Shown here in pieces: positions 1 to 64,000 of a stretch of 64,000 nt of DNA. Source of the stretch: a virus; IMG/VR virus record IMGVR_UViG_3300037419_001822, positions 32,001 to 96,000 of that record; one strand, given 5' to 3'. The position numbers were made by a program, and so were the translations under genes. Position 1 is the stretch's first letter. The number at the start of each line of letters is the position of its first letter. Below the pieces are notes generated by a model. It saw nothing but the letters and a program-made list of their open reading frames with translations. It had not been told where the DNA came from and made no database searches.

Positions 1-2
1 GG

Positions 3-218
3 TCCGACGTCAGGGTGATGCTGCAGGCCGACCTGGAGGCGAAGGCCCGGGAGCAGGGGCATGAGCCGCTGCCCGGCACCTTCGGCTACCACGTCATCCG
101 GCCGACGAGCGACGACGTCTTCATGCTGTCCGCCGAGGACCGCGAGTTCCTGGAGACCCGGGATGTCGTCTGGGTGCGGACCTGGCTGCGCTGCTACTCG
201 ATCGAGGCGGCGACGTGA
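3..218 (+). CDS. Hypothetical phage protein (frame open from window edge, probably 5'-truncated)
   Basis: Phage-like codon usage; stop overlaps next start (GTGA). Confidence 0.6.
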   Translation, partial: SDVRVMLQADLEAKAREQGHEPLPGTFGYHVIRPTSDDVFMLSAEDREFLETRDVVWVRTWLRCYSIEAAT

Positions 219-406
219 GTTGGCGCACCATCCAGGTCCCGCACCGGGCGCAGCGCCGCTTCGACGTGGCCTCCTGCCCCTGCGGCTGGCGGATGAGTGG
301 CGACGACCACGAGATGCTCGACGCCTGGGCTGACGCGCACACCGAGGCCTTCGACGGCTGGCTGATGGAGATGGAGGAGTTCGTGCCCGAGGGGAGCGAT
401 GGATGA
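215..406 (+). CDS. Small hypothetical protein with CPCGW...H putative Zn motif
   Basis: ORF overlapping both neighbours by 4 nt. Confidence 0.65.
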   Translation: MSWRTIQVPHRAQRRFDVASCPCGWRMSGDDHEMLDAWADAHTEAFDGWLMEMEEFVPEGSDG

Positions 407-591
407 GGCGCTGGACTTGGTTCGTCCGTGGCTACTACGCCACGGACGTCGCCCCTCCGAAGACGCCGGGGGCGCTGGCGATTGAGATCGGCGGGACGAG
501 CCGCGAGGCTCTCGACATGGACTTGCGGGTCCTCCGGGAGCGCGAGGACATCGGACAGATCGACGGTCCGTACCCGGTGCCGGACCTGTGA
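403..591 (+). CDS. Hypothetical protein
   Basis: ORF coupled by ATGA/GTGA overlaps. Confidence 0.6.
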   Translation: MRRWTWFVRGYYATDVAPPKTPGALAIEIGGTSREALDMDLRVLREREDIGQIDGPYPVPDL

Positions 592-914
592 AGCCGACGA
601 GGGTCTCGATCGTCTGGTCCGTCCCCGGCCGGGTGTGGCTGTCCGGCAAGGCCGCGCAGGACCGCGAGTGGGACGGGGCCCGGAAGCGCTTCGATGACGA
701 CCTCGCCAGGAAGGGCCTGACCCTGATCGGCGATCCGACGGAGTCGATCGAGTTCGATGAGCAGCACAGGCATGTGATCTTGCACATCGAGGCGGAGGCG
801 CAGCCAGCGGTGAACGTGTGGATCGCTCCGCTCGATTCCGTGCCGGGTGACCGTGCGTCATGGAAGCCGCTGGGCTGGTGCGACGAGATCAACTTGACCT
901 TCCGGACTCCGTGA
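588..914 (+). CDS. Hypothetical protein
   Basis: 108-aa ORF, coupled to upstream gene. Confidence 0.65.
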   Translation: MKPTRVSIVWSVPGRVWLSGKAAQDREWDGARKRFDDDLARKGLTLIGDPTESIEFDEQHRHVILHIEAEAQPAVNVWIAPLDSVPGDRASWKPLGWCDEINLTFRTP

Positions 915-1227
915 TGTGCTACACCTGTCGCCATGAACGTGGAGCTTCCGTAGCATCAAGGCCTCTTGATCTTGCACGGAGCGTGAACCCTTGTCGAGCC
1001 GCGTGTAGTGACACGCGGACCGACACGCCGGGCCCGTCGCGACACGCCGGTGTCAATACGTGATCTTGTTTGTACGGCCCTAACTAACTTTCCGCAGGTT
1101 AGCACATGCAGATGGGGGGTCAGGCGCTCCACGGGGCTCTCAGGGCGATTACGGACGTATTGACGCTCCGTGTAGAGCTGGGTGTCCCTACGTACGTAAT
1201 TACGATGAGGTCGAGGAGGGCCCCGAG

Positions 1228-1326
1228 TTGAGGTTACGCAGAGTGAGAACGATGCGGTTCCCGTTCTGGTGGTTCTGGCTGATCTTCGTCACCCTCGTCG
1301 CCCTTGGACTGGCCGGTCTCGCATGA
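1228..1326 (+). CDS. Small single-pass membrane peptide (32 aa, ending MRFPFWWFWLIFVTLVALGLAGLA)
   Basis: GAGGAGG RBS at 1213-1219, TTG start 1228 (in-frame ATG 1252); below ORF-track cutoff. Confidence 0.5.
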   Translation: MRLRRVRTMRFPFWWFWLIFVTLVALGLAGLA

Positions 1327-1473
1327 CCCTGCCCCAACCCGAGCACCCGCGAGCGCGGGTGCCGATCGAGAGGAAGACCGCGTGATCTTCGCAATCGTGA
1401 CGTTCGTTGCCCACCCGATCCGCTTTGTGCGCGACTGGCGACAGAGCCGTCGCGACTTCCCGAGGAGATCCGC

Positions 1474-1869
1474 ATGAAGATGATCTACCAGGAGCAGCCC
1501 GCCGGGGACGCCGACCTGGCCCGCCTGCTGCACGACGCCATGCGCCACGGCCAGGCCACCTCCGCCGAGGTGATGGCCAAGGTTGAGCACCGCTTCTACT
1601 ACGACCCGAAGTTCGCCGCGATGGTGAAGATGGTCGTCGGTGTCATGGACATGCACCACCGCCTCGACCCCGGCGAGACCGACGTCGCCCGCATGGCCGC
1701 CGCCGTGGCCTTCGTGGTCACCGAGCAGCACCAGGAGCAGCGGGACCGCGAACTGCTCGCCCGCCACCTCCGCGCTCTCGCCTCGGCCGAGAACGTCGAG
1801 GACTGGCCCGGCTACATCCGCGACGTCGCCGACGGCCACGACGCTGGCACCTCCTGGTACCGGCCGTGA
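1474..1869 (+). CDS. Hypothetical protein
   Basis: GAGGAG RBS, GC3-rich 131-aa ORF. Confidence 0.75.
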   Translation: MKMIYQEQPAGDADLARLLHDAMRHGQATSAEVMAKVEHRFYYDPKFAAMVKMVVGVMDMHHRLDPGETDVARMAAAVAFVVTEQHQEQRDRELLARHLRALASAENVEDWPGYIRDVADGHDAGTSWYRP

Positions 1870-2075
1870 CCACCCGGCACTCCGGCTACCAGATCATCCT
1901 GGCCGACGACGTCCGCGACGACGACGCCGAGCAGCTCATCGCCGCCCTCTACATGATCAAGGGCGTCATCCGGGTCATCCCGATCGAGGCCGACTACGAA
2001 GCCATCCTGGCCATGGCCCGCCGCGACGACGAATGGCGGCAGGCGCTGCTCAACCTGCTGCAGGAGATGCGATGA
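1866..2075 (+). CDS. Hypothetical protein
   Basis: Coupled ORF, phage codon usage. Confidence 0.7.
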   Translation: MTTRHSGYQIILADDVRDDDAEQLIAALYMIKGVIRVIPIEADYEAILAMARRDDEWRQALLNLLQEMR

Positions 2076-2606
2076 CGAACTATCCGTGCAGGGGGCCCAA
2101 GTTCCCGTCGCACCGGGACGCGCACGAGGCGATGGAACGCGAGCGCCACGCCGCCTACGGAGTACGGATGTTGGTCGATCAGCCCTACGCCTACCTCTGC
2201 ATCGATGGCCACTGGCACGTTCGGATGGAGTGGCGATGAGCCTGCGCGAGTGGTACCGGGAGACGGTCCGCGACCCCAGGTGCTTCTACCTCTACGGCTC
2301 GCTGACCTGCAGCTACTGCGGTGAGACGCTGTGCTTCCCGGTGCCCGGCCTGGACCTGGACCGGGTGGCGTCGGCGCACTACGCCCGCGCCTGGCGAGCG
2401 CACGGCGCGATCACGAAGGCGAGGGCCGCGCTGTGACCCTGGGGGAGGCCCTGGACCTCCTGCGCAGTTCGTGGGCCTGCGCGTGCATCGGCCCAGCCCC
2501 CGGGGCGTCGACCTGCCCCTGTCGCCTGGCGGTGGCCGAGGCCCGGGAGCTGCAGCGCGGCGCGCACATCGTGGCCCGGCTGCTGTCGGACGCCGGGAAG
2601 GTGTGA
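2072..2606 (+). CDS. Three small coupled Cys/His-containing ORFs (2072-2239, 2236-2436, 2433-2606)
   Basis: Successive 4-nt overlaps with RBS-like purine tracts. Confidence 0.55.
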
Positions 2607-3082
2607 TCGTGACCCTGGTGGAGTTCCTGCTCGCCCGCCTGGCCGAGGACGAGGAGATGGCCCGGTCGGCACCCGGCCCCCGGTGGGTCGCCAAGTACCG
2701 GCAGAAGCCCGAGCCGCCGTTCGCGGTCGAGCGCTACGCCATCGCCTCCCCGGTCGAGTTCATGGGCCAGGAGCTGGGCGCGCAGACGGTCGCGTTCACC
2801 GAGGACGACACCGCCGAGTCCAAGGCGCTGGTCTACCACGCGGTGCGCTGGGGTCCGGCGCGGGTGCTGGCCGAGTGCGCGGTGAAACGGCGGCTGATCG
2901 AGGAGCACGGCGAGGGTCAGCCATGGAGCCCGGCGCGGAACCCGGGCCGCTGTCGCGTCTGCACCGCGATCGGGCCGGACGGCGGGGCGGCACGCTTCCG
3001 CGCCCCATGTCCTACCCTGCGCCTTCTTGCGCTGCCCTACGCCGACCACCCGGACTATGACCATGGGAGCTGGGCGGCGTAG
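2603..3082 (+). CDS. DUF6221-like actinophage protein
   Basis: LVEFLLARLAEDE...PARVLAECAVKRRLI...TLRLLALPYADHPDY signature. Confidence 0.8.
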   Translation: MIVTLVEFLLARLAEDEEMARSAPGPRWVAKYRQKPEPPFAVERYAIASPVEFMGQELGAQTVAFTEDDTAESKALVYHAVRWGPARVLAECAVKRRLIEEHGEGQPWSPARNPGRCRVCTAIGPDGGAARFRAPCPTLRLLALPYADHPDYDHGSWAA

Positions 3083-3092
3083 TGTCCGCGCC

Positions 3093-4343
3093 ATGGTTCG
3101 AATGCCGCCCGGCGTGACCATGTACGTGAATAACGATGGCTCAAAGAGCTACCGGATCCGGTGGCGGGAGAAGGGCAACGGCCCGCAGCAGTCGCACGTC
3201 TACTCGCGGGTGGCGGAGGCCGCCGACGCGCTGGCCAGGATCAAGGCCAACGGGAAGGTGTGCGACTGCCCGGCGCACTCCCCGGAGCTGGTGCGCGACG
3301 AGCCGACGGTCGCCGTCGCCGGGGATCGGGGGTCGGGCTACACGTTCGGCGAGGCGGTCGCCGACTACATCCGGGCCCGCACCGGCATCGGCAAGGGCTA
3401 CCGCAGCCGGTTCACCGTCGAGATGACCCGCCACTTCGCGCCGCTGCTGGACTCCCCGATCACCGCGATCACCGAGCACGACGTGCGGCTGTGGATCCGG
3501 GGCTGCGAGGAGGCCGAGCATCCGTGGCTGCTGCGCCGGGTGCGCGGCAGCGAGAACGACTACGAGCCCTACCCGCTGTCGCCGACGACGATCCGGCGGC
3601 TGCTCACCCAGGCCGGGTCGGCGGTGGCCGCCGCGCAGGAGGCCGGTCGGCCGGTGCCCGCCCCGAACCCGTTCCGCCGCCACCGGCTGCGGCAGGGCCC
3701 GGACCGGCACGCGGTGATGCGGATCCTCACCCCCGAGGAGTGGGCGCTGCTGGAGTCCGAGCTGCCCGAGGGCTGGGGCCGGGACCTGGCGCGGCTGCTG
3801 GTCGGCACCGGGCTGCGCTTCTCGGAGGCGACGGCGCTGCGGGTCGGCGACGTGGACGTGCTGGCCTCCCCGCCCCGGCTGCACGTGCGGCACGCCTGGA
3901 AGGACGACGGCCGGGGCCGGATGGAGCTGGGCGCCCCCAAGTCACACCGGTCGCGGCGCACGGTGACGTTCGGCCCGGCCGTGGTTGATGCGCTGGCCGC
4001 GCACGTGGTCGCCAAGGAACGACACGAGCTGGTGTTCACCGCGCCCCGGGGTGGGCCGGTGCGCCAAGGCAACTTCTACCACCGGCAGTGGTCCCCGGCG
4101 GTGCGCCGGGCGATGCAGCGCGGGCTGCCCCGCGCCCCGCGCATCCACGACCTGCGGCACACCTACGCCTCGTGGCAGTTGATGGACGGCGTCGCGCTGC
4201 TGACCGTGTCCCGCAGGCTCGGCCACGAGACGGCGGCCGTCACCTCCGACATCTACGGCGACATCAATCCGCAGGCCGAGGAGGCGGCGGTGGCCTCGAT
4301 CGAGCGGGCGATGAGCCGGGCGAACTCCGAGCTTCCTGGGTAA
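3093..4343 (+). CDS. int: Tyrosine integrase
   Basis: TGLRFSEA (R), PKS (K), IHDLRH (HxxR), RLGH, DIYG (Y); N-terminal YRIRWR arm-binding-like segment. Confidence 0.95.
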   Translation: MVRMPPGVTMYVNNDGSKSYRIRWREKGNGPQQSHVYSRVAEAADALARIKANGKVCDCPAHSPELVRDEPTVAVAGDRGSGYTFGEAVADYIRARTGIGKGYRSRFTVEMTRHFAPLLDSPITAITEHDVRLWIRGCEEAEHPWLLRRVRGSENDYEPYPLSPTTIRRLLTQAGSAVAAAQEAGRPVPAPNPFRRHRLRQGPDRHAVMRILTPEEWALLESELPEGWGRDLARLLVGTGLRFSEATALRVGDVDVLASPPRLHVRHAWKDDGRGRMELGAPKSHRSRRTVTFGPAVVDALAAHVVAKERHELVFTAPRGGPVRQGNFYHRQWSPAVRRAMQRGLPRAPRIHDLRHTYASWQLMDGVALLTVSRRLGHETAAVTSDIYGDINPQAEEAAVASIERAMSRANSELPG

Positions 4344-4408
4344 ATCCTGGGGGGCTACGGTTGTCTTTAACAACCCAGGCCGATCGCTCCAACGAGGGGG
4401 CACGCACC

Positions 4409-4726
4409 ATGGCCGATCCGATCCTGGAACTGCGCAGAGTCCTGCACGGGGTCTTCCGCCTGGACCTGGCCGACGGATGCATCCGCATCCGGATCGGGCC
4501 GCTGCCGGACCACATGATCGCCGCCGGGGTGGTGGAGGACCACCACATGTACCTGTTCATCGACCGGGAGAAGCCGGGCGCGATCGACCACGCCCGGGAG
4601 CTGCTGGCCGCGCACCCGGAGCTGGTGCTGTGCAACCTGGCGGGGGTGGAGGTCACCCGGGACTCGCTGATGGCGGAGAACGGCGCGGTCGCCGACTTCA
4701 TCCTCCGGCAGGCCGAGGAGGACTAG
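4409..4726 (+). CDS. Hypothetical protein
   Basis: GAGGGGG RBS then ATG; GC3-rich ORF. Confidence 0.7.
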   Translation: MADPILELRRVLHGVFRLDLADGCIRIRIGPLPDHMIAAGVVEDHHMYLFIDREKPGAIDHARELLAAHPELVLCNLAGVEVTRDSLMAENGAVADFILRQAEED

Positions 4727-5016
4727 CCGACCAGCTCCATCGCGGAGGCGGCCGGGGGAACGACGAACGGCATGCGCAGCACGGCGGGCATCGGCCAGGT
4801 GCGGAGCAGGTCGCGGAGCTGGCCGAGCGCCTCGGGGCGGGCCAGGTCGAGGATCACCCACAGCGTCTCGCCCTGGCGGGCCAGGCTGACGGCGTGCCTG
4901 CCGGTCAGTTCCGCGTTCACCACGCGCAGCTCACCGTTGACCGGGATCTTGGTGAGATCGCCGTCCTCGGCGAAACGCCGGAGCACAGCGGCAGCAGGAG
5001 CCGAAAGGTGACGCAT
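4723..5016 (-). CDS. Hypothetical protein (immunity region)
   Basis: 97-aa ORF convergent with 4409-4726, same strand as repressor. Confidence 0.6.
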   Translation of the reverse strand: MRHLSAPAAAVLRRFAEDGDLTKIPVNGELRVVNAELTGRHAVSLARQGETLWVILDLARPEALGQLRDLLRTWPMPAVLRMPFVVPPAASAMELVG

Positions 5017-5140
5017 GACCTGTTCCCCCTTGCCTGGGAGTGAGGTCTCCGGCCCCTGTGGGCGAGCTGTAAGTCAACCCCCGGCGCAGATCATGAAACC
5101 TTGATGTTTGCCATATGGCAAGAGGGGTACAGGGACGTTA

Positions 5141-5674
5141 TTACCGATTCGATCCACCGGGGGGCAGGAAGGTGGGCCCCAGGCCGCCGACGTCGCCCTC
5201 GCCGTTGCCGTCGCGTGGAGGTGGAGCGTGCCCGTGCGGCGTCTCCTGGCGCACCTCCTTGGCCGACTCCTCGGCGATGATCGCCAGGATGTGGGCGGTG
5301 GCGCGGGCGCGCTCCTCGGGCGTCACATCATCGCTGCCGTAGAAGCGGCTGACGATGTAGCGCACGTCGGAGGCGGTGACGTCCTGCTCGACCACGTTGA
5401 GCCCGCTGGCCACGGCGGCGGCGCGGGACAGCTCCTCCTCGGTGATGGGCAGCACGGAGGCGAGCCGGGCGATCACGTCGGCCGGGATGCGGTGCGGGCG
5501 TCGGCCGGTGTGCCGCTGCGGGTTGAGGTGGTAGGCCACGCCGGGGCGCTGCGAGTCGGTGAATCCGGCGCGTCTGATCAGCTCCCGGACGCTGACGTTG
5601 CGCCCCTCCCGTCTGATCAGCTCACTACGTGCGTGCTCTACGGCTTCGATGAAGGCATCCACAGTGGTGAGCAT
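5141..5674 (-). CDS. Putative immunity repressor (XRE/HTH-like)
   Basis: Leftward gene divergent from an HTH gene; SVRELIRRAG...VIARLASVLPITEEEL HTH-like pattern; GGAAGG RBS before ATG 5674. Confidence 0.7.
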   Translation of the reverse strand: MLTTVDAFIEAVEHARSELIRREGRNVSVRELIRRAGFTDSQRPGVAYHLNPQRHTGRRPHRIPADVIARLASVLPITEEELSRAAAVASGLNVVEQDVTASDVRYIVSRFYGSDDVTPEERARATAHILAIIAEESAKEVRQETPHGHAPPPRDGNGEGDVGGLGPTFLPPGGSNR

Positions 5675-6039
5675 CGTATTGCGTCCTTCCCGAGGGCGGC
5701 CACCCGAAGTCACCCCGAATGATGACTCAAGACTCGTCAGCCGTTGGTCAAACGCTAGTGGGCTAACCTGTGTCTCAAGTAAATTCCCTGTTAATCGCAT
5801 CAACGCCCTGACCTCGCCTTTTAGGAACGTTACCGTTCAGTACTGGGCGTTTCCTGGACTACCCCCCAGTCTTGGGGGGCACACCGGATCGTGATACGGG
5901 TCTCAGGTTTGTCTAAAGAATCTTGATCCAGGCACCGCACCGACCTTGTGGTCTGGCTCACCATCGTTCATCATTGGTGTAACGCGCTTCACCGCGCGGT
6001 GAGAGCCCCCCTTAGCCAGACGATCGAGGTCTCCCGCCC

Positions 6040-6258
6040 ATGCCTGACCACGCCACGGTCGAGCTGCCGATCACCCACCCGCTGCGCCTGTTCACCCTCC
6101 CCGAGGCCGCGCGGATCACCGGCATCTCGGAGGCCACCCTGCACCGCTGGTGCCAGAAGGACGAGGTCGCGCACCACAACATCCGGGGCACCGGCCGCAA
6201 GTTCTCCTACGCCGAACTGGAGCAGCTCATCCGCTCCGGCGAGCGAGGCCCCCGATGA
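6040..6258 (+). CDS. Excisionase/Cro-like winged HTH (HTH_17-type)
   Basis: LFTLPEAARITGISEATLHRWCQK; first gene of rightward early operon. Confidence 0.85.
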   Translation: MPDHATVELPITHPLRLFTLPEAARITGISEATLHRWCQKDEVAHHNIRGTGRKFSYAELEQLIRSGERGPR

Positions 6259-7091
6259 CCCGCATCTTCGGCAAGCAGGCACTCCTGGATCGGTTGACCG
6301 AGACCGAGCTGGAGAACGCACGACTGCGCGACCTGCTCCGCGACCTCATCGACACCTACCGGCTCACCAACCGGCACGACGAGGCCCTGCTCCTCGTCCC
6401 CGACGACCTGTGGCTCGACATCCGCCTCGCCGCAGGCGTCGACCCCGAGACCATCCCCGGCGGCGGTCCGGACTCCGCGAGCGGGGAACTCGCGCGAGGA
6501 CCCGCCGCCGCCGGGGATGCCCCACCCGAAGAGAAGTCCGCATGATCGCCCTCCGCTTCCTCGCCGGGGCGCTCGCCGCCTGGGTGACCACCGTCGCCGT
6601 CGCCCTCCACCGCCTCCACGCGGGCTGCTACCCCTGCCCGCCCTGCGACCACGACGACCGGAGCCCCGAGTGACCCGCGACCAGTACATCCACCGCACCA
6701 TCGACCGGCTGGTCGCGCAGGGCCGCGACGGGCTGGGCCGGGCCCACTACGAGCGGATGCGCAAAGGCATGCACCCCGACGTCGCCCTCCCCGCGTGGGA
6801 GGAGCTGACCGAGCGCACCCGCGAGACCTACCGGGCCAAGCTGGACTACCTGCTGCCGGTCGTCGCCAACATGGTCGCCGGGCTGGTGCACCAGGCCCTC
6901 GACCGGGACGACGCCGCGTGAGCGCACCGCTGGCCCTGGCCCTGGTGGAGTACGCCCCCGACCGGCGCACCGCCGAGGTCGCCGCCATCGAGGCCGTCCG
7001 CGTCGGTGTCACCTCCGCCCAGCTCCGCCTGGCCTGGCACCGCTGGGAGGCCCAGCACCGCACCGCCCGACTCCGAGGAGAGGCCGAATGA
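6255..7091 (+). CDS. Four small coupled hypothetical ORFs (6255-6545, 6542-6673, 6670-6921, 6918-7091)
   Basis: 4-nt start/stop overlaps, GC3-rich frames. Confidence 0.6.
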
Positions 7092-7654
7092 CCGCGCCCA
7101 TCGTGTTCGCAGACGTGGAAAGTACCGGCCTGCACTCGGTCGAGGACGACATCTGGGAATTCGCCGCCATCCGCCGCGAACCCGACGGCGCCGAGACCGA
7201 GCTGCACCTGTTCATCGACCACGACCAGGAACGCTGCGCCCAGCTCCCTCAGCCGTTCCTCAACGATCACCTGCAGCGCTGGCCGAACATGTTCTCCGTC
7301 GACCCGGCCGTGTCCCGGGAGGAGGCGGCCACCCTCATCGACGGCTTCTTCCGGGGCCCGGAAGGCTCGGCCAAGGCCCACCTGGTCGGCGCCGTCCCGA
7401 GCTTCGATGACGTCCGGCTGGCCCGCCTCCTCGGGGTCGACGCCTCCCAGACCCCCTGGCACTACCATCTCATTTGTTGCGAGGTGCTGGCCATCGGCTA
7501 CCTCGCCGCGCGCGGAACTGTCATCCGCCCGCCGTACAACTCGGACGACGTCTCCGCCGCGCTCGGCGTCGAGGCACCCGAGGGGGAGCGGCACACCGCC
7601 CTGGGCGACGTGCGCTGGGCGATGCGGATCTACGACGCCGTCATGGGCGACTAA
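7088..7654 (+). CDS. DnaQ-like DEDDh 3'-5' exonuclease
   Basis: FADVESTGL (Exo I), PSFDD (Exo II), HTALGD (Exo III). Confidence 0.9.
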   Translation: MTAPIVFADVESTGLHSVEDDIWEFAAIRREPDGAETELHLFIDHDQERCAQLPQPFLNDHLQRWPNMFSVDPAVSREEAATLIDGFFRGPEGSAKAHLVGAVPSFDDVRLARLLGVDASQTPWHYHLICCEVLAIGYLAARGTVIRPPYNSDDVSAALGVEAPEGERHTALGDVRWAMRIYDAVMGD

Positions 7655-7687
7655 CCGTCCTGACCAACCGGTAAGGGGGAATCCACC

Positions 7688-7873
7688 GTGGACGAGCTGG
7701 ATCAAGAGATCAAGGCCGCGTATCGGCGGCTGACCGTGCAGCGCGCGACGTTCATGCTCTCCGCCTCCGGAGAGGTGTTCACCGCCTGCGAGCAGGCCGA
7801 GCGGGAGCTGAACGACCTGCTCGACCGGCGCTACGAGCTGCTCATGGTGGGGCCGATAGCGGTCGCGGCGTGA
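7688..7873 (+). CDS. Hypothetical protein
   Basis: AAGGGGG RBS, GTG start. Confidence 0.6.
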   Translation: MDELDQEIKAAYRRLTVQRATFMLSASGEVFTACEQAERELNDLLDRRYELLMVGPIAVAA

Positions 7874-8238
7874 CCAGGCAGGTCAGGCACGGCACCCGGC
7901 AGGCCTACCAGGAAGACGGCTGCCGCTGCGGCGAATGCTGCGCCGCCGAGTACGACCGCCGCCACCGGGGCCTGCCACCGGGAGACGACCGGCACGGCAC
8001 CGAGAACGGCTACAACAACCTCGGCTGCCGCTGCGACCCGTGCAAGCGGGCCCACGCCGAGTCGCAGCGCGAGCAGCACGCCTCCCGCCGCCAGCGCGGC
8101 CTGCCCCCCGGTGATCCCCGGCACGGCACGGTCAACGGCTACGGCAACTGGAGCTGCCGCTGCGAGCCGTGCACGGCGGCGCACACCCGGGCCAACGTCG
8201 AGCGGCAGCGGCTGCGGCGCCTGAGGAGAGCGGCGTGA
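7870..8238 (+). CDS. Protein with three HGTxxxYxxxxCRCxxC Zn-finger-like repeats
   Basis: Three repeat units visible in translation. Confidence 0.8.
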   Translation: MTRQVRHGTRQAYQEDGCRCGECCAAEYDRRHRGLPPGDDRHGTENGYNNLGCRCDPCKRAHAESQREQHASRRQRGLPPGDPRHGTVNGYGNWSCRCEPCTAAHTRANVERQRLRRLRRAA

Positions 8239-8812
8239 GCTACGACCGGGGCGGGGACTGGTTCGCCCGGATCCGGCGCGAGTTGAGCTGCCCGGACGGC
8301 CCGCACCGGGGACCGCAGGGGCCCAACGAGGACTTCGGCCAGTGCCCGACCTGCGGGTCGATCACCTGGGCCAAGCGCCCGGCGGGGGAGACGTTCGGCT
8401 GGCACGCCGACGACTGCTCCCTGCCGGTCGACCACGAGTCGTTCTGCGCGCCGGGCGGTGCCGGGCATCCGGCCGCGCCGGTGATCCGGGGCTTCTGGCC
8501 GGACGACCGGCGGTCCCCGGACTACCGCCGGTGAGCGACGACTACGAGCTGAGCCTGCGGGAGCGGCTGGCCGTCTGGCTGACCGTGCGCGCACCGGAGC
8601 TGCGGATGCCCTACTCGCTGGCCGAGGAGTTGCTGGAGCCGGACGGGCCGCTCGGTGAGGAGCTGGCCAACGTCGGCCGGATCGGGCGGATCGAGGCCCT
8701 GCTGCCGAACATCGGCGAGCTGGCCGCGTTCGAGCGCGACGCCGGACGCGACGCCGTGCCGCTGCTGCTGGTGCGCGACCACCTCCGTCACATCCTGGAC
8801 GACGACGCATGA
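8235..8812 (+). CDS. Two coupled hypothetical ORFs (8235-8534 Cys/His-rich; 8531-8812)
   Basis: GTGA overlaps, RBS GAGGAG before 8235. Confidence 0.6.
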
Positions 8813-9744
8813 CCGGCCTGGCCGCCACCCCGATCGTGCCGCTGCGGCCGGGCTCGGCCGAGTGGTGCCGCGAGGTCACCGCCAGCAAGGTGTCGGCGAT
8901 CCTCGGCCTGTCCCCGTGGCAGTCGCGGTTCGCGATCTGGCACGAGCTGGCCGGGTGGCTGCCGCCCCGCGAGGAGTCCGACGCGACCGACCAGCAGGCG
9001 CGCGGCCACTACCTCGAACCGGCCATCGCCGCCTGGTGGGCCGATCAGTACGGCGCGCACCTGCGGCCGGGGGGCTGCTGGCGGTCGACCCGCTACCCGT
9101 GGATGGTCGTCTCCCCGGACCGGCTGGTCGTCGCCCACCGCACCGGCCGCAAGCCGGTGTCGGTGCTGGAGGTCAAGTCGTCGGGGTCGATGGACGGCTG
9201 GGGGCCGGACGGCTCCGACGAAGTACCTGCCTACTACCGGGCTCAGGTGGTGCTGCAGCTCGACTGCCTGGGCCTGCCGCGCGGGCACGTCGCGGTGCTG
9301 CTGCCCCGGCTGCAGTTCCGCGCGTACACGATCGAGTACGACGCCGACGAGGCCGCCTGGATGCGGGAGCAGATCGAGGCGTTCATGGCCACCCTCCCCG
9401 GGGGTGTCAACGAGCGGGTGCCCGACATCGACGGCGACGACAGCACCTACGCCACGGTGCGCCGGATCCATCCGGAGCTGGACGGCGAAGAGATCGAGGT
9501 CGACCGCGAGCTGGCGGAGAGCTTCCTCGCCGCCGCCGCCGGAACGCGGGCGATGGACTCGCTCTGGAGCCAGCGCCGCGCGGAGATGGGCCAGGCCATG
9601 GGCAATGCCTCGCGGGCCGTCCACGAGGGGGTCGTCGTGGCCACCCGGCAGGCCCGGGGCGGTGGCACGCCGTTCGTGTCCGCGCCGAAGAAGCTGCCCG
9701 AACTCCCGCAGCGTATTGACACAAGCATGGACGATGCTGGATAA
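8809..9744 (+). CDS. YqaJ/lambda-exonuclease-like (RecE-type) recombination exonuclease
   Basis: TASKVSAILGLSPW, RGHYLEP, SPDR, LEVKS, YYRAQV motifs; adjacent to RecT. Confidence 0.92.
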   Translation: MTGLAATPIVPLRPGSAEWCREVTASKVSAILGLSPWQSRFAIWHELAGWLPPREESDATDQQARGHYLEPAIAAWWADQYGAHLRPGGCWRSTRYPWMVVSPDRLVVAHRTGRKPVSVLEVKSSGSMDGWGPDGSDEVPAYYRAQVVLQLDCLGLPRGHVAVLLPRLQFRAYTIEYDADEAAWMREQIEAFMATLPGGVNERVPDIDGDDSTYATVRRIHPELDGEEIEVDRELAESFLAAAAGTRAMDSLWSQRRAEMGQAMGNASRAVHEGVVVATRQARGGGTPFVSAPKKLPELPQRIDTSMDDAG

Positions 9745-9745
9745 T
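9716..9745 (+). promoter_or_regulatory. Sigma70/HrdB-type promoter for recT
   Basis: TTGACA-N18-GATAAT. Confidence 0.55.
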
Positions 9746-9778
9746 CACGTTCGACACCCAACGGAAGGAACTACCCAC

Positions 9779-10654
9779 ATGGCTGACGTTCGCGCCGAGG
9801 TCGCCAAGCGCGACGAGGTGCCCCGCGCCTCCGCCCTGGTCACCCAGTACAAGCAGGACTTCACCACCGTCCTGCCCTCGCACCTCAAGGCCGACACCTG
9901 GGTCCGGGTGGCCCAGGGCGCGCTCAAGCGGGGCAAGAAACTGGAGGGTGACCGGCACGGCCGCACCGAGCTGGAGGTCGCCGCGCTGAACAACCCGGCG
10001 GCGTTCCTGTCGGCGATGCTCGACGCCGCCCGCCTCGGCCTGGAGCCGGGCACCGAGGAGTTCTACCTCACCCCGCGCAAGGTCAAAGGCCGCCTGGAGA
10101 TCCTCGGCATCACCGGCTGGCAGGGCCTGGTCGCCCTCATGTACCGCGCCGGTGCCGTCGCCTCCGTCGTCGCCAACGTCGTCCGCGAGAAGGACGACTA
10201 CGACTACGAGGAGGGCGTCCACGACGTCCCCAAGCACCGCTACCAGAAGTTCGCCGGGGCCAAGATCCGAGGCAAGATCATCGGCGTCTACGCCTACGCC
10301 AAGATGACCAACGGCGCGATCTCCAAGGTCATCGAGCTGGGCCAGGAAGACATCGACCGGATCAAGAAGTCCTCCCAGGGCGCCGACTCCCCGTACTCCC
10401 CGTGGCAGCAGCACGAGGAAGCCATGTGGCTCAAGTCGGCCGTCCGGCAGCTCGCCAAGTGGGTGCCCACCTCGGCCGAGCGCATCCCCGCCGGGGACGT
10501 CGTGCACGTCGACTCGGCGCGCGGCGACCACCCGCCGATGACCCTCCCCGCCCCGGCCGGTGGCCTGGACGAGCACTGGGTCGAGTACGACGAGGACGGC
10601 GACATCCACGACGCCGAGGTGGTCGACGTCGCCACCGGCGAGGTCAAGGCGTGA
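9779..10654 (+). CDS. recT: RecT-family single-strand annealing protein
   Basis: AARLGLEPG, FYLTP, GWQGLVALMYRAG, SPW, EAMWLKSAVRQLAKWVP; GGAAGG RBS. Confidence 0.93.
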   Translation: MADVRAEVAKRDEVPRASALVTQYKQDFTTVLPSHLKADTWVRVAQGALKRGKKLEGDRHGRTELEVAALNNPAAFLSAMLDAARLGLEPGTEEFYLTPRKVKGRLEILGITGWQGLVALMYRAGAVASVVANVVREKDDYDYEEGVHDVPKHRYQKFAGAKIRGKIIGVYAYAKMTNGAISKVIELGQEDIDRIKKSSQGADSPYSPWQQHEEAMWLKSAVRQLAKWVPTSAERIPAGDVVHVDSARGDHPPMTLPAPAGGLDEHWVEYDEDGDIHDAEVVDVATGEVKA

Positions 10655-10941
10655 GCCGCAGCACCGCCCGGACCCTGCGCGACGCGGCGGCCCACCTGGA
10701 GGCCCACGGCTGGACCCAGGGACGCCAGTTCGACGGCCAGCGGGCCTGCCTGGTCGGCTCCCTGCGCCGGGCGCTCGGCCTGGGCTTGCAGATGTGGACC
10801 GGGCCGCTGCAGGACGCGCACGACGCCGTCGCCAGGCACCTGCGCGACGTGCCCGTCCTGTGGAACGACGCCCCGGGCCGCACCCCGGCCGAGGTGGTCA
10901 AGGAGCTGCTCACCGTGGCCGACCTGGAGGACGTGGCATGA
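10651..10941 (+). CDS. DUF6197-like protein (copy 1)
   Basis: LEAHGWTQG...CLVGSL...WNDAPGRTPAEVV. Confidence 0.75.
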   Translation: MSRSTARTLRDAAAHLEAHGWTQGRQFDGQRACLVGSLRRALGLGLQMWTGPLQDAHDAVARHLRDVPVLWNDAPGRTPAEVVKELLTVADLEDVA

Positions 10942-11180
10942 CCACCGCCCTGCTGGTCGCGGTCCTCGTCGTCCTGGCCGGGCTGACGCTCGTCCTCGCC
11001 GGACGCCGCCAGGACTCCAGCCGCACCAAGTACAAGCAGCTCACCGAGCAGAACCTGCGGCTGCGCAGGCTCGTCCGCGAGATCGAGGTCGAGGCCCGCG
11101 CCCAGACCGCCCTCGGCAACACCGTCTTCGAGCCCACCCTCGCCCTGATCACCGACTACCGAGAGAAGGAAGCAGCATGA
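10938..11180 (+). CDS. Small membrane-anchored coiled-coil protein
   Basis: N-terminal hydrophobic helix. Confidence 0.7.
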   Translation: MTTALLVAVLVVLAGLTLVLAGRRQDSSRTKYKQLTEQNLRLRRLVREIEVEARAQTALGNTVFEPTLALITDYREKEAA

Positions 11181-11926
11181 CCCACCCCCTGCGGCTGGCA
11201 ACCGGATCCCACGACGCCGGGTCCGGCAAGGGCTGCGCGATGAACGTGATCTCCTGGGAGTCCGGGGACGCCGTCATCACCGACCTGCCCGCCTGCGCCG
11301 ACGAGATGCTCGCCAAGGTCGTGCAGCAGATCAACGACTCCCACTGCGACCACCGCGACGGCGACCTGCTGTGCCCGCCCTGCTCGATCGAGGTGCTGGC
11401 CCTGGCCCACCGCACGGTCGGCACCGGCGGGCCGCTCACCGAGGAGCGCAAGCAGGTGTGGGTGCGGATGGCCATCCACTACGCCCTCAAGGCGCTCCCC
11501 CTGGTGCCCGAGTCCCGCAGGACGGAGGACGGCCCCACGCTGCGGGAGCAGGCCGAGCAGGTGATCCGGGCGGCGTCCGCGTGGCTGCGCTCCCCGGACC
11601 CGGGCCGCGCGCACGAGGCCGGTCGGCTGGCCAACAAGGTCTACACCTCCTACGCGGAGGTGGGTCAGGCCTACACCGGCCTGGCCTCCGCCCGCGCCGC
11701 CGCCTGGTCCGTCTACTACGACAGCCTGAACGCCACCGCCACCGACGCGTCCGACGCGGTCATCTTCTCCCTCCTGGCCCGCCACCAGCACGACCCGGCC
11801 GCCCGGCTGGCCGAGGCGCACCGGCTGATCGACCTGTTCGCCGAGCTGACCGGCCACACCGAGCAGCAGCCGGACCCGCTCCGCACCGCCGTCGCCGTCG
11901 GGGCCATGCAGCGGGTGACCGCGTGA
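11177..11926 (+). CDS. Hypothetical actinophage protein
   Basis: LATGSH..GKGCAMNVISW..DLPAC N-terminus; GC3-rich 249 aa. Confidence 0.8.
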   Translation: MTHPLRLATGSHDAGSGKGCAMNVISWESGDAVITDLPACADEMLAKVVQQINDSHCDHRDGDLLCPPCSIEVLALAHRTVGTGGPLTEERKQVWVRMAIHYALKALPLVPESRRTEDGPTLREQAEQVIRAASAWLRSPDPGRAHEAGRLANKVYTSYAEVGQAYTGLASARAAAWSVYYDSLNATATDASDAVIFSLLARHQHDPAARLAEAHRLIDLFAELTGHTEQQPDPLRTAVAVGAMQRVTA

Positions 11927-12357
11927 AGGCCGCCGGGGTCACCATCGTCGTCCTCGTCCTGCTCATCGCCGGTGGTCTCGGGCTGCGCTGGATCCTCGCC
12001 GAACCCTCCGGGGCGGTGCAGCAACGCGAGATGACCGTCGGCAACGGCGCGTACCGCATCTCCGCCTACGAGGAGTTCTACCAGGAGTGCAGCTCGGCGC
12101 TGACCGCGCAGCAGAACCTGGCCAACGCCATCTCGGCCGCGCACGCCGAGAACGTCGACCCCACCCGGCAGGCGCAGCTCGACGCCAACGTGACCGCGCT
12201 GACCAACGTGCTCAACCGGGCGGTCAACGACTACAACGCGCACGCCCGGGAGACCGACACGCGGGCGCACTTCCTGTCCTCAGACCTGCCGTTCGAGATC
12301 CAGGTCGACCCGACCGACCCGACCAACCCGCCGATCGACTGCAAGGTGGCCAACTGA
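11923..12357 (+). CDS. Membrane-anchored extracytoplasmic protein
   Basis: N-terminal TM followed by helical domain with two Cys. Confidence 0.75.
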   Translation: MKAAGVTIVVLVLLIAGGLGLRWILAEPSGAVQQREMTVGNGAYRISAYEEFYQECSSALTAQQNLANAISAAHAENVDPTRQAQLDANVTALTNVLNRAVNDYNAHARETDTRAHFLSSDLPFEIQVDPTDPTNPPIDCKVAN

Positions 12358-12359
12358 TC

Positions 12360-12766
12360 ATGTGCGTGTCCCTGGACGACGCCCCCTGGAAGAACCGTCC
12401 GTACACCGAAGAGGATCGCCGTCGGGACGAGAGCCGCAGGTTGATGGTCAGCCAGTTCATCGGTGGCGCTCTCCAGCTCGTCAAGTGCCCGACCTGCTAC
12501 GCCCTCCTGGAGGAGGGCGACCTGCCCCTGCACAACGTGGACGGCCACCACTCCTGATGTGCTCCCCGATGCCCGACGACGACCCGCTGGAGAACCACCC
12601 GGAGATGTACCCCGAGCGGTACGCGCCGCCGGTCTGCTACCGCTACCCCACCTGCGAGGGCTACCTCGACGTCTCCCACCCGCTCGACCCGTACTGGGAG
12701 TACCCCGGCGACTGCACCTGGCCGGACTGCTCCACCCCACCCACGAAAGGCACACCCACCCCGTGA
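12360..12766 (+). CDS. Two small Cys-containing ORFs (12360-12557, 12557-12766)
   Basis: Coupled ORFs. Confidence 0.55.
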
Positions 12767-13320
12767 AGCTCAAGAAGCCCCTCGTCAGCGTGGTCGCCCT
12801 CGGTGCCGCCCTGCTGCTCACCGCCGGTGCCTGCGACGACAGCCCGTCGTCCACGCAGTCCGAGGCCCAGTCCCAGCACAACTCCTACGACGCGCAGGTC
12901 AAGCGGCAGCCCGCACACAGCATGCACTACTCGCCGACCCGCGACACGATCAACGGCTGGATCGACACCTGGGACGACCCGAACGCCGTCTCCTACGTGT
13001 ACCTGCAGGGTGGCGACGGCAAGCTGCTGGGCTACTACGTGCTCAAGGGCCGCCCGGTCACGATGTGCGCCGCGCTGACCCCGACCTGGCAGTTCGTCGG
13101 CACCCCGAAGGACGGCTCGGACGTCCAGGACCAGCAGGTGCCCGCCCCCGGCGTGGACGGCGTCTACTACTCCGGCGGCCAGTGCAACGACTACTACGGG
13201 TTCACCACCGACGGCACGTACATCGAGTACACGGTCGGCCAGGGCATCAACGTTCTTCTGTACAACCAGCCGCTGCCGCAGGCCAACAACGTCCCCAACC
13301 TCGCCCCGACGGGCCGGTGA
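12763..13320 (+). CDS. Lipoprotein
   Basis: KLKK + hydrophobic stretch + lipobox LTAGAC; GAAAGG RBS. Confidence 0.8.
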   Translation: MKLKKPLVSVVALGAALLLTAGACDDSPSSTQSEAQSQHNSYDAQVKRQPAHSMHYSPTRDTINGWIDTWDDPNAVSYVYLQGGDGKLLGYYVLKGRPVTMCAALTPTWQFVGTPKDGSDVQDQQVPAPGVDGVYYSGGQCNDYYGFTTDGTYIEYTVGQGINVLLYNQPLPQANNVPNLAPTGR

Positions 13321-13327
13321 CCGCCTG

Positions 13328-13678
13328 ATGCGCGCCGACATCGCCGCCACCCTGACCGCCGCCGCCGACGTCCTGGAACGGGACGGCTGGTCCCAGCGCG
13401 TCGCGCACCACCCGGACGGCGGCCACTGCGTCCTGGGGGCCATCGCCCTGGTCACCGGCTACCACCGCAACCTGGGACACCAGGCCCATTCACGCATCCC
13501 GCTGATGGCTTGCTGCGAGGAGAACGAGCGGGCCATGCACGAGGCGGCCCGCGAGTTCGCCGAGTTCATCGGCCACGACGGGACCGCGAACATCCCGCTG
13601 TGGAACGACGACCCGCTGCGCACCCCGGAGGAGGTCGTCAAGACCGTCCGAGCGGCAGCCGCCGAGGCCGCCGCATGA
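13328..13678 (+). CDS. DUF6197-like protein (copy 2)
   Basis: LERDGWSQ...CVLGAI...WNDDPLRTPEEVV. Confidence 0.75.
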   Translation: MRADIAATLTAAADVLERDGWSQRVAHHPDGGHCVLGAIALVTGYHRNLGHQAHSRIPLMACCEENERAMHEAAREFAEFIGHDGTANIPLWNDDPLRTPEEVVKTVRAAAAEAAA

Positions 13679-14058
13679 CCGAGCGGCAGCCGCCGATGTC
13701 GGACGAGGAGGTGTCCCGCCTGCTCACCGACTGCATCAACGCGACCATCCGCTTCGACTCGAAGACGGTGGGCGCGCTGATGGACCGGATCTTCCTGGAG
13801 GGCACCGCCGAGGACGGCATGCGGTTCGCGCTGGGCTGCATGCAGTTGATCGCCACCCACGCCTCCCCGGGGGAGGCGCTGTACCTGCAGATGATGGCCG
13901 ACCTGGTGTCGGGGGATCCGGACCGGGCGCTGAACCGGTGGATCGAGTCGCTGCTGACGCAGCAGGTCGTGCCGACCGGGGCCCCCGGGGGGTCGATCGG
14001 GGTGGCGTTGCGGCAGGCGGCGGCGATGGTCGGCCGGGGGCGGGCGAAGTTGCAGTGA
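13675..14058 (+). CDS. Hypothetical helical protein (probable paralogue of 15074-15526)
   Basis: Shares LYLQMMADLVSGD / IFVQMIAAVVAGD pattern. Confidence 0.7.
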   Translation: MTERQPPMSDEEVSRLLTDCINATIRFDSKTVGALMDRIFLEGTAEDGMRFALGCMQLIATHASPGEALYLQMMADLVSGDPDRALNRWIESLLTQQVVPTGAPGGSIGVALRQAAAMVGRGRAKLQ

Positions 14059-14103
14059 CGGGTTTCCGCACGCCTATTGCGTCTAACGCCTTAAGACAGG
14101 AGG

Positions 14104-14724
14104 ATGACGGTCGTGACCGCTGACCCCCTCAAGCCCGGCATGCTGTTCCTGTACCACGGGGAGTCGTGGGTCAGCCGGTCCATCTCCTCGGCGCAGGCGT
14201 TCGTCCGGGGCGGCAGCTTCTACTCGCACGCCGGTCTGTACCTGGGCGACGGGAAGATCATCGAGGCCATGCCCTCCGGGGCGCGGATCTGCGACTTCTC
14301 CCCGGCCTACGACCACGCGACGGTGTTGTGGTCGGACGCCCCGATCCAGCGGGCGCTGGCCTCGGGCGTGGTGGACGAGGCCGAGCTGCGCGCCCGGGTG
14401 GTCGAAGAGGCCCGCAAGCTGGAAGGCACCCCCTACAGCTACTCCGACTACCTGGCCATCGCCGCCGTCGAGTGGAAATGGCCCGGCTGGGAGAAGCTGC
14501 GCAGCTACGTCGCCTCCTCCGGCCGCCTCATCTGCTCCGCGCTGGTCGACCGCGCGTTCCTGAACGCCGGGATCCACCTGTTCGATGACCGGCGCCTACC
14601 CGGCGACGTCACCCCCGGCGACCTGGACCGCTACGACCAGCACTGGGTCCGCGAACGGCTCGGCTCCGTCGAGACCCGGCTGCGCCGCATCGAGACCCAC
14701 CTCGGGCTGGAGGTGTGGGCATGA
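14104..14724 (+). CDS. Permuted papain-like NlpC/P60 (YiiX/YebB-like) enzyme
   Basis: YSHAGLYLGDGKIIEA (His first), GTPYSY, LICSALV (Cys later). Confidence 0.85.
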   Translation: MTVVTADPLKPGMLFLYHGESWVSRSISSAQAFVRGGSFYSHAGLYLGDGKIIEAMPSGARICDFSPAYDHATVLWSDAPIQRALASGVVDEAELRARVVEEARKLEGTPYSYSDYLAIAAVEWKWPGWEKLRSYVASSGRLICSALVDRAFLNAGIHLFDDRRLPGDVTPGDLDRYDQHWVRERLGSVETRLRRIETHLGLEVWA

Positions 14725-15077
14725 GCAGCGCCTCCCGCAGGTCGCGGGGCTCAGAGACGCAGCTCATCGCCGCCGAGTGGTGGCGCGGCAACGGCTTCCC
14801 GTACTGCGTGGACGCCGGGGCCGGACGCCAGGGCCGGGACCTGCTGAACCTCCCCGGCCTCGCGGGCGAGGTGAAGGGGCGGGCCAACTTCGACCCGCTG
14901 GCCTGGATCCGGCAGGCCAGCTCCAACGCGCACGGCGACCTGCCGTTCGTGCAGTTGCGCTGCAACGGGCAGGGCCCGGCGTCGATCGCCGACTGGCCGG
15001 TGCTGCTGCGCACCTTCGACTTCACGTTCCTGGTCCGCCGGGCCGGGTTCGGAGACCCCCTGGAGGAGTCCGCATGA
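14721..15077 (+). CDS. Holliday junction resolvase-like PD-(D/E)xK nuclease
   Basis: RSRGSETQ...GRD...GEVK pattern of Hjc-like phage resolvases. Confidence 0.75.
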   Translation: MSSASRRSRGSETQLIAAEWWRGNGFPYCVDAGAGRQGRDLLNLPGLAGEVKGRANFDPLAWIRQASSNAHGDLPFVQLRCNGQGPASIADWPVLLRTFDFTFLVRRAGFGDPLEESA

Positions 15078-15526
15078 TGCAACCGCCCGAGATCGTGGAC
15101 CTGGTCGGGGATCTGGTCGAGGCCCGGATGATGGGCGACCGGCCCCGGCTGGTCGACATGATCGACCGGCTGCTGAAAGGCCCGGTCGCCGACACCCTGA
15201 ACGTGACCCTGGTGCTGGCCGGGCTGATGGCCCAGGACGCGCCGAAGCCCCAGGCGGGGGAGCTGGCCATCAGGGTGGTCCGGGTCGCGCCGGACGGCGA
15301 TGAGACCCCGGGGGACACCGGCGACCTGCCCCCGCACATCCGGATCTTCGTGCAGATGATCGCGGCCGTGGTCGCCGGGGACCGGGAGATGGCCCGGGAC
15401 CTGTTCGTCGGCTACGTGGGCAGCGACGGCACGCGGGCGTTGCCGCTGCTGACGTACGCACTGACCGAGGTGGCGCACGCCGAGCTGGGCTGCTGCACCC
15501 CCAACACGATCGAGGAGGCGTCGTGA
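15074..15526 (+). CDS. Hypothetical helical protein
   Basis: GGAGGAG RBS; coupled ORF. Confidence 0.7.
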   Translation: MMQPPEIVDLVGDLVEARMMGDRPRLVDMIDRLLKGPVADTLNVTLVLAGLMAQDAPKPQAGELAIRVVRVAPDGDETPGDTGDLPPHIRIFVQMIAAVVAGDREMARDLFVGYVGSDGTRALPLLTYALTEVAHAELGCCTPNTIEEAS

Positions 15527-16156
15527 GCTGGCAGGAGGCCGCGAACCACCTGGAGCGCGCCGTCGAGGAGCTGCGGAAGGTGCGCGTCCGCTACGCCGAC
15601 GCCAGCCTGCACCCGGACAAGAAGCGGGCCCGGCTGGCCGCGATCGACTCCAAGATCGACGCCCTGAACGGCGTGTACATCCCGCCGCCGAACTGCTGGC
15701 CGTGGTGCGACGACGGGGTGGACGCGTGACCGCGCAGCTCTGCCCGAAGTGCCAGGGGCAGGGCGTCGTATCCCGCCCGCCGTGGATCCCGGCCGACGTC
15801 CAGGCCTGGAACGGCCCGCTGATCACCTACACGTGCAATCTCTGCGGGGGTCGCATGGTGATCGACGCGGAGGTGGTGCTGTCTGGCATCTCAGAATCCA
15901 CCCCCTCGCGGCTGACCCCTTCCCCAGGAACTACTGCTGGGCCTGACAGTAGGGGTGCGGTGTGATGGAGCCCGGTTCCTGCGACCTGTTCACCGCCGCC
16001 GAGGACCCCGAGCTGCAGCCGGGGTGGCTCTGGCGCGAGGAGCGCACCCCCGGCGGATGGGTGATCCGCGAGACCGCGTTCACCCTCAACGGCTACACGT
16101 CGGTCGACATCTACGGGCCCGGGGGCGAGCTGGTCTGGCGAGGAGCCCGGCGATGA
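15523..16156 (+). CDS. Three small ORFs (15523-15729; 15726-15965 with CPKCQGQG/CNLCGG DnaJ-like Zn motif; 15962-16156)
   Basis: GTGA overlaps; Cys motifs. Confidence 0.6.
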
Positions 16157-16761
16157 ACTTCGTGCACCCGCCGTCGGAGAGCCGCCTGGCCGCCCGCGCG
16201 GTCGCGCTGCACGCCGGTGGCAGCCGCGCCGAGCAGAAAGAGCTGCTGGCCATGCTCGGCCTGCTCTCCGACGACGGGCAGCTCCAGGAACTGCCCGCGT
16301 TCGTCATCCCGGCCTACAACATCGACGGCTCCGTCGAGACCCGCCCCGACCCCGTGTGCTACAAGCAGCCCCCCTGGGACCGCTCCTCGGTGCCGCCCGG
16401 CCTGCGCAACCTGGCCCCGCCGGTCAAGGCCCCGGCCCCGCCCCGGCCCCGGCCCAAGCGGGTCGCCGTGGTGTCCGGCTGCGGCGAGCAGCGGGGCACG
16501 GTGAACGGCCGCAACCGGCACCGCCGGGAGGGCTCGCCGGTGTGCGACGACTGCCGTCAGGCCTGGAACGAGTACCAGCGGGCGCTGCGGCAGACCGCGT
16601 CGGCGCCCAACCCCGACCTGCCACCCCGGCCGGAGAAGTGCGGCACCCTGGCCGGTCGCTCCAACCACGTCCGGCGCGGCGAAGAGCTGTGCCGGGCCTG
16701 CAAGGACGCCGCGAACGCGCACGCCCGCGCCCGGCGGGCACAGAGGAAGGAGGCAGCATGA
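16153..16761 (+). CDS. Zn-finger repeat protein (CG..G...H.R.G...C..C units), paralogue of 17146-17949
   Basis: Two repeat units; shared N-terminal domain. Confidence 0.75.
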   Translation: MNFVHPPSESRLAARAVALHAGGSRAEQKELLAMLGLLSDDGQLQELPAFVIPAYNIDGSVETRPDPVCYKQPPWDRSSVPPGLRNLAPPVKAPAPPRPRPKRVAVVSGCGEQRGTVNGRNRHRREGSPVCDDCRQAWNEYQRALRQTASAPNPDLPPRPEKCGTLAGRSNHVRRGEELCRACKDAANAHARARRAQRKEAA

Positions 16762-17072
16762 TCATCGACCAGCACAACTGGCGGTTGTTCGCCCGCTGCG
16801 CCCAGGAGGTCCGCGCGGGTCGCGCCGACCCCGCCTGGTGGGACTCCCGGCTGGACACCCCCGACGACGAGCCGTCCGAGACGAAGGAACAGCGCGCCGC
16901 CCGGCACGCCAAGGCCAAGGCCGTATGCCAGGGCTGCCCCCTGGAGGTGCAGGCCTTCTGCCTGGCCCAGGTGAAGCCTGGGGTGGACGAGGGTGTGCGG
17001 GTGGGCCTGGTGCTGACCGAGATCCCCGCCGGGCAGGCGGGCAACCGGCGGAACCTGTCGCTGTCGGCGTAG
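16758..17072 (+). CDS. whiB: WhiB-family Fe-S transcription factor
   Basis: W..ARC ... AKAVCQGCP ... FCL ... EGVRVG: four Cys and GV-turn motif; strong RBS. Confidence 0.8.
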   Translation: MIIDQHNWRLFARCAQEVRAGRADPAWWDSRLDTPDDEPSETKEQRAARHAKAKAVCQGCPLEVQAFCLAQVKPGVDEGVRVGLVLTEIPAGQAGNRRNLSLSA

Positions 17073-17096
17073 GCTGTCGGCCGCTGCCCGCACGTA

Positions 17097-17125
17097 TTGA
17101 CAGACGCGTAGACGTAGCTCACGAT
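17097..17125 (+). promoter_or_regulatory. Putative promoter
   Basis: TTGACA-N17-CACGAT with overlapping GTAGAC motifs. Confidence 0.5.
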
Positions 17126-17145
17126 CGTGTAGACACAAAGGCTAG

Positions 17146-17949
17146 GTGCCTCAAATGCTCTCCGCTCCCCCCATGGTCAGCCGGAACCGCGCGGCTGCCC
17201 GCACCATCGTCACCGCCGTCCAGGACGGCCTGCTGCCCGACCTGGGCGCGGCCCGCGACATCATGGAAGCCCTCGGCCTGGTCGCCCCCGGCGGCACCGA
17301 GATCCTGCCCGACCCGCACGACCTGATGGTCGGCCCCGGCGAGGTCGAGTTCCGGCCGCTGCCCCGCGCCGACATCTCCGGCCCGGACCTGCGCGAGCCC
17401 CCGGTGGACCGGCGGTTCGTCCCCGAGGGGCTGCGCAACTACTCGGCCCGCAAGCCGCCCACCGAGCGGCCCCGGTGCGGCAGCCCCAACGGATACCGCG
17501 ACCATCTCGCCGCCGGGGAGAACGCCTGCCTGCCCTGCGCCGACGCCTGGCGGGACAAGCGCGCCGAGGAGCGCGCCGCCAAGCCCAAGACCGGCAAGCC
17601 CGGCCAGCCGCGCAAGGAGATCGAGCACGGCACCGAACGCGGCCACGCCATGCACCGCCGCCGGGGCATCCCGCTGTGCGACGACTGCCGCGCCGCCGAG
17701 AAGGAGGCCCGGCGGATCCGGAAGGAGCGGAAGGTCGCAGCCGGTGAGCTGCCCGCCCCGCCCCGGCGGATCGAGGAGCGGGAGTCCCCGATCGAGCACG
17801 GCACGAACGCGGGCTACATGAAGGAGCGCCGCCGGAAGCTGCCGATCTGCGACCCGTGCCGCCGCGCCGCCACCCTGCACCGGGCCAAGAACAAGGCCGC
17901 CAGCCAGGAGCGGAAGAACACCCAGGCCCAGGAGGAGCGAGCCGCATGA
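17146..17949 (+). CDS. Zn-finger repeat protein (three CG/HGT...C..C units)
   Basis: Repeats in translation; paralogue of 16153-16761. Confidence 0.8.
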   Translation: MPQMLSAPPMVSRNRAAARTIVTAVQDGLLPDLGAARDIMEALGLVAPGGTEILPDPHDLMVGPGEVEFRPLPRADISGPDLREPPVDRRFVPEGLRNYSARKPPTERPRCGSPNGYRDHLAAGENACLPCADAWRDKRAEERAAKPKTGKPGQPRKEIEHGTERGHAMHRRRGIPLCDDCRAAEKEARRIRKERKVAAGELPAPPRRIEERESPIEHGTNAGYMKERRRKLPICDPCRRAATLHRAKNKAASQERKNTQAQEERAA

Positions 17950-18332
17950 CCGGCATGGAACACACCGCGCACATCCACGGGCTGTGCGCGCTCAACGGGG
18001 ACTGGCGCACCCGCACCCGCATCACCGAGCTGTCCAAGTGGGTGGACGACGCCAACGCCGACCGGGGCGAGGCGCTGACCTGGTCCCGGGTGGCCAAGGT
18101 CGGCGAGGAGTCCGGCGAGGCCCTCTCGGCCCTGCTCGGCTACGTCGGCCAGAACCCGCGCAAGGGCTACTACGCCGACGCCCAGGAGGTGGTCAAGGAG
18201 CTGCTCGACGTCGCCCTGGCCGCCCTCGGCGCGGTCGAGCACATGACCGACAACAAGGGACACGCGCTGCGGCTGTTCCGCGAGCACGTCGAGGCCATCC
18301 ACGCCCGCGCCGGTCTGGGGGCGACCGCATGA
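17946..18332 (+). CDS. MazG-like nucleotide pyrophosphohydrolase
   Basis: KVGEESGE...GQNPRKG...KELLDVA (ExxE...ExxD). Confidence 0.88.
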   Translation: MTGMEHTAHIHGLCALNGDWRTRTRITELSKWVDDANADRGEALTWSRVAKVGEESGEALSALLGYVGQNPRKGYYADAQEVVKELLDVALAALGAVEHMTDNKGHALRLFREHVEAIHARAGLGATA

Positions 18333-18971
18333 CCTGCCCGGACGTTCTCAACGAGGACGGCGTCCGCGCCCGCTGCACCCGGCGGGTCGCCCACACCGAC
18401 CCCGAGATGCACGCCGTCGAGGCCGGGGGGCGGGTGCTGCTCTCGTGGACCGGCCCCGCCTACCCGCCGCCGGTGCTGCCCGTCCCGGGGGAGGTTGTCG
18501 CGTGAGCTTCCTCGACCGCGTCCAGGCCATCGTCGCCGAGATCGGCTACCGGGACGGCTACCGGTGGGACGTCGGCACCGAGCCCACCCACCCGTTCGGG
18601 CCGGTGTACATCGAGCTGCAGCACTGGCGGCCGGACGCCGTCACCGGCGAGATGGCCTGGGGATACGGCGGCAAGCGCTTCCTGCCGCCCACGGCGAACG
18701 ACTCGGAGATCGTCCGCGCCCTCTTCTCCGCCGCCCTCTCCTACGAGGAACACGAGGTCCGCGAGTTCTTCACCTACAAGGGAGCCCGGATCTACGGCCC
18801 GCACATCTCGGTGGAAGCGCTCGCCGAGGTGGCCGACCGGGTGGACTTCCGGTGATCGGCACCGTCCTCCTTCTGGCCCTGGCGATGGTCCTCGCCGTCT
18901 TCGCCGCCGCCGCCGTCGTCGTCCGCCTGGACGACTTCCTCCACCGAGACCGCAAGGAGAAGCAGCGGTGA
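18329..18971 (+). CDS. Three small ORFs (18329-18505; 18502-18855 with EEHEVREFF motif; 18852-18971 TM peptide)
   Basis: Coupled ORFs. Confidence 0.6.
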
Positions 18972-19336
18972 TCACCGCCACCGTCACCGGCCGGATCAAC
19001 GGCCAGGCCATCCTCGTCCGGTTCGACTACGACGTCGCCGACCCCTACGCCATCAAGGTCACCTTCGAGGGTGGCGTGGTGTGGCACATCGACCGCGAGC
19101 TGCTCAGCGGCGGGCTCCGGCACCGCGTCGGCGAGGGCGACGTCCGGATCTGGCCCACCTCGGCGCTCGACTTCTGCATGGTCCTGCGCAACCCGAGGGC
19201 GGGGGACTGCTACATCTCGATGCCCCGCGCGCCGATCGACAAGTTCTCCGCCCAGGTCCAGGCCACGGCCGCGTGGAGCACGCCGCAGGTGTCGATGGAC
19301 GCCGAGCTGGACCGCCTGCTCGGCCGGAGCGCCTGA
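18968..19336 (+). CDS. SsgA-like protein (SALP) sporulation/cell-division regulator
   Basis: YDVADPYAIKVTF...W.IDRELL..GL...VGEGDVRIWP...MDAELDRLL SALP signature. Confidence 0.85.
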   Translation: MITATVTGRINGQAILVRFDYDVADPYAIKVTFEGGVVWHIDRELLSGGLRHRVGEGDVRIWPTSALDFCMVLRNPRAGDCYISMPRAPIDKFSAQVQATAAWSTPQVSMDAELDRLLGRSA

Positions 19337-22300
19337 TGCCCATCGAGTGTCAGCCGCTGGTCACCGAGAGCGGCACCGTCGTCGGCCACATCCAGGTCGC
19401 CGACCAGGTCTACCGCCGGTTCCTCGGCGACTGCGAGATGTGCGACTGCCGCCGCCGCATGGTGCGCCGCTTCGACGGCATCCACTACGGCTACACCGAG
19501 CGCTGCACCGCCTGCGGCTCCTGCTACCAGGACGGCTGGCGCCTGCACCTCTACCCGGACGACCTGGCCATCGCCCGGAAGTGGTGGAACGAGGCCATCC
19601 CCGCCCGGGACTTCGACCGGCGCGTCCGCGACATCGAGCGCCGATGGGTCGAGGCCTGGGCCGAGGACGACGGGGAGGCTGACGAGTGATCCACCTGCTG
19701 CGGCTGGTCGACGCGGTGTGGCACCACGCCCACCTCGACCTTCTCCTCGGGCTCTGCGACCGGCTGGCCCTGTGGGTGCACATCCACGTCTGCACCCCGG
19801 TCGCCAACTGGGAGATCGGCGAATGAGCCCCCGCCCCGGCCCCGCCTTCTCCAACGGCACCGAGTTCGACATCTGGTCGGCCACGTGGTGCGACACCTGC
19901 CTGGCCGACCGGCCGTTCCGCAACGGCATCTCCGAGTGGGGCTGCCGCCTGATCGAGGTCGCCACCTTCGAGGGGATCCCCGACGAGTGGCTCGACACCG
20001 GCCACCCCGGTGACTACCGCTGCACCGCCTACAAGCCGCTCGGCTGGCGCAAGCCCGCCCCGGAACCCAGGCCCGAGCCGATCCCCGAGGGCCAGCTCCC
20101 CCTGTTCGGAGAGGACACATGACGATCCCCGCGAAGATCCCCGACTGCACCACCCTGTACTGCCCGCGCCCCGGCACGGTGCCCGGCATCTTCCGCATGG
20201 AGATCGAGCGCGACGGCGAGATCCGCGACCACCACGTCACCTACTGCCGGGAGTGCGCCCGCTCCATGCACGCCGACGGGCTGTTCTTCCCCGACAACGA
20301 GGACGACATCGCCGACACCCCGGAGCTGTCCGAGGAGGAGCTGGCGATCGTGGAGCGGTTCGAGACCGCCCCGCCGGTGTGCCTGTCCTGCGACGAGGCC
20401 GAGGACACGATCGCCCGGGTGCTCGCCCTGGCCGACTCCCTGGAGGAGCCGGTGTTTCGCGCGGCGGTCTACCGGGGCGAGCGCGACCAGGGCCGCCAGG
20501 AGGGCGAGGACGCCGAGCGCCTGCGCATCGCCATCCGGCTCCGCAAAGCCGTCAAGGGGGCGGCGTGACCGCGCAGCACAGGCTCGACCTGGCCGAGCCC
20601 GGCACCTTCTCCGGGGCCCGCGTCGTCTGCCTCGGCGACGCCGACGACATCTGCCAGCAGTGGTGCGCAGAGGGCTGCGAGGAGGAGTGCTTCGAGGACG
20701 TCGTCTCGCCGCCCGATCCGGGGCTGATCGCGATGGCCCCGATCGCCGGGCACCGCTGGGGACCGTACGACGGCGGCTGCCGGGTTGCTGACTGGATCAA
20801 CAACTGCGGCGTCGAGGACACCTACGCCGACGACATGGACCCGGTCCTGTTCGCCTGGGACGACGACGGGGAGACCCAGCCCAACATCCGGGGCGGGCTC
20901 ATCGAGGAGGAGTGGACCGGCGACGACTACATCTGGTCCTACGCCGAGCCCCACCCGGACACGGCCGAGGTGGCCGCGTGATCGGGCCCGAGGTGCAGGA
21001 GGTCGTGGACTTCCTGCACGACCGCATCGCCGAGGACCAGGAAGCCGCCCGCGCCCTGGCCGCCCGCAACGGCATGCACGGCTACTCGTCACCGGCCTGC
21101 GAGATCAAGCGCCGCATGATCGCCGACGTGCTGGCCCTGCCCCGCCCCGAGACCGAGGAGTGGGTGCTGCACATGCTCGCCAACGATTACAGAGGCCATC
21201 CCGGATGGCGGACCGAGTGGAACGGATGGCTTCGATGACCCACGACCCCTGCTGCAGCTCCCACGGCATCGTCATGGACTGCGCCCGCTACCGGCGCACC
21301 CACTTCGTGGAGGTCCGGCCGTGCTGCACGGACGACACGCACACCACCTCCTACGCCGCCGAGATCGCCGACGCCGACTACGCGCTGCGCCAGACGGCCG
21401 CCTCCTACGGGATCGACCCGGACGTCGCCGTCCAGCGCGCCCAGACCATCGCCCGCGAGACCGTCCTCGGGCCGCTCATGGCCATGGACCGGGTCCGCTG
21501 GCAGATGTCGGAGGAGTGGCTCCGCCGTGGCTGACTACACGTACAGCGTCAAGCACATTGAGGTGCACCGCTGGTCGCTGCCCACCCCCGCCAACGGGGT
21601 CGAGCTGAACAAGGCTGTCACCGCCGCCGCCACCGAGTTCCGCACCCAGCACGGCCGGGGGATCTCGTACGACGACGACCTGCAGATCGACGTCGAGGAC
21701 GACGCCGTCATCGTCTGGTTCTCGTTGAAGGGGGACGGGGAGTGATCCACGCCTACGGCACCTACCGGTCCTTCCAGCGCAAGTCGGTCTCCGGCGAGAC
21801 CCGGCACGCCCTGGACGACATCGCCCACCTGTGCGGGGCGCTGGACGCGCTGTGCGGCACCGGCGTCGCCGTCCGCATCGGCGAGTGGGATCCGGACGAG
21901 CCCCAGAACTGCTCGAAGTGCACCCGGATGCTGGCCCGGGAGGTGGCCGCGTGACCACCGACGCGGAGCGGCTGGCGGCGGAGCAGAAGGTGATCTCTCG
22001 GATGCTCTACTCGATCGGAGCTGACCGGCCGGACACCTACGCCGAAGCCCTCCTGCCGGTGGTCGACGCCATCGCCGAGGGGCGCACACGGGCCGCTTTG
22101 CACAGCTTCTCGGTCGCCCAGGACGCAGCTTTCGCGGCCGAGTGGACCCTCGACCGGCTCCGCGCGCTGGTGCGGGAACACCCCGCCTCGGAGGTGCCCG
22201 TCATCGAGCTGGCCGAGCTGGCCCGCATCCTCGGCATGGAACCGCCGTCATGAGGAAGCCGCCCCGCAGCGCCGGGCACACCCTCGTGTACGCCGGGACC

Positions 22301-22755
22301 ACCCCGGCCAGGTTCGACCCCGACGGGCAGCCCACGACCGGCCGGGGGAGTGGCCGGTGCTCATGCGGCGCGTCCTCCCCGCCCGACCTGGCCGTGTTCT
22401 CCATCTTCCAGTGGCACCGCGACCACCGGCTCGACGTGCTGGCAGGAGACGCCTGATGGGCATGGCGTACCCCCAACCCGGGCCCGGCACCGCCCTGGGG
22501 CAGTGGGCAACGTTCTCCCGTCGCCCCCCGCCCCGGGTGGTCAAGATGCCCGCCAAGGCCCGCGTCTACTACGTCGAGCCCGAGGAGGCCTGGGATCTGG
22601 AGGTCTGGCACTGGTGCGTCCGGCACCACGAGGACGTCGCCGGGTCCGGCCGCAACGCCGTCGTCACCCGCTGGGGGCGCTGCACCCGCTGGGTCGACGC
22701 CCTGGCCGCCGGTCTGGCCGCCCTGGCCAACGAAGCCCGAGAGGAGGCCGCGTGA
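19336..22755 (+). CDS. Run of 12 small coupled hypothetical ORFs, many Cys/His-rich (starts 19336, 19686, 19823, 20119, 20565, 20978, 21235, 21527, 21742, 21951, 22250, 22456); 20978-21238 is a short DUF6221-like copy
   Basis: Contiguous overlapping GC3-rich ORFs with RBSs. Confidence 0.6.
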
Positions 22756-23219
22756 CCCAGGTCGTGCTCACGCCCAGCGAGCTGCACATCGCCGCCCACG
22801 TCGGCGTCCTCCGGCAGATCGCCTCCCTCCGCGACCGCCGACGCGACCGGCACGGCTACAACGGCGACGGCTGGTCCGAGCACATCCAGGGCGCGGCGGG
22901 GGAGCAGGCCGTCGCCAAGGCCCTCGGCGTGTTCTGGGACGGCTCCGTGGACACGTTCCGCACCGTCGCCGACGTCGCCGGGGTCGAGGTCCGCACCCGC
23001 TCCCGGCACGACTACGAGCTGCTGCACCGCCCCGACGACGACCCCACCAAGGCCTACGTCCTCGTCACCGGCCGGGCTCCCTACCTGTGGGTGCGGGGCT
23101 GGATGCGGGGCGAGAACTGCCGCCGCGACGAGTGGTGGGCCGAGCACGGCGGCCGACCGGGCGCGTGGTTCGTGCCCACCGACGAGCTGCACCCGATCGC
23201 AGAACTGGAGGACCGATGA
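22752..23219 (+). CDS. Putative PD-(D/E)xK-like nuclease
   Basis: GAAGEQAVAK...DVAGVEVRT...YVLV...GWM pattern. Confidence 0.55.
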   Translation: MTQVVLTPSELHIAAHVGVLRQIASLRDRRRDRHGYNGDGWSEHIQGAAGEQAVAKALGVFWDGSVDTFRTVADVAGVEVRTRSRHDYELLHRPDDDPTKAYVLVTGRAPYLWVRGWMRGENCRRDEWWAEHGGRPGAWFVPTDELHPIAELEDR

Positions 23220-23455
23220 GCGACTCCCTAGACGACCTGTTCACCCCCGAGGAGCGGGCCGAGATCGAGGCGTGGGACGCCGACGCCTACATCATCTCGA
23301 TCGAGGTGCCCACGTCGAAGATCACCGACGAGCAGCTCGATGACCTGTTCGACCAGATCACCGACGTCGTCCGCAACTGGGAGGCACAGATCGAGCCCCG
23401 CGACTGGGACTCGTTCGTCTACGGCGACGGCCCCGCCCACCGGAGGGCACCATGA
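23216..23455 (+). CDS. Acidic hypothetical protein
   Basis: GGAGG RBS; strongly Asp/Glu-rich. Confidence 0.65.
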   Translation: MSDSLDDLFTPEERAEIEAWDADAYIISIEVPTSKITDEQLDDLFDQITDVVRNWEAQIEPRDWDSFVYGDGPAHRRAP

Positions 23456-23892
23456 GCACCAGCTTACGGATCTTGATCACCGGGTCAAGGGACTGGAACG
23501 ACCGGCGGCTGATCCGCAACGTCCTCGACTCGATCGGCTACCGCTACGGGTTCGACGGCCTGGTCATCGTCCACGGCGCCTGCCCGACCGGCGCCGACGC
23601 GCTCGCCGACGAGTGGGCAGGCGACAACGCCGACCTCGGGGTCACCGTCGACCGGCACCCGGCCCAGTGGCAGCAGCACGGCAAGAAGGCCGGGCCGCTG
23701 CGCAACGCCGAGATGGTCGCCCTCGGCGCTGACGTGTGCCTGGCGTTCCTCAACCCGTGCACCAAGCACCCCGGGCAGCCCCTGCACGGCTCCCACGGCA
23801 CCGACGGCTGCCTGCGGCTCGCCCGAGACGCCGGGATCCCCGTGCGCCGGTTCGGGGTCACCTGGGAGCCGGTCGGGGAGCGGGCGTCGTGA
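23452..23892 (+). CDS. SLOG-superfamily (DUF2493/YspA-like) protein
   Basis: ILITGSRDW, VHGACPTGAD, AGPLRNAEM, SHGT. Confidence 0.88.
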   Translation: MSTSLRILITGSRDWNDRRLIRNVLDSIGYRYGFDGLVIVHGACPTGADALADEWAGDNADLGVTVDRHPAQWQQHGKKAGPLRNAEMVALGADVCLAFLNPCTKHPGQPLHGSHGTDGCLRLARDAGIPVRRFGVTWEPVGERAS

Positions 23893-24083
23893 GGGTCTGG
23901 ATCGTCTTCGGGGCGGTCGACTGGGGGGTCGAGAACGTCGTCGGCGTCTTCTCGACCGAGGAGAAGGCCAACGAGGTCTACGAGCGGCTCGACGCGACTC
24001 TCACGGAGTACCAGCGGGGGCGGCCGGAGTACGGCTTCGACGTTAGGTCGTACGAGCTGGACGTCGAGGAGGACGGCTGGTGA
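23889..24083 (+). CDS. Small hypothetical protein
   Basis: VVGVFSTEEKA motif common in phage small proteins. Confidence 0.6.
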   Translation: MRVWIVFGAVDWGVENVVGVFSTEEKANEVYERLDATLTEYQRGRPEYGFDVRSYELDVEEDGW

Positions 24084-24237
24084 GAACCGTCAGCATGGAG
24101 GTGTAGACAGCGGCGTAGTCTGTCTCACGAATCTTTAGACGGCCGGGGGGCGGTGTGCCGCCGCCCTGGTCCCGGCCTGGCCCGAGAGAGGGGCTTGTAT
24201 CCATGGTGCCATACGCGACTGCCCGCAGGCGGTCGTC

Positions 24238-24459
24238 ATGACCTTCCCGCACGACTCCGGCATCCCCGGCCTGGAGTGCATCGGCTGCGACACCCGGCTC
24301 AACAGCGCGATCGACGCTGCGGCCGGATTCGGCCTGGCGTGGAACCGCTTCGCCGCAAGCCTGCGCGCCGCCCGCAAGCACGGCTTCTCGATCGAGACGC
24401 TCGCCGAGGAGACCGGCTGGGACGAGCCCCTGATCCGCATCCTCGCCGGGGAGGCGTGA
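24238..24459 (+). CDS. Small HTH-like protein
   Basis: ARKHGFSIETLAEETGW; coupled to replication gene. Confidence 0.55.
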   Translation: MTFPHDSGIPGLECIGCDTRLNSAIDAAAGFGLAWNRFAASLRAARKHGFSIETLAEETGWDEPLIRILAGEA

Positions 24460-25358
24460 TGGCCCGCCAGACCCCCGGCAACTACGTGCCGCTGGACGTC
24501 AACTACGCCCGAGACGTCGCGATCCGGAAGGCCGGACCGAACGCCGAGCTGCTCTACATCCGCTCGCTCGCCTACGCAAAAGGTTCCAGAACTGGCGGTT
24601 TCGTATCTGATTACGACCTCGACGTGGTTGGAATCGGACTCCGTGGAATCAAGTTGAGTGCGAAACGACTCGTGGAAGTCGGCCTCTGGGAGCGCGTCGA
24701 GGACGGCTGGATGATCCGCTCGTGGGAGCGGTGGAACGCCAGCGAGAAGATCGTTTCCGCAGGTGGGAAGCTCGGTAACCACAAGAGGTGGCACGCCGAC
24801 CGGGGCCAGTTCGACCCCGAGTGTGAGCACTGCGCGGAACACCCCCCGATCGCACCCCGATCGCACCCCGATTCGCCCCCGACATCGCCCCCCGAATCGC
24901 AAGGGAAGGGAAGGGAAGTAAAGACCCCCCCGTGCCCCCCCAACGACACCTCCGCTCACCCGCAGACCGTGGTCGACCCCTCCTCGGCACAGGCCGTGGT
25001 CTCGGACTGGATCGACACCCTCAAGCGCCGCCCGCCCGGCTCGGTGATCGGCCAGGTCGCCAAGATCGTCAAGACCCTCCTCGGTGAGGGCTTCTCGCCC
25101 ACCGAGATCGGCCAGGCCCTCGCCGTCATGAGCACCAAGGGACTCAACCCGTCGACCCTGCCAGCCCTGGTCAACGAGGTCGTCAACAAGTCCAACGTCC
25201 GCGCGATTCGCTCCGGCGTGGCCACCTCGGCCGACGGCAGCCGGGTCAAGTGGGTCAAGCCGACCGAGAAGAGCCGCTGGCGCGAGGCCTACTCCGACGA
25301 GGTCTGCGTCGGCATGTACAAGATCAAGTACATGAACGCCGGTGAGCAACCGGCATGA
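24459..25358 (+). CDS. Phage replication initiator protein
   Basis: LLYIRSLAY...LVEVGLWERVEDGWMIRSW...GKLGNHKRWH; internal iterons; followed by helicase. Confidence 0.8.
   Translation: MARQTPGNYVPLDVNYARDVAIRKAGPNAELLYIRSLAYAKGSRTGGFVSDYDLDVVGIGLRGIKLSAKRLVEVGLWERVEDGWMIRSWERWNASEKIVSAGGKLGNHKRWHADRGQFDPECEHCAEHPPIAPRSHPDSPPTSPPESQGKGREVKTPPCPPNDTSAHPQTVVDPSSAQAVVSDWIDTLKRRPPGSVIGQVAKIVKTLLGEGFSPTEIGQALAVMSTKGLNPSTLPALVNEVVNKSNVRAIRSGVATSADGSRVKWVKPTEKSRWREAYSDEVCVGMYKIKYMNAGEQPA
24844..24924 (+). repeat. Probable replication origin iterons: five CCCCGA(N0-2)TCGC units followed by an AAGGG purine tract
   Basis: Repeats seen directly inside the initiator gene, as in lambda O. Confidence 0.65.
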
Positions 25359-26605
25359 GCGTCGACTGGACCGAGATCCGCAACGTCGCCGCCGAGCGGC
25401 AGGTGCTCGGCTCGCTGATGGCCCAGCCAGCCCTCGCCGAGAAGGTCTTCACCATCGTCACCCCCGACGAGTTCGGGGTGGCCGCGCACGCCCAGATCGC
25501 CCTGCTGCTACACCGCATGCACCTGGCCGGGGAGTCGCTGAACGCGACCAACGTGATGACCACCGCGCGCAACGAGGGCATCCTCGGCAAGATCGGCGGC
25601 GGGCCCTACCTGTTCGAGCTGATCCAGCAGGTCGAGGTCGCCATGACCGCGCCCAAGCTGGCCGAGGAGATCCACCGCTGCGCCACCCGGCGGGCCATGT
25701 GCGAGCTGGCCACCCGCCTGGAGCAGCGCGCGGCCAACCCCGAGGCCGAGCCGATCGCCATCCTCAGCGAGACCCGGGCAGCCCTCGCCGACCTGCACGA
25801 AGCCGAGCTGACCACCAGCACGGTCGAGGTCGCCAGCCTCACCGACTTCCTCAGCCAGCAGGACGACGAGGTCGACTGGGTCATCCCCGACCTGCTGGCC
25901 CGCGAGGACCGGTTCATCCTGACCGGCGTCGAGGGTGCCGGGAAGATGATGATGCTGCGGCAGATCGCCATCTGCGCCGCCGCCGGGATCCACCCGTTCA
26001 CCCACCAGCGCATGCCCCGGCAGACGGTGCTGCTGGTCGACCTGGAGAACCCGGCGGCCGAGATGCGCCGCACCATGCGCAAGATGGTGACCTCCGCGCA
26101 GTCCGAGTCCCGGCTGGTCGACGTCACCGAGCGGGTGTTCGTGGAGCGGCGGCCCGAGGGCATCAACCTGGCCGACCCGGGCAACATCGCCTGGCTGATG
26201 AAGCGGATCACCGTCACCCGGCCGGACATCCTGATCATCGGCCCGCTGTACAAGGCGATGAACGACAACCCGAACGACGAGCAGGTCGCCCGCGCCGTGT
26301 CCGTCGCCCTCGACCTGGTCCGCACCCAGGGCAACTGTGCGCTGATGATCGAGGCCCACTCCGGGCACAGCAACGGCGTCAACGAGCGGCCCATCCGGCC
26401 CATCGGGTCGTCGCTGTGGCTGCGCTGGCCCGAGTTCGGCTACGGGCTGCGCTACGCCAAGACCGAGGACGCCGAGGAGCGGCGGCGCATGGAGCTGCTC
26501 ACCTGGCGCGGCTCCCGGGGTGAACGCGAATGGCCCAAGCACCTGATCATGGATCCGCGCTACGCGTTCCAGGAGGCCGTCGAGGGCGACCAGGAAGTCG
26601 CCTGA
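25355..26605 (+). CDS. Replicative helicase (DnaB-like N-terminus plus RecA/AAA_25 ATPase)
   Basis: AERQVLGSLM N-domain; GVEGAGKM Walker A; DLEN; GSSLW. Confidence 0.88.
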   Translation: MSVDWTEIRNVAAERQVLGSLMAQPALAEKVFTIVTPDEFGVAAHAQIALLLHRMHLAGESLNATNVMTTARNEGILGKIGGGPYLFELIQQVEVAMTAPKLAEEIHRCATRRAMCELATRLEQRAANPEAEPIAILSETRAALADLHEAELTTSTVEVASLTDFLSQQDDEVDWVIPDLLAREDRFILTGVEGAGKMMMLRQIAICAAAGIHPFTHQRMPRQTVLLVDLENPAAEMRRTMRKMVTSAQSESRLVDVTERVFVERRPEGINLADPGNIAWLMKRITVTRPDILIIGPLYKAMNDNPNDEQVARAVSVALDLVRTQGNCALMIEAHSGHSNGVNERPIRPIGSSLWLRWPEFGYGLRYAKTEDAEERRRMELLTWRGSRGEREWPKHLIMDPRYAFQEAVEGDQEVA

Positions 26606-26610
26606 CCCCC

Positions 26611-26651
26611 TGGACATTCGCAGGGCGCGGGTGTCTAATGGCTCAAGACAC
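26611..26651 (+). promoter_or_regulatory. Putative promoter overlapped by palindromic operator GTGTCT-N9-AGACAC
   Basis: TGGACA-N17-TCTAAT; palindrome 26631-26651. Confidence 0.5.
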
Positions 26652-26687
26652 GCGGTGAACCACAACTCATCATTCGGGGAGTCCCGC

Positions 26688-28499
26688 ATGCTCACGCACC
26701 CCCTGACCGGCGAAACGGTCGAGCTGTTCGACCCGGACCTGCACACCGACGCGTGCTGGAAGGCCGTGCGCTGCGGCCGGTGCGGACGCGAGTACGTGTG
26801 CGCCCCCTGGGACGACTTCATGACCCCCGCCGCTGAGCTGCAGTGGCAGGGCGACGGCGTCTGCGAACCCTGCCTGCTCCGCCTGGCCCGCGACATGAAC
26901 CTGGTGAAGTGATGACCACCGCCGAATCGTTCGACCCCGGCCGCCGCGAGGAGCCCGCCTACCTGCGGGTCGTGCAGGACGGCGAACGCGCCCCCGCCAT
27001 CGACATCGACGCCGACGGTCGCGCGTCGTTCGCCCGCGTCCTGCCCGACGCCCGGGGCTACGACGAGCTGCCCGCCAACGACTACCCGATCGAGCTGACC
27101 CACGCCGACCTGTGGGCGCGCATCGCCCGGCTCGAAGAGGACCGCGAGACCCTGGCGGGCCGCTGCGACGAACTCGGCGACCGGGTCGAACGGCTCGAAG
27201 AGGTCGCGCTGCGGATGCGCCGGATCCTCGCCCCCGCCGAGTACGACCGCGACAACTGGCACCTGCGGGCCGTCGTCGCCCAACTCCGCGACCTGCTGCG
27301 GTGAGACGCGTGTTCTTCGAGATCGACGGGCAGCCCGTGCCCGGCTGGATGATCTGGGCGTTCCTGCACCTGCCGACCTGGATGTTCCGGCCGATGTGGC
27401 ACCTCGTCGGCGTCGCCGAGTACGTCACCGGCCAGAACGACGCGGAGGACCCCGATGTCCGGGCGGCATGAGGACATGGCCCGGCTGGTCTGGGACGCGG
27501 CCTACCCGCACATCCCGTGGAACTCCCGGCACCGGGGCTGGACGATGGCCGACGTCCACTCCGCCGCCGCCACTGTGCTGCACATCCTCGACCGAGGCGA
27601 CGGCAAGATCGACCGGCTGGAGCTGATCCTGCAGGACGTGCTGTACCGGGCCGGGGTGAACAACCCGCTGTCCGGTGCCGCCCGGCTCGTGGACGGCCCG
27701 CTGCGGGACCGGGTCGCATGAGCCGCCACCTGCCCACCGACCCCGAGGTGCTCATCCTCGCCGGGCTGGCCGTCCTCTGGCTGGCTACTGCCGTTCTGGC
27801 GTGGCTGTCGATCCGCAAGCTGCGCCGGGAACTGGCCGTCGTCGCCGCCAAGGCCGCCGGATCCGTGGACGACCTCGGCGACGTGTTCGAGCACATCGAC
27901 AGCCTCGGCGGGATGCTGCAGGCCCACGACGACGCCCTGTACCGGCAGAAGCCCATCACCGCGCCCGTGCCGGTCACCGTCGCCGCCACCAACCCCGGCC
28001 TCGACTGGATCGACCAGGCCACCACCGGCGAGCAGCCCGCCCTCGGGCCGCAGACCAACCTCATCCCCCGGGCCACGCCGCCCGCGCCCAAGACCGAGCT
28101 GATCCCCCTCGCCGCTCCCGACCCGAAGCCCACGACCGGCCCCATCGACGCCTACGCCCTCATCGCCCGTCTCCGGGCCGAGCAGAAGCAGCGCGAGGAG
28201 AGCAAGTGATCGACACCGGCCGCGTCTGCGCCCTGTGCGGGGAGCCGCCCGGCCACCTGTACGGCACCTTCTTCGGGGCCAGCGTCGGCAACCTAGACCT
28301 GCACCACGACTGGGATCGGATCACCGTCGGCGAGCGCGACAACGGCACCCCGATCAAGGTCACCTGCTACGAGGCTTTCACCACCTACGGGGTGCGCCGG
28401 TCGATCACGATCAAACTCGACCCCGAGGACGTGCCCGGCGTCGCCAACCTGCTGCGCTCCCTGCGCGACGACGCCGACGAGCTGGACTGCGGCGCATGA
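26688..28499 (+). CDS. Six coupled hypothetical ORFs (26688-26912, 26912-27304, 27301-27471, 27455-27721, 27718-28209 TM protein, 28206-28499)
   Basis: Overlapping GC3-rich ORFs. Confidence 0.6.
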
Positions 28500-29386
28500 G
28501 CTTCGGCGACAACCACGAGCCCGAGGTCACCGAACCCTGCGCCCTGATCAAGCACTACCACCCGGCCACCGACGGGCGCGGCAAGCCCACCGGCCACCGG
28601 CTGTGCGCCCGCCACCTCAAGCAGATCCACACCGACCTGCGCACCATCCAGAACGAGGCCCGCAACCTCGACCCCCGCCCGTCCATGGCGCTCAACCTCG
28701 ACGGACGGGGCGGCGGCAAGTCCACCCCGGCCTTTCAGCAGACCCCCGCCCGGCTCGACCCGATCGTGCTGCGCGACCACCGCACCGGCCAGGGCTGGTC
28801 CGAGGACCCCGACGACGTCCTCGCCGCCGGGAACACCACCTCCGTCGTCGCCAAGCTCAACCACTACGCCAACCTGGTGCGCGCCGGGCGCGACATCGAG
28901 ATCCCGCTCGTCTGGGTGGTCGACCTCATCCCCGGCCGCCCCGCACCCGACTTCCTGATCTGCCCCACCCCGTGCACCCACAAGCAGTGCCGGGCCTACG
29001 CCTGGTGGCGCTCGGCCCCCGTGCCGCCCGACATCGCCGGGGAAGCGCAGCTCCTCGCCCGGCACGCCGAGTGGATCGCCACCCGGGACTGGGTCGCCGA
29101 CTTCCACCACGACGTCCGCGCCCTGCGCGCCCAGCTCCAGCAGGCCAACGGCACCAGCCAGCCCAAGCCCATCCCCGGCAAGTGCCCGCACCAGCCCAGC
29201 CCCGGCCAGGAGTGCGGCGGCCCGCTGTGGCCCGCCAAGCCCAAGCACACCTCCGGCGAGGACGTGTGGACCGGGGCCGCGCCGTCGGCGATCCGCTGTG
29301 GCGCCTGCGAGACCCGCTGGGACGGCCCCGGGGCCATCGCCCGGCTCGCCCTCATCCTCGAAGCGCAACGAAAGGCCAGGTCATGA
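28496..29386 (+). CDS. Zn-ribbon protein, possible late-gene activator
   Basis: LCARH N-terminus; GKCP...CGGPL...CGACETRW C-terminal Zn ribbon; function is inference. Confidence 0.65.
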   Translation: MSFGDNHEPEVTEPCALIKHYHPATDGRGKPTGHRLCARHLKQIHTDLRTIQNEARNLDPRPSMALNLDGRGGGKSTPAFQQTPARLDPIVLRDHRTGQGWSEDPDDVLAAGNTTSVVAKLNHYANLVRAGRDIEIPLVWVVDLIPGRPAPDFLICPTPCTHKQCRAYAWWRSAPVPPDIAGEAQLLARHAEWIATRDWVADFHHDVRALRAQLQQANGTSQPKPIPGKCPHQPSPGQECGGPLWPAKPKHTSGEDVWTGAAPSAIRCGACETRWDGPGAIARLALILEAQRKARS

Positions 29387-29601
29387 GCCTCACAGTCGCC
29401 AGCATGGGGCTGACGTCCTATCACCACCCGGAGGCCGACGACTGGGAGGTGGACGACAAGGGCTACCTGACGATCTACAAGACCGGCGAGGTCGAGGTGC
29501 CGATGGGCGGGCTCAAGGTCAAGCAGTCCACGTCCGAGCCGCTCGCCCTCTACGCGCCCGCCGCCTGGGCCTACGTCGTCGTGGAGGAGGAGGGCGAGTG
29601 A
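29383..29601 (+). CDS. Hypothetical protein
   Basis: GAAAGG RBS; coupled. Confidence 0.65.
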   Translation: MSLTVASMGLTSYHHPEADDWEVDDKGYLTIYKTGEVEVPMGGLKVKQSTSEPLALYAPAAWAYVVVEEEGE

Positions 29602-30119
29602 GACTGATCGGCCCCCCCACCGCCGCCGCCACCGACGTGCTGGCCCGGCTGTCCGACCCGTCGCTGTTCCGCGACACCCGGTTCCTCGCCGAAATGTTCT
29701 GGCCGCTGTGGAACGCCGCCGTGGACCACACCATCGACCCCGTCGGCGTGGTCGCCCAGAGCTACCACGAGACCGGCGGCGGCAGCTTCACCGGCCGGGT
29801 GCCCGCCTGGTTCCACAACACCTGCGGGCTCAAGGTCACCGACCTGCCCGCCCAGCAGGCCCTGATCGGCACCACCGACGCCGACCACCCGCTGTGCCAC
29901 TCCCAGTTCGCCACCTGGGAGGCCGGGGCCACCGCCCACGTCCAGCACCTGCGGGCCTACGCCGGATGGCCGGTCAGCGGCCGGATCCTCGACCCGCGCT
30001 ACGCCCTGGTCACCGGCAAGCAGTGCGAGACGTTCGAGCAGCTCGGCGGCAACTGGGCCCCGGCCGCCGACTACGGCACCCAGATCGTGGCCCTGGCCAA
30101 CCGTTTGAGGGGACTGTGA
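29598..30119 (+). CDS. Glucosaminidase (GH73-like) peptidoglycan hydrolase domain protein
   Basis: AQSYHETG, HNTCGLK, FATWEAG..AHVQHL, GNWA...YG; no signal peptide. Confidence 0.8.
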   Translation: MRLIGPPTAAATDVLARLSDPSLFRDTRFLAEMFWPLWNAAVDHTIDPVGVVAQSYHETGGGSFTGRVPAWFHNTCGLKVTDLPAQQALIGTTDADHPLCHSQFATWEAGATAHVQHLRAYAGWPVSGRILDPRYALVTGKQCETFEQLGGNWAPAADYGTQIVALANRLRGL

Positions 30120-31832
30120 TGACCGGCTACATCAAGCTCATCGCCACCGAGATCGCCGTCACCACCAGCGTGCTGCTGGCCCGCTGGCTGGGGGAGAAGC
30201 TCGCCGTCGCGATCGTCAACGCCTTCGACGTCGAGCCCGACCTGTACGACGAGGACGACTGACGCACGCCCGTACTGTCTGAACGGTTCATCCGTTCGGT
30301 GAGTCATACTGACCACGGTGAGGTGATCCTGCATGACCACGAAGAAGCCGCTGCCCTGTGACGGCTCGGCCGAGCAGTGGGCGTTCATCGCGGTGCTCGC
30401 CTGCGGGCTCATCGACGTGATCGAGCTGATGGTGCACCACGGCACCGACTGGCTCACCTACACCGTCGTCGTCGTCTCGCTCGGCCTGCTGTGGCGGCAC
30501 CACCGCACGTTCCACCAGCACCAGCCCGTCGAGGCCCCGGAGCGGGAGAAGATCCGATGACCTGGCCCGTCACTCCTGAGCCCACCTACCGGGTGGAGCA
30601 TCAGGACTGGTGCTACTCCGAGGCCCACGCCCGCTGCTGCAACCTCAACAAGGTCGACATCGAGGACTGCACCTGCGGCGCCGCCGAGGCGCAGGCCGAG
30701 ATCGACTCCCTCGCCGACACCGTCCGGGTGCAACGGCAGGCGCTCGACCGCATCGAGCAGTACGTCACCGACTGCGCCAACACGATCGGCGGTCAGCAGG
30801 TCAAGGCGATGGCCGCGTTCGTGCGCGACATCATCCGGACCGCCCGATGACCGAGGCCCCGCCCCGACCCGACCCCGAGATCGCGGACGTCGTGCCGCTG
30901 CCCGAGCTGTGCGCCACCGGCTGCAGCCACGCCTGGCACGGCATGCGCTGCCACTGCGGCTGCGCCAGCTCCTGGACGCCGTCCGGTGACTGACATGCTC
31001 AAGCCCGACCCCGCCGTGCTCGCCTGGATCGAGGAGTGCTACGACAAGGGCGAGCCGCCCAAGGCGATGTGGCAGCGGCCGTCCTACGCCCAGCTCCCCA
31101 ACTGCAACTGGTGCATCCACCGCGAGCACGACTTCCAGTGCGTCGACTGCGAATGCATGTGCAACAGCTCCCACCAGCGGCTCGATGACACCTGGCGGCC
31201 CACCAACCAGTACACGCAGGCCTGGCAGATCGCCAAGGCCATGGATGTCCTCGGCTGCGACGGCTGGGTCGCCCGGTTCATCCACGGCGTCGGCATCCAG
31301 CTCAAGCCCTACGGCCGCAAGTCCGACATCAAGAAAGTCCTCTACGGGGAGGCGTCATGACCACCCACCGGCCCGGCATCTTCCAGATCGGCCGGGTCAC
31401 CGACGACGGCGCCACGGTGACCATCTCCGGCTGGGGTGTCGGCCTGTGCGCGGCCAAGTGCACCTGCCACCGCGACCCCGCCTTCCCCAACCACGGCCTC
31501 CGGCTGCACGAGGGTGATGACGGCAGCCTCGGCCTGGCCAAGCACCGCACCTGCGACTGCTGCGAGCCCTGGCAGGCCGAGGAGCTGATGGCCGTCGTCG
31601 CCGACCTGGCCGAGATCCAGGCCGCCCCGGAGGTGTCCCGATGACCAGCACGATCGGCTCGATCCTCGGCGTCCCGGTGATCGAGTCCCGCTACCTGCCG
31701 CCCGGCGTGAGTCTGCTGCTGGCCCACAACCGGGCCGTCACCGCCGACCCGCAGGCGCTGCGGAACCGGATCGAGCTGCGCAACTGGCTGGCCGACCGGG
31801 TCGCCGAGATCGAGCGGAGGTGGTTCGGGTGA
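30119..31832 (+). CDS. Seven small hypothetical ORFs (starts 30119, 30333, 30557, 30847, 30986, 31357, 31641), several Cys-rich or membrane
   Basis: Coupled ORFs with phage codon usage. Confidence 0.6.
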
Positions 31833-31989
31833 CCGGCTGCACCTGTCACCGCTGCCAGGACCACCGTGATCGTCAGCTCAACAGCGAGGCGTGGCGCGCC
31901 CTGAACGCGGCCACCCGGAGGTAGTTCGTGCAGGGATCCCCGGCCCACTACTGGGCCCGGTGCGCCAACTACGACGAGCTGCGGCTGCG

Positions 31990-32380
31990 GCCCTGCCCGG
32001 GGTGGATCGAGTACCACCCCGGGGATCTCGACGCCGCCTGCGACACCTGCCGAGGCCGGTGCGGGTGGCAGGTGTCCGGCCCCGGGTGGCTCGATCGGGA
32101 CACCCTCCCCGGGTGGTTCAGCGAGCCCCCCCCGGGAGTGGTTCGTCGGATAGCCCCCCGGCGGTGGCGGACAGGCCCGCCCCCGGTGTCGGCGAGACCC
32201 CCCGGAGGTGCCGACAACCCGCCCCCCGGGTGGCAACAAGACCACCCCCCGGTAGTTCGAACCCCACCCCCCGGTGGCGAAGACCCCCCCGGGGTGGTTC
32301 GAAGACCCCCCGGGGTGGCAACAAGACCCCCCGGGGTGGCAAACGGGCCCCCCGGGGGTGCCGACGACCCCACCCCCCTC
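31990..32380. repeat. Degenerate tandem array of about 12-15 C4-7-GG(G)GTG(G) units, period about 17-28 bp
   Basis: For example ccccccggggtggcaacaaga, cccccccggggtggttcgaaga, ccccccggggtggcaaacggg. Confidence 0.85.
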
Positions 32381-32525
32381 CACCGACTGTCTGAGATTCG
32401 TTCAGACACGTCGGGGAACCGGCCCAGCTTCGCTCAGGCCAGCCTGGGAGCCCTTCCCGGGTGTCCCGGCATGGCCCGTTTTGTCCACGGGGCGCTCAGG
32501 GGGTCGGCGGTGGTCTCGTACTGTA

Positions 32526-32554
32526 TTGCTTCCTGTATGGACACAGTGTAGAAT
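32526..32554 (+). promoter_or_regulatory. Strong housekeeping-sigma promoter
   Basis: TTGCTT-N17-TAGAAT; RBS AAGGAG before GTG 32591. Confidence 0.65.
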
Positions 32555-32590
32555 CGAGGTAGACACCAGCCCGAAACGAAGGAGAGCACC

Positions 32591-33063
32591 GTGACCGCCG
32601 CCGCGACCGAGATCCGCTTCGAGATCCACATCTGCGCCGAGCGCCGCTCCTACTACGCGACGTTCTCCACCGAGGCGCAGGCCCTGGCCTTCCTGGAGCC
32701 GCGCGGCTGGACCCACGCCTACTGGCCCGCCACGGACGCCGACACCGACCTGGTCGAGCAGAACTGGCCGACCCTGGCCGACCGGCTCTGGCCGATCTGC
32801 GAGCACGGGCTCTCGCTCCAGCTCTGCTCCGGCCCCAACCACTTCGGCGAGCCGTACGACGACTGGGCGAACTGATGACCGAGACCTTCACCGTCCTGGT
32901 CGGCTTCACCACGGTGCGGCCGATCATCCCCGACCAGCACCACTCGATCGTGCTGGTGGCCACCGATCGCGGCCCGATCGACGCCCAGCTCGTCGCCGCC
33001 CAGATGGTCGGCAGTCACAGCGTCATGCCGACGTCGACCGAGATCCTGTTCGTGGAAATCTGA
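32591..33063 (+). CDS. Two-gene unit (32591-32875, 32875-33063) with its own promoter and terminator
   Basis: TGATG coupling; hairpin terminator downstream. Confidence 0.7.
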
Positions 33064-33078
33064 GCTTCCAACGATGAA

Positions 33079-33115
33079 GCGCCGGAGCTGATGAAAGCTC
33101 CGGCGCGATTTTGTT
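33079..33115 (+). terminator. Intrinsic terminator
   Basis: GCGCCGGAGCT-gatgaa-AGCTCCGGCGC followed by GATTTTGTT. Confidence 0.8.
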
Positions 33116-33160
33116 CTGGGACGTTTTCGCAGGTCAAACGCGGACTTCGCGGATCTTCCG

Positions 33161-33305
33161 CGCGATTTTCGCTCTGAAACGGTATTGTTTTTTCGCGATT
33201 TTGAAAGCTCGCGCGCGATTTTAGCTCTGGCGCGGTATTAGCTCTGGCGCGGTATTGCCGCCGCGCCGCCGCGCGCGCGCGATATTAGCTCTGAGACGGT
33301 ATTGT
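33161..33305. repeat. Four direct repeats GCTCTG-N3-CGGTATT (33171, 33224, 33241, 33288) with CGCGATTTT-type repeats in AT-rich non-coding DNA
   Basis: Seen directly. Confidence 0.85.
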
Positions 33306-33776
33306 AAAACGGCACCGGCCGGTTCACGTACAGGCCTTCTGGTACGGACCCGTTCCGTTCCGACTCGACTCGGACCGGAACGCGCGGTTCCGAGGCGGAA
33401 CGGTCTCGTCCGTATGAGCTGAGACCAGCGAAACGGTCCGTTATCGCAACCGTGCTGGCAGCGTCCATGATCTTGATTCTGCGCCTCCCTGCCTCGCTCC
33501 TGTGCCGACACCCCATTCTAGCAGGGCAGATATACGGACTCTTATGTACGCTAACGATCGGCGAGCCTCTGACCAGGCCTTATGCCGATCCGACACGCCC
33601 GACCGCGTGGACGCGGGACACGCCCGAGGCGTGTTGTCTAAAGCGTTGCGACACGCCGCGATTTACCTGCAGGTTTGGTTAGACACGGCGTGTCGTGCGT
33701 ATCGACACGCGCAGTGTCACACGTGCGCGCGGTTCCTCATCCGGCAGGAACCGGCCGACCAGGAAGGTTCAAGATC

Positions 33777-34808
33777 ATGACTGAGGCCTACCCATTCCGC
33801 CCGGTTATCGCCATTCGCAAGGGTCGGAACGCCATTCACCTTTCTCAGCAGTCGGGAACGTGGCTCGGCGCAGCGCTATTCACGTCGACACTGTGCGGCC
33901 GCGAGATCACGACTGCGGCCGGATGGGTAGAGGTGCAGGAATCCGCTACCTGTGCCCGGTGCGAGAGGGAATGCGCGAACATTGACAGTGACCGCGCCTA
34001 TGTGATCGAGACCGATCACGCGGCCGCAATTGCAGAGGACGCGGAACGCTTCCCGGTCGCCTCGGCGGAATTCCGCATCGGCGAGCGAGTCGGCATCGTG
34101 CGCGGCCTGCAATCCGTGAACGGTCCGCAGGTCTACATGTACGGCACCGTCGTCCGTCACGTCACGTCGTGGAACGACAGCACGGAATATGTCGTGCTCG
34201 GCGAGGACGGAGAGGAGCTGGTCTACGGCGCATATCTCCTGCGGCACGTTCCCGAGAGAATCGCGCCGAGCGTCTGGCAGTCTGCCGCACAGGAGAACGC
34301 CAGTGCACAGAATCGGCGCGCTGCAGAAACCGCCGCTGTCCATGCCGCAGACACTGCCTCGGATGACTTAGCGGACCTGTGCCTCTCCGCCATGTACGAA
34401 GGCCTAGAAGCCTCTCAGTGCCCGCAGGACGCGCCAGAGGATGAGGCGCGCCAGGACAGTACGGAAGGCATCCCCTCGGACGACTCAGAGGCCTACGCGC
34501 ACTCCTGCCCAGTCTGTGGCGCTCCTGCGCACTTTCCCTGTGAAGATCCGTCCTGCTCCTATGCCGTGCCGATGCACCCTGAGCGCGCGCTAGCCGATGC
34601 GTACGACTCCGTCACATTCGGCACGATTGACGACACTCCCGCCACGCGCGAATTCACGGAACAGGAATTCGACACGGTCTCGGAGGAAATTCTGGCCGCT
34701 GTGCGTGGAATCGCAAAGGCACACGGTCTCGCTGCCTCCGTTCTCGACATGGCGCGCGCCTCCGATGACGCCGCTAACGCTCTGTCCCGCTACGGCATCA
34801 CCCGATAA
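33777..34808 (+). CDS. Acidic multi-domain hypothetical protein (first gene of low-GC island)
   Basis: AGGAAGG RBS, ATG 33777; H..LCG...TCARC and CPVC..C..H Zn motifs; atypical codons. Confidence 0.75.
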   Translation: MTEAYPFRPVIAIRKGRNAIHLSQQSGTWLGAALFTSTLCGREITTAAGWVEVQESATCARCERECANIDSDRAYVIETDHAAAIAEDAERFPVASAEFRIGERVGIVRGLQSVNGPQVYMYGTVVRHVTSWNDSTEYVVLGEDGEELVYGAYLLRHVPERIAPSVWQSAAQENASAQNRRAAETAAVHAADTASDDLADLCLSAMYEGLEASQCPQDAPEDEARQDSTEGIPSDDSEAYAHSCPVCGAPAHFPCEDPSCSYAVPMHPERALADAYDSVTFGTIDDTPATREFTEQEFDTVSEEILAAVRGIAKAHGLAASVLDMARASDDAANALSRYGITR

Positions 34809-34841
34809 CACTTCCCACGAATCGGAACCGGAGATCCTGAC

Positions 34842-35521
34842 ATGTCTGCAGTCATCGGAATTGTCGGAATCGTCGCACTCGCAGGAATCTACGTCTGGGC
34901 AGAAATCTACTGCCACATTCGAGACCGTCACACGGTCGGCCCGCGTCCTCTCATCCGTACCGACATTGACGACACCCTCCGCGCAATTCCGGGTGTCTAC
35001 GTTCTGCACTCCGAATCCGCTAACGACCTCCAGCTCACCCTCTTCTGATTCCGGAAGGATTCCCTGTCATGTTCGCGATCGTCGCTCAGATTCTGGTCTA
35101 CCTCACCCTTGCTGCATTGGTTCCATTGACGATTGTCACCGGACACCAGGCAGCACAGGCGCACGCGGAAGGCGCAGCCTCCCCCGATGCGGACACCCTT
35201 ACTCCGACCCTTTACTGAGAGAGGCAAACGGCCGTGCGAATCCGAACCGCTCAGGCAGCCTGTGCCGCTGTGCTGTGCGCCTCCCTGCTCCTAGTCCCTA
35301 CTGCAGGCTCCGAGAGGCCTAGCGGCGTTTCTGGGGCCTCTGGCGACGCTGCCAGTAGTGAGGCCTCCTGGCGCGTCGACACGGCGGAGCGCGCCACGTG
35401 CATTCCGTACCTGTGGGAATCGTCCGACGACGGAATAGGCGTGGCGGAAATGCTCTCCCATGGCTGGCACACAAGCGGAGAGGACGGACGCGCTTTCGCA
35501 CTCTATCCGCCGAATTGCTGA
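34842..35521 (+). CDS. Three small membrane/secreted ORFs (34842-35048, 35069-35218, 35234-35521)
   Basis: Each has an RBS and an N-terminal hydrophobic segment. Confidence 0.55.
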
Positions 35522-35579
35522 CAGCCTTGGTCGCGGCCGGAATTCCGGCCGCGCGCCATGGATGCCAGAGAGGCACCCT
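35518..35579 (+). repeat. 62-nt structured junction element, copy 1
   Basis: Same length as copy 2 and a 28-nt identical block; 8-bp hairpin. Confidence 0.85.
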
Positions 35580-35601
35580 GCCGAATAGGGAGGCACACAC
35601 A

Positions 35602-35808
35602 ATGCGCAATCTCTGCCACGTCTGCCGGAGGCTCCGTCCCGCGCGCGCATTCCGATTCTCTGTCCATGTCTGTGATGACTGCGAGCGTGCGCCGCAGTAC
35701 GTCACTGGCGACGGCGTTTCTCATTACACGCGCGAGGCAGCGTTCCGGCATGCCGATTCGGTAGCGGCACGCACCGGTCAGATTATCGCGATTGAGAGTG
35801 CTCTCTGA
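35602..35808 (+). CDS. Small CxxC...CxxC protein flanked by the two junction elements
   Basis: GGGAGG RBS, ATG 35602. Confidence 0.65.
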   Translation: MRNLCHVCRRLRPARAFRFSVHVCDDCERAPQYVTGDGVSHYTREAAFRHADSVAARTGQIIAIESAL

Positions 35809-35866
35809 CCGCTTTGGTCGGGCCCGACCACTCGGGCCCGCGCCATGGATGCCAGAGAGGCACCCT
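35805..35866 (+). repeat. 62-nt structured junction element, copy 2
   Basis: Compensatory changes in the hairpin relative to copy 1. Confidence 0.85.
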
Positions 35867-35889
35867 CACAGAGAGAGAGGCGCAGGACA

Positions 35890-36660
35890 ATGCTCAGCAC
35901 ACAAGCACTCGGAACGGAACTAGCTACCCGCGTCCGGTCCGCCGTCTCCGCCGTTGCCTTCCTCACTGGACAGAGCGAGGCGCACGCGGAAACGGAATTA
36001 GCGTCCCTCGCGGGTGTCGTCGTCAATCCTGTGCGACAGGACAGAATCGCACAGGCATATGACACCATGCCACGCATTCCCCACGGAATGCGTGAGCTGC
36101 GCGAGGCCTGCCACGCATGGACAGTGTTCGCTCTGGAGATCCGCGCGCAATGGGATGCGCTGCACTCCCTCGGATTCTCGCTCACTGTCGAGTCATTCGA
36201 CCCATATGCCGGACCGGCCGAAATGTTCGGCGACGTCGCCGACTACAGAATCCGCGTCCTGGCGACCGATGTGTGCGGAGAACATCCCTACCTATCGAAT
36301 GAGGATAACGACCTATTCCGCGCCGTTCACGACATTCTGGGCCACGCTGCCACAGGACGCGGATTCGACAGGCACGGTGAGGAAGCCGCGTACCAATCGC
36401 ACTGCCGCATGTTCTCACCCGTCGCGCGCCTCGCATTGGCAACGGAGACGCGCGGACAGAATGCCTCCCTGCACAGCAATGGTCGATTCCCTGTGCAACG
36501 TCTCGGCATCCTCCCCGGATGGGCCCGCGAGACGGACGCACTCGCATTCGGCCTGCCGATCACATTCGACGACATGCGGGCCGAGGCAGCGGCACACCAG
36601 GACGCGCACACCTACGCACTCCGAGAGGGAATCGCACAGCGACCCTCTCAGAGCCTCTGA
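35890..36660 (+). CDS. Zincin-like metalloenzyme-type domain protein (HDxxGH...GEE)
   Basis: NDLFRAVHDILGH...GFDRHGEEAA...ATETRGQN; activity is inference. Confidence 0.65.
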   Translation: MLSTQALGTELATRVRSAVSAVAFLTGQSEAHAETELASLAGVVVNPVRQDRIAQAYDTMPRIPHGMRELREACHAWTVFALEIRAQWDALHSLGFSLTVESFDPYAGPAEMFGDVADYRIRVLATDVCGEHPYLSNEDNDLFRAVHDILGHAATGRGFDRHGEEAAYQSHCRMFSPVARLALATETRGQNASLHSNGRFPVQRLGILPGWARETDALAFGLPITFDDMRAEAAAHQDAHTYALREGIAQRPSQSL

Positions 36661-36681
36661 GAGACCACAGGAGACATCGCC

Positions 36682-36900
36682 ATGACGTGCCGCACTCGCA
36701 CTAGCGGGAACCGTGCCCACCGTTGCTCTCGGGCCCATTGGGAACTAGTCGAGTCATACCGGCTCTGGCGAGAGACCGAACTACTCGCGGCAGAGGCTGC
36801 CACGAATGGATATGAGACCGAACTAGCGGAGTACTGGCAGACACATACGCGGCCCACGTTCCGCGCCTACCTAATCGGAGTCGGGCGCACTGCCCGCTGA
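36682..36900 (+). CDS. Small hypothetical protein flanked by identical 21-bp repeats
   Basis: CTGAGAGACCACAGGAGACAT at 36657 and 36897. Confidence 0.7.
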   Translation: MTCRTRTSGNRAHRCSRAHWELVESYRLWRETELLAAEAATNGYETELAEYWQTHTRPTFRAYLIGVGRTAR

Positions 36901-36921
36901 GAGACCACAGGAGACATTGTC

Positions 36922-37566
36922 ATGACTGACCTAGTGCCCAGTGCCCGGAACATCCTCTCCGTTTGGCACAGTGCCACTCCGGCCGATGTGAACGCGGGGA
37001 GGGAGTGGTACCGACGCGCACGCGCTTTCGCGGCAGAGCTAGATCCTGCCGACCCTGAGCGCGCGGCGGCCGTTATCGCTGTGCTCTCTCCGCAATTGTC
37101 CTGGCCGCGAAACGCACAGCATGCCCGGCACGCGTACGAATTGCGGGCCGAGGGTGCGACCGTGGATGAGATCACAGCCGCACTGCCGATGCTCAAGCGC
37201 AATGCCCGGAAGGCGGCCGCAATTCTGTGGGGTGCCGATCCGGACGCCGTCGTGAGTGGCCCTAAGGTCCGGGCATTCTGGCATTCCATCGCTCGGCCCG
37301 ATGATGCCCGCTCCGTCGTCATCGATCGGCACGCCGTGGATGTGTCACTCGGAATGGTCACCGATGACGCTACCCGCTCCCGTCTCATTGGGCGGAAGGG
37401 TGGATATGCCACCGTCGCCGATGCCTACATTCGTGCGGCCCGCATTCTGTCAGAACAACTCGGCGACACAATCACAGCAACAGAATTGCAAGGTGTGACG
37501 TGGACAGCATGGCGACACACTCACGCACTGGCATTCCATGGCGACACTGAGAGGAAAGCAAACTGA
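36922..37566 (+). CDS. HhH-GPD/Endo III glycosylase-fold-like phage protein (DUF7178-like)
   Basis: EWY, AVLSPQLSWPRN, GPKVRAF, VVIDRHA, LQGVTW motifs. Confidence 0.7.
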   Translation: MTDLVPSARNILSVWHSATPADVNAGREWYRRARAFAAELDPADPERAAAVIAVLSPQLSWPRNAQHARHAYELRAEGATVDEITAALPMLKRNARKAAAILWGADPDAVVSGPKVRAFWHSIARPDDARSVVIDRHAVDVSLGMVTDDATRSRLIGRKGGYATVADAYIRAARILSEQLGDTITATELQGVTWTAWRHTHALAFHGDTERKAN

Positions 37567-37976
37567 TGAGCACAATGGCAACGCTTGACGCTGCTATCCG
37601 TTTCGACGTGCTGCCCGCACTTGTGTCAGAGGGTGGATTCACATTCGACGTAGCGAGTGCGTCACTGGTCGGCATCGGCGAGAGGCGCGGATACGCTATC
37701 GCTATCCCTGACAGTGAGCGCATTCTAGGCAGTGAGGACGTCACTACCGAGGATCTCGTATCAGCCATTGCTGATCTCATCATGGAATATGCCGACGCAC
37801 TGAGCACTGGCGCAATGGTAGGTGGCTGGCACTCGACAGAGCGCAATGTGTATATGGTCGAGATCAGCGACGTGATCACATGTGATCGAACCAACGCTAT
37901 TGCCATCGGTCGAATGAGAGGACAGGAAAGCGTATTCGACCTGAGCAATGGTGAATGCGTGAGCTGCCGCACATAG
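37566..37976 (+). CDS. Putative SAM-lyase-like (SAMase-fold) protein
   Basis: GGW...EIS...AIAIGRMRGQESVF resembles the G[YW]..E...A..QE/QD core of phage SAM lyases. Confidence 0.5.
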   Translation: MSTMATLDAAIRFDVLPALVSEGGFTFDVASASLVGIGERRGYAIAIPDSERILGSEDVTTEDLVSAIADLIMEYADALSTGAMVGGWHSTERNVYMVEISDVITCDRTNAIAIGRMRGQESVFDLSNGECVSCRT

Positions 37977-38001
37977 CGGGCACAGCACATTCCCGACTAA
38001 T

Positions 38002-38036
38002 CGGGCCGCAACCTTAGGGTTGCGGCCCGCTTTGTT
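38002..38036 (+). terminator. Intrinsic terminator ending the island operon
   Basis: CGGGCCGCAACC-ttag-GGTTGCGGCCCG followed by CTTTGTT. Confidence 0.85.
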
Positions 38037-38267
38037 GTGCCCAACGGAAACCATGCGTGCTCGGAACTAGATCGTGCGCTTCGTGCCAGCATGGTTGCGC
38101 AGACTGTCGAGTCTCAGCGCAGAACATGCGATTGCTGAGCCTGTGAGACGCGCTGAGCGACGATCGTAGGGTCACGGGTATAGACACACCAGCCTAGGAT
38201 CTCCCGTCGGCAGAGAGGCACTGAGCGGGTCGACGTTGGGTCCTACTCCATTGCGCACAACTAAATA

Positions 38268-38345
38268 GGGGGGGGCCATCTAGAAGTTCAGACGATCGGG
38301 GGCCGCCGACTCCGCGCCGGTAGGCGAAATCCCTCCCCGGCGGTC
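38268..38345. other. Probable cos region; candidate 3' overhang CGGTAGGCGA at 38318-38327
   Basis: G-run...GAAGTTCAG...CCGGTAGGCG...CCCTCCCCGG layout recalled from cos-type actinophages; composition changes here; HNH and terminase genes downstream. Confidence 0.55.
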
Positions 38346-38420
38346 TTGAGGGGGTTCGCGCGCGCGGTGTATGCGCGCGCGTATTGCGGCCTGTCGGCCC
38401 CCTGTCTAAACTGTTGATCT

Positions 38421-39527
38421 ATGGGGTCAAGCGTGTCCTGCGCTACGTGTGGTGAAGCGACGACCCGACGGATGTACTGCTCCGTCCAGTGCAACTCGAA
38501 GGCCAAGGCCGAGCGGCAAAAGCGGCCGTGCGCTGGTGGATGCGGCCGGTTGGTCCACCGTCCTGGTCACGGCTCGTCGGGCGACGCGCCCCGTATGTGC
38601 AACCCCTGTCGCCGCGCCAGGCGCTGCTCGGAGCCAGGCTGTGCGGAGCGGCCCGAGGCCAGGGGGGTTTGTCGCCGCCACTACCATCTCGCCTGGAAGT
38701 CCCGCGCCTTCGGCAACCCCGAGTGCTCGGTAGTGGGCTGCTCTCGCGGCGCGCGCAGCCACGGCCTCTGTCAGGTCCATGCGATGCGGAAGCGGCGCGA
38801 TGAGGGTTACGTCGACCCGCCGCGTACCCGGCTGGTCGACAGAACGTGCAGGCGTTGCGACCTGGCGTTTAGGGGCTACTGCGGCACGAAGTACTGCTGG
38901 ACCTGCCGATCGGCAGTACTGGCCGAGCGCAACCGTGCGAGCGCTCGCCCCGCGAAGACCGGGCCGTGCAGCCACTTCTCGATCAACGACTGCCGGGCGT
39001 GTGGCCGCCTCTTCGTTGACAAGGGTAAGCGTGGTCGAGTCGCATGCTCGGCCGAATGCCGTGGGCAATTGGCCCGGGACCGGGCGAATCGACAGCGCGT
39101 CTGCGCCGGTTGTGGGGTGCCGGTGCCGAAGGGGTCGTATCAGCGTCGGTGTGAGCCTTGCCGGGTAGCCCGGCGCGAGGCGGTCCGCCGGGCGGCCTCG
39201 AAGGTGGCCGGGAAGCATCGCGCGCGGGCACGGCGCTTCGGGCGTCGCTACGAGCCCGGGTTGACCTGGCGGACGATCGCCAAGCGCGACGGGCTGCTCT
39301 GCTGGCTCTGCGGCCAGTGGACCGACCCCGATGACTTCGACCTGGTCGAGGGGAGGGATCGGCGCAGCGCCGTCGCCTGCGGCCCGACCTACCCGACGCT
39401 CGATCACGTCGTCGCGCTGTCCCGGGGCGGTGATCACGTCGGCGACAATGTCCGCCTGGCCTGTCACGCCTGCAACGCACGGAAGGGCGATCGAGATCCG
39501 GCCGAGTACCTCACCTGCCTGGGATGA
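38421..39527 (+). CDS. Large multi-Zn-finger HNH endonuclease
   Basis: Many CxxC units; C-terminal CWLC...TLDHVVALSRGGDH...NVRLACHACNARKG. Confidence 0.9.
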   Translation: MGSSVSCATCGEATTRRMYCSVQCNSKAKAERQKRPCAGGCGRLVHRPGHGSSGDAPRMCNPCRRARRCSEPGCAERPEARGVCRRHYHLAWKSRAFGNPECSVVGCSRGARSHGLCQVHAMRKRRDEGYVDPPRTRLVDRTCRRCDLAFRGYCGTKYCWTCRSAVLAERNRASARPAKTGPCSHFSINDCRACGRLFVDKGKRGRVACSAECRGQLARDRANRQRVCAGCGVPVPKGSYQRRCEPCRVARREAVRRAASKVAGKHRARARRFGRRYEPGLTWRTIAKRDGLLCWLCGQWTDPDDFDLVEGRDRRSAVACGPTYPTLDHVVALSRGGDHVGDNVRLACHACNARKGDRDPAEYLTCLG

Positions 39528-39756
39528 CATGGAGTTCGTGCAGCGGGGCTGGACGCCGTGACCGGATAGGATGGGCCGTGGTCCCCGCCAGGGCCATGGT
39601 CACCATCCTCAGTCGCAGCGGCCCCGGACTCGTCGCGCAGGAGCTGTCACTCCTGACGAGTCCGGGGCCGCTGTGTGCGTCGGTTACCCTGTCCGACCAG
39701 GTGTTCAGCCCGGGTTCAGCGTCGAACTCGACCGAGAACGGCGCGCAGGGGAGTCC

Positions 39757-39942
39757 ATGAGGGCCACGGCGAGGCAAGTCCGCGAAATTCTGGGGATCGA
39801 CGGCGCAACGCTGCGCAAGTGGGTGGAACGGGGTCACATCCGCCGCTATGGGCGGAATTCCTACGACTGGGACGACGTGGTGGCGCGGGGGCTGCCGTTG
39901 GCTGCAGGGCGGCCGGATCCGGACGAGAACGAGGCCGCCTGA
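39757..39942 (+). CDS. Small HTH DNA-binding protein
   Basis: ATARQVREILGIDGATLRKWVERGHI. Confidence 0.75.
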   Translation: MRATARQVREILGIDGATLRKWVERGHIRRYGRNSYDWDDVVARGLPLAAGRPDPDENEAA

Positions 39943-39962
39943 CGTCTCACGCGTCCATGCGC

Positions 39963-39991
39963 TTGCATAAACGCTTAAGACATGTCACGCT
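39963..39991 (+). promoter_or_regulatory. Putative late-operon promoter
   Basis: TTGCAT-N17-CACGCT with TTAAGACA operator half-site in the spacer. Confidence 0.4.
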
Positions 39992-40208
39992 TTCCGACGG
40001 GACACCTGTATCCATCTACGGGTGGTCGCCGACCACTGACATCCCCCGCCGCTTGGGGTCCTGCCCGTGAAGCAGTAGATGCGGTACGGAGCGCCACCGT
40101 CCTCAAGGCGTACAGACACCCCGCCGACGCACCTTCGTCCCAGACGTCAACATGGACGCCGGGGGGAGCGCGAGGGTGCGCGGCCGGGGTTGACCCTGGG
40201 GGTGTCCC

Positions 40209-40714
40209 ATGTCTGCTCCAACCGCTCCGGCCCCGGTTCGCACGGTCGAGCAGATCGACCGGGAGCTGCAGGCCCTGGTGAAGGGCCGCTCGTCCAACCG
40301 GGCCAGCGTGCAGACGCTGATGGGCCGGATCGTGGAGTCCACCGGCCTGATCGACAAGCTGCTGGCCGAGCGGTCGACGCTGACCAACGCCTGCCCGCCC
40401 ACCCTCGAAGGTCTCGCCTGAGCATGGCCCACGTCGAAGGCACCCTCTGCCTGGTCAACACGCACGGCCCCTGGTTCCGCGTGCAGGGCCGCCACCTGGC
40501 CAAGCCCGGCCTGCGGGTCCGGCTCTCGCCGCAGGAGGGCGTCATCATCGACGCCGTCTTCGGCCGCCAGGTGTGGGTGACGCTGGGCTGGTACCCGCGC
40601 CACCTCGCCTGCCGTGAGGTGCGCGGTGTCGGCGGGCTGCCGTCGCTGCGGCACCGCTGCTGGGCGAAGAGCCTGCGGGCCCGCACGATCATCTTCCCGG
40701 CCGTCGCCTCATGA
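40209..40714 (+). CDS. Two small hypothetical ORFs (40209-40421, 40424-40714)
   Basis: GC3-rich frames; second is coupled to HNH. Confidence 0.6.
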
Positions 40715-41004
40715 CGACCCGCCCGGGTCGCAACACGGGCAACTGGCAGCGCCTGTCGAAGGCGTTCAAGGCCGACTGCACGCGCACTCGCAGGCCGTGC
40801 TGGCTGTGTTCGCAGCCGATCGACTACTCGCTGCCCTACGACGACCCGGGCGCCTTCTCGATCGACCACTTCTACCCGGTGAGCACGCACCCGGATCTGG
40901 CCGAGGTTCCCGCGAACTTCCGGGCCAGCCACTTGGACTGCAACAAGCGACGGGGGAACCGTCCCCCGCGCCCGTCGCTGGGTGTGACGTCGTTCCGCTG
41001 GTAG
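40711..41004 (+). CDS. HNH endonuclease (HK97 gp74-like packaging cofactor)
   Basis: CWLCSQPID...SIDHFYP...NFRASHLDCNKRRG. Confidence 0.9.
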   Translation: MTTRPGRNTGNWQRLSKAFKADCTRTRRPCWLCSQPIDYSLPYDDPGAFSIDHFYPVSTHPDLAEVPANFRASHLDCNKRRGNRPPRPSLGVTSFRW

Positions 41005-41108
41005 CTGTTCCGCTCGACCCCTTTGACGTCCACCCGCGCTCAGTCCCTGGGAGGGGATCGCTGATGGACGTCCACGTTCCCCGAGGCACGACCGGCCGGG
41101 TCTGAGGC

Positions 41109-42302
41109 ATGAGCCTGGACGATGCGCTGCGCAAGCCGACCCCGGGCCCGGTGCCCGACCGGCCGCCCTCGCCGCCCTCGACCGAGTTCCGCGTCGAGGG
41201 CACCTCGGCCGAGGTGCTGGTGAACAACGCCCGCAGCCGCTCCGACGCGGGCGGCGACGAGGTGCTGCGCGCCAACGGCCTGGACCCCGAGGAGTGGATC
41301 GCCACCGCGTTCCGCACGTCGGAGTGGACCATGCACGGCGGCGAGCAGGGCCTGTCGACGCGCTGGAACTTCACCCGCAAGCCCGACGAGCGGCCGTCCC
41401 CGCCGGGCCCGCCGCTGGATGACCTGTTCGCCGCCATCGAGCACCGGCCGGTGCCCGCCCGCTCGGTCGAGCACGGGTCGCACGGTTTCGTCGTCGCGCT
41501 GGGGGACATGCAGTTCGGCAAGATCGACGGCGACGGCGCGGCCGGAACCCTGGACCGGGTCCTGTACTGCCTGGACGCCGCGCGGGCCGCGCTGGACTCG
41601 TACCGGAACCGGTACGACATCGGCCACGTGCACCTGGGCTGGCTCGGTGACCACATCGAGGGCTTCCAGTCCCAGGGCGGCGCCAACGTGTGGCGCACCC
41701 CCTTGACCTTGAACGAGCAGATCCGGCTGACCCGCCGGGTCATGCTGCACGGGCTGCAGTTGTTCGCCGAGTCCGGCGTGCCGCTGATGAGCATGGCGGC
41801 CGTCCCCGGCAACCACGGGGAGACGACCCGCTTCGCCGGGCACGGCGTGACCCGCTACGACGACTCGCACGACACCGAGTCCTTGATCTCGGTGTCCGAT
41901 GCTGCCGCGCTGGACCCGAACCGGTTCGGCCACTGCCGCTTCTACGTACCGGAGACCGACGAGCTGACCCTCGCCGTCGATGTCGCCGGGACGCGCATCG
42001 CGCACGCCCACGGCCACCAGTGGAAGACCAACCGCCACTGGGAGTGGTGGTCCGGCCAGGACTTCGGTCGCTCCCCGATCCGGGGGGCGCACATGCTGCT
42101 GTCCGGGCATCTGCACACGTTCCACGCCCACGCCGACGGCGGGCGCCTGTTCGTGCAGGTGCCGTCGCTGGAGGCGGAGTCGACGTGGTGGCGGCACAAG
42201 ACCGGCACCGGCGGCGACCCGGGCCTGGTGGTCGCGGTGACCAAGGACGGTGTGACGCCGGTCCTGGAGCAGATCCGCCCACCGATCCCGAGGAACTCAT
42301 GA
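41109..42302 (+). CDS. Calcineurin-like metallophosphoesterase
   Basis: GDMQ, LGDHIEG, GNHG, AHGH, GHLH motifs. Confidence 0.9.
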   Translation: MSLDDALRKPTPGPVPDRPPSPPSTEFRVEGTSAEVLVNNARSRSDAGGDEVLRANGLDPEEWIATAFRTSEWTMHGGEQGLSTRWNFTRKPDERPSPPGPPLDDLFAAIEHRPVPARSVEHGSHGFVVALGDMQFGKIDGDGAAGTLDRVLYCLDAARAALDSYRNRYDIGHVHLGWLGDHIEGFQSQGGANVWRTPLTLNEQIRLTRRVMLHGLQLFAESGVPLMSMAAVPGNHGETTRFAGHGVTRYDDSHDTESLISVSDAAALDPNRFGHCRFYVPETDELTLAVDVAGTRIAHAHGHQWKTNRHWEWWSGQDFGRSPIRGAHMLLSGHLHTFHAHADGGRLFVQVPSLEAESTWWRHKTGTGGDPGLVVAVTKDGVTPVLEQIRPPIPRNS

Positions 42303-42493
42303 CCGTCGCCGCGCGTCTGCGCCTGTTCGTCGTCCTGCTGCTGGCCCTGGCCGTTGTCGCGGCCGGTGCCGTGTCCGCCGCCGCGCACCGGGCCGAGCAG
42401 CCGCAGGCGTCGGTCTGCTACTGGGTGCTGGCCACCAACCCGTACCCGCACTGGGTCTGGTTCTGCAACAGCGGAGGCGGCGGCTCCTGGTGA
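42299..42493 (+). CDS. Small secreted peptide with C-x13-C Trp-rich tail
   Basis: Signal-peptide-like N-terminus; CYWVLATNPYPHWVWFC. Confidence 0.6.
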   Translation: MTVAARLRLFVVLLLALAVVAAGAVSAAAHRAEQPQASVCYWVLATNPYPHWVWFCNSGGGGSW

Positions 42494-43155
42494 GAGCCGA
42501 CACCGAGCCGATACCGGCCGTCCGCGTCCGCAGCCCAGAGCCCCCGCCGCGCCGGATGGGCGGCAAGGAGCGCGTCGGCATCGGCGTGCTGATCGCGCTC
42601 GGGTCGCTCGGTGTGGTCGCGATCGGGTTCGGCATCGCCCTGCGCCTGTCGCCGCCCCCGGCGGAGCACCCGGCCGCCCACTCGGCGGTCGCCGCGCCGG
42701 TCACCCATCCCACCGCGACGACCGTGCTGGCACCGCCGCCGGTGCAGACGACCTCGGCCCGCCGGGTCGCGCCGGACGTCAGCGCCACGCACCCCGGCGA
42801 CCTGGACTGCAAGGACTTCCCGTTCCAGGAGGACGCCCAGGCGGTCCTCGACGGCAACCGGGCCGACCCCAACGGGCTCGACGCCGACCACAACGGTGTC
42901 GCCTGCGAGAACAACAAGCATCGGCCGACCACCCCGCCCCCGGCGCCGCCGGTCACCACCGCGCCGCCCGCGACGACCACGACGCAGGCCCCGCCGACCA
43001 CGACCTCCCCGCCGCCGGTCACGACGACGTCGCAGCCGCCCGTGACCACGAGCCAGCCGCCGGTCACGACGACCAGCGCCCCGGCCACGACCACCTCGGC
43101 TCCGGCGACGACGACCACGGCCGCGCCGACAACCTCCGCCGGGGTGGGACACTAG
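42490..43155 (+). CDS. Membrane protein with Excalibur Ca-binding domain and Pro/Thr-rich tail
   Basis: TM helix; DLDCKDF...LDADHNGVACE; PPVTT repeats. Confidence 0.85.
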   Translation: MRADTEPIPAVRVRSPEPPPRRMGGKERVGIGVLIALGSLGVVAIGFGIALRLSPPPAEHPAAHSAVAAPVTHPTATTVLAPPPVQTTSARRVAPDVSATHPGDLDCKDFPFQEDAQAVLDGNRADPNGLDADHNGVACENNKHRPTTPPPAPPVTTAPPATTTTQAPPTTTSPPPVTTTSQPPVTTSQPPVTTTSAPATTTSAPATTTTAAPTTSAGVGH

Positions 43156-43228
43156 ACGCACGGATCGCTCGATAAGTCTTCTGGCGAGCCCGTTCAGACA
43201 CACCCCCCCCACCGAAAGGCGCACCCAC

Positions 43229-43552
43229 ATGCGCGAAATCGGCCTTACCGAGCTTGCCGTCAACGTCAAGGCGGGCGACCACTACTTCGTCAGCTTCCCC
43301 CGGCTGCTGGCCGAGGACGCCATCGTCCGGATCCGCGTCGGCGACAACCTGAACGACCCGGAGATGCCGGTGTGGGGCATGATGGCCCACCCCGATTGGC
43401 AGGACGTCGTCATCCCCTGGACGCCGGAGTTCACCGGCAAGCAGTCGCTGCTGCTGACCCGGGAGGCCGAGGAGCCGTGGCCCGGAGACGTCCGCCTGGA
43501 GGTCTGCGCGGCCCAGGGCGGCATGCTCGCCACCTCCTGGGTGTTCGCCTGA
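43229..43552 (+). CDS. Hypothetical protein
   Basis: GAAAGG RBS; coupled to the glycosyltransferase. Confidence 0.7.
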   Translation: MREIGLTELAVNVKAGDHYFVSFPRLLAEDAIVRIRVGDNLNDPEMPVWGMMAHPDWQDVVIPWTPEFTGKQSLLLTREAEEPWPGDVRLEVCAAQGGMLATSWVFA

Positions 43553-44592
43553 TGAAGATCCTCATGCACCCGGTCGACCGGGACGGCTGCGGCTTCCACC
43601 GCATGACCGAACCGGCCCGCGCCGTGACCGAGCAGTTCGGCGACGACGTCGAGATCGAGATCCGCTACTCGATGGACATCGTGCCCAACGGCGCGGGCGG
43701 CATGGACAAGGCCGACCTGCGCGGCGCCGACGTCGTCGTCATCCAGCGCCCCGAGCACGTCGAGTGGCTGCCGTACATGCGCCTCGCCCAGCACCAGGGT
43801 GTGGCCGTGGTGATCGAGGTGGACGACCTGCTGTCCGCCGTGCCGCCCGGCCACGCGGGCTACGCCGAGATCCAGCGCTACAAGCTGGACCAGCTACTGA
43901 CCCAGGCCTGCCGCGAGGCCGACCTGGTCACCGTCGCCACCCCGGCGCTGCTGCCCGAGTACGCCCGGCACGGACGCGGTGTCGTTATCCCCAACGCCAT
44001 CCACAGGCGGTTCACGGAGCTGCCCCCCGCCTACGAGCGGGAGCCCGATCTGGTGAGCGTCGGCTGGACCGGCGCGGTGAGCACGCACCCCTACGACCTG
44101 CTGGAGATCGGCACCGGCCTGGCCACCGCGCTGCAGCAGACCGGCGGGCACGCCCTGTTCAAGGTGTGGTCGCCGCGCGGCGTCGCCGACCAGCTCGGCG
44201 TCGGCTCGCTGCAGCGGCTGACCTGGGACCGCGATCCGGCCAGCTTCCTGACTGGCCTCGGCATGGAGCTAGACGTGGGCCTTGCCCCGCTGCGCGACGA
44301 CCGGTTCAACCGGTGCAAGTCGTGGCTCAAGCCGATCGAGTACGCGGCACGCGGCGTGCTGCCGATCCACTCCGGCGTCGGCCAGTACGCCCTCGCCGGG
44401 GTCGGGCTGCCCGCCCGCCGTGCCCGCGACTGGGCGAGGCTGATCACCCGGGCCATCGAGGACCCGGACTGGCGGCGCGAGCAGGCCGCGATCGACCACC
44501 GCCGGGTAATCGCCCGGCACCTCACCGAGCACACCGCCGAACGCTGGCTGGCTGCCTGGCGCGCCGCCGCCGACGCCCGGGTGGCCGCATGA
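43552..44592 (+). CDS. GT-B (GT4-like) glycosyltransferase
   Basis: GCGFHRM, DVVVIQR, EVDD, VIPNAI, VGWTG, DVGLAPL...FNRCKSWLKPIEY. Confidence 0.88.
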   Translation: MKILMHPVDRDGCGFHRMTEPARAVTEQFGDDVEIEIRYSMDIVPNGAGGMDKADLRGADVVVIQRPEHVEWLPYMRLAQHQGVAVVIEVDDLLSAVPPGHAGYAEIQRYKLDQLLTQACREADLVTVATPALLPEYARHGRGVVIPNAIHRRFTELPPAYEREPDLVSVGWTGAVSTHPYDLLEIGTGLATALQQTGGHALFKVWSPRGVADQLGVGSLQRLTWDRDPASFLTGLGMELDVGLAPLRDDRFNRCKSWLKPIEYAARGVLPIHSGVGQYALAGVGLPARRARDWARLITRAIEDPDWRREQAAIDHRRVIARHLTEHTAERWLAAWRAAADARVAA

Positions 44593-45086
44593 ACATCAAC
44601 CTCGGCTGCGGCGAGTTCCTGGCGCCCGGCTACCGCAACGTGGACCGCACCCACTCCGGCGCGGACTACAACTACGACATCACCCAGGGCCTGCCCGCCT
44701 ACGAGCCGGTCGAGCGGATCTACGCCGGGCACGTCCTGGAGCACCTGTACCTGCCGGAGCTGACCGGCATCCTCACCCGCTGGCGCACCAACCGATTCGT
44801 CACCCCGGACACGCAGATGGCCGTGGTCGGCCCCGACTGCGACCGCGCCGACGCCCTGTACGCCGACGGCGACCTCGATGACGAGGACATGGAGCTGATC
44901 GTGGACGGTGGGCACCGCTGGGAGGGCGACGCCCACCTGTGGCGCTCGACGGAGAAGCAGACCCTCGGCGTGCTGCTGGCCGCCGGGTGGAAGGCGCGGC
45001 CGGTGACGCCGATCGCGCTGGCCTGCGCCGGGTGGCCGATCGTGAGCCTGGCCGCCTGGCAGTTCGCCATCCTCGCCACCCCCTGA
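44589..45086 (+). CDS. Class I SAM-dependent methyltransferase
   Basis: INLGCG, NVD, HVLEHL motifs. Confidence 0.8.
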   Translation: MNINLGCGEFLAPGYRNVDRTHSGADYNYDITQGLPAYEPVERIYAGHVLEHLYLPELTGILTRWRTNRFVTPDTQMAVVGPDCDRADALYADGDLDDEDMELIVDGGHRWEGDAHLWRSTEKQTLGVLLAAGWKARPVTPIALACAGWPIVSLAAWQFAILATP

Positions 45087-45127
45087 CCGAGGGAAACGTC
45101 TACAGATCGAGCGACCTGTAGACGCAA

Positions 45128-45198
45128 TCCGGGCTCGTCCAATGGCAAGACGCCGCGCTCTGGACGCGGAAATTGAGGTTCGACCCCTTGGCCCGGAG
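45128..45198 (+). tRNA. tRNA-Gln (anticodon CTG)
   Basis: Acceptor TCCGGGC/GCCCGGA; anticodon arm CCGCG-ctCTGga-CGCGG; T-loop TTCGACC; no encoded CCA. Confidence 0.88.
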
Positions 45199-45200
45199 CT

Positions 45201-45285
45201 GGAGAGCGGCCCGGACGGCAAGGGCTGCGGCTGCTATCCGCAAGGCCGGGGCGACCCGGAGCAGGTTCGACTCCTGCGCTCTCCG
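45201..45285 (+). tRNA. tRNA-Ser (anticodon GCT), long variable arm
   Basis: Acceptor GGAGAGC/GCTCTCC + G discriminator; TGCGG-ctGCTat-CCGCA; variable stem CCGGG/CCCGG; GCAGG-TTCGACT-CCTGC. Confidence 0.88.
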
Positions 45286-45355
45286 CAGCCGCACAAATAG
45301 CACGTCAGCGTGCCATTTGTGCCAACACCCCATCCCAATAGGAAGGCGCACCCAC

Positions 45356-45751
45356 ATGCGCTCTCTCGACGAAGCACTCAACCTGTTCGCCTACCACCCG
45401 GCCACGCCGGAGGTGGCGGCCAAGTACGCCAAGCTGCGCGGCCTGGTGATGGAGCTGGCCCAGGACTCCTGGGACCTGATCCCGCCCGGCGCGGAGAAGA
45501 CCCTGGCCTACCGGGGGCTGCAGGACTTCCTGCTGCACGCCAACTGCGCGGTCGCGATGACCACCGAGGCCGACCTGGTCACCCCGCACGTCGCCCGCGT
45601 CCTGCCGACGCCCGCCGAGGCGGCGCAGGCGGGCATGGACTACATCAAGGCCCGCTACGGCGACCAGGACCAGGCGGGGCGGGTCCGCGACTGCATCGGC
45701 GGCACCTGCACCTGCCAGCCCAATGGCCGGGGCGACCTGGAGAACCGGTGA
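45356..45751 (+). CDS. Acb2/Tad1-like helical-hairpin protein (candidate immune-signal sponge)
   Basis: FAYHP...YAKLR...PPGAEKTLAYRGLQDFLLHANCAVA pattern. Confidence 0.6.
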   Translation: MRSLDEALNLFAYHPATPEVAAKYAKLRGLVMELAQDSWDLIPPGAEKTLAYRGLQDFLLHANCAVAMTTEADLVTPHVARVLPTPAEAAQAGMDYIKARYGDQDQAGRVRDCIGGTCTCQPNGRGDLENR

Positions 45752-47088
45752 AGGACGCCGAGCAGCTCTCCGCCGACCTGGACGACAAGCTCAGCGACGT
45801 CCTCGCCGGTGAAGGAGAGATGGTCACCCGCTGGGGCGCCGTCGCCGAGGTGATCGCCCCGGACGGCAAGCGCTACCTGCGCACCTTCTGGTCGGACGAC
45901 CTGAGCCGCTGGGACGGCATCGGCATGCTCACGGCCGCGATGGACGACCTGCGCGCGATGCGGGACCGCGAGGTCACCGAGTGAACCGCTACATGATCGC
46001 CGGGATCCTCGCCGACATGCGCGACGGCAAGGAAGTGCTCCTGCTGTCCGAGTCCTCCGTGGCCGCCCGCGACGCCTTCGAGAACATGGCCGCCTGCATC
46101 GAGCCCGGCGAGGTCACCGTCCGCACCGTCGGCAAGGAGCGCATCCACGCCTACGGCAAGGGCGCTGTCCGCTTCCGCTCCATCCGCAGCCACCTCGACA
46201 ACAACGTCGCAGCGGATGTGGTCGTCGCCGACGTCGATGCCCGGGATCACCAGGAGCAGATCGAGCGGCTCTGGTTCCACTTCGCCCGCCTGGGCAAGTC
46301 CGTCGAGCTGGTCCAGCACTGATGCGCTGCACCTGCCAACGCTCCGAGGGCCCGCACCACCACCGCTTCGGCGGCACCTACCCGTGCCCCGCGCCCGGCC
46401 CGTGCCGCGACTGCGGCAACGTTGCCCCGGTCGAGTTCGTCCCGCCCGACTGGGACGAGGACGACGAGGACCCGCGCAACCGATGATCATCCGCTGGCTG
46501 CACCGTCGTTACGGGCACACGCAGACGGTCACGCGCGTCTCGGTGCCCGGCTGGGATCCCTTCGCTCGCGGTGAGCTGATCCGCTGCTCCTGCGGTGAGG
46601 TCTGGGCGCGATGACCGGCGGCGAGCCACGGGAGTTCCCACCGGCGCGGGAAACCGAACCGGCCTGGCCGATGTGGCTGTACTGGTGCGTCGTTGCCCTG
46701 CTCGTCGCCATCCCCGTCGTGGTGATGTTCACATGACCGGCGGCCCGGACGACGGCCGCGAGCTGTACCGGCTCGGCGACGAGCCCTGCCTGATCTGCGG
46801 CGAGACCATCCCCATCGACTGGGACGGCCTGCTCGTCTGGCACTACAAGGGCAAGACCCTCGGCCAGCTCTCCTGGTGCTCCGGCTCCCGGCAGCGCCTG
46901 CACCCGGACTACCTCGGTGCCTGAGCACACCTGCGTGCACCACCTCGTGGCCCAATCGGGCCAGAACCTCTACTACCAGTGCCGCTGCGGCTCCCGCCGC
47001 CACGGTGTCGCGAACTACGCGAAGCGGCACGTCCCCGTCGACCGGAGCTGGCTGGCGGGGGAGAAGGACAACCCGTCATGACCGCTGA
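45748..47088 (+). CDS. Seven small hypothetical ORFs before the terminase (starts 45748, 45981, 46322, 46483, 46611, 46733, 46917)
   Basis: Coupled ORFs, several with Cys pairs. Confidence 0.55.
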
Positions 47089-47704
47089 ACGAGACCAGCA
47101 GAAGGCGTACGCCCTCAGGCTGCACCTGGCAGGCAACTCCCTCAAGGAGATCGCCGAGGCCCTGGAGCTGACCGAGGTGCGCGCACGCAAGCTGCTGACG
47201 GACGCCCTGGACGAGAAGGTGCCTCGCGACCTGCCGGAGCGGGCGCGCACCGAGATCGCCCGGATCGACCGGATCATCGCGGGCATCTGGAACGCCGTCG
47301 AGGGCGGCGACCTGGAGTCGATCGACCGCTACCTGCGGCTGTCGGAGCGCCGCGACAAGCTCGCCGCGCCGAAGCCGAACACGCAGGAGCTGGAGAAGGC
47401 GTTCAAGCGGACCGCCGCCGCGTCGAAGGCGCTGATCGACGGCGTGGACGACGCGATCGTGGAGCTGGGCCGCAAGACCGCCGAGCAGATCGACTACGTC
47501 ACCGCCACCGGCAACCCGACCGACGTCACCAAGGCGCTGTACCTGCAGACGTACGTGCACAAGGCGCTGCGGGAGATGCTGGCCACTCCGGCGGCGCGCG
47601 CCGACGCGGAGGCGAAGAAGCCCGGCGGCGCGACCGGCGGGGAGACGCAGAAGGCCTCGAAGTTGACGCAGCTCCGCTCGGTGACGGGCAGCAAGCGCGC
47701 CTGA
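47078..47704 (+). CDS. terS: Terminase small subunit (N-terminal HTH)
   Basis: AYALRLHLAGNSLKEIAEALEL HTH; LREMLATPAAR...KLTQLRS; directly upstream of terL. Confidence 0.8.
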   Translation: MTAERDQQKAYALRLHLAGNSLKEIAEALELTEVRARKLLTDALDEKVPRDLPERARTEIARIDRIIAGIWNAVEGGDLESIDRYLRLSERRDKLAAPKPNTQELEKAFKRTAAASKALIDGVDDAIVELGRKTAEQIDYVTATGNPTDVTKALYLQTYVHKALREMLATPAARADAEAKKPGGATGGETQKASKLTQLRSVTGSKRA

Positions 47705-47705
47705 G

Positions 47706-49403
47706 GTGGCCGCGAAGGTCAGCGAGCACGACCGCGTCGTCTACGGCGACCTCGACTACAAGCCGGGGGTTCGGTACGGCTGCATCGAGCCGCGTGTCTG
47801 GACGCCGCCGCTTCGGGAGCTGACGCCGGAGACGTCGCTGGGGTTCGCCGCGATCGAGTTCTCGATCGACGTGCTCGGCCTCAAGCCGTTCCCGTGGCAG
47901 AAATGGCTGCTGATCCACGCCCTGGAAATTGTGGGCGACCTGGACGGCGAATGGCATTTCCGATTCCGCAATGTCTGCGTTCTGATTGCCCGTCAGAATG
48001 GCAAGTCGACGCTCGGGCAGATCCTGTCCCTGTTCTTCCTCTACGTTCTCGCCGTTCCGCTGATTCTCGGCACCGCCCAAGACCTCGACACCGCCGAAGA
48101 GGTCTGGGAAGGCGCCCTCGACATCATCGAGGGCAACGAGGAATTGGCCGCAATGGCCGACAAGCCCATCAAGGTCAACGGCAAGAAGACGATTCGGCTG
48201 CTGACCGGCGAACGCTACAAGGTCAAGGCCGCCTCCCGGCGCGCCGGTCGTGGTCTCTCCGGCGACCTGATCCTCCTGGACGAGCTGCGCGAGCACACGT
48301 CCTGGGAGGCCTGGGGCGCGATCACGAAGACGACCATGGCGCGCGCCAACGCCATGGTGTGGTCCCTGTCCAACGCTGGGGACGTCGCCTCGATCGTCCT
48401 GAGCTACCTGCGCAAGATGGCGCACAAGGCGCTCGGCGACCCGGACGGCATCAACGCCGCCGACGACCCGTCGTCGCTGCTGGACGAGAGCGTCGCCGAC
48501 GACGCCGCCATCGAGGCCGACGACTCCCTCGGCATCTTCGAGTGGTCCGCGCCGCCCGGCTGCGCCACCGACGACCCCGACGGCTGGGCGCAGGCCAACC
48601 CGTCCATGGGCCACGGCATCACCGAGCGGGCCATCAAGTCCGCGCAGCGCACCGACCCGGAGTGGACGTTCCGCACCGAGGTGCTGTGCCAGTGGGCCCC
48701 CGGCGCCCTGGAGGGCGCGTTCCCCGCCGGAACGTGGGAGGCCGGACACGACGGCCCGTGCACCGGGTCCAGCGACTGCGGCGGATGCGCAGACGACAAG
48801 CACGAGCCCGGCTACGCGGGCTCGCAGATCGCCCCCGGCTCCGCGCTGGGCCTGTGCGTGGACGTCTCCTGGGACCGCACGATGGCGCACATCGCCATCG
48901 CGGGCCTCCGCGAGGACGGCCTGCCGCACGTGGAGATCACCGCCTCCCGGGCGGGCACCGAGTGGGTCAAGCTGTGGTTCCAAGACGCCGAGTTCGGGGC
49001 CGCCCGCCGCAAGATCAAGGTGCTCATCCAGCCCACCGCACCGGCCGGGGCGCTCTCGGAGGAGCTGCGCTCCATCGGGGTCGACGTCCAGGACTGGAAG
49101 GGCACCGAACTCGGCCAGTCCTGCGGCCGGTTCTACGACCTGGTCGTCCAGAACGAGCTGCGCCACCTGCCGCAGCCGCTGCTCGACGTCGCCGCCGCCG
49201 TCGCGACCACCCGCCCCCTGCCCGGTGACTCCTGGGCCTGGGACCGCCGCAAGTCACCACTCGACATTGCCCCCCTCGTCGCCGCCACCGGTGCTGTCTG
49301 GCTGATCAGTCCGCGCGCCGTGGAGGTCAAGGAAGCCCAGGTCCACGAATGGCCGACCGACGAGGAGATCGCCGCATGGGAACAGGAGGAACTGAGTCTG
49401 TGA
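47706..49403 (+). CDS. terL: Terminase large subunit
   Basis: PWQ, IARQNGKST (Walker A), LILLDELRE (Walker B), WAQANPSMG, CVDVS and DIAP nuclease motifs. Confidence 0.96.
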   Translation: MAAKVSEHDRVVYGDLDYKPGVRYGCIEPRVWTPPLRELTPETSLGFAAIEFSIDVLGLKPFPWQKWLLIHALEIVGDLDGEWHFRFRNVCVLIARQNGKSTLGQILSLFFLYVLAVPLILGTAQDLDTAEEVWEGALDIIEGNEELAAMADKPIKVNGKKTIRLLTGERYKVKAASRRAGRGLSGDLILLDELREHTSWEAWGAITKTTMARANAMVWSLSNAGDVASIVLSYLRKMAHKALGDPDGINAADDPSSLLDESVADDAAIEADDSLGIFEWSAPPGCATDDPDGWAQANPSMGHGITERAIKSAQRTDPEWTFRTEVLCQWAPGALEGAFPAGTWEAGHDGPCTGSSDCGGCADDKHEPGYAGSQIAPGSALGLCVDVSWDRTMAHIAIAGLREDGLPHVEITASRAGTEWVKLWFQDAEFGAARRKIKVLIQPTAPAGALSEELRSIGVDVQDWKGTELGQSCGRFYDLVVQNELRHLPQPLLDVAAAVATTRPLPGDSWAWDRRKSPLDIAPLVAATGAVWLISPRAVEVKEAQVHEWPTDEEIAAWEQEELSL

Positions 49404-49582
49404 CGCCTCGCGACGTCCTTCGGGACCTCCTCACCACGGTCATCGAGCTGCTCGGCCTCGCCGCGATCGTCTTCGGCGTCTACCTGTACGACCCGCGCGC
49501 AGCGTGGATCGTCGGCGGCCTGCTCGCCGTCGGGCTCGGCTACGTCCTGGCCCCGCCGTCCGCCAAGGGTCCTGACCGGTGA
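49400..49582 (+). CDS. Small two-TM membrane protein
   Basis: Two hydrophobic helices between terL and portal. Confidence 0.7.
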   Translation: MTPRDVLRDLLTTVIELLGLAAIVFGVYLYDPRAAWIVGGLLAVGLGYVLAPPSAKGPDR

Positions 49583-50865
49583 GCCTGGTCCGCCGGGCGC
49601 GCGAACGGCGCGCCGCCCAGCCGTTCGTGCTGCCCACCGGGCAGCCCGGCTGGTACGCGACCACCGACGGGTCCATCCCCACCAACGGGTCGCTGCTGAC
49701 CAACCACTCCGGTGTGCCGGTCACCGAGCACAACTCGCTGCAGCAGTCCACGTTCTACGCCTGCACCCGGCTGCTCGCCGACTCCATCGGCATCCTGCCG
49801 TGGGACAACTTCCGCACCATCGACGGCTTCCCCCGGATCGTCGCCCCGCAGTCGCCGCTGCTGGCCGACCCCGACCCGCTGTTCTCCACGTCGCAGTTCG
49901 ACTTCAAGCACATGCTGGTCACCAGCCTGGCGGTGCGGGGCAACTTCTTCGGCCTGGTCACCTCCCGTGACCGGCTGGAGTACCCGCAGAGCCTGCTGCC
50001 GCTGCACCCCGACTGGGTGCGCCTCGACCGAGACCCCAACACCTGGCGGCTGCGGACCTGGGTGATGGGGGAGCAGGTCGACAACGCCGACATCTTCCAC
50101 ATCCCGTACATGCGGATGCCCGGCTACGACTACGGCCTGTCCCCGGTGACGGTGTTCGCCGAGTCGATCGGCCTCGCGCTGGCGGCCGAGCAGTACGGCG
50201 CGAAGTGGTTCCGCGACGGCGCCAGCCCCAGCTCCGTGCTGGAGACCGACCTGCCGCAGGACGACGACCAGGTCAAGCGGGTCCAGCGCAACTGGGTCTC
50301 CTCGCACGGCGGCAGGCGGCTCCCGGCCGTGCTGTCCGGCGGCTTCAAGTGGAAGCCGATCACCATCACGCCGGAAGAGTCCCAGTTCCTGGAGACCCGC
50401 CAGTTCCAGGTCGCCGAGATCGCCCGCATGTTCGGCGTCCCGCCGCACATGGTCGGCGACGTCGAGCGCTCCACCTCGTGGGGCACCGGCATCGAGCAGC
50501 AGAACATCGGCTTCGTCACGCACACCCTGCTGCCCTGGCTGACCCGCATCGAGTCCGCGTTCAACCGGATCACCCCGCGCGGTCAGCACATGAAGTTCAA
50601 CGTCAATGCGCTGCTGCGGGGCGACCTCAAGAGCCGCTACGAGTCCTACCAGCTCGCCATCGACTCCGGGTTCATGAACCCCGACGAGGCCCGTGGGCTG
50701 GAGGAGATGCCGCCGATCCCCGGCGGCCTGGGCCAGAAGTTCCGGCAGCCGCTGAACATGGCCCCGCTCGGCTACGAGCCGCCGGACCCCGCCCCGGCCC
50801 CCAAGACCACCCCGTCGTCCGGCGCGACCGCGCCGACGCCAAGCTCCGACAACTCAGGAGACTGA
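49579..50865 (+). CDS. HK97-family portal protein
   Basis: GNFFG, LLPLHP, GLSP, QFLETRQF...IARMFGVPPHMVG, NPDEARGLEEMPP. Confidence 0.96.
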   Translation: MSLVRRARERRAAQPFVLPTGQPGWYATTDGSIPTNGSLLTNHSGVPVTEHNSLQQSTFYACTRLLADSIGILPWDNFRTIDGFPRIVAPQSPLLADPDPLFSTSQFDFKHMLVTSLAVRGNFFGLVTSRDRLEYPQSLLPLHPDWVRLDRDPNTWRLRTWVMGEQVDNADIFHIPYMRMPGYDYGLSPVTVFAESIGLALAAEQYGAKWFRDGASPSSVLETDLPQDDDQVKRVQRNWVSSHGGRRLPAVLSGGFKWKPITITPEESQFLETRQFQVAEIARMFGVPPHMVGDVERSTSWGTGIEQQNIGFVTHTLLPWLTRIESAFNRITPRGQHMKFNVNALLRGDLKSRYESYQLAIDSGFMNPDEARGLEEMPPIPGGLGQKFRQPLNMAPLGYEPPDPAPAPKTTPSSGATAPTPSSDNSGD

Positions 50866-50866
50866 C

Positions 50867-51223
50867 ATGTCCTTCCGTCAGGCCAACGCTGCGGTCGCCC
50901 TCTCCGGTGCGATCACCGCCACCACCAACGGTCCCGCCCTGCGCGTCCCCGGCGGCGAGGGCGGCTCGCACGTCGTCGTCGCCGTCCACGTCTCGGCCGT
51001 CTCCGGCACCACGCCGTCGCTGACCCCCAAGCTGCAGGACTCCGCCGACGGCAGCACCGGCTGGGCCGACGTCACCGGCGCGGCCGGGACGGCGCTGACC
51101 GCCGCCGGGAACGTGCTGTTCAACGGCCACACGACCAAGAAGTTCGTGCGCGTTGTCGCCACCGTCTCCGGCACCACGCCGAGCCTCACCACCACCGCGA
51201 CCGTCTTCGGCGCGAAGGCCTGA
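50867..51223 (+). CDS. Beta-rich virion-associated protein (possible capsid decoration)
   Basis: Between portal and protease; VSGTTPSLT occurs twice. Confidence 0.6.
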   Translation: MSFRQANAAVALSGAITATTNGPALRVPGGEGGSHVVVAVHVSAVSGTTPSLTPKLQDSADGSTGWADVTGAAGTALTAAGNVLFNGHTTKKFVRVVATVSGTTPSLTTTATVFGAKA

Positions 51224-51283
51224 TCCCACCCCTCCTCGGCCAGCCGCCCACGCGAGGACGACCCGTGAAGGGAACCACCCCCC

Positions 51284-52267
51284 ATGGATGAAAAGCGCGC
51301 AGCGATGCTGCTCGGCACCCTGGAGCGCCGCACCCGGCCCGCCGAGGTCGAGATCCGCTCCGACGGCGACAGCAACAGCTTCACGGTGCGCGGCTACGCC
51401 AGCGTGGTCGAGCACGCCTACGACGTGTACGGCGGCCCCGAGAAGGGTGGCTGGACGGAGACGATCGCACGTGACGCGTTCGCCAAGACGCTGGCCGACA
51501 ACCCGGACGTGGCGTTCCTCATCAACCACGACGGCATCCCGCTGGCCCGCACCCGGTCCGGCACGCTGACGCTGTCCGCCGACAACACCGGCCTGGCGTC
51601 GGAGGCTTCGATCGATGGGGCCTCCCCGCTCGGCCAGACCTTGCGGTCGGCGATGGGGCGCGGCGACCTCGACCAGATGAGCTTCGGCTTCCGGGTCACC
51701 CGTCAGGAGTGGAACGAGGAGTACACCGAGCGGCGCATCACCGAGGTCAGCCTCGACCACGGCGACGTCTCGATCGTCACCTACCCGGCGAACCCGGCCA
51801 CGTCGATGAGCATCGTGTCGGCCCGCTCGGCGGTGAACTTCCTCCGCGAGAGCGAGCTGGCCGAGATCCGCGCCGAGGTCACCCCCGACGAGCTGCGCGA
51901 GGCCCGCGAGCGTCTCGACGGCCTCCTGTCCGGGCTCATGACGCCGGACGAGGTCCGCGCGGCCGACGCCGAGGACGACGCCGAGGAGCGTGAGGAGACC
52001 GCCGCCGGGACCGTCACGGTCGACGTCGAGCTGGGCACCATCAACGCCGACGGCCTCCGCGAGCTGGTCGAGCGCATGGTCGCCGACGCTCTCCGCGCCG
52101 CCGCCCCGGCCGCCGAGGACGAGCAGCCCCCGGCCGAGGACGAGGAGCGCACCGAGGACTCGACCGAGACCGAGGAGCGTGCCGAGGAGGCCCCGGCCGA
52201 GACCGAGGTCCGCAGCGGTGGCCTGTCACTGGCCCACGCTCGCCGCCTCGCCCTGCTCGACATCTGA
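51284..52267 (+). CDS. HK97-family prohead protease with acidic C-terminal extension
   Basis: GYASV, INHDG..LART, QMSFGFRV, DVSIVTYPA. Confidence 0.93.
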   Translation: MDEKRAAMLLGTLERRTRPAEVEIRSDGDSNSFTVRGYASVVEHAYDVYGGPEKGGWTETIARDAFAKTLADNPDVAFLINHDGIPLARTRSGTLTLSADNTGLASEASIDGASPLGQTLRSAMGRGDLDQMSFGFRVTRQEWNEEYTERRITEVSLDHGDVSIVTYPANPATSMSIVSARSAVNFLRESELAEIRAEVTPDELREARERLDGLLSGLMTPDEVRAADAEDDAEEREETAAGTVTVDVELGTINADGLRELVERMVADALRAAAPAAEDEQPPAEDEERTEDSTETEERAEEAPAETEVRSGGLSLAHARRLALLDI

Positions 52268-52336
52268 TCCCGGGCGGCCCCAGAGCCGCCCGTCTACCGC
52301 GCCCCGCTCTGGGAGCGCGGATCCCCCGATGCCCGT

Positions 52337-52427
52337 CACGCCGCAGCACCTGAGCCCCGCGCCGCAGCACCCGACCGACTGATCCTCGGCCGCGCCGCTG
52401 CACCCGAGGCCCACGCCGCTGCACCTG
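52337..52427 (+). repeat. Four copies of C(A/G)CGCCGC(A/T)GCACC(C/T)G in the capsid-gene leader
   Basis: Copies at 52337, 52358, 52391, 52412. Confidence 0.8.
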
Positions 52428-52471
52428 GCTGGCTAACCAACTGATCCAACTGCCGAAAGGAGTCATCCGCG

Positions 52472-53848
52472 ATGAGCGAGATGATCAAGCGGCTGATGGC
52501 CAAGCTGGACGCCGCCGACGAGCGCCGTTCCGAGGTCATCACCGCCCGTAAGGCCCTGCTGGACACCGCCGAGGCGGAGCAGCGGGCTGACCTGACCGAG
52601 GTCGAGGCCACGGAGTTCCGGGCCAAGACCGACGAGATCAAGGCCATCGACGCCGAGATCGCCGAGCTGCGCGAGCGCGTGGCCGACCTGGAGGCCGAGG
52701 AGGCCCGCACCGCCGAGGCCGCCAAGCGCGCCGCCGAGCGGAAGCTGCCCGTGGGTGGCGCTCAGGTCACCTCCGAGGAGCTGACCTACCGCAAGAACAA
52801 CGGCCAGTCCTACATCAAGGACCTGGCGCAGGGCACGATCATGAACGACTGGGAGGCCCGCGAGCGCCTCGCCCGTCACGCCAACGAGGTCAAGAAGGCC
52901 CCCGAGTTCCAGGAGCTTCGTGCCCTGGACCGGACCGACGGCAACGGTGGCTACTTCGTGCCCCCGGCGTGGCTGATGAACGAGTGGATCGAGCTGGCCC
53001 GCCCGGGTCGCCCGACCGCGAACCTCGTCAAGACGCTGGCCCTGCCGCCCGGCACGGACTCGATCAACATCCCGCGTGTCACCAGCGGGACGTCGACCGC
53101 GATCCAGACCGCCGACGGCCAGACCGTCAGCGAGACCGACCTGAACGACGACTCGATCAACGTGCCGGTCCGCACCATCGCCGGTACGCAGACGATGAGC
53201 CAGCAGCTCCTCGACCAGTCGCCGCTCAACTTCGACCAGATCGTCTTCGCGGACCTCCTGGCCGACTACGCGGTCAAGCTGGACCTGCAGGTGCTCAACG
53301 GTTCGGGTTCCACGGGTCAGATGCTCGGCCTGCTCCAGACGGGCAGCATCGGCTCGGTCGCCGTCACCACGGTCGACGCGAACGGCATCTACAACGCGTT
53401 CGCGAACGCCGGTCAGGGCATGCACACCAGCCGGTTCCGCTCGCCCGAGGTCGCCGTCATGCACCCGCGCCGCTGGGCGTGGCTGCTGGCGCAGGTCGAC
53501 TCCGCCGGTCGTCCGCTGGTCGTGCCCCGCTCGCAGGCCCCGTCCAACTCGATGGGCACCGGTGGCCTCCTGACCCCCGAGGGCCCGGTCGGCGACTTCC
53601 TGGGCGTGCCGGTCGTGCTCGACGCCTCGGTGCCGACCAACGTCAACAGCACCGAGGACGTCATCCTGCTGCTCCGTCCGAGCGACTACCTGCTCTACGA
53701 GTCGTCCATCCGGACGCGGACGCTGCCGGAGATCAAGTCCAACACCCTGCAGGTCGTCGTGCAGTGCTACGGGTACACGGCGTTCTCCGCCGAGCGCTAC
53801 CCGGCGTCGACCTACAAGGTCACCGGCCTCACGGCCCCGACGTTCTGA
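52472..53848 (+). CDS. HK97-fold major capsid protein with N-terminal delta (scaffold) domain
   Basis: Coiled-coil N-terminus; GGYFVPP, SQQLLDQS, LNGSG, MHPRRW, FLGVPV; GAAAGGAG RBS. Confidence 0.95.
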   Translation: MSEMIKRLMAKLDAADERRSEVITARKALLDTAEAEQRADLTEVEATEFRAKTDEIKAIDAEIAELRERVADLEAEEARTAEAAKRAAERKLPVGGAQVTSEELTYRKNNGQSYIKDLAQGTIMNDWEARERLARHANEVKKAPEFQELRALDRTDGNGGYFVPPAWLMNEWIELARPGRPTANLVKTLALPPGTDSINIPRVTSGTSTAIQTADGQTVSETDLNDDSINVPVRTIAGTQTMSQQLLDQSPLNFDQIVFADLLADYAVKLDLQVLNGSGSTGQMLGLLQTGSIGSVAVTTVDANGIYNAFANAGQGMHTSRFRSPEVAVMHPRRWAWLLAQVDSAGRPLVVPRSQAPSNSMGTGGLLTPEGPVGDFLGVPVVLDASVPTNVNSTEDVILLLRPSDYLLYESSIRTRTLPEIKSNTLQVVVQCYGYTAFSAERYPASTYKVTGLTAPTF

Positions 53849-53864
53849 CCTTGGTCTGAACGTC

Positions 53865-53912
53865 TGACTGCCCCCGGGGCGTCGTCTACCACAGGCGCTC
53901 CGGGGGCAGTCA
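53865..53912 (+). terminator. Long hairpin after capsid gene
   Basis: TGACTGCCCCCGG...CCGGGGGCAGTCA inverted repeat. Confidence 0.7.
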
Positions 53913-53936
53913 CCCCCATGCAGTAAGGTTGACCAC

Positions 53937-55477
<1,541 letters not shown>

Positions 55478-55572
55478 TCGGTGCCGAGCGCCCCCGAGCC
55501 CGCGCCCGAGCCTGCGCCGGATCCTGACCGGTCCAAGCCACCCGTTCGCCGCCCGCCTCGGAGGAGACTGCC

Positions 55573-56112
55573 ATGTCCTGGCCCCCGCTGACCTCCGACG
55601 GCGATCTGGCCGCGTTCCCCGGCGCGCCGTACGCCGACTCGATCGTGCGCTCGGCCGAGGCGTCGGTGCGCCGCGACTGCGGCAACTGGCACATCGCGCC
55701 GGAGTTCCGCGAGACCGTCGTCGTGGAGTGCGACAACCCGTGCTGGCTGGTGCTGCCGACCCGCAGGGTGGTCACGCTGCACACGGTCACCGAGGACGAC
55801 ACCTCGACGGCGATCACCGGGGCCCGGGTCCGCGAGGGCGGCACGCTGCTGCCGCCGGTCGGCGGCCCCCGCTTCGTGGTCGGCTACACGTACTCGATCG
55901 ACATGACGCACGGCTACGCGGCGGCCGAGGATCTGCTGCCGACGGTCGCGGCCCGCTGCCAGCGCGCCCAGGTCGACGCGGTGCTCACCCAGCGGTCGGA
56001 GACCGTCGGGCAGCGCACCTCCTCGGAGTCGTACAACATCAACCGGCTGCAGTTGGAGGCCGGGGCCGACGCGCTGTCGCAGTTCCGGCTGCCGCCGAGG
56101 TTCGGTGCCTGA
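55573..56112 (+). CDS. Head-to-tail adaptor
   Basis: VRRDCGNWHIAP, LVLPT, MTHGY; position. Confidence 0.8.
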   Translation: MSWPPLTSDGDLAAFPGAPYADSIVRSAEASVRRDCGNWHIAPEFRETVVVECDNPCWLVLPTRRVVTLHTVTEDDTSTAITGARVREGGTLLPPVGGPRFVVGYTYSIDMTHGYAAAEDLLPTVAARCQRAQVDAVLTQRSETVGQRTSSESYNINRLQLEAGADALSQFRLPPRFGA

Positions 56113-56474
56113 TGCCGCAGCTCGGGCAGGAGTTCTACCTCACCCAGTCGGTGACGCAGCGGAAGGTGCGGCTGGCCGACCCGCCGCAGACCGACTCGCG
56201 GGGCAACGACGTGTACACGACGTCCACGGTGACGCTGACCGGCGTGTTCTGGGAGCCCCGGCTGTCCACGGGGGTCGAGGACACCGACCGGCAGCAGCAC
56301 GTCGAGGAGGGCATGGACCTGTTCTGCGCCGACCCGGCCGCCGACATCGAGGAGACCGACGAGTTCTCGATCGACGGGCAGTGGTTCAAGGTGTCCGCCC
56401 CGGTGCGCCGCTACACGAACACCCGCATGGACAACGACTACTGCCAGGCCATCCTGAGGCTGGTGAAGGGCTGA
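56112..56474 (+). CDS. Head-to-tail stopper
   Basis: DSRGND...DEFSIDGQWFKV...LRLVKG; position. Confidence 0.75.
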   Translation: MPQLGQEFYLTQSVTQRKVRLADPPQTDSRGNDVYTTSTVTLTGVFWEPRLSTGVEDTDRQQHVEEGMDLFCADPAADIEETDEFSIDGQWFKVSAPVRRYTNTRMDNDYCQAILRLVKG

Positions 56475-56767
56475 TGGCCGACGTCCCGCCGGTCTACGAC
56501 CAGCTCGGCAAGATCATCGTGAGCAGCAAGCGGGTGCGCCAGGCCATCGACGCCAAGCGGGCCCGGGTGCAGGCCGAGGCCGAGCGGATCGCCGCCGCCG
56601 AGGCCCCCGAGGTCCACATCGGCACCGCCGACGGGGTCCGGCCCGGCGTGCACGCCGACGACCGCGCGCCGCGCATGTTCGCCCGCGTCGAGGCCCCCAT
56701 GGACCAGGAGTTCGGCACCAGGTTCGTGGAGATCCGCCGCATCCTCGGCCGGTCGAGGGACGCCTGA
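56474..56767 (+). CDS. Neck/tail completion protein
   Basis: EFGT...RRILGR motif; position. Confidence 0.7.
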   Translation: MADVPPVYDQLGKIIVSSKRVRQAIDAKRARVQAEAERIAAAEAPEVHIGTADGVRPGVHADDRAPRMFARVEAPMDQEFGTRFVEIRRILGRSRDA

Positions 56768-57162
56768 TGGCCTTCACCTCCCGCGTCGGCAACCCGACCA
56801 ACGCCACCATGCTCGTGCTGCAGTGGCTGACCGGGTTCGACCCGAACGTCCGCGTCGTCACCAAGCTGCCCACCCCGATCCCGGCCGACGGGGTCGTGTG
56901 GGTCAAGAGCGTCGGCGGGTTCGCCGACTGGGACGAGGCCCGCATCCGGGTCGACGTCCAGGTGCTCATCCCCGGCGACGACGGGGCGACCGATCCGATC
57001 TGCGCGAACGTGCACATCCGGATGGGCCAGCTCGGCGGGCAGACCGTCAACGGGCAGGGCGTGCACCTCGTGCGCTGCATGAGCCCGTTCACCCAGCACT
57101 TCTGGGCCGAAGACGTGGACCGCCAGCTCGCCACGTACGAGCTGACGCTGCCCGTCCTCTAA
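56767..57162 (+). CDS. Tail terminator
   Basis: VKSVGG...RVDVQV; position before tail tube. Confidence 0.7.
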   Translation: MAFTSRVGNPTNATMLVLQWLTGFDPNVRVVTKLPTPIPADGVVWVKSVGGFADWDEARIRVDVQVLIPGDDGATDPICANVHIRMGQLGGQTVNGQGVHLVRCMSPFTQHFWAEDVDRQLATYELTLPVL

Positions 57163-57246
57163 ATCCGTCCACCCACGCCCAACCGCTACCCGCCAGGGGA
57201 CGCGGATCCGACCCATGCCCTTTCCCCTGAGTAAAGGAGTACAGCG

Positions 57247-57909
57247 GTGGCAGTCGTCACTGGTACTGACATCTCGACCTTCGAGGGCGGCGACGCCTCG
57301 ATCGTCCTCCGGCCCACCAAGATGGCCATCCTCATCGCCCCGCCCGGCACCGCCGCGCTGACGACGATCGTGGACGCCACCGACGGCACGCACCTCTCCC
57401 TGCCGGGCGAGTTCAAGTCCGTCGGCTACCTGGAGAAGTCCGACGGTCTCGGCCTCGCGCCGAAGATCGACACCTCCCCGTCGGAGGCCTACGGCCAGAC
57501 CCAGCCGATCAACTACTACATCACGGGCTCGACGTTCACGGCGAGCTTCACGATGAAGGAGACCAGCAAGGCCGTCCTCGACGCCTACCTGGCGATGGAC
57601 CTGTCCGGCGTCTCGGCCAGCGGCACCACCAAGGAGGTGAAGATCACCACCCCGGACGTGCCGAGTGTGCGCTACCCGGCGCTGCTGGCGGTCGGCCAGC
57701 ACAAGCAGGGCGCCGACGCGATCTGGGTGGCTCACTACATGCCCCGCGTGATGATCACGGACATGAAGGAGCAGGGCTGGAAGGACGACGCCGACATGAC
57801 GTACGGCGTCACCTACACCGCCCTGGTGGACGACACCCTCGGCACCGCGCGTGACATCTTCATCGCCGGTCCGGGCATGGTCGCCGGTTCCACCGCGATG
57901 GGCTTCTGA
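57247..57909 (+). CDS. Major tail (tube) protein
   Basis: AAAGGAG RBS; FKSVGYL..DGL, FTMKET, YGVTYTA. Confidence 0.85.
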   Translation: MAVVTGTDISTFEGGDASIVLRPTKMAILIAPPGTAALTTIVDATDGTHLSLPGEFKSVGYLEKSDGLGLAPKIDTSPSEAYGQTQPINYYITGSTFTASFTMKETSKAVLDAYLAMDLSGVSASGTTKEVKITTPDVPSVRYPALLAVGQHKQGADAIWVAHYMPRVMITDMKEQGWKDDADMTYGVTYTALVDDTLGTARDIFIAGPGMVAGSTAMGF

Positions 57910-57923
57910 CCCGTCGCTCAGTC

Positions 57924-57969
57924 GGCGGCGGCGGGCCCGTTTATGTGGGTGGACCGGCCCGCCGCCGCT
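57924..57969 (+). terminator. Hairpin after tail tube gene
   Basis: GGCGGCGGGCC...GGCCCGCCGCC. Confidence 0.55.
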
Positions 57970-58028
57970 CCCTTCTGAACCTCCCGTCCACACCCACGCC
58001 TCTCCCACTGGACGGAAGGAACTTCGTC

Positions 58029-58235
58029 ATGCCCTTCTCCCTGATCGCCCCCGACGGCCGCCAGGTCACCGTCGAGAAGCCCGCGCTGGCCGTCCGGCTG
58101 CGCGCCCAGGGCTACCGCGACGCCGACCCGGAGCCGGAGCTGTCGGCCACCGAGCCGCTGCACGACGAGCCGGTCGTCACCGAGCACGTCTTCGTGGAGC
58201 TGCACGACTCCGCGACCGCGCACGACGACTTCTGA
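58029..58235 (+). CDS. Small hypothetical protein
   Basis: GGAAGGAA RBS. Confidence 0.65.
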   Translation: MPFSLIAPDGRQVTVEKPALAVRLRAQGYRDADPEPELSATEPLHDEPVVTEHVFVELHDSATAHDDF

Positions 58236-58275
58236 CCCCCGCACCACCCAACCCACACAGAAGGACAGCACACCC

Positions 58276-58680
58276 ATGCCTCCGTCCGCCCGCCGCACCC
58301 CCGCCAAGAAGACCCCGTCCAAGCCGCAGCACGGCCTGTTCGAGCGCCTGCGCGCCGAGGCCATGGACGAGGTGCCGGAGATCGAGCCGTACGTCATCCG
58401 CGACGTCGACCCGCCGATCGTCATCGAGTCCCCGGACTCGGCCGAGCAGCAGCTCGCGCTGGCCGCGATGTTCGACAACCAGGGCAACTTCGCCCTCGCC
58501 GACGCCCGGCTGATCCTGCAGACCGTCTGCGGCGGCGCGTTCCCGGCCGTCTGGGAGCTGGTCCGGCACGAGAAGCTGCCGGTGCTGCTGGCCCTGATCC
58601 GCGACATGGGCGAGCACTTCAAGGAGCAGGGCGCGCTGGCCTCCGGCGTCGAGGAGGACGACTTCCCGGGGGGCTCGTAG
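58276..58680 (+). CDS. Tail assembly chaperone (gpG-like)
   Basis: Position; ends in slippery CCCGGGGGGC. Confidence 0.8.
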   Translation: MPPSARRTPAKKTPSKPQHGLFERLRAEAMDEVPEIEPYVIRDVDPPIVIESPDSAEQQLALAAMFDNQGNFALADARLILQTVCGGAFPAVWELVRHEKLPVLLALIRDMGEHFKEQGALASGVEEDDFPGGS

Positions 58681-59171
58681 GCCTTGTCGTCCAGCTCGAC
58701 CGGTACGGCAAGGCCATCGAGCTTGACCTGTGGGAGCGCCAGGACGACCTGCGGGACTATCTGAACGGCCGTAAGCCGCTGCGTCGGCTGGCCAACATCC
58801 TGCAGCACCTGCCCGTCGCCTCGCACTACGTCACCGCCAAGCGCAACGACCCGGTGCTGGCCGAGGCGACGGTCGCCGCCGCCCCGCAGGACAAGGGGCG
58901 GCGGCCCAAGGTCACCCCGCCGCCCACCGAGTGGGACACCCCCACCGAGGTGATGGCGGCGATCTTCGACCGGATCGGCGCGCTGATCGTCGCCGTCCAG
59001 AACGGCTACGCGGCCGAGCCGATCCGCGAGGCCCCGCCGCCGTACCCGCGCCCGGTCACCGAGACCGAGCGGGCGAAGAAGCGGGCCGACGACGCCGAGG
59101 ACCACGCCCTGAACGACCTGATCGCGCAGGCCCACGAGACGCATCGCAGACAACTCAACAGGGAGGGGTGA
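58665..59171 (+). CDS. Tail assembly chaperone -1 frameshift extension (gpT-like)
   Basis: -1 frame open from 58665 to 59171 (LDRYGKAIELDL...HLPVASHY). Confidence 0.75.
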   Translation, partial: PGGLVGLVVQLDRYGKAIELDLWERQDDLRDYLNGRKPLRRLANILQHLPVASHYVTAKRNDPVLAEATVAAAPQDKGRRPKVTPPPTEWDTPTEVMAAIFDRIGALIVAVQNGYAAEPIREAPPPYPRPVTETERAKKRADDAEDHALNDLIAQAHETHRRQLNREG

Positions 59172-59175
59172 CCCC

Positions 59176-62100
59176 GTGGCGAACGAGGATGTCGTCTGGG
59201 TCGATGTACTACCTTCCCTGCAGAGCTTCACCTCGAACCTCAAGAAGGGGCTGAGCGCCGCCCTCGGCACGGCCCGGTCCTCCGGTTCCGAGGCGGGCCA
59301 GGCGTACGGCGAGGGGTTCGCCGGGCGGGCCGAGGCGGCGCTGTCGGCGGCCCAGTCGAAGGTGCAGGCGGTCACCAAGCGGCTGGCCGACGCCCAGGGC
59401 ACGCTCACCGTCGCGCAGACCCGGCTCGCCGAGGCCCAGGCCAAGGGAACCACCTCGGCCACGCAGCTCGCCGCCGCCCACGAGGCGGTCCAGAAGGCGG
59501 AGCGCAACGTCGAGCTGCAGACCGGCAACCTGACCCGCGCGCAGGCGGCGCAGAAGTCGGCCGTCGACCTGGTCGCCTCGGCGAACCGGTCGGCCAAGGA
59601 CGCGCAGGACAGCCACACCGCGTCGATCCAGGCCAGCAACAAGGAGACCGAGAAGGCCCCCGGCCTGATCGAGAAGTTCTCCACCGGCTGGATCAAGACC
59701 GCCGCCGTGCTGGGCACCGTCACCTACGCCGCCTACGGCATCAAGACCGCGTTCGGTGCGCTGTTCTCCACGATCGACGTCGCCTCCTCCCTGAACGAGG
59801 AGGTCAACAAGAGCCGCGTCGTGTTCGGCGACGCCTCCCAGTCGGTCATCGACTTCGCCGCCAACGCCGCCAAGGGCATGGGCGAGTCCCGGCTGGAGGC
59901 GCTGCAGTCCACCGGCATCTTCGGCAACCTGTTCCGCGCCGTCGGGCTGACCACCGACCAGTCGGCCGTCATGTCGACCAAGCTGGTGCAGCTCGCGTCG
60001 GACCTGGCGTCGTTCAACAACGCCGACCCGTCCGAGGTGCTGCTCGCCATGCGCGCGGGCCTGGTCGGCGAGTCCGAGCCGATGCGCCGCTTCGGTGTCG
60101 ACCTGTCCGACCTGGCGCTGCGCCAGGAGGCGATGAACCTCGGCATCTACGACGGCACCGGCGTCCTCAACCAGGCGCAGAAGGCGCAGGCCGCCTACTC
60201 GCTGCTGCTCAAGCAGACCACCCTGGCCCAGGGCGACTTCGTCCGGACCAGCGCCGGGCTCGCGAACTCCACCCGCATCCTCAAGGCCGAGTGGACCGAT
60301 CTCCAGGGAGCGTTGGGCGGGCTGCTGCTCGGCCCGGCGACCGGGGTCGTGCACTGGCTCAACGACCTGCTGCCGCGCATGCAGTCCGGCATCGAGGGCC
60401 TGCACAAGTTCGGGCAGGCCTTCGCCGACGGCTTCTCCCAGGCCGACGGCGCGGCCCGCTCCACCGGCGTCGCCGGTGTGTTCGAGGCGATCGGCCAGCA
60501 GGCCCGCAACACCTTCGACTGGGTCAAGTCGCTCACCGACCAGATCGCGGGCGCGTTCCGCGCGGGCCTGCACGACGCCGGGCCGGAACTGGCCGGGCTG
60601 GGCGGGGCCTTCTCCAACCTGATCCCGGTCCTGAGCAACGTCGTCTCCGCCTGGCACGGGCTGATCACCGGCGTCGTGCAGGCGTTCCTGCCGGTGATCC
60701 GCGACCTGATCCCGGTGATCGCCCAGCTCGCCACCAGCTTCGCGACGATCCTCAACTCCGCGCTGCAGAACATCCTGCCGGTCCTGTCCGTGGTCGCCCA
60801 CGCGCTCGGCCAGGTCGCCCAGGTCGTCGCCGACGTGCTGGTCAAGGTGCTCGGGCAGGTGTCGGAAATTCTGCCCGGCCTGACCGAGGCCTTCTCCGAC
60901 GTGGCCACCACCCTGGGCCGGGGCCTGCTGTCGGTGGTCCAGACGCTGGCTCCGGCCCTGGCCACGCTGGCGCAGACGTTCGGCGGGGTCGTGCAGATCC
61001 TGGCCGGGGCGTTCCTGGACGTGGTCAAGGCGCTGGAGCCGGTGCTGCCGGTGCTGGCGAAGGCGCTGAGCGACATCGCGTCCGCCCTCGCCGGGGCTCT
61101 CGCCGACGCGGTCAAGGCCATCTCCCCGGTCCTGCCGGTGCTGGCGAAGGCGTTCGCCGACATCGCGACCGCCGTCGGCGGTGCGCTGGCGCAGGCGGTC
61201 CAGACCCTCGCGCCGCTGCTGCCGCCGCTGGTGGAGGCCTTCGTCCGGCTGTTCCAGGCCGCGATGCAGCCGCTGTTGCCGATCCTGCCGGTCATCGCCA
61301 AGATTTTCACCGACATCGTCGGCGCGCTGGCCCCGCTGGTGCCCGCCGCCGCCGGGGTGGTTGGCGCGTTCGCGCAGCTCGCCACCAATGTGCTGCCCGC
61401 GCTGGCCCCGGTGCTGGGCGCGGTCGCCACCACGGTGCGGATCCTGGCGCAGGCGTTCGAGGCGCTGCCCGGCCCGCTGCAGGCCCTCGTCGCCGGGTTC
61501 GTCATCCTCAAGGCGACCCTCGGCGTCAACATCTTCGAGAAGGCCGCCAGCTTCCTGTCCGGCTGGGTCGGCGTCGTCCGCTCCAGCACAGGGGCCGTCA
61601 GCGGCGCGTTCTCCGGCATGACCGGCGCGGTCAAGGGTGAGCTGGCCACCCTGGGCGGGGCGTTCACCGCCGCGAAGGTCGCGCAACAGGAGCTGGTCGC
61701 CTCCAACTTCGGGCTGGGCACCCAGGCCATCCCGCGCGCCGTCGGCGACCTCAAGGGCCTGGAGGCCGCCGCCGGTCACGTCGCCTCCCAGGGCTTCGGC
61801 GCGATGAAGGGTGCCGCGTCCGGTCTGGTCGGCTTCCTCGGCGGGCCGTGGGGCCTCGCCATTGCCGGGGCCACCCTCGGCCTGGCCCTGATCATCGAGA
61901 AGGTCCAGCGGCACAACGAGGAGGTCCAGAAGGCCACCCAGGACGTCACCGACTGGTACAAGGCCATGGCCGAGGGCGGCCCGAAGGCGGTCCAGGCGCA
62001 GGAGAACCTGCGGGAGAAGCAGGAGGAGCTGGCCCAGGCCGAGCGGGACCTGGCCGATCTGCAGGCCCACCATATCCAGGACACCGGCCGGGCGGCCGGG

Positions 62101-64000
62101 GCCACCACCGACTACTCGACCAAGACCCAGGCCCTCAAGGACAAGATCGCCGACCTGAAGGGGGAGCTGGACCGGGGCTCGAAGGCCTACCAGGACTACT
62201 ACAACTCGCTGACGCCGAACCAGAAGCGCACCGAGGATCTCACCCAGGCGCAGAACGACCTAGACCTGGCCTTCGAGAAGTACGGGGCCAACTCGCCGCA
62301 GGTGGCGGCGGCGTCCGAGGCGGTGCGCCAGGCGCAGGAGAAGCTCAACCAGACCGAGCGCGACCAGAAGTCGGCGGTCGAGGGGGCCACCGGCGCGTTC
62401 CGCGACTACGTGACCGCCCAGCTCGGCGCGGCCAATGCCTCGCTGGGGCTGCAGTCCGGCCTGCTGAGCGCCTCGGGGGCGATCGACCAGTACAACAAGG
62501 GCGTCGCCGACGGCACCCTGAAGGGCAACGAGCGGGCGCAGGCCGAGAACTCGCTGTCGCAGAGCATCGTCTCCACGGTCGAGGCGGCCGGTCGCGCCGC
62601 CGCGCAGGCGCTGGGCCCGTCCGCGTCGGCGGCCGACCAGTCCATCGCCTCCGCGCACGCCCAGCGGGCGGCGTTCGAGACGCTGGTCGGGCAGCTCGGC
62701 TTCATCCCGCCGTCCCTGCAGGGCGTCGCCGACAGCCTGGGCATCACCAGCCAGTCGATGGACGGCGTCCGCACCAACGGGATCGACCCGCTGGACCAGA
62801 AGTTCTACGACCTGGCGCAGGGCACCCTGCAGGGCACCGTCGCCGACACGTTCCGCAACGTCCTGCCCGACGCCATCGGCACCACCGACGAGTCGCTGAA
62901 CCGGCAGGCCGCGCTCGGCGGCCCGATCGACCAGAACAGCCAGGCCTGGAAGGACTACCTGAAGTCGCTGTCCGGCTGGGGCACCACCTACGACGCCGAG
63001 ACCGGGCAGTGGATCGGCGCGACCAGCACCGGGCTGCAGACCCAGGCGGCCCCCGGCGGGCCGCTGGACCAGAACAGCGCGGCCTGGCAGACCTATCTGA
63101 AGTCGCTGTCCGGCTGGGGCACGTCGTACGACGCGGAGACCGGCCAGTGGATCGGGGCCGTCGACAGCGCGCTGAACAACCAGGCCGGGACCGGTGGGAC
63201 GCTGGCCCGCAACCAGCAGTCCTGGCACGACTACGTGGCCGGGATCGCCGCCGACATCGGCGGCCTGTTCGGCTTCGGCGGCGGCGCGGGCGCGCTGCCC
63301 GGCGCGGTCGCGCACGCCAACGCCTCGCTGGACGGGCAGGCCGCGCCCGGCGGCCCGATCTGGGGCAACGAGAACGCCTGGCACGGGGCCACCGACAACA
63401 TCGGCGGCTACAGCTCCGGCCTGTGGGGCTCCGGCGGCACCGTGCCCTCCGCGCTGGACAACACCAACACCTGGCTGGGCAAGCAGGCCACCCAGGATCT
63501 GCCCGCCAGCCAGAAGTCCTGGCACGACTACGTCTCCGGGCTGACCGCCGACATCCTCGGCCTGTTCGGGTTCAAGGGCGGCTCCGGTGCGCTGCCCGGC
63601 GCGCTGGCCAACGGCTCGGTGCAGCTCGACGCGTTCCAGACCCACGCCACCGGCCAGCTCGACATCGTCAACGCCGACTTCACCACGACGGCGTCCACGG
63701 CGCAGACCCAGATGGGGCTGATCGAGGCCCACATCGCCGGGCCGATGACCACGTCGCTGATCAACTTCTCCACGACGGCGACCACGCACACCGGCATCAT
63801 CAACGCCGCCTTCACGACCATGCAGCAGACCAGCAGCGCCCGCATGGTCGACGTGGAGAACCACATCTACGGGCCGATGACGGCCGCGCTGGTCGCGTTC
63901 TCCACCAACTCGGCGAACACCCGCGACTCGATCGACAACTCCTACACCGTGATGCGCGACGTCACCTCCGGCCGGATGGTCGACGTCGAGAACCACATCT
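59176..64000 (+). CDS. Tape measure protein (3'-truncated by window)
   Basis: GGGAGGGG RBS, GTG 59176; no stop seen before the edge (absent from ORF track for that reason); LASDLASFNN...GESEPMRRFG motif and amphipathic repeats. Confidence 0.93.
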   Translation, partial: MANEDVVWVDVLPSLQSFTSNLKKGLSAALGTARSSGSEAGQAYGEGFAGRAEAALSAAQSKVQAVTKRLADAQGTLTVAQTRLAEAQAKGTTSATQLAAAHEAVQKAERNVELQTGNLTRAQAAQKSAVDLVASANRSAKDAQDSHTASIQASNKETEKAPGLIEKFSTGWIKTAAVLGTVTYAAYGIKTAFGALFSTIDVASSLNEEVNKSRVVFGDASQSVIDFAANAAKGMGESRLEALQSTGIFGNLFRAVGLTTDQSAVMSTKLVQLASDLASFNNADPSEVLLAMRAGLVGESEPMRRFGVDLSDLALRQEAMNLGIYDGTGVLNQAQKAQAAYSLLLKQTTLAQGDFVRTSAGLANSTRILKAEWTDLQGALGGLLLGPATGVVHWLNDLLPRMQSGIEGLHKFGQAFADGFSQADGAARSTGVAGVFEAIGQQARNTFDWVKSLTDQIAGAFRAGLHDAGPELAGLGGAFSNLIPVLSNVVSAWHGLITGVVQAFLPVIRDLIPVIAQLATSFATILNSALQNILPVLSVVAHALGQVAQVVADVLVKVLGQVSEILPGLTEAFSDVATTLGRGLLSVVQTLAPALATLAQTFGGVVQILAGAFLDVVKALEPVLPVLAKALSDIASALAGALADAVKAISPVLPVLAKAFADIATAVGGALAQAVQTLAPLLPPLVEAFVRLFQAAMQPLLPILPVIAKIFTDIVGALAPLVPAAAGVVGAFAQLATNVLPALAPVLGAVATTVRILAQAFEALPGPLQALVAGFVILKATLGVNIFEKAASFLSGWVGVVRSSTGAVSGAFSGMTGAVKGELATLGGAFTAAKVAQQELVASNFGLGTQAIPRAVGDLKGLEAAAGHVASQGFGAMKGAASGLVGFLGGPWGLAIAGATLGLALIIEKVQRHNEEVQKATQDVTDWYKAMAEGGPKAVQAQENLREKQEELAQAERDLADLQAHHIQDTGRAAGATTDYSTKTQALKDKIADLKGELDRGSKAYQDYYNSLTPNQKRTEDLTQAQNDLDLAFEKYGANSPQVAAASEAVRQAQEKLNQTERDQKSAVEGATGAFRDYVTAQLGAANASLGLQSGLLSASGAIDQYNKGVADGTLKGNERAQAENSLSQSIVSTVEAAGRAAAQALGPSASAADQSIASAHAQRAAFETLVGQLGFIPPSLQGVADSLGITSQSMDGVRTNGIDPLDQKFYDLAQGTLQGTVADTFRNVLPDAIGTTDESLNRQAALGGPIDQNSQAWKDYLKSLSGWGTTYDAETGQWIGATSTGLQTQAAPGGPLDQNSAAWQTYLKSLSGWGTSYDAETGQWIGAVDSALNNQAGTGGTLARNQQSWHDYVAGIAADIGGLFGFGGGAGALPGAVAHANASLDGQAAPGGPIWGNENAWHGATDNIGGYSSGLWGSGGTVPSALDNTNTWLGKQATQDLPASQKSWHDYVSGLTADILGLFGFKGGSGALPGALANGSVQLDAFQTHATGQLDIVNADFTTTASTAQTQMGLIEAHIAGPMTTSLINFSTTATTHTGIINAAFTTMQQTSSARMVDVENHIYGPMTAALVAFSTNSANTRDSIDNSYTVMRDVTSGRMVDVENHI

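Follow-up and report, generated by a model that had tools for sequence, protein, structure and literature searches.

Accessory genes are carried on the DNA end expected to enter the host first in T7 (gene 0.3, encoding Ocr), T3 (SAM lyase) and T5 (the pre-early region), and likewise in the leading regions of plasmids. In T7 and T5, DNA entry is slow or staged, and the order of entry matters for the timing of expression. Another kind of accessory segment is represented by the morons of lambdoid phages and the cos-adjacent hotspots of P2-like phages, which typically comprise 1-3 prophage-expressed genes, often for defence.

The locus described here is a low-GC island in a window of 64,000 nucleotides (positions 32,001 to 96,000 of IMG/VR record IMGVR_UViG_3300037419_001822, a 113-kb phage record; positions below are those of the window). 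We read the phage as a large cos-type actinophage, probably one of Streptomyces. As in the first-entering regions above, the island's accessory genes lie on the expected first-entering end, and in the Streptomyces phage TinaBelcher a relative of one of them, a DUF7178 gene, lies at the right end in one operon together with a gene annotated as Ocr-like antirestriction. The island differs from these regions in having no match to Ocr, SAM lyase or any other known anti-defence family, and in an operon that reads toward the end instead of starting there. With morons and P2-like hotspots it shares an atypical base composition, a leader and a terminator belonging to the unit, mosaic cargo, a cos-adjacent position and an integrase-encoding phage, but it has nine genes, none recognised as defence.

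Composition and organisation of the island

The island occupies 33.1-38.03 kb, about 5 kb with a GC content of 60-63% versus ~71%. Per-kb GC was 0.595-0.632 over 33-38 kb, compared with ~0.70-0.75 in most other 1-kb windows, and GC revealed no second trough like it in the 113-kb record. The tetranucleotide signature of the island correlates with that of the rest of the record at r=0.26, against 0.90±0.03 (minimum 0.79) for 98 other same-size windows. It is the sole compositionally alien segment within the record, and its signature is alien to other actinophage contigs too. The initial annotation had recognised this abrupt shift but started the island at 33590, a position within the leader; the break starts at ~33.0-33.1 kb.

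Codon usage follows the same pattern. The preference for A/T-ending codons that had been claimed is evident in the GC3 of the nine ORFs (0.59-0.72, versus 0.8-0.97 elsewhere) and in third codon positions, where A and T reach 16% and 17% in the island against 2.6% and 3.5% elsewhere. TTC, ATC and CAG had been said to be usually preceded by A, which holds fully for TTC alone (63% in the island versus 4% elsewhere; 20 of 32 in-frame TTC codons follow an A-ending codon) and only in relative terms for ATC (32% versus 3%) and CAG (40% versus 7%). Enrichment of ATTC/GAAT dominates the bias. Lysine is nearly absent, as noted before (0.5% of residues versus 2.0-2.6% in the comparison, and none in 35890-36660 or 37566-37976); the scarcity is real, yet lysine deserts have already been described for actinophages.

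Motif avoidance had been offered as a source of this codon bias. The avoidance exists, in that five restriction hexamers are missing from the whole 113-kb record, island included (0 observed in the island, 10.5±2.9 expected; 0 of 1000 shuffles reached 0), but it is genome-wide and not island-specific, and palindromes in general showed no avoidance. As the source of the bias, which is marked by the ATTC/GAAT enrichment, it is not supported. The whole genome already escapes five type II specificities passively, and this counts against a counter-defence reading. The loss of these five hexamers from the island too speaks either for a long stay under the same restriction pressure or for a donor with the same host range.

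The island forms a single plus-strand unit with an operator-rich leader, nine ORFs and a strong terminator, in agreement with the operon originally proposed. Its features, with those at its two edges, are:

33079..33106, plus strand: intrinsic terminator at the left island edge, closing the preceding high-GC operon (11-bp stem, 9 GC pairs, T-run)
33.1-33.78 kb: operator-rich leader, 670 bp
33154..33303, plus strand: four direct repeats of GCGCGATTTTAGCTCTG...CGGTATT type, in the leader
33507..33720, plus strand: operator-like array of eight GACAC sites, directly 5' of gene 1
33777..34808, plus strand: gene 1, 343 aa, acidic (55 D+E, 2 K), RBS aggaagg
34842..35048, plus strand: gene 2, 68 aa, hydrophobic N-terminal stretch, no Lys
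35069..35218, plus strand: gene 3, 49 aa, single hydrophobic helix, no Lys
35234..35521, plus strand: gene 4, 95 aa, signal-peptide-like N-terminus, no Lys
35519..35604, plus strand: junction element copy 1, a stable hairpin followed by the conserved 27-mer GCGCCATGGATGCCAGAGAGGCACCCT and an RBS
35602..35808, plus strand: gene 5, 68 aa, CxxC...CxxC, Zn-ribbon-like, no Lys
35806..35892, plus strand: junction element copy 2
35890..36660, plus strand: gene 6, 256 aa (271 aa if ATG at 35845), phrog_3170 (E 7e-40), no Lys
36658..36684, plus strand: short junction repeat TGAGAGACCACAGGAGACAT(C/T)G(C/T)CATG, copy 1
36682..36900, plus strand: gene 7, 72 aa, phrog_7933 (PHROGs E 4e-6), no Lys
36898..36924, plus strand: short junction repeat, copy 2
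36922..37566, plus strand: gene 8, 214 aa, DUF7178/phrog_3842 (Pfam E 5.6e-45)
37566..37976, plus strand: gene 9, 136 aa, acidic, rare viral family, no Lys
38002..38029, plus strand: strong intrinsic terminator at the operon end (12-bp stem, 10 GC pairs, T-run)
38265..38381, plus strand: cos region, predicted chromosome end 38322|38323 (alignment and nhmmer)

The two terminators are the only terminator-like sites in 32.5-40.5 kb, bounding the unit on both sides, and both fold far better than shuffled sequence (-28.3 kcal/mol, z -6.0, on the left; -30.9 kcal/mol, z -6.3, on the right). In the leader, the GCGCGATTTTAGCTCTG...CGGTATT repeat array is found nowhere else in the record, and the operator-like array is the record's densest GACAC cluster. 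Five of its eight sites are of CGACACGC(C) type, and exact CGACACGCC sites in the window (5/5) all fall either here or at 1021-1048. This array is probably a regulated promoter region; no sigma-70 consensus promoter was found on the plus strand. Since the operon is transcribed toward the chromosome end, its promoter would lie ~4.6 kb inside, a point against the reading favoured below. The two junction elements are 85% identical, and their stems differ while both still pair (z -4.0 and -4.6 versus shuffles). Copies of this element were seen only within the island, to which the short junction repeats are confined as well.

Products of the island genes

Gene 8 shares its whole-domain fold with the HhH-GPD DNA glycosylases (archaeal Ogg/AGOG, EndoIII, MutY, Mag). 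Its predicted structure (pLDDT 92.8) matches the archaeal Ogg SsOgg (3fhg) with Z 12.4 over 173 aa (rmsd 3.6), and all of its top 50 structural entries are HhH-GPD glycosylases or glycosylase homologues. The invariant residues include K115 and D135-R-H, the Asp falling 20 residues after the Lys, a spacing that we take to resemble that of bifunctional HhH-GPD glycosylases. It differs from the solved members in that no sequence similarity to any of them is detectable, and DUF7178 is viral or prophage-borne; no Pfam HhH-GPD match was obtained at E 0.01 or better. The modelled fold supports a DNA-glycosylase-like HhH-GPD protein, as had been suspected. DUF7178 is present in 147 phage records, mostly near genome ends, and some of its members are annotated as glycosylase or N-glycosylase/DNA lyase. 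Among the 25 records listed (cluster A mycobacteriophages; Streptomyces, Rhodococcus and Gordonia phages; Lentibacter and cyanobacterial podoviruses), the gene lies <=11% from a genome end in 23, the cyanobacterial podoviruses contributing two of their four. In Popcicle just three genes separate it from the right end; there and in TinaBelcher its operon begins at the end and runs inward, opposite to the island. The family is also common in obligately lytic podoviruses, within early regions.

Gene 6 had been considered zincin-like. This identity is not supported: the protein has HDxxGH where HExxH would be expected, and its predicted structure (pLDDT 91.2) matched no fold in the PDB (maximum Z 2.6). 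Its invariant columns (H132, H147-D148-x2-G-H152, H162, E164, E165, H171 and E186) form a His/Asp/Glu cluster that suggests a metal-dependent enzyme as the probable product. In BFVD the predicted fold matched (E 3e-13 to 1e-6) proteins named "Large polyvalent protein associated domain", "ART-PolyVal-like" and "Phage head morphogenesis domain", and as modelled gene 6 is a stand-alone form of a domain inside huge phage "polyvalent" or MuF-type proteins. A proposal by Iyer et al. (2017, PMC5512222) is that polyvalent proteins are injected and act as effectors in the early phase, and it is internal domains of these 600-1500 aa phage proteins that the gene 6 fold resembles. In gene 6 the domain stands alone, is not beside head genes and is covered by no Pfam model; gp99 of the Mycobacterium phage Alice is placed among head genes.

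The family scans covered genes 1, 2 and 4-9, with gene 5 scanned as a longer ORF. Gene 1 had been described as an acidic Zn-finger protein, and it is indeed acidic; two Cys clusters, the first of them N-terminal, flank a short domain at about residues 95-160, and the C-terminal half follows. Its Phage_zn_bind_8 match is weak (E 1.1e-4, 22.3 bits, under Pfam's 24-bit cut-off). Among 1.84 billion representatives it has 50 relatives, in which no Pfam family was found; nearly all span residues 1-200 only, and none was found for the C-terminal half. The domain also exists as stand-alone proteins of 51-80 aa. The N-terminal stretch of gene 2 is probably a membrane anchor, to judge from its hydrophobicity. 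Genes 2 and 4 matched no Pfam or PHROGs family and gene 5, in its longer form, no Pfam family; three homologous clusters were found for gene 9. No island protein matched a known anti-defence family in Pfam or PHROGs. For the SAM-lyase-like protein also listed among the cargo in the initial annotation, support came neither from Pfam, PHROGs or the Atlas nor from PDB searches by sequence and by profile with genes 1, 6, 8 and 9. Elsewhere, relatives of genes 8 and 9 turn up one at a time in viral contigs, at 2-5 kb from where the contig starts; for genes 6, 8 and 9 each, the longest contig listed was a 5740-bp ENA contig, perhaps one and the same.

The predicted chromosome end

A cos site had been placed about 280 bp after the terminator, and our analysis supports one at ~290 bp. 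The motifs TAGGGGGG, CGGGGGCC, GCCGGTA|GGCGAAATCCCTCCCC and GGGGGTTCGCGCGCG occur in this order, colinear with the genome ends of Arthrobacter phages LittleTokyo, Vulpecula and Andrew. A cos-junction profile built from these three, the nearest by TerL, gave a sole significant nhmmer match in 113 kb, at 38315-38379 (E 9.4e-4, next best E 6.7), scoring 15.3 bits, whereas 1.44 Mb of phage DNA used as a control gave 7.5 bits at best. The match is modest in absolute terms, at 15.3 bits from a three-sequence profile with a high composition-bias term. TerS and TerL are encoded at 46925-47704 and 47685-49403, and the nearest TerL relatives (52-54% aa identity) are from Arthrobacter phages whose records open directly with the terminase genes. 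Contig L007, which is nearly identical, stops at 41022, just past an HNH gene that shares 48% identity with LittleTokyo's terminal HNH gene, which makes 41022 a competing, weaker candidate end. By analogy with lambda, HK97 and SPP1, we infer that packaging would proceed so that the island is the last-packaged right end and enters first.

Origin and role of the island

We tentatively favour, at somewhat under an even chance, a horizontally acquired accessory operon at the virion end that serves in host takeover or counter-defence early in infection and is controlled by a dedicated regulator. A rival view, unlikely though deserving of weight, is a lysogenic-conversion cluster expressed from the prophage by its own promoter and terminator and benefiting its host cell by way of superinfection exclusion, protection from other phages or changes to the envelope, its position by cos reflecting merely the tolerance of such sites for insertion. 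The phage encodes a tyrosine integrase (2898-4343), the operator motif recurs in a leader ~1.9 kb 5' of that gene, and deviant composition with a private leader and terminator is classic moron anatomy. Variable anti-phage hotspots adjoin cos in P2-like prophages, and mycobacteriophage prophages express defence genes. The three tiny membrane or secreted proteins of the unit are better suited to superinfection exclusion or lysogenic conversion than to counter-defence in the cytoplasm. Against this, no island protein matched a defence family in the Pfam and PHROGs scans, and genes 6 and 8 come from families of virion-delivered or lytic-phage early contexts, which for gene 6 points to a role in infection rather than lysogeny.

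The alien signature and the single occurrence of relatives elsewhere would also suit recent mosaic DNA with no link to entry order, the newest and still unameliorated gain at a right end. Actinophage right ends generally gather small, dispensable, fast-turnover genes, and LittleTokyo, TinaBelcher and Popcicle show such arrays of small hypothetical genes. We consider this distinctly improbable, given the hexamer purge, the intact and tightly coupled ORFs, the conserved junction elements, the elaborate operator array, and the invariant family residues retained by genes 6 and 8. A DNA-maintenance module, in which gene 8 would guard the high-GC phage DNA by base-excision repair of oxidative or alkylation damage with its neighbours as passengers, seems very unlikely. 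In structure gene 8 comes closest to 8-oxoguanine and EndoIII-type repair glycosylases, and several depositors label its relatives as glycosylases, but the sequence-level link to solved glycosylases is missing, a housekeeping repair gene would not be expected to recur at the ends or in the early regions of unrelated phages, and only one of nine genes is accounted for.

Under the favoured reading of an end-located accessory operon, individually mobile and mostly small phage genes would have been stitched together at the repeated junction sequences into a self-contained unit, acquired horizontally and seated at the extreme right end of the virion chromosome. A dedicated regulator would bind the CGACACGCC sites shared with the second leader at 1.02-1.05 kb. 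The predicted folds of genes 6 and 8 suggest that the proteins act on nucleic acids or on host targets soon after infection begins, and the operon would be expressed early. A counter-defence role is plausible from gene position and association.

The predicted chromosome end

The record is a 113,439-bp linear IMG/VR virus (88% complete by CheckV) with nearly all of the genes in the window on the + strand. Its closest TerL proteins (52-54% at the amino acid level) belong to small cos-type Arthrobacter phages, and its head genes are similar to those of 75-110 kb mycobacteriophages.

Features of the window outside the low-GC island
2898-4343: tyrosine integrase
25346-26605: DnaB helicase
within the window: YqaJ-type exonuclease
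38421-39527 and 40618-41004: two HNH endonucleases
41106-42302: exonuclease
within the window: glycosyltransferase
45128-45286: tRNA-Gln(CTG) and tRNA-Ser(GCT), adjoining
46925-47704: TerS
47685-49403: TerL
within the window: portal, protease and capsid genes
59122 onwards: long ORF in the tape-measure position, no family match

Just 3' of the tRNA pair, 45390-45557 weakly matches the Acb2/Tad1 hairpin domain (E 3.3e-4, under the cut-off) and phrog_1454; its product, encoded outside the island, may act as an anti-CBASS/Thoeris sponge. The stretch 54230-55477, which lies amid the genes for head and tail, encodes a secreted transglycosylase-like (Rpf-type) domain (Pfam, E 3.7e-29) and a LysM domain (1e-7).

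The initial annotation placed a probable cos site near 38.3 kb, just beyond the island. We initially doubted this position, given that 8.6 kb separates it from TerS downstream and that the records of the nearest phages begin at the terminase genes. When the gap at 38.03-38.42 kb was compared with the genome ends of LittleTokyo, Vulpecula and Andrew, the Arthrobacter phages with the nearest TerL, five colinear motifs were found at matching spacing (TAGGGGGG, CGGGGGCC, GCCGGTA|GGCGAAATCCCTCCCC and GGGGGTTCGCGCGCG). We built a profile HMM from the three junctions and scanned both strands of the whole record, which yielded a single significant match, at 38315-38379 (E 9.4e-4, 15.3 bits; runner-up E 6.7). 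As a control we scored 1.44 Mb of GC-rich DNA from other actinophages, where the maximum was 7.5 bits. Plain local alignment with one cos junction ranked 38.2 kb only joint third among 1132 windows, so it is the three-phage profile and its control that make the site convincing. BLAST of both gaps against phages returned no match.

Two other positions were considered. A cos beside TerS (approximately 46.3-46.9 kb), suggested by the position of the terminase genes and by the LittleTokyo map, was dropped because overlapping small ORFs crowd that stretch and the cos profile has no match there. The second candidate was 41022, where L007, a 99%-identical viral contig, ends 18 nt past the stop codon of the second HNH gene; along its whole length this HNH (40618-41004) shares 48% identity with gp73, the terminal HNH of LittleTokyo. 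The sequence at 41022 aligns poorly to the cos junctions and has no profile match, and the contig end is explained equally well if the assembly broke at a polymorphic homing-endonuclease gene. Because L007 (96-99% identical to the record, and the only close relative compared) is bounded at this point, the site of the island falls outside its span. GTTCCGCT and GACGTCCAC are each repeated around 41022, and the second HNH gene sits 2.3-2.7 kb to the right of the predicted cos. The ORF at 45813-46322 is homologous to LittleTokyo gp1 (38% over 63 aa), the first gene past cos in that phage; between cos and this ORF lie approximately 7.5 kb of extra genes, comprising the two HNH genes, the exonuclease, the glycosyltransferase and the two tRNAs.

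Given the sole significant profile match, the control, and the poor alignment at 41 kb, we accept the cos as first placed and consider it likely that the chromosome end is at 38322|38323. On this placement the island makes up the right-hand end of the chromosome in the virion. The last-packaged, first-ejected end is known from lambda, HK97 and SPP1, and we infer by this analogy that the island end would be packaged last and ejected first; the adjacency to cos is supported by the profile, and the packaging direction and ejection polarity are taken from those phages.

Composition and organization of the island

Features of the island and its flank
33079-33106: terminator closing the upstream operon
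3' of that terminator: leader of 670 bp, with direct repeats and an operator-like array
33154-33303: four direct repeats in the leader
33507-33720: eight GACAC sites in the leader, including the densest GACAC cluster of the record
33777-34808, +: gene 1
34842-35048, 35069-35218 and 35234-35521, +: genes 2-4, predicted tiny membrane or secreted proteins
35519-35604 and 35806-35892: junction element of 81-86 nt, two copies, with a stable hairpin and an identical 27-mer
35602-35808, +: gene 5, small Zn-ribbon-like protein
35890-36660, +: gene 6, phrog_3170
36658-36684 and 36898-36924: junction element of 27 nt, two copies
36682-36900, +: gene 7, phrog_7933
36922-37566, +: gene 8, DUF7178
37566-37976, +: gene 9, rare viral family
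38002-38029: terminator ending the operon, a 12-bp GC-rich hairpin followed by a T-run

The abrupt compositional change reported in the initial annotation is real. GC content is 0.595-0.632 across 33-38 kb versus approximately 0.70-0.75 in most other windows, with no second trough of this kind in the whole record; GC3 of the nine ORFs is 0.59-0.72 versus 0.8-0.97 elsewhere; and A-ending and T-ending codons make up 16-17% each, versus approximately 3%. The tetranucleotide signature of the island correlates with that of the rest of the record at r 0.26, whereas sliding windows of the same size elsewhere give 0.90±0.03 (minimum 0.79). Against the record, other GC-rich actinophage contigs give correlations of 0.75-0.92, but against the island only 0.12-0.26; they include the contigs of 61-65% GC on which the closest relatives of genes 8 and 9 lie.

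The claim that A usually precedes TTC, ATC and CAG holds well for TTC (63%, versus 4% elsewhere) and less so for ATC (32%) and CAG (40%). Relative to synonymous-codon shuffles, the strongest signals are enrichments of ATTC (z 5.6), GGAA (5.3) and GAAT (5.2), with few depletions (CGCC -4.1, CTTC -3.9); a longer consensus surrounding ATTC or GAAT in the island was sought and none was found. Hypermutation by transitions was rejected as a source, in that C-TTC contexts disappear yet no T-TTC arises, as was a donor signature, in that the contigs with the nearest gene 8 and gene 9 relatives show the ordinary actinophage signature, unlike the island. The ATTC/GAAT and A|TTC signature is so far unexplained.

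The nine ORFs are tightly spaced, most are preceded by a purine-rich RBS-like stretch, and the strong terminator follows, in agreement with the proposed single operon. A scan of the + strand, by a method that covers Streptomyces promoters poorly, found no sigma-70-type promoter. All five exact CGACACGCC sites in the 64-kb window are located in two non-coding leaders, three at 33591-33720 and two at 1021-1048, and this confinement suggests that one regulator governs both the island and the operon that starts at approximately 1.47 kb, upstream of the integrase. The other GACAC-rich spot of the record, at record positions 2880-3090 (window -29120..-28913), consists of six evenly spaced CCGACACC repeats, whose regularity suggests a coding repeat.

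Both pairs of junction sequences are duplicated within the island and occur nowhere else in the record, which justifies the earlier description of the genes as cassette-like. The hairpin stems of the two 81-86 nt copies differ, yet each pairs. Rfam had no match over 32.5-41.5 kb, and searches for the island as a unit, with a 20-mer from a junction element and two flank patterns, matched no viral contig.

Five hexamers, GCCGGC, CCGCGG, CAGCTG, GAGCTC and CTCGAG, are wholly absent from the 113-kb record, where approximately 520 would be expected in total (approximately 202, 114, 73, 67 and 66, respectively); the scan covered the whole record (window -31999..81439) and was checked in window 1-64000. 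GGCGCC, CCCGGG, ATCGAT and ACCGGT are likewise depleted, and there is no overall avoidance of palindromes. This is classic restriction-site avoidance, and the absent sites correspond to enzyme types of Streptomyces and relatives (SacI, SacII, XhoI, PvuII and NaeI). Within the island the five hexamers number 0 versus 10.5±2.9 in shuffles, with zero reached in 0 of 1000. Motif avoidance, which had been proposed to underlie the codon bias, is thus real in the island, but because it belongs to the whole phage it does not explain that bias. The purging of the same hexamers argues either for a long stay of the island under the restriction that the resident phage faces, or for a donor phage whose host range was the same. 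It is a clean case in which foreign composition has been kept, yet the five sites avoided by the resident phage have been fully purged, and it separates selection on sites from compositional amelioration.

The near-absence of lysine was confirmed (0.5% in the island versus 2.0-2.6%), with 2 lysines in 1377 aa across 31641-36900. The four high-GC genes just upstream (31641-33063; 63, 207, 94 and 62 aa) have no lysine, so the desert crosses the compositional boundary. AAG is depleted in frame only, which places the effect at the protein level and rules out avoidance of AAG/CTT in the DNA. Gene 9 relatives at 71-72% identity are lysine-free and gene 6 relatives are lysine-poor; gene 8 retains an invariant lysine. 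Lysine deserts have already been reported as widespread among Actinobacteria and the phages that infect them, with a link drawn to pupylation (PMC10665810), so the scarcity here is interesting and not new in kind.

Products of the island genes

Gene 8 encodes a DUF7178 protein (Pfam, E 5.6e-45). Its confidently predicted model (pLDDT 92.8) has the two-lobed, all-helical fold with a helix-hairpin-helix that typifies HhH-GPD enzymes, and best matches SsOgg (3fhg; Z 12.4 over 173 aa, rmsd 3.6 Å), followed by MjOgg, EndoIII, Mag1/2, OGG1 and AGOG; every one of the best 50 structural matches is an HhH-GPD glycosylase or a glycosylase homologue. The HhH-glycosylase-like protein of the initial annotation is therefore supported at the level of the predicted fold. 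Pfam yields DUF7178 alone, with no match to the HhH-GPD family profile, and phmmer and profile searches against the PDB found no glycosylase. K115 and D135-R-H are invariant in an alignment of 34 sequences, and the spacing of K115 and D135 would suit the catalytic Lys/Asp pair of HhH-GPD enzymes, making them candidate residues.

DUF7178 occurs in 147 phage records; of the 25 listed, 23 have it no further than 11% of the genome from an end. In TinaBelcher it shares one right-end operon with an annotated Ocr-like gene, and the DUF7178 gene of Popcicle is fourth counting from the right end. Genes 8 and 9 have their nearest IMG/VR relatives (51% identity, L005:4895-5470, and 44%, L006:2027-2500, respectively) 2-5 kb from the start of 46-54 kb viral contigs, amid small + strand ORFs and with no further island gene nearby.

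Gene 6 also gave a confident model (pLDDT 91.2), and its family has an invariant His/Asp/Glu cluster. The model matched no solved fold (Foldseek E > 0.8; maximum Z 2.6 in a wide structure search). Its matches in BFVD (E 3e-13 to 1e-6) are domains inside phage proteins of 430-1480 aa that are named for polyvalent-protein, ART-PolyVal and head-morphogenesis domains, and a relative in Mycobacterium phage Alice is located among head genes. Polyvalent proteins have been proposed as injected early effectors (Iyer et al., PMC5512222). A zincin-like protein had been listed among the cargo; gene 6 lacks an HExxH (or inverted) zinc-binding motif, its invariant motif being H147-D148-x-x-G151-H152 (H-x4-H with Asp), so this assignment was not sustained at the motif level. 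At the fold level the matches are marginal (selecase and PPEP-2, Foldseek E ~2; YbeY, DPP III and ArdC, Z 2.0-2.2).

The acidic Zn-finger protein was recovered in part: gene 1 is acidic with two Cys clusters, and its zinc-finger match is below threshold. It has 50 relatives among 1.84 billion representatives, nearly all confined to the N-terminal part, and no informative relatives were found for genes 1 and 9. Genome-contig and metagenome scans with gene 9 found nothing new, and a 38-residue match of its profile to a proteasome beta subunit (E 5e-4) was set aside as too short to interpret. The proposed SAM-lyase-like protein found no support: there was no match in Pfam and PHROGs for eight of the nine ORFs (all but gene 3, 49 aa), in PDB sequence searches with genes 1, 6, 8 and 9, or in Pfam for the gene 9 relatives. 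Fold-level comparison covered genes 6 and 8, and the SAM-lyase search on genes 1, 2, 4, 5, 7 and 9 was at the sequence and profile level, so that a likeness in fold may yet exist among the remaining ORFs.

Readings of the island and their significance

The initial annotation viewed the island as a first-ejected counter-defence segment. This is coherent and indirectly supported, by the location of DUF7178 in other phages and by the link of gene 6 to polyvalent proteins, and the ejection order would follow by analogy. A leading-end segment of this kind would carry at least one recognisable anti-defence protein, and none was recognised here: searches of Pfam and PHROGs gave no match to a known anti-defence family at E ≤ 0.01. 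Two rivals are live. The island may be a moron expressed from the prophage, as its base composition deviates from that of the surrounding phage genes and its own terminator is clear; of a promoter of its own there is the leader with repeats and an operator-like array, with no sigma-70-type match. It may also be a plain mosaic end region.

On a bolder reading, the operon would serve a temperate cos siphovirus as a dedicated set of effectors that enter first. DUF7178 would then be a new class of phage HhH-GPD glycosylase that excises a DNA base modification made by the host or by a defence system, with a stand-alone "polyvalent-protein" metal enzyme, its fold unsolved, at work alongside it. Eleven consecutive proteins near the end almost entirely lack lysine, and this would shield them from being tagged for the Pup-proteasome system of the actinobacterial host. 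We regard all of these together as improbable.

Were the island expressed first and active in counter-defence, temperate actinophages of the cos type would join T7, T5 and plasmids in following a leading-end logic, and two large uncharacterised phage families, DUF7178 and phrog_3170, would gain a testable role. Even otherwise, the locus allows one end to be predicted for the genome (about 113+ kb) of an uncultured phage.

What the first reader, a model, noticed from the sequence alone, without database searches (positions are those of the whole stretch)
35518..35892. Twin 62-nt structured junction element with covarying hairpin between island genes
Seen: two elements of identical length (35518-35579, 35805-35866), each starting at the TGA stop of the previous gene and lying 84-85 nt (from element start) before the next ATG. 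Layout is CTGAC(A/C)GC(C/T)TTGGTC-[8-bp stem, 4-nt loop]-GCGCCATGGATGCCAGAGAGGCACCCT. The stems differ (GCGGCCGG/CCGGCCGC versus GGGCCCGA/TCGGGCCC) by three fully compensatory pair changes while the flanks are conserved. A TGG/CCA lower stem with an asymmetric internal loop and a TGCC-agaga-GGCA hairpin are shared. Inference: structure is under selection, as an RNase III-like processing or mRNA-stabilising site (as in the T7 early region) or as an attC-like ssDNA recombination site. I recognise no named RNA family.
Basis: partly seen in the sequence, partly recalled or inferred. Interest (0 to 1): 0.8.

Follow-up and report, generated by a model that had tools for sequence, protein, structure and literature searches.

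The report
Twin hairpin spacers bracketing a phage gene
Two near-identical 62-base non-coding spacers, each holding a strong hairpin right after a stop codon, flank one tiny orphan gene in a foreign-looking island of an uncultured actinobacterial phage. They probably mark where that gene was recombined in, but no other copy exists in any collection searched, so their function is unproven.

Summary
Two 62-nt elements (35518-35579 and 35805-35866) start at the C before a TGA stop and lie 84 and 85 nt before the next ATG. They differ at 12 positions. All 12 are compatible with one hairpin: 3 compensatory pairs, 4 loop bases, one C-G to U-G change and one unpaired base. The last 27 nt are identical.

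The window is part of a 113-kb phage record. The elements fill the only two long gaps (80 and 81 nt) of a tightly packed nine-gene, low-GC operon that is bounded by two canonical T-tailed terminators. They bracket a 68-aa gene with no relatives outside this phage.

No third copy exists in the genome. No homologue was found in Rfam, the phage collection, IMG/VR, metagenome contigs, GTDB genomes, or about 2.5 Mb of related loci searched with a covariance model.

The hairpins lack U-tracts, so they are probably not terminators. There are no attC cores, no integron integrase and no sigma-70 promoter.

My best reading (confidence about 0.4) is an intercistronic RNA hairpin module that also served as the short homology through which the orphan gene was inserted. 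This resembles the PeSL cassettes of T4-type phages but without a promoter. RNase III processing remains possible and untested. The scan has noted the same kind of thing, though not this sequence, in other phages. Interest is moderate to low.

The parts
35518..35579 (+). Copy 1 of the 62-nt junction element. It begins at the C before the TGA of gene A.
   Evidence: 93.8 bits
35805..35866 (+). Copy 2 of the 62-nt junction element. It begins at the C before the TGA of gene B.
   Evidence: 90.7 bits
35525..35561 (+). Core hairpin of copy 1 (element positions 8-44): 15 pairs, one bulged C, one U.U mismatch and an AATT loop. The 22-bp centre is a perfect palindrome.
   Evidence: pair probabilities 0.92-1.00
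35812..35848 (+). Core hairpin of copy 2, with the same architecture, three compensatory pair changes and a CCAC loop.
   Evidence: pair probabilities 0.81-1.00
35553..35579 (+). 27-nt 3' segment that is identical in both copies. It is the candidate crossover segment and contains an SD-like AGAGAGG followed by CACCCT.
35840..35866 (+). The same 27-nt segment in copy 2.
35234..35521 (+). Gene A (95 aa, GTG start, hydrophobic N-terminus). Its TGA opens copy 1.
   Evidence: codon-usage score +16 in this frame only
35602..35808 (+). Gene B (68 aa, CxxC-x15-CxxC, Arg-rich, no Lys). This is the bracketed orphan gene, and its TGA opens copy 2.
35890..36660 (+). Gene C (256 aa, phrog_3170). Homologues occur in cluster C mycobacteriophages and in Micromonosporaceae genome contigs.
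36654..36686 (+). First copy of a second, shorter junction repeat (stop, SD, ATGAC), lying before gene D.
   Evidence: (family D8, 91%)
36894..36926 (+). Second copy of the shorter junction repeat, lying after gene D (36682-36900, 72 aa).
33079..33106 (+). Canonical T-tailed terminator at the left edge of the low-GC island.
38002..38029 (+). Canonical T-tailed terminator that closes the island operon.

Best explanation
The twin is a non-coding intercistronic module with two roles.

(1) In the mRNA of the island operon, each copy folds into a very stable 15-bp hairpin that starts 6 nt after the stop codon. It has no U-tract, so RNA polymerase reads through. The hairpin most likely acts as a barrier to 3' exonucleases, or as a processing landmark that sets the relative stability of the upstream and downstream cistrons.

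(2) At the DNA level, the two copies are the footprint of homologous recombination between two diverged members of one junction family. This recombination placed the orphan gene B between genes A and C. A single crossover inside the shared 27-mer, between a donor molecule carrying [element + B] and a recipient carrying A-[element]-C, gives exactly the observed layout. That layout has sharp homology borders at the stop codon and at CCCT, an identical 27-mer in both products, and two different hairpin caps, one from each parent.

Shown: the anatomy, the structure-neutral pattern of differences, the operon context, the absence of a U-tract, a promoter and coding signal, and the orphan status of B. 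Inferred: transcription as one operon, the RNA-level role, and the recombination history.
For: - All 12 differences are compatible with the hairpin, including 3 compensatory pairs. The core helix has probability mostly above 0.9 (0.81-1.00) in both copies, with z-scores of -4.1 and -3.4 against shuffles.
- The elements fill the only long gaps (80 and 81 nt) in an operon whose other junctions are -1 to 33 nt.
- The operon is bounded by two canonical terminators with 6 T in the tail. The twin hairpins have 2 T in the following 10 nt.
- Mycobacterial RNA polymerase does not terminate at hairpins lacking U-tracts (PMC3993855).
- No frame of either element shows coding signal.
- B has no relative beyond its own 90% cluster among 5.8 billion proteins. 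It is unrelated to A and C.
- A second gene, D, is bracketed in the same way by a 33-nt stop-SD-start repeat. Only three such junction repeats were seen in 113 kb.
- The island has 60-63% GC against 70-72% elsewhere. Two HNH endonuclease genes lie immediately to its right.
- In T4-type phages, repeated stem-loop modules that run from the stop codon to the next ATG flank orphan genes and recombine to insert or delete them (PMC2839356).
Against: - There are only two copies and no homologue anywhere searched, so neither selection on structure nor a wider junction family can be demonstrated.
- No variant lacking B could be examined.
- B occurs in 7 of those contigs, and no absence polymorphism is evident.
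- Nothing shows that the operon is transcribed as a unit or that RNA ends map to the hairpins.
- The recombination model needs a donor element that no database holds.
- The 5' flank (2 of 15 differences) is only weakly more conserved than the cap (10 of 20), Fisher P = 0.034.
Confidence: 0.4

Rival explanations
1. T7-style RNase III processing sites. Host RNase III cuts the irregular helix formed by the element, releasing a monocistronic B message and leaving hairpins at the 3' ends of the A and B messages.
For: The elements lie between cistrons, right after a stop and before the next ribosome-binding site. With context, the helix extends to about 20 bp in copy 1 (outer part probability about 0.46) and about 30 bp in copy 2, with bulges and internal loops. 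RNase III substrates are about two helical turns long, and internal loops direct single-strand cuts that leave stabilising 3' hairpins (PMC3867540).
Against: The outer helix that brings the length to 20 bp or more is not conserved. The A-to-C change at element position 6 breaks one of its pairs in copy 2. Copy 2 instead borrows the 3' end of gene B's coding sequence. The conserved core is only 15 bp. The phage encodes no RNase III. No RNA data could be reached.
Confidence: 0.15
2. A functionless relic. One junction was duplicated when B was inserted, and the palindrome then diverged through hairpin-templated (template-switch) mutation, which copies a change from one arm to the other and so mimics compensation.
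For: Only two copies exist and there are no homologues. The centre of copy 1 is a perfect 22-bp palindrome, which is the outcome expected from arm-to-arm templating. By established knowledge (not tested here), quasi-palindromes are mutational hot spots.
Against: This reading needs about 7 independent events in the 20-nt cap against 2 in the 42 flanking nt. All four loop bases differ, and templating does not explain that. Both hairpins stay at identical length and position.
Confidence: 0.2
3. A sequence-specific protein-binding or factor-dependent promoter module. The invariant 27-mer, possibly with the conserved 5' flank, is recognised by a phage regulator or an alternative sigma factor. The Arg-rich zinc-ribbon protein B encoded between the copies is one candidate regulator. 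The hairpin would only insulate the module.
For: The 27-mer has no differences while the cap is half changed. B is a small CxxC...CxxC, Arg-rich protein flanked by the two sites.
Against: The consensus scan found no sigma-70-like promoter at either element. Copy 2 has no TA dinucleotide between the hairpin and the ATG. A phage-specific promoter or operator would be expected at more than two sites, yet nothing else in 113 kb scores above 16.5 bits. The 27-mer identity is also explained if it is the crossover segment.
Confidence: 0.1
4. Partial transcription attenuators. These would be tail-less hairpins that lower transcription stepwise along the operon, possibly with help from NusG or Rho.
For: The hairpins are GC-rich with 9 perfect cap pairs and sit directly after stop codons. 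PeSL stem-loops act as terminators or attenuators in T4-type phages.
Against: There is no U-tract, with 2 T in the 10 nt after the stem, while the island's own boundary terminators have 6. Mycobacterial RNA polymerase does not terminate without a U-tract, even with NusA and NusG (PMC3993855).
Confidence: 0.08
5. attC-like single-stranded DNA recombination sites of an integron-like cassette system.
For: The flanks are conserved and partly self-complementary, the centre is variable but still paired, there is one extrahelical base, and the sites follow the stop codon of a promoter-less cassette-like gene.
Against: Neither copy has AAC or GTT core triplets. No integron integrase is present: the only tyrosine recombinase lies about 31 kb away and scores 43 bits against a 265-bit cut-off. 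There is no serine recombinase. Only two sites exist.
Confidence: 0.03

Closest known systems
PeSL (promoter-early stem-loop) cassettes of T4-type phages (Arbiol et al. 2010, PMC2839356; Comeau et al. 2014, PMC4122927)
   Same: Both are repeated intergenic modules that run from the upstream stop codon towards the next start and contain a GC-rich stem-loop. Both sit in a compositionally or phylogenetically variable region and flank small orphan genes as direct repeats. In PeSLs, recombination between the copies explains insertion and deletion of the flanked gene.
   Different: PeSLs carry a strong sigma-70 early promoter and number about 50 per genome. This element has no recognisable promoter and only two copies, and it lies inside one operon of a high-GC actinophage. 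Its hairpin lacks the terminator activity expected of a U-tailed stem. No mini-circles or indel variants could be examined.
RNase III processing sites of the phage T7 early region
   Same: Both are intercistronic irregular hairpins placed between a stop codon and the next ribosome-binding site. The lower stems are similar between sites and the upper stems differ. In T7, cleavage leaves a protective 3' hairpin.
   Different: The conserved core here is only 15 bp, and the extension to 20 bp or more is not conserved between the copies. There is no sequence similarity and no evidence of cleavage.
Integron attC sites
   Same: Both have conserved ends, a variable but paired centre and a bulged base, and both follow the 3' end of a promoter-less gene.
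   Different: This element has no RYYYAAC or GTTRRRY cores, no IntI integrase or attI/Pc platform, and only two sites.
Intercistronic stabiliser hairpins such as REP elements in the E. coli malE-malF spacer (established knowledge, recalled, not tested here)
   Same: Both are stable hairpins inside an operon, downstream of a cistron, without terminator function. In the known cases they are thought to protect upstream mRNA from 3' exonucleases.
   Different: REP elements are host-wide families with hundreds of copies. This element is private to one phage island.

Membership tests
Any Rfam family | A covariance-model match at or near the gathering score | tested here: not met
   At gathering thresholds only a tRNA is found in the window. 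In the permissive scan of 35400-36000 the best hit is dauA at 21.6 bits against a gathering score of 45, E = 0.51.
Integron attC | Inverse core sites R'' (RYYYAAC) and R' (GTTRRRY) | tested here: not met
   Neither 62-nt copy contains AAC or GTT on the + strand (direct reading).
Integron attC | Associated IntI integron integrase | tested here: not met
   The single tyrosine recombinase is at window 3027-4343. It scores 43.2 bits against a 265-bit cut-off for TIGR02249.
Integron attC | Imperfect hairpin with extrahelical bases and a variable central part | tested here: met
   There is a bulged C at element position 37 and a U.U mismatch. The cap differs at 10 of 20 positions yet stays paired.
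PeSL cassette | [quoted passage not shown] | tested here: met
PeSL cassette | Strong sigma-70-like early promoter within the module | tested here: not met
   The consensus scan finds no promoter at either element. Copy 2 has no TA dinucleotide between the hairpin and the ATG.
PeSL cassette | Many dispersed copies in hyperplastic regions | tested here: not met
   Exactly two copies occur in 113 kb.
PeSL cassette | Flanks orphan genes, and recombination between copies yields indels or mini-circles | tested here: inconclusive
   The bracketed gene B is an orphan.
Canonical intrinsic terminator | GC-rich hairpin followed immediately by a 7-9-nt U-rich tract | tested here: not met
   The hairpin is present, but only 2 T occur in the next 10 nt. 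The scan reports only the two island-boundary terminators.
T7-type RNase III site | Helix of about two turns (about 20-22 bp) with an internal loop at the cut site | tested here: inconclusive
   The robust core is 15 bp. The outer extension has probability of about 0.46 in copy 1. It reaches about 30 bp in copy 2 but uses non-homologous sequence.
T7-type RNase III site | Cleavage by RNase III in vivo or in vitro | not testable with these tools

The most novel reading that the evidence does not exclude
The element is the visible tip of a promoter-less 'linker' system in actinophages. In this reading, a family of post-stop hairpin modules has conserved flanks that serve as portable homology for swapping single orphan (possibly anti-defence) genes in and out of a dedicated low-GC operon, while the hairpins keep each inserted cistron's mRNA autonomous. 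It would be an operon-internal counterpart of PeSL or integron cassettes that needs no dedicated recombinase.
Probability: 0.15. Interest if true: 0.6.

Novelty: new variant of a known kind. Interest (0 to 1): 0.35.

Why it matters
How phages gain and lose single small genes in their variable islands without wrecking neighbouring expression is still poorly understood outside T4-type phages. A stop-codon-to-leader hairpin module that brackets an orphan gene, next to a second gene bracketed by a simpler stop-SD-start repeat, would suggest that short conserved junctions act as recombination linkers in high-GC actinophages too. It would also show that a kept hairpin can travel with them. As it stands, the case is a single pair in one uncultured phage, so it is a lead rather than a result.

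Tried and rejected
**Searches for further copies, all negative**
- Rfam at gathering thresholds and in the permissive scan.
- blastn against 50,697 phage records.
- Exact 20-mer, 19-mer and flank-gap-flank patterns in IMG/VR. The last gave 7 hits without the hairpin, which I judged to be chance.
- A 20-mer in metagenome contigs. It gave two hits (L004, L005) that lack the hairpin and the flanks and lie in unrelated sequence, so they are chance matches.
- A 25-mer in GTDB genome contigs.
- Covariance model R1 with filters off over the whole 113-kb genome, and with default filters over 82, 80 and 80 related loci, about 2.5 Mb in all. The best stray hit (L003 2275-2342, 17.8 bits) is a generic post-stop hairpin in a locus that shares only the DUF7178 gene.

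**Ideas tested and dropped**
- Tandem gene duplication. A, B, C and D show no mutual similarity.
- Coding function of the element. No frame has codon-usage support.
- Read-through or selenocysteine-type recoding of TGA. The frame is open from B into C through copy 2, but copy 1 runs into a frame overlapping B out of register, and Rfam gives no SECIS hit.
- Ribosome bypassing. The matching take-off and landing codons are out of frame (direct reading).
- Strand assignment from wobble pairs. The lower stem favours the + strand and the small 3' hairpin favours the - strand, so this was uninformative.
- CRISPR-repeat mimicry or a guide-RNA array. The variable part is self-complementary, there is no spacer logic, and the two stems differ.

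- Relatives cannot be drawn for a virus record.
- The near-identical JGI contigs and the contigs encoding the 70%- and 59%-identical gene C homologues could therefore not be read.

Full report
**Context.** The window is bases 32001-96000 of a 113,439-bp IMG/VR virus record, which is linear and estimated 88% complete. Most of it has 70-72% GC and GC3 near 0.95. The stretch from about 33.1 to 38.0 kb drops to 60-63% GC. Two canonical terminators with T-rich tails delimit this island on the + strand, at 33079-33106 and 38002-38029.

Between them, after a repeat-rich leader, lie nine + strand ORFs:
- 33777-34808
- 34842-35048
- 35069-35218
- A, 35234-35521
- B, 35602-35808
- C, 35890-36660
- D, 36682-36900
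- E, 36922-37566 (DUF7178)
- F, 37566-37976

Their junctions are -1 to 33 nt long, except A/B (80 nt) and B/C (81 nt). Eight of the nine stop codons are TGA. Two HNH endonuclease genes and an exonuclease gene follow the island.

The two long junctions each contain a 62-nt element, at 35518-35579 and 35805-35866. The 3' 27 nt are identical and occur nowhere else in the window or the genome. The two copies differ at 12 positions.

On the minimum-free-energy structure shared by both copies, the differences fall as follows:
- six form three two-sided compensatory changes (C-G to G-C, twice, and G-C to A-U);
- four are the whole tetraloop;
- one turns a C-G pair into U-G;
- one is unpaired.

All 19 modelled pairs form in both copies. 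The core is a 15-pair hairpin with one bulged C and one U.U mismatch. It folds with probability mostly above 0.9 (0.81-1.00) in the context of 125 nt and is 3.4-4.1 standard deviations more stable than shuffles.

It is weakly populated in copy 1 (0.33) and nearly absent in copy 2 (0.02). The outer helix is itself not conserved. Copy 2 builds it from the last codons of gene B, and the A-to-C change at element position 6 breaks one of its pairs.

**Is it more than chance?** The repeat is certainly not chance. The distribution of differences is uneven, with 10 of 12 in the 20-nt cap (P = 7.7e-5) and none in the 27-mer (P = 3.9e-4). Six stem substitutions falling in exactly three pairs and restoring pairing has P of about 2.6e-4 under independent mutation.

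With only two sequences, the shuffle control of the pair counter can give no better than 58 of 500. Arm-to-arm templating in a palindrome could also produce apparent compensation without selection.

**No relatives were found.** I found no homologue in any of these:
- Rfam;
- 50,697 phage records;
- exact-pattern scans of IMG/VR, metagenome contigs (two chance hits in unrelated sequence without the hairpin or flanks) and GTDB genomes.

A covariance model built from the pair finds only the two copies and their reverse strands in the whole genome. The next best score is 16.5 bits. It finds nothing in about 2.5 Mb of loci around homologues of the exonuclease, DUF7178 and gene C from IMG/VR and from Micromonosporaceae genomes.

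Near-identical strains of this phage do exist in JGI metagenomes. Gene C appears on about 11 contigs and gene B on 7, with 96-99% protein identity.

**What it is not.**
- It is not coding. No frame of either element has codon-usage support, while the frames of A and B do.
- It is not a canonical terminator. Only 2 T occur in the 10 nt after the stem, against 6 at the island's own terminators. Mycobacterial RNA polymerase does not stop at tail-less hairpins (PMC3993855).
- It is not a sigma-70-type promoter. Copy 2 has no TA dinucleotide between the hairpin and the ATG.
- It is not an attC site. It has no AAC or GTT cores, there is no integron integrase (43 bits against a 265-bit cut-off), and there is no serine recombinase.
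- It is not the trace of a tandem gene duplication, because A, B, C and D are unrelated.

**What it most likely is.** Four facts point to a recombination origin for the arrangement.
- The homology has sharp borders. It begins at the C before each TGA and ends at CCCT, about 22 nt before each start codon.
- It brackets exactly one gene. That gene is an orphan, with only its own cluster among 5.8 billion proteins.
- The neighbouring gene D is bracketed in the same way by a 33-nt stop-SD-ATGAC repeat of 91% identity. A genome-wide look finds only three junction-type local repeats, two of them in this island.
- The perfectly identical 27-mer lies next to a half-diverged cap.

A single crossover within a shared 27-nt stretch, between a donor [element + B] and a recipient A-[element]-C, reproduces every one of these features. 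It also makes the identity of the 27-mer a consequence of the event rather than proof of purifying selection. Under this model the two caps come from two lineages of one junction family. Both kept an 8-9-bp cap of the same length at the same place while half the bases changed, which argues that the hairpin itself matters.

Its position is inside an operon, 6 nt after a stop codon, and it has no U-tract. The most economical role is therefore an RNA one, as a 3'-exonuclease barrier or processing landmark that uncouples the stability of neighbouring cistrons. RNase III cleavage, as in the T7 early region, is a specific version of this idea. It is length-compatible only if the non-conserved outer helices count.

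**Comparison with known systems.** The closest described concept is the PeSL cassette of T4-type phages. PeSLs are repeated stop-to-start modules with a stem-loop that flank orphan genes in hyperplastic regions and recombine to insert, delete or circularise them (PMC2839356; PMC4122927).

The present element shares the layout and the bracketing. It fails two defining features, the early promoter and the high copy number, so it is not a PeSL. At most it works like one, in a promoter-less, operon-internal form.

Earlier notes of this scan describe similar twin or repeated hairpin modules bracketing inserted genes in other phages. None shares sequence with this one.

**Verdict.** The feature is real and the hairpin shows signs of being maintained. 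The element is private to one uncultured actinophage lineage, and its function is inferred only from anatomy. I rate it a new variant of a known kind, of moderate to low interest, with a clear and inexpensive test: reading the junctions in the near-identical and 59-70% related contigs that I could not reach.

Noticed in passing
window 36654-36686 and 36894-36926: A second junction repeat (33 nt, 91% identical) holds a TGA stop, an AGGAGA SD and ATGAC. It exactly brackets the 72-aa gene D (36682-36900, weak phrog_7933 match). CTGAGAG also opens the junctions before gene A and before gene F.
   Followed up: partly
window 33777-37976: The island proteins are almost free of lysine. Seven of the eight proteins counted have none, and the total is 7 Lys in about 1250 aa (2 in the 343-aa first protein, 5 in the DUF7178 protein), despite the lower GC of the island.
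   Followed up: partly
window 35806-36660: Reading through the TGA of gene B keeps an open frame across copy 2 into gene C, so a B-C fusion is possible. The same frame through copy 1 runs 81 codons out of register with B. This is probably chance (roughly 1 in 10).
   Followed up: partly
window 35890-36660; loci L090-L134: Gene C belongs to a widespread family of unknown function (phrog_3170) with an invariant NDxFRAVHD...GRGFDRHGEEAA core. It is found in cluster C mycobacteriophages as part of a 433-aa protein and in many Micromonosporaceae genome contigs, which hints at the host clade of this phage.
   Followed up: partly
window 33154-33303 and 33592-33760: The leader of the island holds four iteron-like 33-nt repeats (GCTCTG..CGGTATT) and two 8-bp hairpins (33688-33710, 33730-33753) just upstream of the first island gene.
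   Followed up: no
window 31996-32377: An array of C-run/G-run units (CCCCGGGGTGG...) lies just left of the island, overlapping long ORFs on both strands.
   Followed up: no
window 36645-36663: An 8-bp hairpin (CTCTCAGAG-CCT-CTGAGAG) has a 3' arm that contains the TGA stop of gene C.
   Followed up: no
window 38421-39527 and 40711-41004: Two HNH endonuclease genes flank a small HTH gene immediately to the right of the island, ahead of an exonuclease gene (41109-42302, phrog_284). This is consistent with a recombination-prone region.
   Followed up: no
G000:C1 27923-27946 and 28754-28777 (outside the window): A third junction-type repeat (24 nt, 92% identical, GATCCGAGAGGAGGAGTGATGGCC) has copies 831 nt apart and may bracket another gene.
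   Followed up: no
window 45128-45286: Adjacent tRNA-Gln(CTG) and tRNA-Ser(GCT) genes are separated by 1 nt.
   Followed up: no
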